Source of the DNA: Lama guanicoe
Lineage: Eukaryota
Assembly (NCBI GenBank): GCA_013239625.1
Contig: MU053557.1
Coordinates: forward strand, 5,963,842-6,027,841
Reading direction: 5' to 3'
Length of the DNA: 64,000 nucleotides
Each line of letters starts with the position of its first letter. The stretch's first letter is position 1. The position numbers were made by a program, and so were the translations under genes. Of the stretch, positions 1 through 64,000 are shown piece after piece. Under the pieces are notes generated by a model, which saw nothing but the letters and a program-made list of their open reading frames with translations, was not told where the DNA came from and searched no databases.

Positions 1-29
1 CTTTGGTGGTAGCTGTAATTCAGGGTCAG

Positions 30-205
30 GAGACCTGAGTTTGAATCCCATTTACTGGCTTTACAATCGCTAGCCGGTTAACCTCTCTCAGCTTTAGTTT
101 CCACATCTGTAAGATAATATATCCTGCACAGGAATACATTAAATAAGTTAATGTATGGGACAAAGCCCAGTACAGTCCTTAGCACTTGGTATTTGTTAAA
201 CAAAT
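30..205 (+). mobile_element. MIR SINE
   Basis: Core motifs gacctgagtttgaatccc, ttaacctctctcagctttagtttccacatctgtaa and a gcacttggta tail. Confidence 0.7.
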
Positions 206-2794
206 GCTGGCTTATGTGATTCTGTGTTGGAGGAAGTGAGGGGAGGGGGACTTCACTCCTCTGTGCTTCTTGGAAGTAAAAGATTTATGTCTTCCGAGTA
301 AATAACAGTAATTCCCAAGAGAGTATCTTGGACATAGCGAGAACTTACCAAATGAATGAATGAAGGAGTGAGTGAATGAACGAACATCCTAGACAGATTT
401 ACCTGTCCTGACAGCACTCACCAGAAACAATATTGCTCTGTCAGGGCGGTGACAGTGCTTGTGAGGGAGGAGGATCTCATAATTGAAACAGAGATAGATA
501 GCACAGATTAGTCACTTTGAATTTAGTTAGTCTAAAACTCCTGATTTGTAGGAAATTTTACTTTATGAAATTTATATGTATTTTTGTTGGCACTAGAAAA
601 TTTGCAATATGATGGAATTGACTGGAACTTATTATTACTATTATTATTTGTAAAAGGACTTTCAGTTGCTTAAGAAAAATGGTTCTGGAAGTAAAACTTG
701 ATGTTTCTGAAGGAAGCAGTAAAGCACCTCCACTTTCTTTCCTAGGTTGAACCAAATAGACTACTTGATGGAATGAATTTCCACCTTTGAAGAAGGTACA
801 ATGTTTTCCCCCTCTGGAGGAATAATTTTCTACCCTTGCACTTAGCCTTGTTAATGGATACAAAATAGTCACTTGGGGATTCTTAACTTTCCACTGAATA
901 GTCTAAATTGCTTAACCTCATGGTCCAAAGTGGAGCCATGATGTCTCCAGTTCACAGGGCAGTCACGCAGCGCCTGGGTGGTGTCAGTGGCTGAAGATGC
1001 CAGTGGCTGCTTTGCTCGGCAGCTGTGGAGGTGGTAATGTAGTTTCTTAGACAAAGTTCTATTGAACATATGTTAAAGTTTATTATTCATTAATGAGGTA
1101 AAGTGCCAGTTTAAAATAGTAAGAATTTAGGCCTGACTGCTCTTTTACCCTCTATGGTCATAAAAACATTTTTATCAGTGATAAGCTTAAATTTGTGACA
1201 TGAATGGCTTGGGCCATATTGTGACATGACGCATTAATCAGAAATCACAAGTAATATATCTACAAAGCAAACAATAGGCTGATTGATCTATAGTTACTAA
1301 TTAGATGGACCAAGAAAGTTTTATGCACTCACAAGGAGCCAGTCACCCAGATGCCAGACAGAGGTCAAACAGAAGTCAGCGAGCAGCAGCTTCAAGTCCT
1401 GCTTCTTCTCAAGCAAAATTTTCCAGCAGGCCATTAGCGGTGCTGAACATCTGGTTTGTGTAGTTCTTATTTGGGGGACAAAATTTTTCTTTCACAGTGA
1501 GGAGAGAGGGGAGTGACTGGAACCTCTGTTCCATGGGAGGGAACAGCCCATCGGAGAGCACGCTGGAGGACTGAGAGGGTTGGACAGGGAGACGGTGCTC
1601 CCGGTGCCCTCTGACGCCTGGCCACGTGTACGGCCAGCCTTAGAGCCCTGGAACAGTAGCCCCAGAAGGGCCCTTGGAGAATATCACAGCTTGTGGTTTT
1701 CAGACTGTGCTTTGAGGAGCCCAGGGGGTCAAGGAGCGGCCGAACAGCTGTGCTATACCAAGTGAGCAGGCCGCGCTAAGCGGGGGCACCAGAAGACTAA
1801 CTGGGAGTTCTGTTTCAGATGTTTTCGGTTAGAAAAAAATGATTTAACTTCGTCGTAACATCAACATTTTGATGTTATGTTTTCGTATTGCTTTTAGTTT
1901 GAATTGTGTATGTGAAGTGGGTGGGCGCCCTAATCTCTAGTGTTGAGGGTCTCTAAGGATATTTACTCAGCCCTGCCGACTGGGTAGGACCCCGAACCCC
2001 GCTCGTCGGCCCCTCCCCAGCATTTCTGAGTAGCTCCGATTTCTCTGTTTTTGTGATTGGGGTTTTAAACAGTTTCAGGTGTAAACGAGTCATACTGGTA
2101 CAGGCTAGAATACAGCTTACCGACAAAGTTTCATTTATTCATCTGCCTGTTCTGTTTTGTTTTAGGGCCAGTGACCAGATCAGATTCATGTCTTTGAATG
2201 ATTATTCTGGAAGGGGGTGGACTTGAAGGTGGGGGAAGACCTCTGGACCTCAGTTTTGCCACCTGTGAAGCCAGGCTAATTCTGGCTTCAGTGTTGCGTG
2301 ATTCTTGATTATGAGTGAGCCTTGAAGGCTGAGTTCCCGTAAATGACAGGTTTTCCTAATGAAAATCAGCCAGGGAGATTATGTATTCCTGGCAGTTGCA
2401 GTCACAAACTCTGTTTGATGTTAATGGGCTTACCAGAAAGGGCTTTTGTGGGGTTCCTTTGGCCCAAGACAGGCTAGCTATTGATGTAATCAGGAGACCG
2501 CAGCGAATGACTTCTCCCGCCCCCGCCCCCTTTAACAGTGTGTGTCTCCTGTGACTCATGACACCGCGCCTTAGACCTTGGAGCAAGTCAGCACGTTTCC
2601 GAGGCTGAGGAAGGGCCAGCGTGTGCCTCTTCCTCTGATGGAGGCCACTGCCTGATCCTGTGGCCTTGGGAGCCCTGCCAGGGGCTTCTCCTCCATCCTG
2701 GAACTTGCCCAGATCTGACCAGACTGACTACAGAGCACAGGGGAGTCCATTCCTGAATCATAGTGCTAGGAAGAGTCATAGAGGCCTTAGAGTT

Positions 2795-2995
2795 GAGTCC
2801 AGGGGTTCCTGAACCTGGCTGCGTGTTCAAATCACCTGGAAAATGGGGGCAAGGAGGGAGGAAAGGCCCCTTCCTCTCCTCTCCTGAGTCTAATTCAGTA
2901 AGTCTGTAATGGGCCCCAGAATCAGTGTTTCTTAAACTGTCCTAAGATGGTTCTCACTTAGCACAGTGTACAGCATTTGGTGACCACTGATCTAG
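2795..2995. mobile_element. MER5-like hAT DNA transposon remnant
   Basis: Motifs cctggctgcgtgttcaaatcacctgg, tctaattcagtaagtctg, gggccccagaatc and gaccactgatctag resemble MER5. Confidence 0.55.
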
Positions 2996-5406
2996 TCTCA
3001 CACTTAAAAGATCTAACCTCATACTTTAATTTTATTTGGCTTGAAAATTGTACATGTATGTATGTAGTCTTTTTTTTTTAATATAGAGAACTATAAAGAA
3101 AAACCCAAAACTAAAAAGTTGATTTTTCCCTCAACCAGTTGACTTAAAAAAATTAAAAGCAAGACATGCTCATGTGTAGAAAACTCAAACAGTATAAAAA
3201 TGTGAAGGGTGAAAAGCAAAAACTTCTCCCACTCCTAGTCCAACTCCTAAAGGTAATCACTATTAACACTCTCTTCAGATTCTGCTCACAAATGATTTCA
3301 CAGTTATATACCCTTGCCTAACTACTTCATTCTACAAAATCTGAACCAGGGAATCATCCTATACACATTATGCTGCACTTTACTTTTTCCACTTAAACAA
3401 TTTGGGAGCTCACCACAGATCATCATTCTTTTTAATAACTATTAAGTACGTTAATATTTGTAACACACTTGGAACAATGCTTGGTATGTAGCAAGCCCTA
3501 TGTATTTGTTAAATAAATGAGTGAAAATTGGTGCACGGTATTTCATTATATGAGTATACTCTGCTTTATTTTACAGTTTGTGGATACGTCTGTTGTGTTG
3601 GTTGCTATAGCAAACAGTGCAGAAACAAACTTCGTTGTATGTAAGTCTTGGAGACTGTACCTTGGGCATGGTGATCAGGCACTTAATGCAGTCACAGTCA
3701 ACACAGAGCCAATGCAATAAAAAGGAAAAGTTACTAATTTAGGTAAAAGCAGGAAATGGGACTGGAACTGGGAATTTTGCCTGGGACCTAGAATCATAGA
3801 TTTATAGATCTTGGATCTAGAAGGAACCAGAAGAGATTGTTTGTTCCAGCCTTGTGACTTCTGGGCAGGGAATGGGTTACACCTGTGGTTCCCAGGTTGT
3901 GCACTGAGCCCTGGGGAGCCGCACTGAACTTGCCTTGAAAAGTGTGTGTCTGGGGGCTGCGGGGTCTTTAAAATCTTTGACAGGAATATTGATATTTGAC
4001 ATCTCTCAGACACTGTGCAAACTACTAGCTCAAGACAGTTTATGGTTTAACATTAATCATACTAAATTCCCTTTGGCAATGCTGTATTTTGTGAAGCTGA
4101 GTTTTTGGCGGTTGCTATGATACAACAAGCACCACACACAAATGAACGGGGAGTAGGAAGCGAGCAGGGCATCGTCTGATCTGACTCCAAAGTTTGAAAA
4201 GTGGTGCAATGCCTCACAGTTGTACACATGCCATTAGTAAGTTTCTGGCTAAGAATGAAATACACATTTTTTTCTTTCAATTTGTACGTATTATTCCGTC
4301 AAACAGTTACTAATTTCTTAGAACATGAATGCTTATTAAACTGAAGCTAACTGTGTAATTAATGGGACTGCTAGGTATTTCTTTTGGCCTGGAGGGCTGT
4401 GAAAAAATGACTGAGACACTAAGGGTGCTGTGAATTTTAAAAGTTTGGGAACAACTGATTTACATCTTTATCCATCAGAACTCTTTGAGCTGCAAGTGAG
4501 AGAAACCAAACTGACACTGGCTTCAGCAAAACTAGGGGATTATTCACCTGTATACCTGGGATGCCCCGCGTTGCAGATGGTGTCAGACTGGCTGGGTTCA
4601 GGTGCTCAAATGAGGTCATCAGGGCTCCACTTCTCTTTCCATCTCTAGGACGGGCTCTCCACACGTGGGCAAGAGTCCCACAACCAGCCTCTCCAGACTC
4701 ACATCTTTACAGTTTAACAAACTCAGCAGAAAGAATCATTCCTAATAGTAGGTGCCTAAAAGCCCTGCGAGGACTTTGGTTGACCTTGCCTGGCCACTTG
4801 CCTATCCCTGAACTGGTAAGGGCCAAGCCTCGGTCACATGTCCATCCCTGTGCAAGTCCCTAACTTAAGCACACAGAAAAGGTAGGTTCTGTTCCCAGGA
4901 AGGTGGGAGAAGGGATGCAGAACCAAGAACAATGAATTTCCCATTTGACAGATGAGGGAAGAGAGCAGTGGTGTGATAGTTTAATAGTCACACGTGGAGA
5001 ACCTGGAGGCCCTCCCATCTGGTTTCACTTCTTTGGTTAAATTAACTTCATCTACATCTTTTAAAGCTTTAGAATTCTTACCTCCACGATGGGGATAACT
5101 GAAGATAAAGGCCAAGAAATGAAAAAGCATGGCAGTAATACTCCCCTCCTCAAAGGCCTGGTGGTTGAAGTGAGCACTAGGTGAGGTAAAACACATGACG
5201 CGCTTAGCACGGGGCCTGGCCCGCAGCAAGCCCGCGCGGTAAAGGAGGCCATTATTATTACTGACTAAGCAACCTTAACACGTACAGAGCTGATAAGCGA
5301 CCTACCTTCTGACTCCTGGGGCAGGCTTCCATTCCAACGAGGGAGGCAGGGGGAGGGTACCACACGGTGATGTCCTCTTCTCCTGTCTGTTGCAGAGTGA
5401 AGCAGC

Positions 5407-5589
5407 ATGGACGCCGTCAGCCAGGTCCCCATGGAAGCCGTGCTCCCCAAGCACATCCTGGACATCTGGGTCATTGTCCTCATCATCCTGGCCACCATTG
5501 TCATCATGACCTCCTTGTTGCTGTGCCCGGCCACTGCGGTCATCATCTATCGCATGCGGACTCATCCCGTCCTCAATGGCGCTGTCTGA
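5407..5589 (+). CDS. SMIM3: Small integral membrane protein 3 (NID67), complete 60-aa CDS in one exon
   Basis: [63 protein letters not shown] matches SMIM3 as I recall it and has one hydrophobic helix. A pyrimidine tract and CAG acceptor end at 5395, and the ATG has a good Kozak context (agcATGG). Confidence 0.96.
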
Positions 5590-6775
5590 GAACCTCCCAA
5601 GAGGGGCAGGTGAAGGATGAGGACAGCGTCCCCTCCCCCAGCTTCTTCCCCTTCCTCAGAAAAGCAGCAGGAAGGACTTCGGAGCGTAGACTTTGGAGCC
5701 GGATATGTGAGGAGACCTGAGTCTTGGTTTTGATCCTGCCACTGGCCAGCTGCGTGAATTCGGTGAAGGGACCTAATTCTCTGGGTTCCAGGTTCCTTAT
5801 CTTCCAAATGGGGAGCGTGATCCCTGTCCGTCCTACCTCATGGGGTGGTGAGAACCAATGACCTAGCGGAGGTTAAAGCTGTTAGTCAGCAGATACACAG
5901 GTGTTATCACTGAATGCTGAGAAGCTTTGAAGAACCAAAGACCCTAATTGCTGATGAGGGCCTTCAAGGGAGACACGGGCAGAGCAGCCTTTGCCAGTGC
6001 CCCTCAGGTGCAACCAAGCAAAGGCACCCTGTCCTCGTTCCAAGGGACCAACAGCATGTGGCTCAAAGTTACTGTCTTTGAGGTGCCACCCCCTCGAGTT
6101 TTCTAATTTGGGAGGGAACTGAGCATAGCAGGAGGAGGGAGATGGGTGGATCTTCCCAGGATGCCAGAATCTCTGCCCCTGTGCAGTCTGGAGGGGGCTC
6201 TGCCATTTCTTGGCAATGCCAAGGGAGCTGGGCCGATGGCTTCTTTCTCCACTGGAGCCCCATAGCTTTGACACTCAGTGGGTGTTGGCAGATGCAGGGT
6301 GGCTGAGATCCCTGGCCAGCTTTCAGGCCCTCCAGCCCCCATCCCCTGTGTCCCCCTCTCCCCCAGCTCCTGCTATAATTAGCTCCGCCGCATGGTGTAT
6401 CCTCCCGTCACTCCCTCCCACCAGCAGTGCAACCATTCCAAGATACAGACATATTTTAAGAGATGTTCCCAGCACTTTTGGAACTAACTCAAACAACAAT
6501 GTTTATTTTAAACGCTAAAATTTATATTTATATGTATACAGAGATTTCTGGACCACTCAAGCTCTTTGACGAAAATCAGGAGCATGGGGGGATTTATTAA
6601 GTTATGTAAGAAGACAGCACAGATACCAGGATATTATTGTGTGAAAACAATGCTTTACTTTGATCTGATTTCATTGATGTACACAACTAATTTCCAGTAA
6701 AGTGCTAGAATGAGCATGTCCGAAGTCTTTCTTTGTAAAGAGTACCTATTAAACTCAGCAAGAGGATTTCACTAA
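5590..6775 (+). other. SMIM3: SMIM3 3' UTR (end approximate)
   Basis: Follows the stop codon. AU-rich tract at about 6500-6540. Candidate poly(A) signals AGTAAA (6696-6701) and ATTAAA (6748-6753) precede L2-like sequence. Confidence 0.6.
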
Positions 6776-6779
6776 GTTT

Positions 6780-7370
6780 ATGACCTTAGGGGTCGATTGA
6801 ATATAGGAACAGAAAGGGAAAGAGGGCAATCAAATCGACTTCCAGGGTTCAGTGAGGTGGTGGATAGCTGTGCAGTTTACACAGACGTAGAATGCAGGGG
6901 GAAGAACAGATTTTGGAAGTCAGATGATGAATTTAGTATCAGGTTTAGTATGTTGAGTTTGAGGTGCTTGTGATATTCACGTAGACACTTTAAGGATGCA
7001 ATTGGAAACCTGGTCTGTTCCTTGGGAAAGATTTTATGGCTGGAGTTACGTTTTGGGGGATTATCTGCATACGGTAGATATGCCACCCAGGGGGACAGGA
7101 ACACCCTGGCAGAGTGTGCAGACTGGGAAGAGTGAGGGGCTAATGCAGAACTTGGAAAGTGCTAAAGAGGAGTGGAAGGGGAAGAGGGGAAAAGCCAAAG
7201 CAAGGAGACTGAAAAGGTCATGTGATACGAACTGATCATGAGAGGGACGCAGTTGTACTTTGTGAGCGAAGGAAGGATGGGAAGTTAGGAAGTAGAGACA
7301 GTGGGAACAGACAACAATTTCCAGAAATGGAACTGTAGTACAGAGGTAAGCGAGGAGGGTTTCAGGAAAA
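6780..7370. mobile_element. L2 LINE fragment
   Basis: Typical L2 motifs (gatgatgaatttagt, gttgagtttgaggtgc, gagtacagacaac-like). Confidence 0.55.
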
Positions 7371-9800
7371 CTGGTGGGACAGAGATATGTGATTGGTTTG
7401 CTCAGCATCTATTCCAACTCTTTTTCCCCCTAATATGCCTTCCCAGGGGGCAGAGGCTGGAAAGGGGAAAACTATACTGAACATGAAACACTCCCATTTG
7501 CTCAACTAAACTTTAGCCAGAGAATCATATGTGATTTAGGTTATGCTAATCAGATGCATGCATTAGAGGCTGAGCCTGGAGCCTAGTTGAGGTGGGAGAG
7601 ATACCGCAAGGTGTGAGGCGTTCATGATGCTGCTGTGAATCCAAGCAGCAGCAGCAGGCTGGGAACCGCTGGGGGCGGGTCGAGGCTGTGTGTGCTGCCC
7701 AGCCTTTCTGAGTCTGATTCCCGGTCTGTAGAGTGGAGGGTATCAGAATTAAATGAGAAAAATCCTTCCATGGTTTTAAGGTGGGTGAACATAAAGACTT
7801 TCAGGCAGTCCACCACATGGCAAAACAACTCTCTCTTCAAATGGAACAATTAGATCATAGAAGTTTCCAGAATCAATCCTATCACATTCCTAGCAGCTCA
7901 AGTTTCAGACACTCTGGAGGTAACACAGGGACCGTCCAGTCCAGCCTCCCCTGTAATGAAGGAATCCCCTCTTTAATGGTGGGGTTTCCACTTGGTGCCT
8001 CCTTGGCATTTCCCTGTGTGGTCCTAGGCCGCGTGTGTCAGATTCGCCCAGGAGCACTTGCTTCACAATTACTGTGAGTCCCCGAGAGAGGGGTCCTGAG
8101 TGTCTGCTTTGTTAAAACAAGCTCCCTGGGTGATCAGCGAGCAGGTGAAAATCCGGAGAGCCATGTGCCGATGAAAAGGAGTCCCATCTTGCTGAAACCA
8201 CCCCTTGATAGCTGTTCTGTTAGAATTCTTCCTTCAGCAAGAGAAGTTGAGACCCACGCCAGCTCAGCCTTCTTGGGGCCACAGTGAAGAGATCAGCTCC
8301 TTTTTCCTTATGACAGCATCTGGACATTTTGAAGACAGCTGTCATAACCGACCTCATCCCATCATCTTCTCCAAGTGGCAATTCACACTTTGCATTATGC
8401 TGTCACCCTCCCTCCCTCCCTTTCTGGGAGACAGTATAGCGAGAGACTAAGAGCAGGGGCCTGAAGAATCTTGGCTTCGCTATTTATTAGCTTTGTGATT
8501 GTGGGCAAGTAACATCAACTCTTTGAGCCTCAGTTTCCTCTCATGTAAGATAGACGTAAAATTAAACTTAGCACACAGAATTGTTACGAGTACTAAATGG
8601 GGTCACAAATGCAAGGTGAAATGGTAGAATACAACAAATGCTCAATAAATGTTATCTGTATTAATGAGTCTGTTTCTCCACCTGTCAGATGGTTGTGACA
8701 GCTACTTCTGAGTGTGGGGAGAATTAAATGAGGTAATATGAGTAAAGGATTTGGCCCGTGTCTGACTCAGGAGTTTCTCAAGAATGTAAAAACAGCGCAG
8801 GGCTATGATCCTAATGGGGTGCGATTTTAAAAAAATGACTAGTTAGAGCAGTGAGATTAGCACAAAACTTCCCTCCTGGCACCCTCTAGGATCGGCACTA
8901 AATTCACAAAGGGAGGGCCTTAGAACTAGCTTAAAAGTTGTACCTCTTCTCCTTTCAGTAATTATTTCCTAACTGAGTCATAATTATTTAATAAAACACA
9001 AAGTTCTCAGTTTTCAGTTTTACTTCTTCACGGAAATTGCCTTCGAAACTTTGAAGAGTGCAAAAACCCATTTAAAATCCTTCAGTAAGATAAAACTGGA
9101 ATCAGGTCTTTACATAATTCTTGCTAAAGAGAGAGAATGGAAATGGGGTTGTGGGAAGACATAATGATAATAATAAATTTCCCTGTGAACCCTTAATCCC
9201 AACAGTTGAAGAAGCAACTTTTAAATCGCCCAAATCAGACAAATAATTTAACTGAGGTGTACGGAAGGCTTTTCAGTTCCCATAAAGATTTACATGCTAG
9301 AAAAAAAGCTTCTGTGTTAGCCGATCTCTAACTCTATTTATCAAAATCATAAAAGTCATTGCACATATTTACATTTGGGCAGCTTCCATTACACAGTGAA
9401 TTGTTGACATGCACAAACTTTCGAGTTAAGCAGACCAAATTCCCATCTGGCTCCACCAGCGTGTTCTTTTGAAAGTAGCTGTCTCGGAGCCTCACTGCCC
9501 TCATTTGTAAAAGGGAACATCGTGTTTATCTCTGCAGGGACACTGGATGGATTAAGGGAGGCTCTGTACCTAAAATATTTAGAGAGCCCAGCCTGTGGTG
9601 AGTATACGCCATGCTTATGTTACCTAAAAACACAGGCGGGTCATCAGCTGTGTCTTAGAGAATGTAGACACGAGCCGGGCAGGTCTCTGCATTGGTCACG
9701 CTAGGTTGGTTTCACCCCAACACCTCAGGAAACATTCCCAGGGCACCAGCAGGAGAATGGAAAGGGGGAGCAGACTGGGGTGGGAGCGGGTAAGAGACAG

Positions 9801-9934
9801 CTCTTCTGTGTTCCTGGTGGGTGTGTGTGTGTGCGTCTTCTGTGTTCCTGGTGTGTGTGTGGGTGTGTGCGTGTGTGTCTTCTGTGTTCCTGGTGTGTGT
9901 GTGTGTGTGTGCGCGTGCGTGCGCGCGTGTGTGT
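9801..9934. repeat. Compound minisatellite: 3 x (cttctgtgttcctggtg + (TG)n) ending in TG/CG repeats
   Basis: Repeated unit directly visible. It accounts for the low-complexity THTH/VCVC ORFs. Confidence 0.9.
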
Positions 9935-10783
9935 GCAGGCTTCCCTGCACCAACAAGCAACTCTCAGACATGAGCAAGTGTCTAAGAATGCAGCTCAGTT
10001 CTGACACTATCTACCTGGGACTAGCATCAAATTCTGCAGGTAAAGGGCTCAGCCCCACGAGACCACACTCTATTTCAAATGCCAGTTGCTGACCGATTGG
10101 TTATAAATCAAGAGGTTTCCACAACCTCCTCCTTGGGTTCAATTAATTGGCTAGAACAGCTCACAGACCTCAGGAAACACATTTACTCCCTACATTACCC
10201 ATTTATTACAAAGGATATTAAAGGATATGAATCACCAGCCAGATGAGGAGACATACAGGGTGAGGTCCCGAACAAAGGGGCTTCTGTCCTCATGGAGTTT
10301 GGGGCTGGGTGCTGTGGGAAGTGAAAACATTATGGTTCTCTAACCCAGAAGCTTTCCAAACCCCCTCCTTTTGGGTTTTTGTGGAGGCTTCATGACATAG
10401 ACGGGACTGATTAACTCACGGACCACTGGTGATTGGTGGGACTGAAAGTCCCACCCCTGGGTTGGTTCTCCTGGCAACCAGCCCTCATCCTTAAGCGCTT
10501 TCCAACAGTCACCGCATGAACATAACCCAGTTGTGGTGAAAGGGATTTGTTATGAATAACAAGACACATGTTTCACCTTTATGACCTTGAAAAGTTTTCA
10601 GGAACTGAGAACAAGAGACCAAAAATTGTAACAAAAGAGCATTTCTCTTATTGCTTAGGGAATTCCAAGGGTCTGGGGTGCTGTGAGCCAGAACTGTGGA
10701 TGAAGGCCAAATACACATGAGAAATATATTTTGGTTACCTGAATGACCAAATATATATATTTCTTATAAACCACAATATCACA
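9935..10783. mobile_element. MER21-like ERV solo LTR
   Basis: Motifs agttctgacactatctacctgg and ttgggttcaattaattggctagaacagctcacag, with terminus cttataaaccacaatatcaca. Confidence 0.7.
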
Positions 10784-11419
10784 ACGCTAAACAGTATGAG
10801 GAGATATTAGGGTAAGTCGAGCTGGCTAAAGCCAAGTTGGAGGACTCTGATTGCTGTGTGTTAGGATTCCTTACTGAGGTTTTGATTTGTGATGTGGGCC
10901 GGGCCACGGGGTCAGCCTCCATTTTGTGGGTCCCACTATATGAATTACCTTTAGCACGACAGTGTAAAGAATATGTTGTATCAAAATTTTAAATTGTTAT
11001 TAGTGGCTTTAGAGTTTCCACCACTGAAGTTTTTATACTTCTGATTACTTTTAAACAAGATTTGCACCTCAGAAAACATATTTAACATTTTGTTGTTGTT
11101 GTTGTTAGAAAAATTCCCATATAAATGCTGCTGTCTCATCGTATACAGCAATTTTTCGGGTCATGTATAATAAAGGATAGATATCTACTCTGAAGTGAAG
11201 GTATTTTGTGTTCTATGAATTGAACAGCAATCAGACAAAGAATGATTTATGGAATCTCTGAACATCAGGGCAGTAGATAATTCTGAAGTATCTTTTCTTT
11301 TCCCATACTTGGTACTAAGTTATTTTGAATTTATAGAAAGTTAAGCTAAATAAAACACAACTTTTCCTCTTGTTGCAAGAAGCCTGACAATTTAAAAAGG
11401 GACTAATACTCTTTCTCCA

Positions 11420-11850
11420 TGTAACGGGTTGAATGGTGGCCCCCAAAAGATGTATCCACTTTCTAATTCTCTGAACCTATGAATGTGAACTTACTTGGGG
11501 AAAAGGTGTTTTTAATGTCATTAAGGATTCTGAGATAAAGAGATCACCCTGGGTTATTCGTGTGGGCTCTAAACCCAATGACAACACCTTTATAAAAGAC
11601 ACACAAAGGAGAGACACACAGACAAGAGAGGAAGAGGCAACGTGACCACGGAGGCAGAGCCTGGAGTGATGTAGCCGCAAGCCAAGAATGCTCAGAGCCA
11701 CCAAAAGATAGAAGAGCCAAGCAATGCATTGTCCTCCAGAGCCTTTGGAGGGAGTGTGGCCTTGCTGACACCTTAATTTCAGACCTCTGGCACCCAAAAC
11801 TGTGGGAGAATAGTGTTCTCTTGTTTTCAGCCACTGAGTCTGTGGTAATT
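11420..11850 (+). mobile_element. MLT1-type MaLR LTR
   Basis: Starts tgtaacgggttgaatggtggcccccaaaagat and contains ccttgctgacaccttaatttcagac and gtggtaatttgt. Confidence 0.8.
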
Positions 11851-11879
11851 TGTGAAGGCAGCTCTAGTGAAAGGGAGCA

Positions 11880-12790
11880 GGACACTGTGGCCCCCTGCCA
11901 CCCCCCAAGGCCTGCCTCTTGTTTCTGGAAAAGCTGGTCTCCCAGGCCTCCCTGAGTCACAGAGGAGCAGGCTCAAGCAGTTGGTTAGGACAAGCCTGCA
12001 GGCACTGGGGGATGGCAACGACTCTGACCACCTGATCTCAACAATTAACTGAGATTATTCCTTCATTTCCCTTTAAAAGTTTCGTGTCTGAATAGACTCT
12101 TTGGAGATAGTTTTTTTTGGGGGGGGGTGATGCTGGGTCCACCAAATTGCAAGCAACGTTCCTTTTTGTTACCAGGGCTGTTGACCCAGGATCATACCCC
12201 TGCCCCTCCCTTAAATAGAAACCAATTATTCTTATCTAAGTCTCAGGAGGCAGCTGCAGAGAAGAAACAAGAACTGGTTAGAACCCACAGAGTTCAAGAC
12301 GGTGGAGAATTTGACTTCCTGCAGGCCTTGAACCTCATTATATGCTCAGTGTAATGATTAACATGCTAACTGACACAATACCAGTGCCATGACAGTTGAC
12401 AATTGCCATGACAACTGGAAAAGCACATAGAAGGACCGAAAATCTTGAACAGGGACTGACTGGTTCCATCACACCTGGAAGGAGGAACTGAAGGCAGAAG
12501 TGTCCCATAAAAGTCCACGTGGCCCAGCTTGGGCCAGAGCTGCCTCTATGGGCCATCTTGGCGGGCCCACTCTTGGCTCCCCACTCGAGTGCTTCTCTTC
12601 CCTACTTGAGTGCTTTTCTTCCCTTCTCCCTGCTCAAGCCCTTTCCTTCTTTTCCCTCTTTTAAGAAATGAAAGCAGTTTCCCTCTGTCCCTCTGTCTCA
12701 GCTGTGAGTTCTTTTCCAGCCGGCAGGCAAGGCCCCACACTTTGGCAGGCCGCCTAAATGAGGGGTCTCACTATCCGGTAACACAAGGAA
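11880..12790. mobile_element. Probable ERV LTR-derived sequence
   Basis: LTR-like composition and motifs (gacccaggatcatacccctgcccctccc, cagttgacaattgccatgacaac). Family and limits uncertain. Confidence 0.4.
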
Positions 12791-13021
12791 ACCAATACAC
12801 TTGGTAAACTGATGTGGGACAGACAGCAAAGTTATTCAGCAACTGCATGAATGAATTAAAACTTCTAAAGCATAAACATTACTGGATAAGGAGAAATAAC
12901 ATGATACACACTGGAAAAGGAGAGAAAAAGCAAAGGTGGGGGAAAAGAGAGAAAAGGAAGGTTGGTAACCAGCTAAGGAGGGAGACCAAAGACTTGTCAG
13001 GTTTCCAGGAAGAGTGTACAC

Positions 13022-13534
13022 TGTCGGGGCCCAGGGCAGGCTGCCCCTAAATATGCCACAGTGGCATATTGGTTACTTTGAATTATTTAAGAAACGGCTA
13101 ACACAGGAGGGACACTTTGAGCCTCCTCCTTGTCTCACTGAAAGCAGGAAATAAATCTCCCACATGAAAGGTGCCCTTCCTGAATCTGGGGGTAAAAGGA
13201 CATCCTTATATCGAGAGAGAGGGAATTTGGACCAAGAAGCCTGCATGAACAATCTCGTTACATTTTTACTACCCCAAGCCCAAACTCTACTTAGATTCTT
13301 CATTAATTAAGCACCCAAAGCCTAAATTTCTTTGTCCTGTCAATGCCTCACAAATTTATTCCTTGTCTAAAAGTATAAAAGCTGCCTGCTTTGGCCACTT
13401 TTTAGGTTTCTGTGAGACCTCCATGTGCATGAATTAAGATTTCTTTTTCTCCTGTTAATTGGTCTTGTGTCAATTTTATTATTAGTCCAACAAAAATTCA
13501 AGAAGGATGGAGGGGAAATTTTCCCTCTGTCACA
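13022..13534 (+). mobile_element. ERV1 solo LTR (MER34-like)
   Basis: TG...CA termini, cccctaaatatgccac...ggcatattggttactttgaatt, TATAAAA at about 13374. Confidence 0.7.
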
Positions 13535-13939
13535 GAACTGAGGAGAAACACAGACAATAAACATACTTTTTATCAATTTCAGAGAATTACTTTGTCTTCT
13601 CATATTGTACTTATATGCCTTAGTGTATGTGTATTTAAGTAAATATTTTATCTTAGACACAGCCTCCCAGAGAAATTTCTTGGAAGAGAGGCACTATTTT
13701 GATATTTTCATCAGAAATATTAAGTCAGGAGAATGGAAGAGCCTCAGTGAAAACCAGTAGCTTAAGTATGGAGGTCTGCAGAACTCAGCATCTCAAGAAG
13801 AAAATGACATAATGGAAAAGAATGTAGTCACCAGAAAAGAGCCCAAGAAACCATCTAAGAGTTGGGCGTTTTCACAGATGTTTAAGAAAGGTTAGCTGTA
13901 TGGAATAAGAAGGACTGCGTCCTTCTCATTGTAGTCAAG

Positions 13940-15668
13940 ATTTTTTTTTTAGGCATGATTTTTATTTTTTATTTTATTTTTTTAACTAAAATGATGGTTT
14001 TTAATGGGAACCAGAGGTATGGTTACAATTATATAGTCTGACACAAAAAACCCGTGGGTGATCAGGAGTTGGAAGGCTACAAAATAATGAGGGTAACACT
14101 GGGTACAGGAAAAAAAGCTGCTCCAGAACGTCAGAAGCCAGGCTAATATGGCCTCTCCCTGCGATCCTGTCCGTGCCCACCCCCGGAGTCCTTCTTGCCA
14201 GGGCCAAAGCCGCCTCTGTCCCCACCACCCCAGCCCCCTCGGAAGCCTCCACGGTCCCCTCCTCGGCCTCGGTAGCCGCCCCAATCATAGCCTCCTCTGC
14301 CACCACGATGATCATCTCCATAGCTACCCCCTATGTGGGAGCCTCCTGGTCCCCATCCTGGGCCATCTGGTGTAGGGGCCTTACACTGGTTGCATTCATT
14401 CCTCCAAGAAAAGTTCATGTTCTCACATGCAGGATTAGGACACTTCCAGTCCCCAGCTTGCTGCTGTCCTCCACCGCCGCCACTACCACTGGGGAATCCT
14501 TGGCCGCCGCCACCACTGCCACCACTTCCATAGCCTCCACGGCCCATGGGTTCTCCTCGCCCTCAGCCTCCACTACCATTGCCACCACCCCGATTAAAGT
14601 CTGCTAGTTGAGTAGCAAATGAAACCTTAATGGGATTCCCAGAGAATTACCATCAAACCAGTCAACAGCTGCTTTAGCAGAAGGTGGGTCATCAAAAGAT
14701 ACCGTTGCCTCGCCCTTCAGCTTGCCTGTTTCCCTGTCTGTGTGCAGATTAATCATGGGCTGTCCCGTTTTCTTATTTGTCTTAATGATACCAATCTGCT
14801 TGAAGTAGTCAGCCACAGACTCAACTGTAACATTCTCCCCCAGGCCTTGTTGTTGTCTAAATTATCCAGTTCAGAGTCGTGACGTGATCCTTGGTCCCGA
14901 GGACCACCAAATTTATTGAAGCCACCACGGTCACTTCCGGCCATGCCGCCTCTGCCTCCATGACCACCTCCACGACCTCTGGGTTCATAGCCACCAGTGC
15001 TGCGATTGTAACTGTCACCGCTGCTGCCCTGGCCGCAGCCCTCACGGTCCTGCTGGCCTCCCCCATAGCCACCACCGCCACCACTCTGGGCCTGACTGCC
15101 ATAGCCACCACCACCACCACACATGGAGGACTGGTCTTGGCCGTAGCCACCTCCACCATCCCCTCCACCACCCCCGCTGCTGTTGTACTGGTTCTGCTGT
15201 CCATAGCCCTGAGGGGGGTTATGCTGCTTGCTGTCCACCATAGCCAAGCTGCTGGCTGTAGCCCCCACTCTGGGGCTGGCCATAGCCGCTGCTCTGAGAA
15301 CCGCCACCGTAGCTTCCCGAGGTGCTACTAGGGGCTGGCTGCTGGCCATAGCCAGGGTATGAGGACTGCTGCCTGTAAGACAACTGAGAACTTTGGCTGC
15401 TGCCATAGCCACTAGCTGAGCCATACCCCTGGGGAGCTGACTGTGTGCCACAGCCTGGGTTCTGCATCTGTCCATGAGAACCACCATAGCTGCTTTGGCC
15501 ATCGCTTGAAGTGCCCGGTGACTGGCCATAACCACTGTAACTCTGCTGTCCGTAGGGCTGATTGCTCTGCTGGGAACAGCCCTGCCCAGGCTGGGTAGGG
15601 CAGGCCCCATAGCTCTGGGCTGCTTGTTGGCTATAGCCGTTTGAGGCCATATCTGCACACGCGTACAC
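13940..15668 (-). pseudogene. FUS: Processed FUS pseudogene (near full-length retrocopy)
   Basis: Intronless. ATG at 15650 ([10 protein letters not shown]...), SYGQ region, RGG, RRM ([23 protein letters not shown]...), RanBP2 zinc finger ([27 protein letters not shown]) and PY-NLS (RRERPY, stop 14143-14145) are split over several frames. Short 3' UTR with ATTAAA and a poly(A) remnant at 13940-13983. Confidence 0.95.
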
Positions 15669-15669
15669 T

Positions 15670-15985
15670 GGAGAAGTAAGATTAAACATGAGGAGGAATA
15701 CAGCTGGGTATACGGAAACACTTCAGTAGCTGTGTAGAGGTGGGGAGCAGACATCTTTTATGTGGCTCCAATGGGCAGAGCTGGCTAGGGTTATGGGAGT
15801 ATCTCTAAGGAACTTTTAAGCACAGAGCCCTCTAACATGAACGGGCAGCTTCTGTAGGAGCTGTGCTATTAGGCTGAGGTTAACCACGGTATGTGATGTT
15901 ATGAAAAGGATTCCTGAAAGTCAGGCATGCAAAAGACGTGAGGAGTCAGAACCAGCTAAGTTTCTTGTTCCCTTTCAATTTGGGG
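15670..15985 (+). mobile_element. L3/CR1 3'-end remnant
   Basis: ctggagaag...aggattcctg...gttccctttcaa resembles the L3 3' end. Confidence 0.45.
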
Positions 15986-16194
15986 TTTTTGGTTCCAGGA
16001 CTCTTAATAATACAAACCTTAGTTTGCTAAGAACATTATGTATTTCCAGAGTGCTAACTTGAATTGATGGTAAACTGCTCAATTTGAAAAAGAGCCACAC
16101 TGACTTCTGGTCAGCATAATTTTCGTTCACTGGTTTTTGACCAGTTGGGAAGAAAACTAACACTCAAAGTGTTCACAAATACATATATTTCCCC

Positions 16195-16450
16195 TACTGA
16201 CAACAGAAATTCACAGTTCTAGAGTCTGGAAGTCTGAAATCAAGGTGTTGCCAGGGCCATGTTCTCTCTGAAGGCTCTGGAGCAGAATCCTTGTCTCTTT
16301 TTAGATTCAGGTGGCTCCTGACCATCTTTGATGCTCCTTGACTTGCAGACATCCTCCAATCTCTGCCTCCACCTTCACATTGCCACCTTCGGTGTCTCGG
16401 TGTGTCCTTTCTTCTAATAAAACCACCAGTCAATGGATTTAGGGCTCACC
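16195..16450 (-). mobile_element. MLT1 LTR fragment
   Basis: tcacagttctagagtctggaagtctgaaatcaaggtgttgccagggcc is typical antisense MLT1. Confidence 0.7.
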
Positions 16451-16454
16451 ACCA

Positions 16455-17445
16455 TAATTCTCTGTCTGGATTCTGTCTTTGAGATTTATCCATGTTATTT
16501 CATGTGTCAGTGGTTCATTTTTTATGTTGCTGAGAAATATTACACTGGAGGAACATGCTATAATCTGTTCAGTCATTTTACTGTTTATGGACATTTATGT
16601 TGGTTCCCCTTTTGGAGCTATTATGAACAGGGCTGCTAACATTCTTGCTGGAATCTTTTTGTGAACATGCTTTAATTTTTCTTGGATAAATGCCTGAGTG
16701 GAACTGTTTGATCACAGGATAAGATGTAAATTTAATTATATAACCAACTGCCAGACAGATCTTCAATGTGGCTGTATGTCTTATATTCCCACCAGCAACG
16801 TATGAATGTTCCAGTTGAGTTACATCCTTGTCAACATTTGATGTAGTCAGTCTTTATTTTCGTCATTGTTTTTATAAATTCTGTGAAATGCTATATCATT
16901 GTGGGTTTAATTTGCATTTCTCTGGTAAAGATATTTAGCACCTTTTCATGAGTTAATTGGCAAACTACTGTTGTTTTTTTTTCTGAAGTATATGTTCAAG
17001 TCTTCTGCCTATTTTTAAAAATTGGGCTTTTTGTTGATTGGTAGGTATTCTTTGTATAGACTCGTGTGAGTTCTTTGTTAGATACGTGTTTTGCAAATGT
17101 TTTCTCTCAGCCTTGTCTTGTAATTTTAAAATGCTGTCTTGATTAGTGGACATTCCTAATTTTGATAAAGCCTAACTGAACAGCAATTTTCCTTTTATGG
17201 GTCCTGCTTTTTGCGTTCTGTCTGAGAAATCTCTCTCCATCTGCTATGTTTTCTTTTAGAAGGTTTAGGGTGATGGTTTTCCACTGAGGTCTGTGATCCA
17301 TCTCAAATTATATCTTGAAGTTGTATAAATCTTCCAACTTCTTTAAAATTATTTTGGCTTTTCTGCATTTTTTGCATTTTTATATAAAATCAGGAATCAA
17401 TACCTTAAAAACCCCAGCCAGAATTTTGACTGGGATTACACTCAA
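16455..17445 (-). mobile_element. Old L1 (L1M) 3' ORF2/UTR fragment
   Basis: Antisense L1 motifs: attcccaccagcaacgtatgaatgttccagt, gtttaatttgcatttc. Confidence 0.75.
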
Positions 17446-19004
17446 CCCTGCTCTTCTCCCTGGGTCCTCTCACGGAGTGTGGGATGCACAAGTCCCTCTG
17501 CTGCCAGCAACTGAATGCTGGATTCTGCAGAGATGGGGACCTAGAGACAGGGGGCTTTTCCCCTTTTGTGTCAGTTGAGAACAGTTTCACCAAATGAAAG
17601 CTGTTTAAGCAACATCCGTGCCAGGCCTGTAGTGTTTATAAGTGAATGTCTCTGGCATTTTTTTAAAAGGGCTGGTTTTCTTCACTGTGCTTGGAGAAAA
17701 CCCAGAAGAAACATGTGACCCCATCCTATTATCTCTAAGGGTCCTTAGACTTCGGTGTATCAAATTGAGACCCCAGACTGAAGATATAAATCATTCCATG
17801 CCCCTCCTGGTCTTTCCCCGGGGCTCTCTCGCTGCAGCTTACCACTCTTCCAGGAGGACGCCTGCTAGTCCCTGAGCCCAGCACTGGAAGGTGCTTAAGG
17901 GCCATCCCTGTCATTAAGTGTGTTTGGCAGCAGTAGCTGCTGCAGGTTTTCTGTCCTATGCATCAAAGTCCAAGCCTCCCCTTATTCTTCCTTGGAGATG
18001 GGAGGACTCGCTTCACTTTTTGTATTTTTTGCTGGATGTGTCCAGAGACTTAGGTCCAGAAGGGCTGGCTGGAGAGTGGCTGGTGGCTGAATTATCTCCC
18101 TGAGTCTGTAAGCTCAGCTCAGTACCTGCATTCCTTCACTTTCAGGAGCCTGGGAACAGCTCTCAGCAGAGGGTCAATGCTATCCTTGTCTAGGTCCAGA
18201 ATAAGCTCAGTGACTCCTGTATGATTACCTGGGGAAAACAGTCTGTTTCATAAAGTCCCCGAATGTGCTGAATTTTGGATACTGAATTTTCTGGGGAGGG
18301 TACACTTAACACAAAGGATCCTGGGCCAGCCCCTGCATCAAGCAGCCACGGTGACCATCGAGGAGTTGAATTATTTCAGCCAGGCCTGTGAGCCAGGCCT
18401 GTCATTTCATGTAAGGACATAAAGTTACTTTTCTAATTCTGTGGACTTTTGTGAAATTAAAGTTTCATTACTGTGGATAATAACATAACACAAAGATCTT
18501 AACTGCAGTATATTCACTAGACCTGATCAGATGGTGAATGTCCAGCTACTGATGGGAAGGTCGGGGGGCAGGAGCTCTCAGTCATGCTGACAGATTTGGC
18601 TCTTAAAATACAAGTCAATTCACCTATAACCGGACTCCTGGAAAACAGTAGCCTCCGAGAGGAATCACCACAGTGTTCAGGTCAGAGAGAGGCTGGGATG
18701 AAGCCATGTGTCAATCTCGCTCTGAGCAGGGAAGAGTGCAATAATTTAAATTGGTGGAGGCAAGAGACCAGCCCCCAAATATGAGTGGTTGGGGGGAGGT
18801 GGAGGACTCGGAGGTGGACCTGGGCGCAAAGGGGAGAGGGATCATCTCGTACCTGTAGATACTTCTGAGCCTCCCATATGTCAGTATGTCTGTAAGTGTC
18901 CCACTATGTTATCCTCTCCACTTCTTCTAGCAGTTTTTCTTTAATTTTATATCTCTAATTCTCATTTTCATTTAACTCCTGAAGTTTTGGATCTGCTACG
19001 TTTT

Positions 19005-19290
19005 TTTCAACTCATGTTCATTGATAAGCAGTGTGATGTAGTGGCTGAGAACACGGACCCATGAACTAGACCACCTGCTTTCATCCACGGGTTACTCCGG
19101 CTATTAGCTGTGATCCTCGGGCAACTTACTTAACCTCTCTGAGCCTCAGTTTCATCATCTGTAAAATAAAAATGATGCTATTAGTAGTACAAGACTCTCT
19201 AGGTTGTATGTGAATATTCAGTGAGATATATACATAAAGGGATTTAGAGGAATGATAGTAGTTTCTATGTAAGTGTTTGTGATTTACTAT
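19005..19290 (+). mobile_element. MIR SINE
   Basis: Core gggcaacttacttaacctctctgagcctcagtttcatcatctgtaaaat. Confidence 0.75.
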
Positions 19291-19699
19291 TACATACACT
19301 ACTTGTCATTTTGTTGGAACTCAAACAGTTCTGGCCGCATTATTACTTTTTCGGATATTGCAAACAAAGAATACCTTTCTGTTTGTGAATCACCTTTATG
19401 CAAAGGAAGTACCCCAGGATAGCAATTTTGGTGGCAGTGTTAAAAGAGTAGTAGCGGGAAGTAAGAGAAAGACGGAAGACACTGAATTTATTTTGATCTT
19501 AAAACACTAAGGAAAAACATGAGCGAACAGAGTGCAGGGTGGCGGGCCCATGACTATATGACTGCTGTGCTCCCTTGCTCTCTCCATCTCCCTCCCACTT
19601 CCTCTCCTCTGACTCTATTTCTCTCTCCTCTCTGTTATCTTCTACTTTATCTACATTTCCCCATCTTAATAAACTCCTGGAATTTCTAAATAAATAAGC

Positions 19700-21230
19700 T
19701 CATTCATTTACTGAGTGCTAACCAAGTGTTAAGAATCAAGCAAAGTGCTCAAAACATAATTACAAACAGGACTAGGCTTTGTGCTCCTCTCCCCCTCCCC
19801 ACTCATGAAAAGAACCTAAAGAGGGTAGACAGACACGCAGATCAACAGTGGAGATGCAGAGGTATGCCTGGCACTTTATGAAATAGGTATGTGCAAGGAC
19901 CTGCAGGGGAACAGAGGGCAAGTCTTTGCATGCAAGGGACCACATGTGGGAAAGCTGTCCACAAAAAAAAAAAAAGGCTCTTGAGTTTTTAAAATTGAGT
20001 AGTAATTAACTAGATGGAGACAATTTGGGAAGGGCATTCTAGGCAGAAGAAACAGCAAGTTTGAAGGCACATATGTATCCAACATCATGGCATGTTTCTA
20101 CATAAAGTTACTGGTGCTTTTTGGCTAAAGATCAAAGAAAGCCTGTGAAATTGTGCAAGCAGTGACAGAGTTAGGAAGCATCAATACTATGAAGTGTTTT
20201 ATGTTCTAAGTCACAGAGTTATGGTTTAAATCTTTAAGTCGGAGACCAATTATTCATTGACACATAAGCTTAGTGAAATCTGGGCAGCTGCTAATCAGTC
20301 CAGTCAAATGCTGCCATGTAGGATGTAGGCTCAGTGTTGCCAGGCCACCCAGATTGTCAGGAGACACTCAGATCCAGAAAGTAAGTAAAATATAATTCTA
20401 AAATGTTGGTAACTAAAGTAATGTGTTAATTATCAAGAGATCCAAACCAAATTTCATCTCTGTTAGGTAGTAGGAGCCACGGAAAAGCTTAAGCTTTTAG
20501 AAGATTACCTGGGGTGCAGTGTGGGAAGTATATGTATTCCATGGCCAGGGTGGCAGCAGGTTGGTCAGTGAGGAGAGCACGCTGTAATCCTGGAAGGAGG
20601 TCAGTGGCAGCGGGAATGGGAAGATGGAGACACTGTATAATGATGATTGAAGATCATTTGTTGACTTATCACCTTCGACTTGAGAGAGAGCATAGAATAA
20701 TTTTCAAGGTTCTGGATTATTCAGTTAGATGGGTAAAGGTATATAGTACACTGAGTTTGGTGGAAAATGAGTTCAGTTGTGGAAAATTTGAATCTCTGGT
20801 GGCTTTCATTAGTCTGATTGGAGATGTCCAGTACAGAAGTATGTCTGGATCTTATCAAAGAGATCTAGACTAAGAATATAGTTTCTGACTTAGTAACATG
20901 TTATTTAAAGCTTTTCATTTAAAAAATTTCACTAGAGGCTACCTATTCTACTTAAGTATTTGTTCCATGAAGAAAGAGAGCCTCGGGTGGAGCTACATAA
21001 AACCTGACTTTCGGGGAGCATGTGGAGTATCAGAAGCATTACATAAAACTAAATGATAGATGAAAATCAAGTGAAGCTGACACACAAAATCCAATGATGG
21101 ACTGACATTTAACAGAGTAAAGTGTCGAATAGCTAATAAAGATGAAGCAACATACAAAGAAAACACCCACTAGTTCTGGCACTACTCAGGTAATTGGTGA
21201 ACTTAGAAAGAATATTTATAAATATTACCA
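19700..21230. mobile_element. L2 fragments
   Basis: cattcatttactgagtgcta tail and gggcattctaggcagaagaaacagcaag motifs. Confidence 0.55.
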
Positions 21231-21259
21231 TTAGGAATGTAAAAGGACTTTAAGAGATG

Positions 21260-23605
21260 TGGAATTCTCTAAATCCATAGAGTAATGTGGAAATTGGACT
21301 TCAAGGAGATGGGAAATGATCCTAGAAGAATGTATAATCTGTGAAAACAATAAATTGGTAAATATGTAGAAACAACTAACAGAAAGTTTTTTATATAATA
21401 GTGGTAGTAACATCTAAAAACAAGGGACCAGGACAATCTACAGAATGGAAAGGGAAGGGAGGAATGTCAAATAATTGTTTAAAATTAGATAACTTAAGAA
21501 TGCATGCTAAGAATTCAAGGGTAGCCAGACAAAGATTAGGGTGCATAATTTTCAAATCAGAAAGAGAGAGAAGTTGAAGAAAATAAACTCATGCAATTAA
21601 AAAAGAAGGGGAAATATTTAAAATGGTACTAATAGCAATTAAAAAGTAAAATGGTTAAATGGTAAAACATTAAATATAAAAAAATACTAAAAGGCTAGTG
21701 TATTAAACTTACAATTAATAAGACATTAATGGTCAGATTAGATTTTTAAAAACTTGAACTTCATGCTATTTATAATAGCCATGCCCAAAACATATGAACA
21801 TAGAAAGCTTGAAAATAGAAGGATGGAAAAATATGTATCAGTCAAAGACTAACCAAAACCAAATAGCTGGTGTGACTATTTTATATTACAAAAAATATTT
21901 TAAGATGAAACACATCATTAGGCATGGGGGGTAAGTACATAATGACAAAAAATTCTTCTAGAAGATACATCACTTCTAAACCTATATGTATCTAATAATA
22001 AAATAGCTTTAAAGTTGCTAATGCACAAAGTAATAAAATCACTGAGACAAACTAAGAAACCCACCATCGGGATGGAATATTTAAACATACCTTCCAAGTC
22101 AAGAAGATTGGAAACACACAAGTAACCGAATCTAATGTAGATATGCAGGCGTCTGCATCTGGCAGTTAAAGAACACATAGTCTTCTCAAGGCTATAAAAC
22201 ACGTTTACAAAAATTGATTCTGTACAAACTGGGTCATAAACTCATCACAAATTTCAAAGAAAAGGCATCATTACAGATCATATTTATTGACCACAAAAAG
22301 ATGAGTTTAATCCCTAATATATCTGCAAATTAAAGGCACATTTATAAATAACCCATGAGTAGTCAAAGAAGAAATCATACTAAATAAAACATCAATAAAT
22401 TAATGACTGTGACTAACTCATGGATCAAAAAAAATTTTGGTTTTGTACCTTAATTTATACTTATGAGTTATTATATTAGGAATGGAGAATGCAGAGTAAC
22501 AGTGAGTCCAAACAAAGAAGGTAAGAAACATACAACAAAATTATTCCAGCAAAAGTAATGGGAAGGCACTAAGAGTAGATTAAGAAAACAAAGGAAATCA
22601 ACAAAAATGATTAAGGAAACACAAGTAAAATGGATAGAATCTAGGAATCCAAAAGATGGTTCTTGGACAAGAGAATTTTAAAAAACACATAACTACCAAT
22701 CCAGTATAGATTAAAACATACTAAGACACAACCATCAAAAAATTTATATTGATAATTCAACAGCTGAGATGAAATGAATGTTTCTGAGAAACTATAACTT
22801 ATTAAAATATATCAAGAATAAATTTAAAAACCTAAATAAATGGAAATAATCCTATGACAATTAGTGAAATTGCAAAAATAGTTACTAACTTCTCTTATAG
22901 GAGACACAAGTACAGCAAGTTATTTAAGCAATTCTCCAAATTTCAAAGAAGAGTTAATTCCAATCCTTTACAAAATTTCTGAATATAGAAAAGGAGGGAA
23001 CGATATCCCAATTCATTCCATGAGGCTAGTTTAACTTGACAGCAAAGTCAGATGAAGACAGGATAAGAAAGGCACACTGGATTGTCTTTTCACCCACGAA
23101 TGTAGATACAAGAATCAAAACAAAATACTGGCACGATAAACCCAGCAGTCATTAGATGTTTTTTTCATTATGACAAACAGACGAACATAAATATAACTGA
23201 AGTCTCACTGGGAGAAGAAAGTAGAGAACAAAGCAGAAGAAATATTTGTAAAGATAATGACCACGAATTTTCCAAAAGCAATGAAAACTATCAAGGCAAA
23301 GGTCGATGTTTAGAAAACCCCAGGCAGAATAAACACTGAGCAGCACAGGTAACAAAACCCCCAAATAACCAACCAAATAAACAACAACTCCACCCACAAA
23401 TCTAAACTCATTTTTTTTTGAACTGCTGACAATCAATGGTAAAGAGAAAGTCCTGAAGACACTCAGAAAAACAGACATTACGTTAGAGGAATAAAGACAG
23501 AAACACATGTTAGAAATGACAAGCGGGAAGACAATGGTATAAGATCTTTAAAGTTCTCAAAACTGTCTGCCTAGAATTCTCTTCACAATAAAAATGTCTT
23601 TCAAA
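21260..23605 (+). mobile_element. Old L1 fragments (ORF2 then ORF1-like), heavily decayed
   Basis: A-rich L1 motifs (aaaatagaaggatggaaaaat, caattcattccatgaggctag, ctagaattct). No long ORFs. Confidence 0.7.
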
Positions 23606-24171
23606 GTCAAGTGTCAGGGGCTCAGCTGAGCGAGAGAGAGCTGAGCTGCCAGATGCTGGAGGAGCCAATTAAGACAAGACAAAATGAAAAGAGCAGTCAA
23701 GTCTTTAATCACTTACTGTCACAGTACAAGCAAGAGGCTAAACACAAGCAAGCACCGATTTCTCCATTCCATTTAGCCTCACGGAATGGCGCGTCACTTA
23801 CCGATCAAGTGGACTAGCACAGGGGAGGGGGTTGTCTCCCACGGAGGGAGCCCTGATCAGAGAGTTCCTGCAATTTTATGGATCTAGAGGCCAGGGGCAG
23901 GGAGCGTAGGGAGGGTTAGACTTGGAAAACTACTGGGTGCTGAGTCAGTGCGGAGAAGATGGCTTCAAGGTTCAACCTTCTTCCCAACAAAGGGGCTTCA
24001 GCAGAAGTGTCTGAGAAAGGCCTCTGCCAAGAGTCTCCAATAAAGAGGACTCCAGAGGCACCTGGACTAGGGATACAGATAAACTAAAGAGCACGGGCGG
24101 CCTGGCAGCCTGCGTCATTGACTGCATTTCCCTTCCCAGACTGAGGGGCGCTGGCTGTGCGCCAAGCCTGG

Positions 24172-24523
24172 TGTGGGGAAGGCAGCCAGATAAAAAATTA
24201 ACAAACAGAAATCTCAATTAAATAGAGCCGGGAGGCCAGGAGGAGAAGCACTCACGCCCAGCAACACCTGCAAAGCCCAGTAGGAAGGAGACAGCTCTTC
24301 CTTCCTGGCAAGGACTCAGCCAATGGAAAGCCAGACACTCTTTGTTAACTATAGCCTTTCCAACTTCCTCTTCTCCTCTATAAAAGCGTTCTCCTTCTTC
24401 TCCACGTGGGACTTCCATGTGGCTCACCACGGTAGCAGATCCCGAACTGCAATTCTCTGCTGATCCTGAATAACCCATCTTTGCTGGAGAAATATCTGGC
24501 AATCTATTTGTTTCAGGTCAACA
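24172..24523 (+). mobile_element. ERV solo LTR
   Basis: TG...CA termini, CCAAT at 24320, TATAAAA at 24379, AATAA at about 24469. Confidence 0.65.
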
Positions 24524-24589
24524 AAGACTGTGTAACTGTCTATGGCCAGGCCTGAAAAAAAATCACACATAGGTTTTTAGTCAGGGAGA

Positions 24590-27500
24590 GGACTCTTTGC
24601 AAGGTAAAATAAAGACTCTATGAGACAAATAAAAGTTGAGAGACACCATTAGCAGCAAGTATGGTACAAAAATGTTAAGGACATTCTTTAGGAAGAAAGA
24701 ATATTTTAGTAGACAGAATCTATTAAAAAAAAGTGAAGCGTTCTGGAAATAGTGAAAATAAATGTAAATACAAAAGACTATTTTTAAAAAGCTGTTCAAA
24801 AATATAATTAACTGTATGTAGGAAAAATGATAACATGATATGGGGTTTATAACACATATAAAAATACAGTGTCATATTTAGCACAAAGGATGGGAGGGAA
24901 GAATTGGAAGTATGCAGTTTTAAGTTTTTTATATTATATGTGAAGTAAGCCAATTCCTTAAAATATATCTTTGTCTATATATCTCTATCCTATCCTATTG
25001 CATGGGGTGTAAATATTTTATATGTTGACTATGGGTACACAACTATGAATAAAACTGATAGAATTATATGATTAAACATTTCTCTTTTCCTTTTGGTAAA
25101 TTTTATCCCAATAACCCTGATATTTAAAAAAGCGGCCAAAACACTAACCTATGTAATTGACTAAATTACCAGAATAAAGGAAAAATAAATGAAACAAATT
25201 CTCGGTAAAAGAGGACTGGAAGGTAACTTCCTCCATAAGATAGAGTCTATGAAAATCTCACAAATAACAACATAGTCAATGGAGAGATACTGAATGAGTC
25301 CTCCCTAGATCAGGAACAAGATGAGGAGCTATGCCCTCGTCTGCTGTTTTGTTCATCTGTGTCATTTCCGGGTCTGTTTCTATCGATTAATTTATTTCCT
25401 GGATATGGGTAATACAGGGTTTATTTTCCTGTCTCTTTTCACGTCTGGTAACTTGATTGTATGCCAGGTACTGTGAATTTTATTTTTCATGCTGGATTTT
25501 GTTATAACACTTTAAATATTGCTGGGCTTTTTTTCTGGGACTGGATTGCTTTTCAGCTTTTGTAGGATAGTTTCAGAGCATCCTTTAAGTCTGGAGACAA
25601 TTTGGCCCTGCAATTCGCCTAATGAATTAGGAAGTCTTTTCATTCTGTCTTATGGAAACTCACCCCATTGTGTGAGTTTTGGAAGCAGCAGAGCCTAGTC
25701 CTCCTTTCCCCAGCCTTTGGTAGTGTCCTTATGTGCACGTGCAGACCATTACACAGCCAAAAACTTAAGGAGACTGCAGGCCTCTGGAGTTTCTTTCTGT
25801 GCACCTTCCAATTCTACAGTATTTTGTCTCACAAATTTTACCTGCCTCAGCTTCTCTGAAGGCTGAACACTGTTCAGCTCACAAGACCACTGGGTTCTGT
25901 CTGGGTTCCTCTACCTTGTGCCATGGCTTCTCTCCAGGGAGTAATCTGGGGCAATCACAGGGCTCACCTCATTTGATTCCCTTCTTTCAGAGATTGCTGT
26001 CCTGAGCTGCCTACTGCCCAGTGTACTAAAACCATTGTTTCAGATAATGTTTTCCAGTTTTGTAGTTGTTTGAGGTGGAAGGATGCTATAGGCTGAATAT
26101 TTGGTGCCCTCCAAAATTCTTATGTTGAAACTTAATCTCCAGTGTGATGGTATTTCGAGGTTAGGCCTTTGGGAGGTGATTAGGACACAAGGATGGGGAC
26201 CTCATGAATGGGATTAGTGTCCTTATGAAAGAGACCCTAGAGAGCCCCCTCTCCCTTTCTGTCATGTGAAGCTAGTAGAGGATGCTCCTCTATGAACAAG
26301 GAAGTGGGCCCTCACAAGACATGAAACCTTCTAGTGCCTTAATCTTGGACTTCCTAGCCTCCAGAACCATAAGAAATAAACGTCTGCTGTTTTTAAGTCA
26401 CTTAACTTAATGGTATTTTTGTTACAGTAGCCTGAATGGTCTAAGATAGAATCATCCCTTTGGAACAAGACCTCTAGGTCAGCTGTTGATTTTCTTCTTC
26501 TATTACCTTTATTATTTACTTTCCACTCTATGGCCAGAGAATAAGATCTGTATAATTTAAACACTTACTATGACTTGTGTTATGGACTAGAATGTGATCA
26601 TTTTTGGTAAATTTTTCATATGCACTTTAGAAAAATGGGTATTCTGCCATTTTGGGAATTTATACTTTACATGTGACATTTTGGTCAATTTGGTTTTCTT
26701 GTTGTTTAATATTTCTATACTTTTACTGAATTTGTTTCTACATGTTTTACCGGTTGTTGAGAGAGGTGGCTTAATATCTCCAAGTATAATTGCAAATCTG
26801 TCTATGTCTTCCATTGTGAATATGTTGGCTTTATATATTTTGAAGATATTTTATGAACGCATATAAATTTAAGACTGCCAATTAATTGCTTTCCTATGTA
26901 AACAATATACAAGTGATTAGCAAGTGGAATTTGATATTAGAAACACAATACCATTTACATTAGAGTTCAGAAAGATGAAATGCCTGAGTATAAATCTAAC
27001 AAAATGTGTATAAGATCTGTATGAGAAAAACTATAAAACTCTGACGAATAAACTAAAGAAGAACTAAGTAAATGGAGAGATAGTCTGTGTCCATAAAAAG
27101 ACAAGCCACAGACTGGGAGAAATATTTGCAAAAGGCACATCTGATAAAGGACTGTTATTCAAAATATACAAAAAACCCAAAAACTCTTAAAATTCAACAA
27201 TAAGGAAATACACCATCCAACTAAAAAAATAGGCCAAAGACCTGAACAGACACCTCACCAAAAAAAGCTATACAGATGGCAAATAAGTGCATGAAAAGAT
27301 GTTCCACATCATGTGTCATCAGGGAAATGCAAATTAAAACAATGAGATACCACCACACACCTATTAGAATGGCCAAAATCCGTAACACTGACAATAACAA
27401 ATGTTGACAAGCATGTGGAGCAACAGGAACTTTCATTCATCACTGGTGGAAATGCAAAATGGTACAGCCACTCTGGAAGACAATTTGACAGTTTCTTACA

Positions 27501-28265
27501 AAATTAACATACTTTTAACATACAATCCAACAATTGTGCTCCTTCAGATTTACCCAAAGGAGCTGAAAACACATCCACACAAAAACATGCATATGGATGT
27601 TTATAGCATATTGATTCATAATTGCCAAAACATGGAAGCAACCAAGATGTCCTTCAGTAGGTGAATGAATAAATAAATTGTGGTACATCCAGACAATGGA
27701 ATATTATTCAGTGATAAGAAGAAATGAGCCATGAAAAGACATGGGGGATACTTACATGCATATTATAAAGAAAAAGAAACCAATCTGAAAGAGCTATTTG
27801 CTATTTACTGTTATTCCAATTATATAACATGCTGGAAAAGCAAAACTATGGAGACAATAAAAAGAAAAAAAATCAGTGTTTGCCAGGGAAGGGTGTCAGG
27901 GAAGGGATGCACAGACAGAGCACAGAGGATTTCCAGGTCAGTGAAAATGCTTGGTACAAAACCACAATGATGGATAAATGTTACACATTTCTTTAAACTC
28001 ATAAAATGTACAATACCAAGCATGAAACCATAATGCCATAATGTAAACTATGAATTTAGGGGTGACTGTGATGTTCAATGTCAGTTCATCAATTGCAACA
28101 AATATGCCCCCGATGGGAAATGTTGATAATGGGGGAAAAAACTATGCATGTGTAGGGGTAGGGAAGTCTATGAGAAATTTCTCTACCTTCCTCTTCATTT
28201 TGCTTCAAACATAAAACCATGTTAAAAAATAGTCTCACAAAACAAAGACACAAAAAAACAAACCA
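24590..28265. mobile_element. Nested L1 fragments on both strands, including an L1MA/MB-like 3' end at 26880-28265
   Basis: ORF2 C-terminal motifs (gaaatgcaaattaaaacaatgagataccac, caaccaagatgtccttcagtagg) and 3' UTR. Confidence 0.75.
26084..26448 (+). mobile_element. MLT1A/MST-like MaLR LTR
   Basis: tgctataggctgaat...ccctccaaaattcttatgttgaaac...ttggacttcctagcctccagaac...ttgttacagtagcctgaatggtctaagata. Confidence 0.8.
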
Positions 28266-30780
28266 CCACTCTTGCCCTCATTTATGTTTTCATTAGTCTT
28301 GAGTCACTGAGGCCTTAGGCATCCCTGCACATTGGCCCTCCCGTGTCATGCTTACTAGGCAGCAGGCGCTGTGTTAGGCAGTTTACTGACATTCTCACAA
28401 GATTCCCATGATTGCTTATTAGCTGAGTATTATTTTACAGAAAACAGTTTAGTTCCAGCTAACACAAACTGAGCACTTCTTGTGTGCCAGGCATTGTGCG
28501 GTCTCCTTTTCATGAACTGTCTTATTTAACCCTCACCACCAACCTATGAGGTCATAGGTTTTATTATTTTCCTAAGTCATAGTTGAAAAAATCTCGAAGA
28601 CAAGAGCGTTTATGTGCCCAAGTACATACAACTAGGAAGCACTGGTGCCAGGATTCCAAGGGCCCATGCTCCAAGCACTAGCTACCTGGAAAATGTGGGA
28701 ATGAGAGCAAAATACAAAGAGAAAACGAAAGTAACACAGAAACGTGAGAAAAGCAGAAAACGTGGGACTTTCCTACCTGGAAAAGATAATAGGATTAACC
28801 ATGGGGAAAATAGTGCTAGCTGTCTTTAAATGTTTCCAAATTCTAGACAGGAGAGCACATGTGCTCTCTGGGGTGCCAGAGACCAGAGCTGACTTGGGTC
28901 ACTTGGGGGTATATTTTCGTTTAAAGAAGCACTCTAAAGTACAGAGCTCCCTAACATTTCAGTGGGCAGTTTCAGTAGGAGGTGTTCCAATGTGCTGGGG
29001 TGAACCGCTGTGTGTGATGCTATAAAGGGAATTCCTGCAAGTCAGGCATGGAAAGGATGTGAGAAGTCAGAACTATAAGTTCCTTGTTCCCTGATAACCT
29101 CAGTTTTGAATTCAAAACTGTAATATTACAAACCTTGGTTGGATAAGGAAGTTGTGAACTTCGGGAGTGACAACCTGGAGCCACTGATGAAGTATTCCAT
29201 TTGCAAAAAAGAGCCATGCTGCCATCTGTTGGTCACCACTATTATTTATTTTATTTTATTTTTGACTTTGAAAGAAAAATCCATTAATCTCCATCAGTAA
29301 TTACGATATAAAAGTTGCCTTAACTTGTTGATATTATTTTCTTCAGAGCTTTGTCTCCGTAACATTCCCTGTTGACAAAGGTCCATTTATTTTTACTTTT
29401 TATTTCCGTAAGTAACATATTTTTGCCTCCACATCCTTACACAGTTGTCTGATAATTTCTTTGCAACAACTTCCTAAGAAAGGAGATGCTAGGTCAAAGA
29501 GCATTGTTTAATTTTTAAAATTTTGATATGCACTTTTCAATTGTTCTTCTGAGCAATATTGTGCCAACATACCATCATTTTATAAGGGAATCTTATTCCC
29601 TGAACCCTCATCAATTCTACATAAAATCTTTTAAGCTATTTCTTCATCTATTTGAATTTATTTGTATGTTGGTAGAATATTCTCTTCTGTAAATTTGTAG
29701 TTTTTGAATACTACTTATGTTGAATATTCAGATATGCATTTTGTTAATTTTCTTGGTTTTCGTTTCTGCCAGTCTTTTAGCCTGTTCATCTTTACTTACT
29801 GATTTGAAAGAGCTCTTTATAAAATAAAAAATACTTTATTTAAAACCATTGGATATCCTTATAGGCCAGGCATAGTGCTGGTAAAGTACATATTTGAGAA
29901 TAGCTCAGATTCTGTAGGGGAGTATCTTTCTCCTCTGCCCTTTCAATATACAATCACATTTTAAAAATTAACTACCTAATATGTGTTAGGCACTGTACTC
30001 AGTGCTGGTGATATATCCATGCCTTATCACTCAAACATACGCTTTTATATAATACAGGAAATAACCTTAGTAGTTTTATTAAATTGTGAAACTTTGTAGT
30101 GGTTCCAAGAATCTAAGAGACAAGATTTTTATTGGAATACGTGGACTTCAATTCTGACGCTCAAAGAAAAAAATCTATTTCTGATCTATTTTGTGCTTGT
30201 TACTGACAACAAGTGAGAGATTAACACAGGTGAATAAAACATCGCCCATCTCACTATGAGCTTACAGTCCAGTGTGTTACGGAGGAGGGGATAAGCTTGG
30301 AAAGCAATAATAACTACAATTTATGGTATGACTATAAATCAAGTACCATGCTTGTTACTTTTGATGTATTATCTCTAATCCTTACTGCAACTCTGAGATG
30401 TGATTTTTGTCCCTATTTAAACAATAAAAGGCTGGGGTAGGATTGGTCAAGTTGGACAGTTCAGGTAAAATAGGGTGGTTTTCCCTGGTAATAAGGAGTT
30501 TGACCTGGATACCAGTGGAGGATGTTTAGTGGGGAAAACAGAAAAATATTTAAGCCATTATTTAAATTCTGTCTCCAGTAAAGAGCCAGTGTGTGACTAC
30601 CCCTGCAGTGCAAGATGAGGAGGTGGGGGCAGGGGAGCACAGAGTGGGAGCTTCAGAAATTTTTACTTCAGAAGCCGTCAGAGTTGATTTTACATCCTTT
30701 GCAAAAGGTAATCTCTTTGGGAAATTCTTCCATTTTTTTCTGCCCGGACTCAAAAGTAAATGAGTAGTATAAGAATTATA

Positions 30781-31355
30781 GACAGATGAATGGATAGAGA
30801 AGATGTGGTCTATATATACACACACACACACACACANNNNNNNNNNNNNNNNNNNNNNNNNNNNNNNNNNNNNNNNNNNNNNNNNNNNNNNNNNNNNNNN
30901 ATGCCATAAAAATAAAATAATGCCATTTGCAGTAACATGGATGGACCTGGAAACCGTCATTCTAAGTGAAGTAAGCCAGAAAGAGAAAGAAAAATACCGT
31001 ATGATATCGCTTGTATGTAGAATCTAAAAAAAAGACACAAATGAACTTATTTACAAAACAGAAACAGACTCACAAAGAGAACAAACTTATAGTTACCAGT
31101 GGGTAAAGGGGGTGGAAAGGGATAAATTGGGAGTTTAAGATTTGCAGATACTGACTGGCATATAGAAAATAGATAAACAATAAGTTCATACTCTATAGCA
31201 CAGGGAACTAAATTCAGTATCTTGTAGTAACCTATAATAAAAAAGAATATTAAAACAAATATATGTATGTATAAGTATGATTGAAACATTATGGTGTACA
31301 CCAGAAATTGACACAACATTGTAAACTGACTATACTTCAATAAAAAAAATGAAAG
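30781..31355 (+). mobile_element. Young 5'-truncated L1 3' end containing (CA)n and the assembly gap
   Basis: gcagtaacatggatggacctgg...gactatacttcaataaaaaaaa. The same subfamily recurs at 33 kb and 52-53 kb. Confidence 0.85.
30837..30900. other. Assembly gap (64 N)
   Basis: Run of n next to a (CA)n tract. Confidence 1.
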
Positions 31356-32962
31356 AAAAGAGTAACTCAATTTATGGTTAAATAGGGAACAATAAAATAA
31401 TGTTTGCCTCCTCTCATGTGCAAAATACCACTGCAATGACACCAAAATTTAAAAATCACAAAATCCTTAGAAGGGCTAGAAAAGAGAGAAGATATTCCAC
31501 AGGATTACAAAATTCATAATGAAGATACTATGAACTAGTCTGGCAATAAATCAGACAACTTAGATGAAAACATGACTTGCTAAAACCAGCTCATGAAAAA
31601 ATAGAAAATTTGAACAGGCCTATCTATTAAAGCAACTGAATAAAACACAGAAATCATCCCATAAAGAAATCTACAAGTCCTGGTGACTTTCATGAGGAGT
31701 TCTTCTAAACATTTAAAATGGAAGAAATAAAAACCCCCCACAATCTTTTCTAGAGAATAGAAAAATATGGTAGACTCCCCATCTCTTTTTGTAAGGGTAG
31801 CATAACTTTGATGCCCAAACTTGATAAGACATTACAAGAAATGAAAATTATAGGATACCATGTTAACAAAATGAGTCAATTTATCTGTAGATCTGTGTAC
31901 CACAACCATATTAAGTTTATTTTCATAATGCAATGTTGATTAATATTTGAAAATACATTGTTTTAAACCACCACAATGTAAGACACAAGGGATAAAAAGC
32001 ATATGATGATCTCAATGGGTGCAGAAAGAATATTTGAGAAGGACTTGGGTGCAAGTATTTATTTGGAAGATGATCTCAGGAAACACAAGTGAGGAAACTG
32101 GGAAAGCGAGGCAAGGGTGGAAGAAGAGCTAAAAAAGCATGCATTAATGAGTAGGTTAATATTGTGGAGAATTGGAACTCTCTGAACAGGTGTGAGAAAA
32201 ATGCCTCAGATTCACTGACAGAGGACAGGGATGCTGAGCCATCCATCCACAGATTGACATCCCCTGCACTTCTGGCTGCTCCTTTCAGCAGCTGAGAAAG
32301 CTCCCTGGTGCTTGAGAAAGCTCTCAGGTAGAGAAGAGAGATCCAGGCTCCTGATGTAGAAAGATGTCAGGGCAAACATCTCTGTTACTGCTGAACTCAG
32401 GAGGGCCAGAGGGCTATGCGCAGAGCACTGACAGCACCTGCTACAGAATCCAAGAGGACGTCAGAGACAAGAAATAGTCATGCGTAAAAATTTGGTAAAA
32501 ATTTGAAGAGCTAATTTCTCCTTGTAAAAAAGAAGTACAATGTCAATCCAAATTATCAGAAAACATTGATATGGAAGGTGGCAGAGGGTAGCAGATGCAG
32601 CTCCTACTTTTTTTTTTTTTTTTTTGGTCAGGGGCTCTATGTATTAGCTTTAGAAATTATGTTTACTTTTTAATAAAATTACAGGTAAGATTAATAGAAA
32701 GTATATTATATAAACATTACTATTAAGAGTTTTTTTACCTTTGATTTTTAAAAACTAACTTTCTCAACCCTATCAGATAGTTCTGATAATTGCTATCATT
32801 ATCCCATTTTATTGTTCAGAAAATGAAGCTGAAAGTGGTTCAGAAAAACAGTTAGGGTCTCACACAGCAAACAGTGGAACTAGGAAATGCTCCCAAGCAG
32901 CCTGTCTCCAGAGCTAATGCTTTTATCCACAATGCAATATTATGGTTTGATGTTAAAAATTA

Positions 32963-33675
32963 ACTGCTGGTGGGAATGTAGTTTGGTGCAGACATTATGG
33001 AAAATAGTATGGAGATTCCTCAAAAAACTAAAACTAGATTTACCATATGACCCAGCAGTCCCACTCCTGGGCATATATCCAGAGGGAACTTTAATTTGAA
33101 AAGACACATGCACCCCACTGTTGATAGCGGCACTATTTACAATAGCCAAGACATGAAAGCAACCTAAATGTCCATTGACAGATGACTGGATAAAGAAGCT
33201 GTGGTATATTTATAGAATGGAATACTACTCAGCCATAAAAAAGAATAAAATAATGCCATTTGCAGCAACATGGATGGACCTGGAGAGTGTCATTCTAAGT
33301 GAAGTAAGACAGAAAGAGAAAGAAAAATAACATATGATATCATTCACATATGGAATCTAAGAAAAAAGAGAACACTAATGAACTCATCTACAAAACAGAA
33401 ACAGACTCACAGACATAGTAAACAATCTTATAGTTACCAGGGGAAAGGGGGTGGGAAGGGATAAATTTGGGAGTTTGAGATTTGCAACTATATATAAAAA
33501 TAAATTTAGAAAACTAATTTCTTCTGTACAGCACAGGGAACTATATTCAATATCTTGTAGTAAGTCTCTAATGAAAAAGAACATGAAAAGGAATATATAA
33601 TGTGTATAACTGAATCACTATGCTGTACACCAGAAACTGACACTTGTAACTGACTATACTTCAATTAAAAAAATT
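32963..33675 (+). mobile_element. Young 5'-truncated L1
   Basis: ORF2 end ([27 protein letters not shown]), 3' UTR and A-tail. Probable TSD aaaaattaa on both sides. Confidence 0.88.
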
Positions 33676-35204
33676 AAGTGTACCCACACAACAGAAAAGT
33701 GAAATAGGAAACAAATGTTGAGATGATGGAGCTAAATCATTGATTCCACTGAGTGTAAGCACTGTACTTAAACTGTACTAACTACAAGTAAAGATGGTTA
33801 GACTGAATAAGATACTCAACTACATGATCCTTATGTGAGACATAACTTAAAAATAAAACAAACTAAAACCTTAAGTTTAAAAAGTCAAGGGGAAAAAAAT
33901 CCCATATAAAATCTAAGAAAAGGAAAGCTTGGGTGGCTATACTAAAATTAGTTGAAGCAAACTTTATAGATTAAAGAATAGCTAGGTTTATGTAGGAGCA
34001 GTTTAGAATTGTAGAAAGTTTAGTTCACTAGGAATGTATCATTATTTCAGCTTAAATATCAGCAGCTGTTGAATCTCTGTTGTGGGATAACACAGTGATT
34101 TTCACTAAGTCAGCAATATATCCCTTCCCCTGATTGGGAAAAGATGTCTTTCTGTCTTGAAGTAAAGGTGAGACATTCTGTCAGGTGAACTGTAGTCCCC
34201 AGCTTAGGTTCGGTGGCTCCGTGACTCTGAGTTTCCATGGTGTTTGAGTCTCTGATGCTAATCCTCACCAAGTCAGCTGCTGAGGTGGGTAATGTCATTT
34301 TCCCTAGCCTGTCTGGAAATTTCTGTAGCAGGAATGGGCTCATGTGGATCCCAGTGTGGGAGAACTCATCACCTTCACTGCTGGAGACACTGCACCCATA
34401 GGGTGCAAGGATGACCAACTTGGGAGAGGAAGAGGACTCAGCAGCATGTGTGTTTTCTCCAGAGCACTGGCTTATCCTGATTTAAGACACAAAGCAGGCT
34501 TTGAGCAGTCTTAGAAGATTGGAATGTGTCTCTATGTCTTGACTCAGGTAACCTCGCAGAGAGGGATATAACTACGGGTGAGTTGGATGATGTAAAATGT
34601 TGAGGACAGGACACAATGATTGTCTTTTGTTAACCAAATGTGATTAAAAAAAAGAGAGAGAGCTTGACAAAGACACTGATGCTAAACCAATGGAGACTTT
34701 ACATAGCTCTCTACAACCCATCTGGCTGGAGAGAGCGAAGTCAGAATTGCTCAGACCGAAGTTAGCTTTAGAGATGGAGGGCACAGAGTGACCACTGGGT
34801 GTCATGTGCAGGGCTCTGAGCAATGCTGTTTGGACCTGAGATCTGGCTTCTGGCACCGCCCCTTCTCTGTCCTCCCAACTCACACTTTCACATCCCCTCT
34901 GTTTTCCCCTTTGCTCCATTTTCTCCCCCTTCCCCACTCTTGGATCTCTGTCCTTTCTTCACTCCTCTATTTCCCCTGCCCCTCTCTCTGCTGCTAAGTT
35001 TCAGCCAACTTTTAAAGGGACCTCCAGGGAGGTCTGGGGAGTGAGGGCACAGTTTTGGGTCTTATTTCACCCAGAGTCTGTCCTGCTTCTCCCGGAGCCC
35101 TGAGTGGAAGGTCGGAGAGCTCTGCCCCAGGGTGGCAGATTCCAGTCCTGGCTCTGCTGTTCACTGGCCTTTTGACTGTCACATTGAGGAGCCTCACTTC
35201 CCCA

Positions 35205-35795
35205 TGTATGGAACCCTAAAAGATCCAGAATAGCCAAAGCAATCTTAAGAACAAAACTGGCAGCATCATGATCTCTGCTTTCCAACTAAATTACAAAGCT
35301 ATAGCAATCACAATAGTATTAGTACTGGGATAAAAACAGACACAGATCAGTGGAACAGAATAGAGAGCCCAGAAAAAAAAAACCCACACATATATGGTCA
35401 ATCAACTTACGACAAGGAAGGCAAGAATATACAATGGCAATAGGACAGTCCCTTCAATAAATAATGCTGGGAAAACTGGACAGCCACATGCAAAAGAATG
35501 AAACTGGACCACCATCTTACACCATGCACAAAAATTAACTCAAAATGAATTAAAGACTTGAATGTAAGGCCTGAAAGCATAAAACTCCTAGGAGAAAATA
35601 GAGGTAATAAGTTCCTTGACATTGGTCTTGGAGATGATTTTTTTGATTTGACACCAAAAGCAAAAATAAACAAGTGGGGCTACAGCAAAGGAAAAGGCTT
35701 CTGCACAGCAAAAGAAACCGTTAGCAAAATGAAAAGGCAGCCTATGAATGGAAGAAAATATCCGCAAATCATATATCTGATAAGGGGTTAATATC
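35205..35795 (+). mobile_element. L1 ORF2 fragment
   Basis: Encodes NVRPESIKLLGENRG...DIGLG-type ORF2 motifs. Confidence 0.85.
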
Positions 35796-36016
35796 TTATT
35801 CACTCTTTCCTCTCAGGAAATATTCATCCACAAACTCTGTGACCTTACAGAAAAGTCTATGCGCACACTGGTACATCTAACTTACATCACAAGGAGGGAC
35901 AAAGTGCAAGGGGAACGTAGATCCTGGAACTGCACTGTTTGTTCAATTTGGAATCTCGACACTGCCCCTAATTGTGTGACCTTGGGTAGTAATAGTCCCC
36001 TCTGGGCCTCTGTCCC

Positions 36017-36546
36017 TGTGGTAGGCAGGCTCTAAGACAGCCCCCAGCAATCACTGCCTCCTTCTAGTCACAGTCTTATATAATCCCACCCTTCTGAGTA
36101 ACTTGCTTCTAACCAATAGAAGTAATGATGAGAAGGTATCACTTCTGCTAGGTTCCAAAACTTTGTGACTTTTATCTTGCTGGCAAACTTGCTGTTCTTT
36201 CTGGCTTTGATGGAGCAAGTTGACAAGTTGAAGAGGCCCATGTGGCAAGTAACTGAGGGTGGAAGCCAGCCAACAGACAGCAAAGAACGGAGGCCCACAG
36301 TCCAACAGCCCTTGAGGAACCAAATCCAAAAAACACACGTGAGCTTGGAAGCAGATCCTTTTCCAATCAAATCTTCAGATGAGCCCTTGAAACTGGCTAA
36401 CATTTTGATTGCAGCCCTATGAGAGACTGAGGCAGAGGACATGCCCAAATTCCTGAGCCCCAAAACTATGAGATGATAAATGTGTATTGTCTAAAGCTGG
36501 TAAGTTTTGGGATAATTTGCCATGCAGCAATAGATAACTAATACAT
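36017..36546 (+). mobile_element. MLT1F-like MaLR LTR
   Basis: tgtggtaggcaggctctaagacagccccc ... gcagcaatagataactaataca. Confidence 0.8.
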
Positions 36547-37299
36547 TTCCCTCTTACGTAAAAAAGAGACAACAGTAGTTACCAACATCGCAGATTCGTT
36601 TTGAAGATTAAAGACAATGCTTTAAAGGATATAGAACAGTAACCAGAACATAGCATTATGTAAGTGTTTGTTAAATAATTTATATTTATGCCGAAAAGAG
36701 AAAAATGTAATTTTTTGGACTCCTGAATTCTATCCACAGACTGCCAAGGGCCTTATGGATCCCAGGGTAAGAATTCTTGTGTCTAGAACAAATGGAGGAC
36801 ATTTAGATGAATGTTTTCTCCCTTGTTACCTCCAAATTATTTCTGTCTACATCAACCTTTCCTCCTGCATCAGAGAAGAAAGGTCTTCTTTAGTCCTTAC
36901 TCTATGTTCTGAATCCTAGGCCATCCCACTTCGCCAGGGTCTTTGTGCAATCGAGCATCTCCCATCTGTTGTACACAGCTGCGTCCCTAGATACAGAGGC
37001 ATCAAAACCTTTGCACACACCAGACGCTCATCGGTGTGTGTGCAAGCATCAGGGAGACAGAGGACCAGAGGTAAGTAAAGGGGCAGAGGCACAGGCACCA
37101 CCCCCAGTAATAACCAGCATTGCTTCACAGTGCTGAGGTGGGCACAGGCCTTACCCAGAGATGAAGGGCAAACAAAGATGGTCTCAAATGCTGGGAGGTA
37201 AACCCCACAGTGAGAAAATCCATTTTCATTCCTGGATGCCTACATCTACCCCTGCACTGACCCTGGCTGACTCTGAGGTGACAGTGGCAGATAGAAAGG

Positions 37300-38340
37300 G
37301 CACTGAGTTAAGAATATGGAACACACTCACTATGCATCCATAATTTCAGTGTCAGCCAGGGCACCATACAAATAAATGATCTAACCTTTGAAGGAGAAGA
37401 CGGGGACATGAGAATGACTGTGGGTGATTACCTAATGAGACCCATTTGAATGAAAGGTGTTGGCATCTGGATGATGCTGTGTGATGTCAGCTTGGGGTCA
37501 CTGCAACTGGCATTGCCCAAACTGAGGCCAATTTTTTAGACTCCACAATCAGAACTGTCATACTATGTCTGATGTGGCTGTCACTTCCTCTTACTAGAAA
37601 ATCCTCCTTGGCAGCCAAGATAATGTGCACTCTGGTTTCCTTCCTACTTCCTTGAGTATTCCTTCTGTCTCCTCCCTGCGTTCCATTTCTTTTCCTCTGC
37701 CTCTGGTGAACTCATCCATCTCCCAGTTTCACTTGCCTCTGTGCTGAGGACTTCCCAATTCCTACCCTACCAGGTCAGCTTCTCTAAAGAGCTTCAGAAT
37801 CATAGACAAACATCTGCACAACTGGAAACCTCCCATGTGACGCCCCTTAGTACCAACTCAGCATGTCCTAAAATGAACTATCCTTGCCCCACAAACCTGT
37901 TCTTCCCCACTATCTCAGTTGGTAGTAATACCATCTTCCAAGAGCCCAAGCCCCAAGATCCATGTTCTCATCACCCTGTCTAACCATCACCATGTCTTGT
38001 TGATTTAATCCCTTCATGATTCTTGAATCTGGCACCTCATCTCTTTCATTTCTCAACAATTACCATCCCAAATCGGGTCACTATCTCTTGCCCAGACTGT
38101 TGCAAAGCCTCCTAACTGGTCAGATTCCACAGATGTTCCTCTTAAAACCATTTTCCAAGAAGCTACTGGAACCCTTTTCCTAAAACACAAATGTCATTTT
38201 TTGCAGCCTTGCTTTAAACTTCTTCCGTGGCACCCTCTGGCCTTTAAAAGCTCTCTGTGGCTTGATGCCAGCTGACTCCATCCTCAGTGCATCCTCCAGC
38301 CTGTGTAAGGGGTAATTTCTGGCAACCCTGCACAACTTTA
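37300..38340. mobile_element. L2 fragments
   Basis: Motifs ctggtttccttcctac, aactcagcatgtcctaaaatgaact, gcctcctaactggtc. Confidence 0.6.
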
Positions 38341-39569
38341 GCCTCCTGCCCCATGCCCCCATGGTGTTCCTCCTCAGCTTCCAGCTCTGTATTCACTTCA
38401 CTAACCCTGACCTTACTGAGCGGCGTGTGACTGGCAATAAGCCTACTTCTTGTGGAGGACCTAAATGTTGAATGTGGCACATATGGCAAGTTCCATTCAT
38501 ATCGCCCTTCTTCCAGAGCCTTGGAAGAACTGGCTGAGGGTCACATGTTCCACTGCAGGGTCTCTGGGTCGCCGGGTCTGCAGCAGGGCCACGCTGGGAG
38601 TGGGGGAAGGACAGCTGCCCTGCCCTGAAAGGGAAGTTGTTGGCGGATGAGGACATAGGAGTGTATGATGGTCACAATCGGTAAGAGACGATTATTAAAA
38701 GCGGCCAGGAGCCGTGGTTTAGGCTGAGGTGGACGCTCCAGAGAAAGCCGAGCAGTTGGAGGATTGCTGTTGGCTGCTCACGTTGCGCAGCAAAATGCAG
38801 AGGCTGCAGGAAACTGGCACATCAGGTTCAAGGAGGGCCCTCCAAGCTGACGATCCACACTTCCACGCCCTGCGGGGTCCAGGGGCTGATCCTCACTGGC
38901 ACAAGCTAACTGGTCGCTAATCGCTGACCCCATTCCATCCTCAGTTGCTCTCGGCCGGCCCTCCCTTTGGGAGCCTGAGGCAAAAATGTGGGCAGTGGAG
39001 GACTGCCAGTGCGCCCCTGCTAGAAGAGTGTGGGACACCTGGTGAGGTGTGCATAGGAAGGGGAGTGGGAGCCCTGAGGAGGTGAGTGCAAAAGGGGGCG
39101 GTCGTGGAAGGAGCTAGACCCAGACAGGGAAGAGCCGAACCAGCAAGTTCCAGCTTCCTTTGCCTGTGGGGTGGATCCATAGTCAGGTATGCAATGCCCA
39201 ACACTCCATGTGCTTCTTATAAAGGAAAGTGCTGAAACCCACTGCTAACTGCTTACCATCCTATCGCATCTGTCCCTGTCGGAGCCAAGTGTGTTAACTT
39301 GGGTAATCGGCACAGCTACTACCATCTCCCTCTTACATCCAAGTAAAGAGAGGTTCCCCAAGTTACAGGCTAATAAGGAGCAAAGGTGGATTTCACACCA
39401 GACACGCTAGCCGCCCAAGCTGTGCCCTCAGAAGCACACACCCTTGCATGGGTAGTTTGGGCAGAAGAGTAGAAACCAACAATAAACAAACAGGCTCTGA
39501 GTAATAACATAAAAACTAGGAGACCTGGGGACTCTTGGTGAACTGAGATCCAGACACGCAAAGGTTAGG

Positions 39570-39775
39570 ACAGGGTGAGCAAACTTTTTCTGTAAAGGGC
39601 AAGATAATGTTTCAGTCTCTGTGAAGCCATGTGGTTTCTGTCACAGCCACTCAGCTCGGAAGTGGTGGCACAATAAACAGCCACACACAACATGTAAAAG
39701 GATGAATGTGGCTGTTCTCTAGTAAAACAGGCAGTGGGCTGGGTGTAGCCCGCGGCTGGCTGACCTCTGGTCCAC
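39570..39775. mobile_element. MER58-like hAT DNA transposon
   Basis: cagggtgagcaaactttttctgtaaagggc...tgacctctg with terminal inverted repeat remnants. Confidence 0.7.
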
Positions 39776-41233
39776 AGGGAAGCTAAGCTGCTCAGAGCGA
39801 TGAGCAAGTGAACTGCAATAGGCCTGGGGCAGGGAGGGTGGGGGAGTTCAAGTCTGAGGTCTGAGCCAGCCTGGGGCCAGTCAGGCTGTCCCACAATGTT
39901 GTGCAGGTTGCTCACCCCACAAGGGCACCTGGCGGGCGGATAAGGGTAAGAGTCGACAGTCCAGGCTGCATTGCTTTCACCAAGCTGTTCAGTCATGCTG
40001 GAGCTGGCCTGCCTCAGCCAAGGGGGAAAGGGCCCTCGTCTACTCGCCAAGCTGTGTGCCCGAGGACCACGATGTGTGGGTTTACCAGGTGCTGTGCTTG
40101 TAGTTGCTAGGGAAACAGACCCTCATGAGGTTGTTAAGGAAATAGGACAAGAGGTAAAACGTCTTTCCAGCTGTCTTGACAAGACAGAGCCTTAAGCAAT
40201 GAACCTGTGTTACTACATTACATGCTTCAAATGGCTCAAGCCTGCAAAGACCTTCGAGCTGACCAGGTGAGTCCAGGCACTTCAGTCCCTCCCTTTAAGA
40301 CTACACTTCAATGAAAAAAAAAGGCAAAGAATTTATAGTAGTCTGAAAAAAAGTGTAGAAAATTCTTACGGATAATTGGGAAGATCAGAAATGCAAAGAA
40401 AACAGAAAACAAGTATCTATGGACGTAAAAAGAACTCTAATTAATTACATTTTATGTATTTTTTCAAATTAATTTACTTCATAATATTTGGATATTTATA
40501 AATCTTAATTTCATGGAAGAATATTTCAGAAAATATTTCAGAAAATATGAAATACTTTTAGAGATTCATAATTCATTTTACCATTTAATATCTCATAATT
40601 TTTAAGTAAAAATTTTAAACTTTATTTAATCAAGTATTTCTCCAAATCTCCCCTAATTAACATCTAGGGAATGTGTTCTTCAAGAGAACATTTGAGAATG
40701 TTTAAATTACCTCTAAATTATCCCCTTATTCAAAAACTGGTTATTTCTGTACTTTTGCCTTCTGTCTAATAAACTTATTTTGATCGTTTGCTTTTCTTCT
40801 GCCGCAGTGTACATAGTGGCGTCCCACACTTCACTGCTGGACATCTCATCTGCACCATCATGGGAGCCTGGTTACTCGGGGCAGTAGAGCTGAGGGAAAG
40901 GCACTCATATCATTCCTAACTGAAGCCAAACTAAGGGAGGCTGAAGGATTAGGGCCCATGTGGGAATCTACTGTGTTGGGCAAATAACATCTTTTCTACA
41001 GCAGAAAGACAGAATTCAGTACCAAGATAAAAACCAAGATTCCCAACTGAAATAGTACTACCAAAAAATGACCCTTCATATTCCTGCTTTCCAAGCCTTC
41101 AGTCTTTTTCACATGCACATCATTTAACTCTTTTAGAGAACCATTTTACTCTTCCAGGGCACCATCTTACTCCGCTAGGTCCCAGTAATGGAAAATTCAA
41201 ATGACAGTCAGCACATTGCCCCAACCCACTTAC

Positions 41234-41325
41234 TTTTAGATCGTCCTTGCACTGTGATGAAGAAAACAGCCACAGGAATGCAGACCACAGTTAAAATAAT
41301 ACTCCAAATTATCTGTATAGTATTT
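41234..41325 (-). pseudogene. Butyrophilin-like unit B, transmembrane exon
   Basis: AG acceptor and GTAAGT donor flank a frame reading NTIQIIWSIILTVVCIPVAVFFITVQGRSK, directly downstream of a BTN IgC exon. Confidence 0.7.
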
Positions 41326-42052
41326 CTGTCACAGAAGGAAAATACAGACATCAATCAGGGTAAGTGGCAATGTCTGTCAGTATGTACTCCGTTTCTCAAA
41401 AAAGCCAGATATCTAGTTCATGCTGACCTTAATGCATCTTACCATTTCTCTGTGTCTTTTTTAAAAATTATTTAAGTTCTTCTCTACTATAGCCCCTGTC
41501 TGTAACAGAGGGGGTGGGCTTGTCCTAATTTGATCACTACACACATGGCTACACCATTTTTATTTAAATTGACTCGTAAAATAATCCAAAACACTTTCCT
41601 GGTGTCCTACAGACAAAACAATCATTCCAACGATTTTAATATAATTTAACTGTTTACTGTGTCATTGCATACATATTATGAATAAAAGAAGCCCTTATGT
41701 AAGGATAAAGGACAGCTGCGCCTTCACTGTGCTTCCAGCCAACTTACTGTCACCAATGATTATATTCATTATTTACAAATCAGACTCTGCTAAGAAACCT
41801 AAGCTCAAGAAAGAATATTGTGAATTTTGAATTTCATATCAAACCTTACTTGGCAAAGATTTGCAGGCAACTCTAGTCCAAGTAGGAGCCTTTCAACAGA
41901 ATAATTCAATTTGGTACTTGAAAGTTGCCTAAAAAGGACAGTGCAGGGACTCAGAATTATTTTCCTTGCTATTAAAAATTCAACAATACACAAGAAACGC
42001 AGCTTTTGAAACACTTCTCAAGGCAATGAGGTGTAATAATGCAGAAACTAAC

Positions 42053-42318
42053 CTTCCAACAGAAATAGTTGTTTCCTTCTTGTGGTTGAGCCTGGGGTTG
42101 AGGACCAACGAGGGCAGAGTTACCAGGACTGAAGACTCAGTGGAGAACAGGCTGTTTCCACCTGCTCTGATGTTTTCAGAGCGTGGCTTTAAATTCTGTC
42201 CTTTGGGATCTCGCCAGGTTGCCTCAGGCTCTAAGTACCAGCCGGCAGCCTGACACACCAGATGCACAACTCTGGCATCACTGTTCTTGATGAGAAAGTG
42301 TGGGGAACCTTCCTAATC
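42053..42318 (-). pseudogene. Butyrophilin-like unit B, IgC exon (copy 1)
   Basis: SPHFLIK...HLVCQAAGWYLEPEATWRDPKG...LFSTESSVLV...LNPRLNHKKETTISV matches the BTN IgC pattern (CxxxGWYPxPxxxWRD...GLF...NP.L.QEKE). The canonical acceptor gives a frameshift/stop, and the second Cys is deleted. Confidence 0.85.
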
Positions 42319-43149
42319 CTGCGAAACGTGAAGGAGACAAGGAGCTCAGTTAAGAAATCAATATCTAAAAATTGTTTGGATCCTAGGTTTTAGTATATTT
42401 AACCAAATAGAATGATTGTCCATCTTTTGTGTAACTTGGGTAGAAAAAAGGTTCTGCGAATGATTTCCTCAGAGTGAGTGATTAACACTAAGATATCAAA
42501 GGCAGCAGAAAAAGACAAGAACAAGAAATCTTGAAGGAATGAGATATTAACAAATAGACAAGAAAAGAAGGTAGTAATAAGGAGTCGAGTGTTAGGATTT
42601 ATAGTAATCTCAGAAGCTTGCTGAAACAGTTCTGATCAAGTCATTACACACCACAAATGTTGAACTGTCAAAGCAGATTCACAGCAATCACAAGCCATAC
42701 CTAACACTAAACTTAGCTATTAGTAAAAGATAGAAAAAGCAAGGACAGAGATGGCAACATCCACCTCTGAAACGGTCCAAGATCATATGATGTAATTCTC
42801 AATAAAGTCATTTTCCCCTCCTGGGATGTATTTTTGTTTTACATTAAGAGATGGGAGCTAACAAGGTGGGTAACACGTGTGATTTAAAAGAGTCTGAGGA
42901 AGCCACTTTAAATTCTTAGTTTTTATATTACATCAAACACAGAGGTAGGGAACCTATATGACTTAAGTTTCACTCTCCAGCTGGGCAGTACAAACCATAA
43001 ATTCCAGTTTTATATACAATAACCAATAAAGACCCAAGCAGCCAGAGGTGCTGTTAACTCTTTCCTTCCCAGGTATAAATGGGTGGATCAGTGCTGTAGC
43101 TTTCCTTTTTGGGGGAATGTGCATGAGCTGCACTCCGTGGAATGGCAGG

Positions 43150-43420
43150 GAATTGAATCTGCATGTGGAAGATAATTATCTACTCCCCAGACACACTGCT
43201 GTACATTGTGGATCCTGGCCTCTCTCAGGACTCCTGATGGAAGACATTGACATATTTCTGAGCATCCATGAAATGGACCTTGCGCTCCAAGGAAAGTGTC
43301 TCTGGCTTTCTACTCTCTTAACTTTCTCCTGGGCTCAGAATTATTCAGTTTAACACTTCTTTTTATACATTTTCCAAGTCTCCAACTCTGATCCACACTG
43401 AGACCCTCTAGACCATATAA
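43150..43420 (-). pseudogene. Degenerate BTN IgV-like exon remnant (repeated at 44815-45085)
   Basis: Minus strand reads ARIHNVQ then SGE*IIIF, resembling the IgV motif LRIHNV...DxGEYxCxF. It lies upstream of the IgC exon. Boundaries are not recoverable. Confidence 0.4.
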
Positions 43421-43717
43421 TGTCAAGCAAGGAGCAGGGCTACAGGCATCAGGAAGGAGTGTGAAAGAAGGAATGAATACACTGGAAACAGTAAGCTGGT
43501 CCTTGAGATGCTCTTGGAAATGTAGTGGGGCTGCCCACTAGTCAGCGCCCAATGTTTTGAGAGACTACAAGGTAATTTCTAGATTTCAGCACAATCTTTT
43601 TTTAATTATTGAGTTATAGTCAGTTTAAAATTGCTATTAAAAATTCAACAATACACAAGAAATGCAGCTTTTGAAACACTTCTCAAAGCAGTGAGGTGTA
43701 ATAATGCAGAAACTAAC

Positions 43718-43983
43718 CTGCCAAAAGAAATAGTTGTTTCCTTCTTGTGGTTGAGCCTGGGGTTGAGGACCAACGAGGGCAGAGTTACCAGGACTGAAGA
43801 CTCAGTGGAGAACAGGCTGTTTCCACCTGCTCTGATGTTTTCAGAGCGTGGCTTTAAATTCTGTCCTTTGGGATCTCGCCAGGTTGCCTCAGGCTCTAAG
43901 TACCAGCCGGCAGCCTGACACACCAGATGCACAACTCTGGCATCACTGTTCTTGATGAGAAAGTGTGGGGAACCTTCCTAATC
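43718..43983 (-). pseudogene. Butyrophilin-like unit B, IgC exon (copy 2)
   Basis: Duplicate of 42053-42318 at offset 1665. Confidence 0.85.
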
Positions 43984-45261
43984 CTGCGAAACGTGAAGGA
44001 GACAAGGAGCTCAGTTAAGAAATCAATATCTAAAAATTGTTTGGATCCTAGGTTTTAGTATATTTAACCAAATAGAATGATTGTCCATCTTTTGTGTAAC
44101 TTGGGTAGAAAAAAGGTTCTGCGAATGATTTCCTCAGAGTGAGTGATTAACACTAAGATATCAAAGGCAGCAGAAAAAGACAAGAACAAGAAATCTTGAA
44201 GGAATGAGATATTAACAAATAGACAAGAAAAGAAGGTAGTAATAAGGAGTCGAGTGTTAGGATTTATAGTAATCTCAGAAGCTTGCTGAAACAGTTCTGA
44301 TCAAGTCATTACACACCACAAATGTTGAACTGTCAAAGCAGATTCACAGCAATCACAAGCCATACCTAACACTAAACTTAGCTATTAGTAAAAGATAGAA
44401 AAAGCAAGGACAGAGATGGCAACATCCACCTCTGAAACGGTCCAAGATCATATGATGTAATTCTCAATAAAGTCATTTTCCCCTCCTGGGATGTATTTTT
44501 GTTTTACATTAAGAGATGAGAGCTAACAAGGTGGGTAACACGTGTGATTTAAAAGAGTCTGAGGAAGCCACTTTAAATTCTTAGTTTTTATATTACATCA
44601 AACACAGAGGTAGGGAACCTATATGACTTAAGTTTCACTCTCCAGCTGGGCAGTACAAACCATAAATTCCAGTTTTATATACAATAACCAATAAAGACCC
44701 AAGCAGCCAGAGGTGCTGTTAACTCTTTCCTTCCCAGGTATAAATGGGTGGATCAGTGCTGTAGCTTTCCTTTTTGGGGGAATGTGCATGAGCTGCACTC
44801 CGTGGAATGGCAGGGAATTGAATCTGCATGTGGAAGATAATTATCTACTCCCCAGACACACTGCTGTACATTGTGGATCCTGGCCTCTCTCAGGACTCCT
44901 GATGGAAGACATTGACATATTTCTGAGCATCCATGAAATGGACCTTGTGCTCCAAGGAAAGTGTCTCTGGCTTTCTACTCTCTTAACTTTCTCCTGGGCT
45001 CAGAATTATTCAGTTTAACCCTTCTTTTTATACATTTTCCAAGTCTCCAACTCTGATCCACACTGAGACCCTCTAGACCATATAATGTCAAGCAAGGAGC
45101 AGGACTACAGGCATCAGGAAGGAGTGTGAAAGAAGGAATGAATACACTGGAAACAGTAAGCTGGTCCTTGAGATGCTCTTGGAAATGTAGTGGGGCTGCC
45201 CACTAGTCAGCGCCCAATGTTTTGAGAGACTACAAGGTAATTTCTAGATTTCAGCACAATC

Positions 45262-45696
45262 TTTTTTTAATTATTGAGTTATAGTCAGTTTAAAATGTGT
45301 CAATTTTCAGTGTGGAACACAATTTTTCAGTTTTATAGGAACATACAAATGATCATTAGGCACATGAAAAAATGCTCAATATACTAATTATCAGAGAAAT
45401 GCAAATCAAAACTACAATGAGGTATCACCTCACACCAGTCCGAATGGCCATCATTCAAAAGTCCACAAATAACAAATGCTGGAGAGGCTGTGGAGAAAGG
45501 GAACCCTCCTACACTGCTGGTGGGAATGCAGTTTGGTGCAGCCACTGTGGAAAACAGTATGGCGATTCCTCAAAAGACTAGGAACAGATTTACCATATGA
45601 CCCAGGAATCCTGCTCCTGGGCATATATCCAGAAGGAACCCTACTTCAAAAAGACACCTGCACCCCAATGTTCATAGCAGCACTGTTTACAATAGT
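45262..45696. mobile_element. 5'-inverted (twin-primed) L1
   Basis: Poly(T) plus antisense 3' end (45262-45332) joined to a sense ORF2 end (45340-45696). Degenerate TSD tcagcacaatcttt / tgaacacaaccttt. Confidence 0.7.
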
Positions 45697-46051
45697 GAAC
45701 ACAACCTTTAAAGAACACAACACAGAAAAGCACCATTTATGGTTGATATATTTGGTGAAATGAGGGAATAATGCTGTATTCTATGTCTGGAGTGGTATTT
45801 TACAAACTAAGACAAGCACCTAAGAGAAAACAAATTGACCACTATACTGAGCTACTATTGAAATCCAGATGCTAGTACCAAATTTGAGCTTTACATTATA
45901 AACATAGAAATTCTTGGGGGAGGCTAGACTTTGATATGACTTTCTGGGCTGGAGGTTCAGGGCACTGTTTATCATAAATGTCAAAGTGATTGCTGCTGAT
46001 ATACCAAGGGTAGATGATGATGATAATGATCAGCATTTATTGTGCACTTAC

Positions 46052-46402
46052 TGTATTAATTTGTGTCCCCTCAAAATGCTTATGGTGAAAACAAGCCCCA
46101 ATATAATGGTATTTAGAGGTGGGGCTGTTGGGAGGTGATGAGGTCATAAAGGTGGAATCCTCGTGAATGGAATCAGAGCCCTTATAAAAGATACCCCAGA
46201 GAGCTCCCTCACCCTGTCTGCCGTATGTGGACGCAGTGAGAAGACCGCCATCTATGAACCAGGAAGAGGGCTCTCACCAGATAGTGAATCTTCCAGTCTG
46301 TTGATCTTAGACTTTCCAGCCTCTAGAACTATGAGGATGAATTTGTTTTTAAGCCAGCCAGTCTATGGTATTTTTGTTATAGCAGCCCGGATGGATTAAC
46401 AC
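46052..46402 (+). mobile_element. MLT1A/MST-like MaLR LTR
   Basis: Same family motifs as 26084-26448. Confidence 0.8.
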
Positions 46403-47759
46403 AGCTACAATGTGACAAACATGTTCTAAGCCGTAGGGGCAGAGCACGTGTCGCCAGGAACAGTAAGGAGGCTAGAACGGCTGGAGCACTGGGAACAAAA
46501 GTAGGTAAATCATGGCTGCATTCCTGTTACTTTCCCTTCAAATAATTCAAGTCACTGTTACTATTCCTTGAAGTAAAGCTGAAATACAACTGTAGCACAT
46601 GCTCTGTCCTCTTGCCTGGACTTTTATACAATTTAAATATTTTCACAAGATGTCTGTGGACCTGCTATAACAGGTTTTTCCTTTATAAAGTGAGACTTGA
46701 ACTCAACTCAAGGACTTTTAAAATTCAGTTCCTTCTGTCTCTATCACTTTTCTCCATGAAGGGCTCGCTCCTTCACGATCTTCAATATATGAAAATCATA
46801 ATGGCAAATATTTTTATGATGAGAGTCCAGATAACAAGAAATCCTTGTATTTGTGGTATGTGCTCCCATTAGAATAGATATGTGCTTAAAGCACCAGAGT
46901 AACCAATATGCTGCCAGTTTGAAAGTTTTATTTTAGTCCCTTTTACTTGTCAGACATTTTAAAACAGATTTCTCTGCTAATGCTATGAGAAAGGTGAGGA
47001 CTTTATAACTTATAGTCATTTATAGTTGACTTAACTGAGGAAGAGAAAGGCCAAGAGACTTACTCAGTGTCTTCTTGGCAAAGAGTAGAAGAACAGGGGT
47101 TCTGACCCAGAAAATCTGCTGCTGGAACCCTAGCTCTTGGCCTCCAGACATAACTAAACCGACAACCTGTATAAGAAAACAATCAAGAAACCAATCAAAC
47201 AAAACCAACAAACAAAAACACTGAGAACTGAGAGGGAGACTGAGATGGCAGGACAGCATAGATAAAAAGAAAAAAAAATCATCTCAACATTGAAAAACTA
47301 GTGTCTCCAAGAAGTTTTGTGATACAAATAATAGAAGAGGGATGCTGATTTTAATAAACTGTGGTGGTGTGGTGAAATCCACACTTACGCTATTTTAAAT
47401 ATTTTCAAAATAGATGACTTAAGTCATGAACATATGAGTTATGGCTTACCAGCAACAACAGTGACTTACATCTGTGTTTACATAAAGTGTTCCAAAACAC
47501 TATTTTCTCAGTATCTTTTCTTTGCAAGATACCACAGGCTATTCAAAAAGCCATGAAAAACTGGCATTGCTATCATTGCTCTCTCAGTGTGACTGGTAGG
47601 AAATAGAGTCTCGGCTCGCTTGAGTAAATTTTTATCTACATATTAGCAACACTAAGAGATCTCAAGATCCAGTAATCAGCACAAGAAGGCTCCAGTCAGC
47701 CCGGGTCATGATATATATCAGTGTGACTTTCTGGTTGTCCAAGACTGAAGGCAGTTGCA

Positions 47760-48223
47760 AGCGAAGGCATCGCTGAGGATCTTAGGGGAAAAAACATGGA
47801 AAAGAGATTGGAGGAAGGTATAAAAAAGCTATAAATATGGGTCCACTCTGTCACATAATAGACTAGAGCCTCACCATAGTGACAGGACTATCTGAAGTAA
47901 AGGAGAGAATGCTGAGAAAGAACTTCAAATGGGTTGTTCCTGAGGCTCAGTGAACAGGAAATGGTAGTCAGCTAAGTATATACATCCTTTCTTTCGCAGT
48001 GACCTGAGTCCAAATGAAGGTCCAATGGACTTCCTTGGGACCCTCACCTCCCAGCAGTGATCACCATCAGAAAACATCTCTCCTCCCAACATAGACATCA
48101 GAGTTTCAAAGTGCTTTCTGTTCTCTGAAGAATGATGCTTTTTGAAACTGGAGAAAACCAGTTTCCTCTCATTAAACATAATAAAGTAGGGATTAGCTAT
48201 GTTTGGATACAAAGTCACATACA
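47760..48223 (-). pseudogene. Butyrophilin-like unit A, B30.2 (PRY-SPRY) exon
   Basis: YVTLYPNIANPYFIM...ENRKHFETLMSMLGGEMFSDGDHCWEVRV...SLRKKG and HYGEALVYYVTEWTHIYSF match VTLDPxTAxPxL...NPERFD...LG...FxSGxHYWEV and DYExGxVSFYNVTDxSHIYTF. Stop at 47925-47927. AA stands where the acceptor AG is expected. Confidence 0.85.
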
Positions 48224-48689
48224 TTTTGACAAGGAAGGTCATTTAATGGACTTTGGCTTCCATCCATGAAAAGGTAACGGCTACACAAGAAGTTCTCCCA
48301 TCATAAATGAGTAAATAATAAAATATGAAACAGGTAATACAGAATTGTGATCCCTGAGGAAGGGAAACAAATAAAGAGACCTGAAATCACCCCTGCTTCC
48401 TACCTAGTGATTTCCAGTCACCTGCACAAAAAGTGGGAATCGATAGATACCCTGCCACCATTCTCACTGAATTGTGTCCAAAACTCTTTACAGGAATTAA
48501 ACAAAATCTGTCACCCAACAATGAAAAAATCACATCCTATGTCCAATTAAAATAAGCAGACATGGGAAGAAGTACAAAAATGTGACTGGTAACCAGGAGA
48601 AACAAACACAGGAGAAAAACCAACAATGGAGTGAGCAGACAAGGGCTTTAAAACACTGCTCATAAACATTATAAACACAGCCTGTGGGG

Positions 48690-50890
48690 CCCAGCAGCAC
48701 ACTCCCCTCCAGTCACCAGGGCTATATGTCCTAGGGGTGTCCCCTAGGTGGGCTGTGTGGGCGCTTCTGTTTTGGTGGGGTAGACGACTCTGGGCATGCA
48801 GGTAGGTGGGGCTGGCCCCGAGCCTGGTTGGCTGTCAGGCTCTGCCTTGTGCGGAGGCGGTCAGCCCACTGGTGAGTGCGGCCAGATGTTGGCACGGTTG
48901 GCTGTGTGAACCAGGGGGTCCGGTGGCTGATGCAGCCCACGGGTGGGCAGGGCTGGGCCCCAGGATGGATGACTGCTTGGTTGGGGGAATCTCAGGACTG
49001 CTGCCACGGCCTGGTATGCAGGTAAGCCGTTGGTCCTAAGAGGCTAGAGGGAAGACTGCAAAATGGCACTTGCCAGCACAACTGTCCTCGTGGTAGAACG
49101 AGCTTGCCAAAACGGCTTCCGCCAGAGTCTATGCCCCCAGGCGGAGTTCCAGTTGCCTCCTACCTCTCTGGGAAGCTCTTTAAGATCTGTAAGTAGGCCT
49201 GACCCAAGGTCCTTTCAGATTAATCCCTCTGCACTGGGCCTTGGAGAACGTACAGTTTTGCATGAGCCCTTTAAGAGTGGAGTCCCTGTTTCCTAAAGCC
49301 CTCTGGCTTTCCCACACACGAGCCTTCAGCTCCAGAATATCAGTTTGGTTCTTTTTTAAAGTTTCAATCTCTTCGGTAAAGAACTCTTCATTAACTTTAT
49401 TCCTGAGCTTATTGAACTGCCTTTCTGAGTTTTATTGTAGCTTGTTGAGTTTTTTAATGACACTTATTTTGAATCTTCCAACTGTTAGATCACAGTATTT
49501 CCTGAATTTAAGCTTGATTTCTGTACATGTGTCATCTCCTTTTTGAGGTACAGTGTTCCTGTGGTTCTTCATGGTGCTTGATGACTTGTTCCTCTGCCAG
49601 TGCACTGAAGTAGGCAGCAACATTAGAACTTGATTCTAATGATTTCAGTAATTTAGAAATTAGAGGCCTTTCTTTTGATTTCCAGTGGGTGGCGCTAGAA
49701 CTAGCACAAGTTTCTGGTTTCCTTGACTTGAGCTGCTTCTGATTATATTTGAGTCTGCTCTTTCACACTCCACTGCCCCTGTCAGAGGTGGTGTTGGGCT
49801 CAGTTTGCTAATATTTTGTTCAGGATTTTTAAATCTATATTCATCAGTGATACTGGCCTGTAATTTTCTTTTCTGGTGCTCTGTCTAGTTTTGGTATCTG
49901 AGGGATGGTGGCTTCATGGAATGACTTAGGGAGTGCCATTCCATGAAGCCACCATCACTTAAGAGACTCCTCTTAAGTCTTTTGGAAGAGTCTGAGAAGG
50001 CTAGGTATAAGTTCTTTGTATGTTTGGTAGAATTTCCCAGGGAAGCAATCCAGTTCTGGATTTGTTTGCAGGATTTTTTTTTTTAATGGATTCCACTTCA
50101 CTTCCAATGATTGGTATGTTCAAATTCTGTTTCTTCTTGTTGATTCAGTTTTGGCAGATTGTATGTTTCTAGGAATTTGTCCATTTCTTCTAGGTTGTCC
50201 ATTTTGTTGACATATAACTGTTCATAACATTTTCTTATAGTTCTTTTTTGTGTTTCTGCACCATCAGTTATTTCTCCTCTTTATTTCTTATTTTGTTTAT
50301 TTGGGTCTTGTCTCTTTTCTTCTTAATGAGCCTTGCCAGAGGTTTGCTGATTTTATTTATCCTTTCAAAAAACCAGCTCTTGGTTTTATTAATTTTTTTC
50401 CATTTTTTAAAATCTCTATTTTATTTCCTCTCTGATCCTTATCATTTCCTTCCTTCTGCTGACTTTAGGGGCTTTTTTGTTGTTGTTGTTGCTGTTCTTT
50501 TTCTAATTCCTTTAGGTGGTAGTTTAGGCTGTTTATCTGGGATTTTTTCTTGTTTTGTTTAGGAAGGCTTGTATTGCTACAAGCTTCCCTCATAGGACTG
50601 CCTTTGCTGTGTTCCACAGATTTTGTATGGTTGTGTTTTCACTGTCACTTGTCTTGAGTCATTTTTTATTTCCTCTTTGATTTAATTGTTGACCCACTGT
50701 TTTATTTTGAAAGCATGTTGCTTAGTCTCCATACAATTGTTTTTTCACTTGTTTCCCGTTCTGTGGCTGACTTCTAGTCTCATGCCATTGTGGTCAGAAA
50801 AGACCCTTGAAGTCATTTCCATCTTCTTAAATTTGTTGAGGCTTGTTTTGTGTCCTAGTGTGTGGTCTATCTTAGAGAATGTTCTATTTC
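48690..50890 (-). mobile_element. Rearranged antisense L1 fragments (5' region, ORF1, ORF2)
   Basis: Antisense ORF2 motifs (ctatattcatcagtgatactggcctgtaattttc, tttcaaaaaaccagctctt) and an ORF1-like peptide (KISVIKKLNKLQ). Confidence 0.75.
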
Positions 50891-51893
50891 ACTTTTTCAA
50901 TCTAAAATATTAGAATATTTATATTTAGGAGTAAAAATACTTGTACTAAGTAAAATAATTCCATATAGAACAAATAAAATTGGAGGAAAAATTAGCCATG
51001 TGGATTACTGGGAACTCTACATAAGCCTTAAAAATTTCAAAGAATGAATTCTCCTATAACAATACACATACAAATACAAATTAGAGGATGAAAGTCACTG
51101 GGAAGTCAGTGGAGGTTAGAAGTTTAGTTGCATTCACCTCCATCTTCCTTATTGACTCATTACTAATTAAATTCTAATTGACATTCGATCCTGAAACTTA
51201 ACCTGAGCCATTTTCCTGGGTTGGGCAGATGAGTCTGAGTAAAGGAAGCAAAGTCACCTGCCAGACTTATTAGGAGCACTGATGATTCACGATGGGAGAG
51301 AACCACACTGTGCAATATTGCACCTACCTGAGCCAGGGAAGCACCAGAGGAAGGCAAGGAGTGCAGGCAGGCCAGAACCCAGCACAGGGGTGGCAGGAGT
51401 GGGGTCGGGGTGGGGGGCATTGCCCTCAGCCGCCAGAGGCTCCAGGTCAGAGTCAGCACCATCAGAATCAGCCAATGTGCAGAGAGAAATTTTCAGGACA
51501 CAAGGGCCTTGAGGAAGAAGGAAAATGATAAGAAATATAGTAAGATACATGTGATTATGTGGACATACCCTATTTTTATACACACTGACAAATTAGAATT
51601 GTATGCTCACAGAGGTGAGTATTTATAAGACACCAATTTAACCAATTTTTAATTGGAGTAAATTAAATGCTAATTGTGCCTAAATTTTAACTACTGTTTG
51701 AAAGATTCTTACATCAAAGGGTCGATTAAGAGAGCAGAAGGAACACTTAATTTTCACCAAATATTTATATCATTCTAGTACAACACAATTATACCACTGT
51801 GACTATTTCTCTTTTTTCTTGAAAATTCTCTAGTTTAAAAAAGAAGCTACTTACTTTCATTATGCAAAACTAATGATCAAAAACATCTCATGA

Positions 51894-53566
51894 GAACTAC
51901 AAAACACTGATTAAGGAAATTAAAGATGATTTAAAGAAATGGAAACATACCCCATGCTCTTGAGTTGGAAGAATTAACACTGTTAAAATGGCCATACTAC
52001 CCAAAGCAATCCACAGATTTCATGCAATCTGTATCAAATTTCCCATAACATTTTTCACAGAACTGGAATAACCCTAAAATTTATATTTAATCACAAAAGA
52101 CTCAAAATTGCTAAAACAATACTAAAGAAAAAGAACAAGGCTGGAGAAATAACCCTCCCAGATTTCAGACAGTATTACAGAGCTAAAGTAATCAAAATAG
52201 TGTGGTACTGGCACAAAAATAGACATAAGGATCAGTGGAACAGAACAGAGTCTAGAAATAAACCCATGACTTAAACATAAGACAAGGCATTATAAACCTC
52301 CTAGGAGAAAACATAGGTAAAACATTCTCTGATATAAATCTTAGCAATGTTCTTCTAGGGCAGTCTACCCAGACAATGGAAATAAAAGCAAAAATAAACA
52401 AATGGGACCTAATTAAACTATAAGCTTTTACATAGCAAAGGAAACTATAAACAACAAAAAAAGACAACCTAAGGAATGGAAATAATATTTGCAAATTATG
52501 TGACTGACAAGGGCTTAATTTCCAGAATATACAAACAGCTCATACAACTTAATAACAGAAAAATGAACAACCCAATCCAAAAATGGGCAGAAGACGTAAA
52601 TAAGCAATTCTCCAATGAAGACGTACAAATGATCAATAGGCACAAGAAAAAACGCTCAATATTGCTAATTATCAGAGAAATGCAAGTCAAAACTGCAATG
52701 AAGTATCACCTCACACCAGTCATCACTAAAAAGTCCACAGACGATAAGTGCTGGAGAGGGTGTGGAGAAAAGGGAACCCTCCTCTCACTATAGTGGGAAG
52801 GTAATTTGGTGCAGCCATTATTGAAAATAGTATGGAGATTCCTTAAAAAACTGAAAGTAGACTTACCATATAAGCCAGCAATCCCACTCCTGGGCATATA
52901 TCTGGAGGAAGTTCTAATTTGAAATGATACATGTACCCTATATGTTCGTAGCAGCACTATTTACAATAGCCAAGACATGGAAACAACCTAAATGTCCATC
53001 GACGGATGACCAGGTAAAGAAGCTGTGATATATGTATCTTGAGATTTTATATATGTATGTGTATATATGTATATGTATATGTGTATATGTATATGTATAT
53101 ATATAAAATAATGTCATTTGCAGCAACATGGATAGACCTGGAGATTGTCATTCTAAGTGAATAAGCCAGAAAGAGAAAGAAAAATACCATATGATATCAC
53201 TTATATGCGGTATTTAAGAAAGTGACACAAATGAACTTATTTACAAAACAGAAACAGATTCACAGACATAGAGACCAAACTTACGGTTACCAGGGGGAAA
53301 GAGGGTAGGAAGGGATAAATTGGTAGTTCAAGATTTGCAGATACTAATTACTATATATAAAATAAACAAAAAGTTTCTACTGTACAGGACAGGGAACTAT
53401 ATTCAATATCTTGTAGAAATCTACAACGAAAAAGAATATGAAAAGGAACATATGTATGTACATGTATGACTAAAACATTATGCTGTACACCAAGAATTGA
53501 CACAACATTTAAAACTGATTATACTTCAATTTTTAAAAAAAAGGCAAAAAGAAAAGAAAAGAAAAT
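51894..53566 (+). mobile_element. Young 5'-truncated L1 with internal deletion and (TA/TG)n microsatellite
   Basis: ORF2 3' part, UTR and A-tail. TSD core catctcatga at 51884-51893 and 53567-53576. Confidence 0.9.
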
Positions 53567-54174
53567 CATCTCATGAAAGCATGTGATTCCTCTATATCTA
53601 AAGCTATCCCACTCTCAGTTCAGTTTATGAAGTTGTCATCATGAATTAAGCAGAAAGCTTTATAAGTCATAGAAGTTAGTTTCCCTGGTCTCTAGACAGT
53701 AGGATTACTTAAAATATGCCTAAAATTCTTCATGCTACCTCGGCTCTTCCAGTTCAATCTATTTTGTTCTGTAGGCTAGGAAGTTCTCTGGCACCAATAA
53801 CATTTACCAAAATCTGTCAGAGTAGCAGAGTTATATATTTAACATCTGATTGACTGAACTATCTAGTTCATATGCTTCTGGTCACTTTTTCTTTCTTTTT
53901 TACTGCGTCATTCTGCTTTCTGGTGTTTCTCTGGAAATACTTTGAAGCAGTTACTGCACTCTCTGCTGTCTTTGCTGTATAGAGACTTATTGGACTTTTA
54001 TCCACTGACTCAATAACTGAGATCACGAAGTAAGCAGGGCTTTCTTATTCACTCTACTTGAAAAACAAAAGCAGTTTTCAAAGACACAGTCACATTTTTT
54101 TTGGCCAGCTTTAGCTTGCTTTTATAAAATACCCCATGACTCACTGGCTTTCTTAGGAAAAACATATTGCTTAT

Positions 54175-54267
54175 TTCTGTGATCTTTTCCTGCAAAAACT
54201 AAAACTTTGTCATATAACATAATCAGAACATGCAGGCACAACCATCACTGCAGCTATTGCAGTGGCT
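54175..54267 (-). pseudogene. Butyrophilin-like unit A, degenerate transmembrane exon
   Basis: Aligns by eye with the unit B TM exon (cttatttctgtgatcttttcctgca vs cttacttttagatcgtccttgca; cagaacatgcaggcacaa vs caggaatgcagaccacag). Reads WLCLHVLIML with stops upstream. Donor is ATAAG instead of GTAAG. Confidence 0.5.
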
Positions 54268-54402
54268 CTGAGATGGTACAGAAACAAAACACCTCCACTC
54301 CTCCCCCTCTGCAGGTGGCAGAATGTCATCTACTTTTATCACTTCTGTGGCTTTCAATTCTCAGAGCAAGATCTTTGCTCAAATCTGTTTTCCCACAGTC
54401 TA

Positions 54403-55005
54403 ACTGCACATCATATATCAAATAAGGGGTTAATACCCAAAATGTATAAAGAACTCATACAACTCAACAACAAAAAGTAAACAACCCTATTAAAAAAATG
54501 AGCAGAGGAGCTGAATAGACATTTTCCAAAGAAGACTTTCAGATAGCCAACAGGCACAAGAAAAGATGCTCAACATCACTAATCAACAGAGAAATGCAGA
54601 TAAAAAACACAATAGGATATCACTTCATACCTGTCAGAATGGCTACTGTTAAAAAGACTGCAAATAACAAAAGTTGGTAAGGATGTGGTACACTCTTGGA
54701 ATGTAAATTGGTACAGCCATTATGGAAAACAGTACAGAGGTTCCTCAAAAAACTAAAAATAGAACTACCATATGATCCAGTAATTCCATTCCAGGGCATA
54801 TATTTGAAGACAATAAAAACACTAATTTGAAAAGCTACATGTACCCCAATGTTCACAGCAGCATTATTTACCATAGTCAAGATATGAAAACAACCTAAAT
54901 GTCCATCAATAGATGAATGGATAAAAAAAAAATGTGTGTATATATGCACACACATACTGTGGAACTCGGGCATAAAAAGAATGAAATTTTGTCATTTGCA
55001 ACAAC
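54403..55005 (+). mobile_element. L1 ORF2-end fragment
   Basis: Typical L1 motifs (aaagaactcatacaactcaac, ccatatgatccagtaattcc). Confidence 0.85.
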
Positions 55006-55112
55006 AATGTATTGGGGCTCTTACTTGAAGCCCTAGAAAAAAGAGCAGAATCATAAGCAATAAAGGACTTACAGGGACAATGAAGAAAGTGCGAACTCTT
55101 TTCTTAAAAAAC

Positions 55113-55200
55113 TTTTTTGTTTTCCCTTAATGGAGGGACTGAGGATTGAACCCAGGACCTCGTGCATGCCAAGCAAACTGTCTACCACTGAGCTATGCCC
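55113..55200 (-). mobile_element. tRNA-derived SINE, Vic-1-like (camelid)
   Basis: Minus strand reads gggcatagctcagtggtaga...gcatgcacgaggtcctgggttcaatcctcagt with A/B boxes and an A-rich tail. Confidence 0.75.
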
Positions 55201-57129
55201 TATTACACAAACAGCAGTCCCAGGTTCTAAGTAAGAAATCCAGCAGTTTTGGCTCATTGTTAAAAAAAAACTCAAATCCCACACTACTACACAGTGGCCC
55301 CAGGTTCTGAAAATAAATGAGACCCCCAGCAGGACTGGCTCATTGCTGACATGGCTCAGCCTGCCTTATTGCACAGACAGTGGTTCTGGGTTCTAGAGGT
55401 AAGAATCTCAATGTCTACTGTACTGCGCATGATACAGAGGTGGACAACATGAGGTCCCAAGCTGTGGAGGAGAGTAGCAGGGAGCCCCTCACACAGGCAG
55501 CAGAGCATGGGGAAGGGCTGCAGGTTGCTGGTAGGAGACCTAAAAAAGGAGACTAATCTTTAGATCCCATCAGAAGAGCCAGAACATGAGACCAAGCTGA
55601 AGTTGTTTTCAATTTAGTTTCCCTTTGTTTTAAATACATTTTCATAATGAATTACTATCTTCGTTTTGAATTTATGTGTTCCACACCATAGTGACCTCAC
55701 GGCGAATTCTGCGACATCAACCAAACTGTGGCCTTAGACCCTAGCCTCCAGTCAAGCAGAGTTGCACCTCACACCCATGCTCAGTGGAGCTGACAGAAGC
55801 GCTCCGCCTTGCCTTAACCACTGCCTGCTTTTGGTTCCTCAAGGTTATGCTCAAAGTCACCTTCTGTGGGCTGGGAAGCACCACCACCTCCTTCTCTTGC
55901 TAGTCTTCCCTTTGAAGGCCCCTGAACATAGATACTAAGTCTGGTCAAAGAAGGACAGGACTCACGTTTTCTCAGGATACTCATGGGAGGCAGGAGGGGA
56001 ACATCAATTTTTGTCGGCTATCAGCCAGACTTAGCAATTCCACTCCTGAGTATACACCCAAGAGAAACTCTAATACACATGTACCAGTGACAACCATAAA
56101 AAGTAATACACTACAAGAGCAAAATATTGGAAATAGCCCCAAATGTCCATCAACTGGGGAACTGATAAATGATGGAATATGTGGAATATATGGGATACTA
56201 CACAGCAGCGACAGCTCGACACATCGGCATGGATCAATTTCATATACAGTAGGGTAATAACAGTAAGTCACAGGACATGTATTCTTTAGCTCAACATATA
56301 AAAGTTAATAATAATTCCAAACAATAAATTATTTAGGGTATATACGTGGCAAAATTAGGAAACAGCGAGTATCCATAGGGTGTAAAGGAGGGAGACGTTA
56401 CCAGGGAAGTACACACAAGAGCCTCAAGGTGTTGGCAATTGTTCTGTTTCATAAACAAGGTCGGTGGGTACACATATTTATTTTCTAATATTTTCAACAT
56501 TTCTGAAATCTGGATGGTCTTGAGATGTAGCTGTCAATATCATGAATATATCATAACCAGTTTCTTTTAAAACAGTTTACTTTTTATGTATTCATAAGGG
56601 TGATAAATGTCAAAGTCTGAAAGATTTTTTAAAATAAATATAAAAAATTCCAAGTGACAAGAAATCATTGTGTCAGTTTAAGTGGTATAATTTTCTTAGT
56701 AGTACATATAGTATACATTATGCTTGATGACATTATTTTTAATGGAATACTAAATTTTTAATCATATACATTGCATGTATAGTTTTACAAGTATGGTATA
56801 TTTTACACTAAAAATGTATTGTCTTTCATCATTTCTCCATATTGCACAGGGGCAAGAAAAGCCACAAATACCGCTAATTTAGTACTATGTAAGTGGAAAA
56901 TACAGGAAATTATGGCAGAGACAGACTGCTGGTTGTCTACTCAACACCCATTCTTGCTTTCCCTCCTAACAGACAATTTTACTGGGAGCAGGACCCTCAT
57001 AGCTTTGGCTCCTAAGAGTCTTCATGCAATCAGAGAAGTAAGCTAGAAGAAAGCTAGCTCGGTTTATTGACACTAATGTTGAATGGCTCTTAAATTTTTT
57101 TCTGAATCTTCTAATTTTGTTACCATACT

Positions 57130-59990
57130 AAAATTTTTTCTTGAATTGACATACATCAAAATTGATCTTTTTGGTGTACAATTTTATGAGTTTTGACATA
57201 CGTATAGATTAATGGAGCCACCACCACAATCAGAATACAGAACTGTTCTATCACTCAAAAAAGTTCTCTTGTAAAGTCCCTTTTTAGTCAAACTTCCTGC
57301 CTGTCCTAACCCCTGGTAACCACTGTTATGTCCTCTGCTGCTCTAGTTTTATCCTTAGCAGCTGTCATATGGATGAAATCACACAGTATGTAAGCGTTGG
57401 AGACTGGTTCTTTCACAGCATAATACGTTTAACATACCCTTCCCTGTGTGTCAATGACTCACTCCTTTCACTAGAGTAGTCCCACATGTTGTTTATCTCT
57501 TTCCTAGTTGAAGGACATTGGGGTTGTTTCCGATCTTTTACTATTATAAATAAAGCTGCTATGAATAAGAGCACACAGGTTGTTATTATGAACATACATT
57601 TTCATGGGAATGATGGGCAATATGATATGTTATAAGACCACCAAACTGTTTTCTAGAGAGGCACAATAATTTTGCATTCCCAAATCAGTGATGTGTAAGA
57701 GTACCACTTGCTTGTCATTCCTACCAGCAGCTGGAATTGTCATTTTTCCCCCTTTCTATCTAATAAGTGTACAGTGATAGCACATGTGGTTTTCATTTTG
57801 TTTTCCTTAATGGCTAAAAATAATGATCATATTTTCGTGTACTTATTTGGCATCTGTATACCTTCCGGATGAAGTGTATAAGTCTCTTGCCCATTTAAAA
57901 ATTTTGTTGTTTCCTTACTGTTGAATTCTAAGAGTTTTTTATTTATTACAGATGAAAGTTCTTTGTCTGCCATGCAATTTCCAAGCATTATATCCCAATC
58001 TGTAGCTTATATTTCAATTTTATTAGCAATGTATTTTGCAGAGCAAAGTTTTCAATATTAATAAAGTCTGTTGATTGTCTTTTCCCTTGTGAGAAGTCAA
58101 GACTTCCTTGGTTCCTTGTGTTGTGTAATTCTGAACTGTTTCCTGGACATTTTGAATAGTTTAAAATATAAATTCATAGAGATTATAAATTTATGTTAAT
58201 ATTTATGTAATATATAAGGTTTAAATTTTTGACATCAATAACATAAAGGAGGGAATAGAGATTTAAAGAAGCAGAGTTTTTGTATATGACTGAAGTTAAG
58301 TTGGAATCAATTCAAAATGGATTCAAGATAATTTTAGGATGTTATATGTAATCCCCTGGTAAACACAAAAATATATCTAAAAATATATACAAAAGAAAAT
58401 GAGGAAGGAATCAAAATGTGTCAATATAAAAAATTAACTAAACACAAAGAAAGAAAGGTGGTAATGGAGGAAATGAAGGACCAAAAACAAAAACAAAAAC
58501 AAAACAAAACCCTGTAAGACACAGAGAAAACAAATATCAAAATGGTAGGAGTAAGTCCTGCCTTATCAGTAATTACTAACCTAGAAATGGATTAAACTCC
58601 CCAGTCAAAAGGTAGAGATTGGTACAATGGCTTAAAAAAATGATCCAACTATATGCTGTCCACAAGAGACTCACTTTAGGCGAAGGACACCATAGTTTGT
58701 AAGCAGAAGGATGGGGAAAAGATATTTAATGCAAACAGTAATTAAAAGAGAATAAGGGTGGCTATTACTAACATCAGACAAAATAGACTTTAACCCAAAA
58801 ACTGTTACATGAGACAAAGAAGAACATTACATATTGATAAAAGGGTCAATTCACTAGATATAATAACTAAATATATATATGCACCAAATATCACATCTCC
58901 AAACTACATGAAGCAAACATCGTTAGAATTGGCAAGAGAAGGAGACAGATCTACAATAATAGTAGACTTCAATATCCCACTTTCAATAATGTGTAATACA
59001 ACCAGACAGAATATCAATAAGGAAATAGAGGACTTGAACAACACTATGGACCAAATGGGCCTAAAAGACACATACACTTCTCTCCACAACAAAATATACA
59101 TTTTTCTCAACTGCACATGGAACACTCTTCAGGATAGACCATATGTTAGACCACAAAACAACTGCTAATAAATTTTGAAAGACTGGAATTACACAAAGTA
59201 GCTTTCAAATCACAGTGGAAAGAAACTAAAAATTAGTATCAAAAGAAAAACTGAAAAACTCACAAATTTGTGAAAATTAAACAACATACTCTTAAACAAC
59301 CAATGGGTCAAAGAAGAAATTACAAGGAGATGGAGGCCGGTGGATCCCGTACTGTGGAGGGCGAGGTGACCTCGGCACCGCTGCAACCATGGGCCGCGAG
59401 TTTGGGCACCTGATGCGGATGTGGCATGTGATCACCTATAGCTTGTCGCCCTTCGAGCAGCGCACCGTCCCGAACTACTTCAGCAAGGGCATCCCCAATG
59501 TGCTATGCCGCACTCGGGTGTGCATCCTTCACGTCACACAGCCATCTGTAGCATTTTATCTTGTCTACACGTGGGGAATCCAAGAGTTTGAGAGATCCAA
59601 AAGGAAGAATCCAGCTACCTATGAAAATGACAAATGAGCAGCTCATCTGGACAATGGTTCCTTGTCTCTGAAAGACCCTTCTCTGGGAGAGGAGTCTACA
59701 TTGTAGGGTCCTGAAGACACAATAAACTTACTGTGAGCTGCAAACAAACAAATAAACAAATTACAAGAGAAATTAGAAAATATCTTCAAATAAAAACAAA
59801 ACACAGTATGCTAAAACTTATGAGAAGTAGTCAAAGCAGTGCAATAAAGTGATAATTTACAGCTGTAAACTCTTACCTTTAAAAATAAGAAAGATTTCAA
59901 CAACCGAACTTTACACCATAAAGAATTAGAAAAAGAAGAACAACCTAAACCCAAAACTAACAAAGAGGAGGAAGTAATATAGATTAGGGA
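57130..59990. mobile_element. L1 fragments: antisense 3' end (57130-58080) and sense ORF2 endonuclease region (58190-59990)
   Basis: EN-like translation (IYAPN...YMKQ...DFNIPLSIM...QNINKEIEDLNNT), interrupted by the UQCRQ retrocopy. Confidence 0.85.
59327..59757 (+). pseudogene. UQCRQ: Processed UQCRQ retrocopy; uninterrupted 82-codon ORF at 59389-59637
   Basis: MGREFGHL...YSLSPFEQR...SKGIPNVL...YTWG...[13 protein letters not shown], intronless. AATAAA at 59721, A-rich tail, TSD aaattacaag at 59317-59326 and 59758-59767. Confidence 0.95.
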
Positions 59991-60115
59991 AGGTTGCCTC
60001 AAAATTACAGTGCAGGAACTCAGTATCATTTCCCTTTCAATTAGAAACTCAACAATATGTACTCAGTCTTTAAGTATTTCTCCAGACAATGAGATACAGT
60101 TATAGACAAACTAAC

Positions 60116-60372
60116 CTGAAACAGAAACAGTTGTTTCCTTTTCTGGTTGAGCCTGGAAATGAGGTTGGAACCAGGCACAATCTTTTTGAGTTCAGTTACC
60201 AGGACTGAAAGCTCAATGGAGAACAGGCCTCTCTCATTTACTCTGTTATTTTCAGAGTGTGGCTTTAAACTATGTCTTTGGAGGTCTCTCCAGCTTGCTT
60301 CAGGCTCTGGGTACCATCCTGCATCTTTACATACCAGGTGGACCACTCTGGCATCACTGTTCTTGATGAGAA
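60116..60372 (-). pseudogene. Butyrophilin-like unit A, IgC exon
   Basis: LIKNSDARVVHLVCKDAGWYPEPEASWRDLQ...NERGLFSIELSVLVT. Frameshift before ETTVSVS, donor GTTAG retained, acceptor AG lost. Confidence 0.85.
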
Positions 60373-61424
60373 CAAGCGGGATGAGATGAGAAGGGAACAA
60401 GCGGTTCAATTAAGAAATCAACAAATGGTTGATTCTAGTTTGAGTATTTTGAATATGATGAACCAAATGGAAGGATAGTCCATCTCCTGCATAACTTAGG
60501 TAGAAAACAATGAAAGTTTCATCAAAATAAGTGGTTATCCTAGGGAATCAAAGTAGCAGAAAAAGGCAAGAACAAGAAATTTTTAAGAACTGAGATAACT
60601 GAAAATATTGAAGAAAGGAAGATAATAATGAGAAGCTGAGTCTAAGAATTTATAGTAATTATAATTCATATCAAGTGGATGCTATATTTCCCTACCATTA
60701 AGGAGATCTAACATATTGATGAACAGATGAACATTATACATAGAACTATTAATTTCCCTCCAAAATTTGTTTCATCAACTGTTATCCCAGACTCAGTGAA
60801 TGTCAATTCCATCACTCCAGTTAGATTGGGCTAAAAATCATTAAGCAACTAGAAGCCTTCTGTTTCTCTCATGTTCATTTCAGGAAATTCTATTTACTCA
60901 GTACTCAAAATCTGAAGAGTACATGTGCATACTATTCTCAATGTCCAAGTGGTGTACAAACAGCCTGGGAACAATACAGTTAAAACTCTTGGTATTTGTT
61001 GGAATCGGTATAACTAGAAAGAGTTATCGCTTAATATTTCCAGAAAACATCTCCACATTACCATATTTCAAGCTTCCTTTCCATTAGCTAGAGCTTAGAA
61101 AACATTTGTGGATTCTGAATCCATGTTTGAACAACTCTGAGAATTCAGCTGCACTGTAGTGACTCTAATAATTATAATGAACACTAAACTTTGAGAATTA
61201 TATGTCTAAATGATAATCTCAATTTCATAATAACTAGAAAACAAAATTACTATATATTATGATTAATTTGGTTCTTGTGTATGAACTAGAAATTTTATCA
61301 TGGATCCCATGATACCTGGCTTAATTTTCCATGGAAATCCAACTTATGTGTCAAACGTCATGTGACATCATTCAGATTTTGAATTTAAAACCTAAGAGGA
61401 TTCAGCATTAGAAAGAATATTTGG

Positions 61425-62642
61425 ACTCCTGGGCTTGTACCCAGAAGGAAATCTACTTCAGGATGACACCTGCACCCCAATGTTCATAGCAGCACTATTT
61501 ACAATAGCCAAAACATGGAAACAACCTTGATGTCCATCAACAGGTGACTGGATAAAGAAGATGTGGTATATTTATACAATGGAATACTACTCAGCCATAA
61601 AAACCGACAACATAATGCCATTTGCAGCAACATGGATGCTCCTAGAGAATGTCATTCTAAGTGAAGTAAGCCAGAAAGAGAAAGAAAAATACCATATGAG
61701 ATCACTCATATGTGGAATCTAAAAAACAAAAACAAACAAACAAACAAAAACAAAGCATAAATACAGGACAGAAATAGACTCATGGACAGAGAATACAGAC
61801 TTGTGGTTACCGGGGCGGGGGTGGGTAGAGGGTGGGAAGGGATAGACTGGGATTTCAAAATTGTAGAATAGATAAACAAGATTACACTGTATAGCACAGA
61901 GAAATATACACAAAATGTTATGATAAATCACAGAGAAAAAAATGTGACAATGAGTGTGTATATGTCCATGAATGACTGAAAAATTGTGCTGAACACTGGA
62001 ATTTGACACAACACTGTAAAATGATTATGAATCAATAAAAAATGTAAAAAAAAAAAAGAAAAAGATCTTCTCCCCCAAATCATAAATGTTTGCTTTCTGA
62101 GAATTTAAACTGCAATATGTATCACTTGGTGAAACTCTCTATACATACCTGAAAATTTGGAAACAGATTTTCTTAACCTGTTTAAAAAATCTTCCATGTG
62201 AAGAGTTCCAATGGTTTTGAACCTGCTTATGAAAAATATGAAAAGTAACTTGATTCATTTTGCAGGATTTTATTGATTGAAATCATGGAAGATCAAAATT
62301 TACCCTTCAATTTTTAACAAAAATGTTCGCCTAATTAGTAGATTGAATGGACTTACTTTAATTAACAAAGTTAATGATGTACTTTTTTGCAGTGAAATCT
62401 AAATATTTTTATGTGGTATATTTTTCAGCTAAAAAAACTATTAAATCCAAGTGTTTGAATAAAATGAACTTAAGACCTGTCAAATTGCTGTATTACAAAG
62501 TATTAAAACAATATTTTCAAGAATAATAAAATATTTACATTGTTCTTTCTAAGAATATTCATCTCACTAAAGTAATTATTATTAGTGAGAGCAAAATGTT
62601 TTACATGCTCAATAAATAAAATAGCTGTTCACAAAAAAAAAA
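61425..62642 (+). mobile_element. 5'-truncated L1 (61425-62063) with 3'-transduced flank (62064-62632) and second A-tail
   Basis: 15-bp TSD agaaagaatatttgg (61410-61424) / agaaggaatatttgg (62643-62657) encloses both parts. Confidence 0.8.
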
Positions 62643-64000
62643 AGAAGGAATATTTGGGACAAAGCAAATTATTCAATTAGTATGAATCATCTCTATCTGT
62701 ATATAGTATACATATTTACAGTGAGATTATAAACATTTTAGAGAAATGCATTTAAATTTTTTATTCTATATAAATACTTTAAAAATAATATGAGGTCAAC
62801 ACATATCCAAAAAAATTAACCCAAATGTAGAAGAACAAGTTGTCAATTAGGTCATTTATATTGTTATTTAAATTTTTCTTGCCAGTCTTTATCCTCAAGC
62901 CTTAATAGTAAAATTACATTGTTACCATAATTTTTGAGAGCTTTGATATTTGTTTTTCAAGGCATCCAGCCCAGTATCTTAATCATGGCAATGACAGCGT
63001 ATGAACTTATCCGGACATTTCTCTACAGACTCTGTCACTTGAATCAGATGCCAAACAAATCCTCTCATGACCCCACTCCCTGGGATACGGCTGCCAACAG
63101 AACAACTGCCACCATACTCAGGCCAGCAGCAACAGGTCTGATCCATGGAGCTTTCTGGCCAGTTAAGGAGGGAGGAACCATGAACACATAGAAGTCATCA
63201 TACATATAAGTTAACTTGTCATTATTAGTGGGTGATTTAGTCTTTACACAGTTGCTGCTATCTTGTCATAGAACCCACCTCATTTCTCCCAATCTCAACT
63301 GATGCTCACTGACCCTTACATTGTCTTCTCTAAGCATCCAGGCCAAACTTTCCTCCAACAACCACCCTTTCAGCTATAGGCAATCCTAGGTCATGTTCTC
63401 TGCCCCTACAGAACATATGTGAACTAACACTTAATACACCGAAGAGCTGCAGCTACCTAAATCTCCATTTTCCCATGCACAGAATAAAGAAATTTTTTTA
63501 TTCAACTCATTCAGCAGATGTTTCTGTGACAGACATTGTTCTAAGCTTTCGGGACATTTCCAGGAAGAGTAATGAGGAGAGAGTGGCTGGAGCACTGGAG
63601 CAAACCCAGGGTAGTGATATTCCTGTTACTTTTCCTTCAAATAAAACAAATCACTGTTAGTGTTTCTTCAGATACAGCTGTGATACAACTGCAGTGCACT
63701 CTGGGCGTAATGTTAAATTTTAGGATTTTCTTAAAGGTATGTAATCTTATAAAAATGCATCAACATGTAAACTAAGTGGAAAATTTTAAAGCAAACTATA
63801 TTTGAACTACAAATAAAAATTTTAATTACAAAATAAAACCACTGAGTAAACACGATTGTGTGTAATATATTGCATCATCTTAGGTTCCATTGCAAAATGG
63901 AAATATGGGGACCCTTGTTCAAAAATCAAAAAAGGACTACTAAAGATACTAAAATAAAAAAATTTTACCTTTAAAATATTTTATTACTTATAAAATAGAG

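Follow-up and report, generated by a model that had tools for sequence, protein, structure and literature searches.

What lies downstream of SMIM3 in the guanaco, and does any mammal still possess it in working order? These questions are raised by a 64,000-nucleotide stretch of Lama guanicoe contig MU053557.1 (positions 5,963,842 to 6,027,841; hereafter, the window). About 36 kb downstream of SMIM3, its minus strand carries remnants of two related butyrophilin-type genes, units A and B. Three butyrophilin IgC exons, one B30.2 exon and one good transmembrane (TM) exon are arranged as in a butyrophilin (BTN) gene. A first-pass annotation had proposed a decayed butyrophilin-like gene cluster at this position; the proposal holds for the IgC exons, the B30.2 exon and the TM exon of unit B, but not for IgV or for the TM exon of unit A. 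We consider it probable that A and B are a duplicated, non-processed (exon-intron) pseudogene pair derived from a BTN-like branch distinct from BTN1/2/3. The branch is apparently undescribed.

Profile searches, proposed in the first-pass annotation as a check, gave significant Pfam matches to the butyrophilin-type IgC domain (PF22705, C2-set_3) for three exons. The IgC exon of unit A, previously placed at 60116-60372, is confirmed by Pfam (E 8.5e-15, with a score of 55 bits where the cut-off is 27), by alignment to unit B and by likeness to the dolphin sequence P0172; its extent is 60116..60380 on the minus strand. It ends at 60116, where an intact GT donor follows, whereas its acceptor was lost through a 16-base gap in the alignment to B, its second Cys is replaced by Gly, and one base is missing near its end. 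Unit B contains two IgC exons on the same strand, copy 1 (43718..43983, 266 nt; Pfam and likeness to dolphin P0174) and copy 2 (42053..42318; C2-set_3 E 2.9e-14), and the frame containing both scores 106.7 bits in Pfam. Copy 1 has an extra base near its start, a 15-nt gap relative to A, no second Cys and an extra base at its end. With a frameshift-aware profile, the three exons score 99-100.5, compared with at most 36.9 on reversed DNA. The ESM Atlas match for IgC was a generic BTN IgC cluster (0.93); the dolphin fragment gave no usable match there.

Both unit B copies, noted earlier as IgC, match C2-set_3, but they are not independent. They belong to one two-copy tandem duplication with a period of 1,665 bp (41966..45296), the copies of which are 99.46% identical in self-comparison, with 9 mismatches. 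This duplication contains the IgV candidate together with IgC-B and has a gap-free junction; it may be real or a haplotype artefact. Units A and B are themselves 71% alike across 712 aligned bases, introns included, and their upstream introns are identical at 193 of 257 positions (JC distance 0.30). The best reading is that the A/B duplication, presumably a tandem duplication of one butyrophilin-like gene, predates the camelid-whale split. An upstream stretch on the unit B side (46411..46595, minus strand) is 72% like its unit A counterpart (63525..63694, minus strand) and occupies the equivalent position relative to IgC; it is probably an old repeat fragment that was duplicated along with the genes.

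The TM exon claimed for unit B (41234..41325, minus strand, 92 nt) stands: about 21 hydrophobic codons are followed by basic codons, hydropathy is 2.82, and AG and GT are intact. The candidate claimed for unit A (54175..54267, minus strand, 93 nt) is weak: its hydropathy does not exceed 1.68, each of the three frames contains stops, and an intact AG is paired with a donor that reads AT. Its initial comparison with the unit B exon scored worse than chance, at 30 where the null distribution reached 50, and its likeness to that exon was equalled by 43 of 1000 shuffles. One 21-nt candidate heptad exon was seen by eye near 53925.

The IgV-like remnants claimed for unit B were non-significant in every test, and what is left of them is a set of motifs recognized by eye at about 45300-44853. 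This possible exon remnant (44853..45300, minus strand) has a second copy 1,665 bp lower. The best whole-domain IgV fit in unit B ends at 44850, next to a degenerate donor, and 16 and 49 of 100 shuffles score equally well in such fits. Searches by tblastn and by local and whole-domain frameshift-aware profiles were all non-significant, and 24 candidate frames yielded no Ig match in Pfam, and a PDB search yielded none. No IgV exon of unit A was found inside the window; it may have disappeared or be situated outside the window.

The B30.2 (PRY-SPRY) exon remnant, presumed to be the last exon of unit A (47700..48223, minus strand), was identified by its PRY match, a PDB match and a shuffle test. 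It starts at 48223, with a PRY match (E 2.7e-4, 21 bits) that is under the Pfam cut-off of 27.5. The second half, displaced into another frame, was undetected by Pfam or PDB search on its own, but outscores 299 of 300 shuffles; the frameshift-aware profile score is 84.6, compared with 42.3 on reversed DNA. The B30.2 exon reported earlier at 47760-48223 is thus upheld. Its acceptor reads AA, a frameshift lies near 47960, and an in-frame stop lies near 47890. Assignment to the IgC exon of unit A is by order and strand across 12 kb.

All three splice sites said to be lost from unit A (the IgC acceptor, the TM donor and the B30.2 acceptor) are indeed lost, which, together with the frameshifts and stops, supports the earlier view that this unit is dead. 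Unit B is also broken, and the combination of open frame, both Ig cysteines and splice sites expected of a functional gene is absent from the locus. It would yield no functional protein today. Since a dead locus has no direct function, the interest of this one is evolutionary.

The suggestion that the locus may be intact in other mammals is so far unsupported. In the dolphin Sousa chinensis, the orthologues of A and B are two consecutive partial gene models (DBR06_SOUSAS810195 and 810196, each carried by a contig 20,554,059 bases long). The IgC exon of unit A is identical to dolphin P0172 at 66 of 78 positions, and copy 1 of unit B to dolphin P0174 at 27 of 33; dolphin A is without the first Cys, and dolphin B spans 34 residues only. 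The second Cys is missing from P0173, and frameshifts are present in P0175 and P0176. All seven orthologous fragments are damaged or truncated. Both P0002 and P0012 continue past the B30.2 break in the incorrect frame that the window also has (98 and 63, compared with at most 18 in other frames); the frameshift, being common to them, is therefore old. Among 61 matches in an exhaustive HMMER scan with B30.2, only the short fragments P0002 and P0012 showed close similarity along most of the query's length. Three protein searches, of which only the B30.2 search was exhaustive, returned no intact or full-length orthologue. When IgC-B was used in a word search against longer proteins, none of 49 candidates was confirmed, which is weak evidence, and metagenome contig scans confirmed none of 202 stretches and none of 339.

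The same pair may have ended differently, with an ectodomain gene (IgV-IgC-TM, its B30.2 lost or truncated) surviving intact in some mammal, where it is unannotated or was missed. The IgC lesions mostly differ between lineages, whereas they have an old B30.2 break in common, and conservation of the IgC sequence hints that the ectodomain outlived B30.2: dN/dS between the A and B IgC exons is 0.45 (p 0.066), and window unit A is identical to P0176 at 66 of 72 positions in the exon, compared with 32 of 41 in the translated intron (p 0.048). This preservation exceeds what decay alone would lead one to expect and counts against the pseudogene reading that we prefer. Moreover, copy 2 of IgC-B and the unit B TM exon are mutually in frame through two compensating indels, and the B30.2 query of the sole exhaustive search is a domain that such a gene would lack. 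On the other hand, each of the five IgC fragments recovered is damaged or truncated, the word search against longer proteins adds its weak negative, and such searches prefer close fragments and so make conservation look higher than it is. Four A rows also carry Asn two residues after the second Cys, where BTN1/2/3 have a hydrophobic residue. In our opinion, an intact survivor is unlikely. We are similarly doubtful of the broader proposition that an undescribed BTN subfamily pair with one B30.2 lost that domain first, then underwent parallel loss in camelids and in whales, and is intact somewhere in mammals. If true, it would provide a new candidate pair of ligands for gamma-delta T cells. Subsets of these cells are selected by BTN/BTNL pairs, and the pairs that a species retains have been used to explain subset differences between mammals; a corresponding role for this locus would be an extension of family knowledge. 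For the pseudogene pair that we prefer, the B30.2 frameshift would have come early, and most IgC lesions would have arisen independently in each lineage. A BTN-like locus that is separate from the listed clusters and has disappeared from camelids and a dolphin would be a datable loss in BTN history, and it shows annotators where a living copy might be sought.

The claim of a little-described BTN subfamily holds in part, as the locus falls outside BTN1/2/3. In an IgC tree of 18 rows, with BTN1/2/3 as the comparison and BTNL, ERMAP and SKINT not among the rows, all seven locus rows form one clade (support 99/98) with a stem of 1.16. The locus IgC domains are 24-37% identical to those of BTN1/2/3, which are mutually 38-51% identical. 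Neither this tree nor the B30.2 tree nests the locus inside the BTN1, BTN2 or BTN3 clades. The units could instead be relocated, rapidly decayed copies from a known subfamily (BTNL3/8/9, BTNL2, BTNL10 or SKINT): decay lengthens branches, the tree is without BTNL rows, and BTNL8 is the top PDB match of the A+B IgC profile (35.3 bits). However, its margin over BTN1A1 (34.7), BTNL3 (32.8) and BTN3A3 (32.5) is below 3 bits, BTN3A3 leads with IgC-B alone, and the long stem lies before the separation of A and B, after which the branches are short; we find this origin improbable. It should be noted that CD276 nearly equals BTN on the IgC profile (32 versus 35.3 bits).

The BTN/BTNL architecture, as given in PMC11969061, includes IgC, TM and a B30.2 last exon. 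BTN1A1, BTN2A, BTN3A and BTNL3/8/9 share with this locus the PF22705-type IgC and tandem duplicates; of their single TM exon and B30.2 last exon, the former has a good counterpart here in unit B and a weak candidate in A, and the latter a putative counterpart in order for A and none for B. Unlike them, the locus has no working frame, lies beside SMIM3, and is absent from the human and mouse gene lists in PMC11969061. The same review records butyrophilin pseudogenes, namely human BTN2A3, BTNL10 and SKINTL and mouse Btnl7. These too are non-processed pseudogenes of the family. They have living orthologues or close paralogues, whereas here no living relative was found and decay is far deeper. By analogy with BTN/BTNL proteins, the ancestor would have been a type I membrane protein (IgV-IgC-TM-coiled coil-B30.2) and a surface dimer, its Ig domains contacting a T-cell receptor and its B30.2 binding a cytoplasmic ligand. 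Units A and B may have heterodimerised with one B30.2 between them, like BTN3A1 with BTN3A2/A3.

The best PDB match of the B30.2 exon is TRIM21 (E 2.6e-7, 33.9 bits; BTN2A2, 25.6 bits), which covers its first half, and the exon scores higher against TRIM21 and non-mammalian B30.2 domains than against BTN1/2/3. In a tree of 20 rows (5 of 25 intended rows were dropped when the anchor motif failed), it falls outside the BTN1/2/3 group (81/92) and joins neither BTN nor TRIM; the non-BTN rows were chosen by likeness to the query, the branch of which is long. A reading of the IgC units as B7/BTN-like genes devoid of B30.2, with a separate TRIM pseudogene between them, would suit these matches and the lack of a B30.2 downstream of unit B in frameshift-aware profile and Pfam scans, but is very hard to credit, given the row selection and long branch, an order and strand that suit one BTN gene, and no RING, B-box or TRIM coiled-coil match in 27 minus-strand frames over 39401-64000, where heavily decayed exons could escape.

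The synteny anchor is the intact SMIM3 coding exon (5407..5589, plus strand; Pfam Smim3 E 1.2e-38, 60 of 60 positions), which groups with named laurasiatherian SMIM3 sequences. The putative linkage of the cluster to it crosses a 64-N gap at 30837. The first-pass annotation knew of no BTN gene beside SMIM3 in human or mouse; likewise, our search of the literature outside subscription journals found none placed there and no description of the locus. The neighbourhood (DCTN4-SMIM3, human 5q33.1) is shared with the IRG/IRGM region, a rearranged immune-gene region: IRGM lies 80 kb away from DCTN4, and the IRG clusters of mouse chromosomes 11 and 18 are both placed in it, in an account that mentions no butyrophilin (PMC1297648). 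No IRG domain was found by Pfam in 147 scanned window frames. Pfam matches to Sec8_N, BES1_N, Phage_tail_APC and YPEB_N, all below their own cut-offs, are attributed to chance. Part of 41000-48400 is contained in 20 of 24 sequencing runs, as judged by word content, which is silent on expression and duplication: five RNA runs hold 0.06-0.32 of the words, one doubtful RNA run 0.34, and 14 runs with four organism labels (presumed DNA or of unspecified type) 0.86-0.90.

Units A and B, two decayed butyrophilin-like (BTN) genes on the minus strand downstream of SMIM3, are in our opinion a real pair of old pseudogenes, common to a dolphin and dead wherever sampled, and they apparently represent a branch undescribed so far. 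The locus displays butyrophilin exon order, duplication and decay. A Pfam scan of 27 minus-strand frames (39401-64000) gives three matches to C2-set_3, the IgC family of butyrophilins, namely the IgC exon of unit A (60116-60380) and both IgC copies of unit B (43718-43983 and 42053-42318), together with a weak PRY match. With a frameshift-aware profile built from 69 full-length proteins, nearly all BTN2, the three IgC exons score 99-100.5 against 37 for reversed DNA, and the B30.2 exon of unit A (47700-48223) scores 84.6 against 42. The PDB matches of the unit B IgC comprise 34 sequences, all of them butyrophilins, BTN3A3 being the best. These results bear out the BTN-type IgC that the first-pass annotation had claimed in both units. 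The second half of the B30.2 exon lies one frame off and scores above 299 of 300 shuffles.

The BTN exon order proposed for the minus strand holds for IgC, B30.2 and the transmembrane (TM) exon of unit B (41234-41325), a clean exon of 92 nt. The other two elements are less certain. The TM exon of unit A (54175-54267) is doubtful as such: its hydropathy does not exceed 1.68, stops occur in every frame, and 43 of 1000 shuffles are equally similar to its unit B counterpart. No IgV exon gave a significant match in any test run (tblastn-type, Pfam, PDB and frameshift-profile searches). IgV-like motifs discerned by eye at about 45300-44853, 869 bases above the unit B IgC, and a best whole-domain fit ending at 44850, adjoining a degenerate donor, are suggestive of an IgV remnant; this span exceeds the usual length of an IgV exon by about 100 bases. 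Two short minus-strand stretches, a 21-nt AG-flanked one at 53925-53905 and another near 51215, resemble butyrophilin heptad exons by eye.

Both units are broken. In unit A, the IgC acceptor is removed by a 16-base gap, the second Cys is replaced by Gly and one base is lost close to the exon end; the TM donor reads AT; and in the B30.2 exon the acceptor reads AA, the frame shifts near 47960 and a stop interrupts the frame. The unit is as dead as had been proposed, with stops, frameshifts and three lost splice sites. In unit B, the IgC carries an extra base directly after the acceptor, leading to a stop, and a 15-base gap relative to A at the expected second Cys, and no B30.2 was found downstream. 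IgC copy 2 (42053) and the TM exon (41325) nevertheless stand in a common frame, the former having gained a base at its end and the latter having lost one at its start, both splice sites being intact. The extra base also appears, by eye, in P0175, an IgC fragment of a relative; the shared frame can be chance or the trace of a working stage. Both IgC copies lie inside one tandem duplication (period 1,665 bp, 9 mismatches, gap-free junction), which is either recent or two haplotypes assembled in tandem; copy 2 matches an outside fragment at 32/43 positions and copy 1 at 30/43.

When the B30.2 first half was scanned exhaustively with HMMER against 1.84 billion representatives, 61 hits were returned (domains examined for 30, names for 10), among which only two short fragments, P0002 (68%) and the frameshifted P0012 (45%), are close over most of the query. 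Both read across the B30.2 break in a wrong frame that the window shares, and this lesion therefore predates the split of the three lineages. A word search with the A and B IgC alignment kept 4 of 58 candidates, two of them consecutive partial models from the dolphin Sousa chinensis, one matching A (66/78) and the other B (27/33); the pair is therefore older than the split between the window's lineage and whales. A fifth IgC fragment, P0176, came from the dolphin fragment's cluster. The intact orthologue considered possible in other mammals did not emerge: all five IgC fragments are damaged or cut short, mostly by different lesions, and none of 49 candidates in a word search of longer proteins was a relative, which by the tool's own statement is weak evidence.

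A and B have upstream introns that agree at 193 of 257 positions (JC 0.30), which, at usual neutral rates, would date their duplication to some 70-90 million years before present. Between the IgC cores dS is 0.42 and dN 0.19; the ratio of 0.45 (p 0.066) points to some selection after duplication. Unit A and P0176 agree at 66/72 exon and 32/41 translated intron positions (p 0.048; two hand-picked segments, one species). These comparisons suggest that the ectodomain may have been under selection after B30.2 broke, with borderline statistics and word searches that favour close fragments. They speak for a surviving orthologue lacking B30.2, a reading we consider unlikely, every IgC fragment sampled being damaged or cut short; that a living orthologue of any form exists somewhere seems equally improbable. 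No functional protein is expected from the locus today. From family knowledge (PMC11969061), the ancestor would have been a type I membrane protein with Ig domains facing a T-cell receptor and a B30.2 that bound a ligand in the cytoplasm. Two units sharing a single B30.2 are reminiscent of BTN3A1 with BTN3A2/A3, a resemblance rather than a test.

In an IgC tree of 18 rows, the seven locus rows form one clade (99/98; stem 1.16) outside BTN1, BTN2 and BTN3, with long branches meeting at the fish outgroup. The four longer locus rows are 24-37% identical to BTN1/2/3, which share 38-51% among themselves. Since this tree and the B30.2 tree both lack BTNL, ERMAP, SKINT and mammalian TRIM sequences, a new BTN-like subfamily is likely rather than demonstrated. 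That the units are decayed copies from some known group of BTNL or SKINT genes is improbable; the A+B profile has closely similar PDB scores for BTNL8 (35.3), BTN1A1 (34.7), BTNL3 (32.8), BTN3A3 (32.5) and CD276 (32). That the B30.2 exon is a separate TRIM remnant is very improbable. TRIM21 is its best PDB match (33.9 bits; BTN2A2, 25.6 bits). The B30.2 tree (20 rows after five were dropped, none a mammalian TRIM) leaves the locus unplaced: its stem is long, it lies outside BTN1/2/3 (81/92) and it joins no TRIM.

Literature searches linking butyrophilin/BTN with SMIM3, DCTN4, IRGM or ZNF300 gave only unrelated papers, and wider searches likewise brought up no account of the locus, subscription papers and genome-browser pseudogene tracks being outside the scope. 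It is missing from the BTN genes listed for human and mouse in the accessible text of PMC11969061, in agreement with the initial impression that no BTN gene is on record beside SMIM3 in these species. The accessible part of PMC12841164 gives BTNL3/8/9 as the human genes outside the MHC, human being the one mammal surveyed.

SMIM3 itself is intact (5407-5589, plus strand; Pfam E 1.2e-38) and falls into a cluster of named laurasiatherian proteins. Its adjacency to the BTN-like cluster depends on a scaffold link, because a 64-N gap (30837-30900) separates them. The DCTN4-SMIM3 interval is described, in the part of PMC1297648 available, as the ancestral IRG block. No IRG domain was found in the 147 of the window's stop-free frames that were scanned. 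At 14062-15757 on the minus strand, a FET-family RNA-binding gene has left a frameshifted retrocopy without introns (RRM, E 1.1e-8; RanBP zinc finger, E 3.5e-9), presumably of FUS by its QGSY-rich start and tail. Directly downstream of unit B, a GC- and CpG-rich stretch (38000-40100; 41 CpG in 2 kb, GC 0.53) had no Pfam match; it may have a regulatory role or be the relic of a CpG island. LINE-1 fragments occupy 48700-50900 (minus strand) between the unit A TM and B30.2 exons, with a weak RVT_1 match (E 0.0087) beyond which we read the remainder as L1. One tRNA-type SINE (55125-55197, minus strand), presumed to be the camelid vic-1, suggests that the mammalian genome of the window is camelid-like. 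SINEBase (PMC3531059) assigns vic-1 to camels and classes it as a simple SINE.
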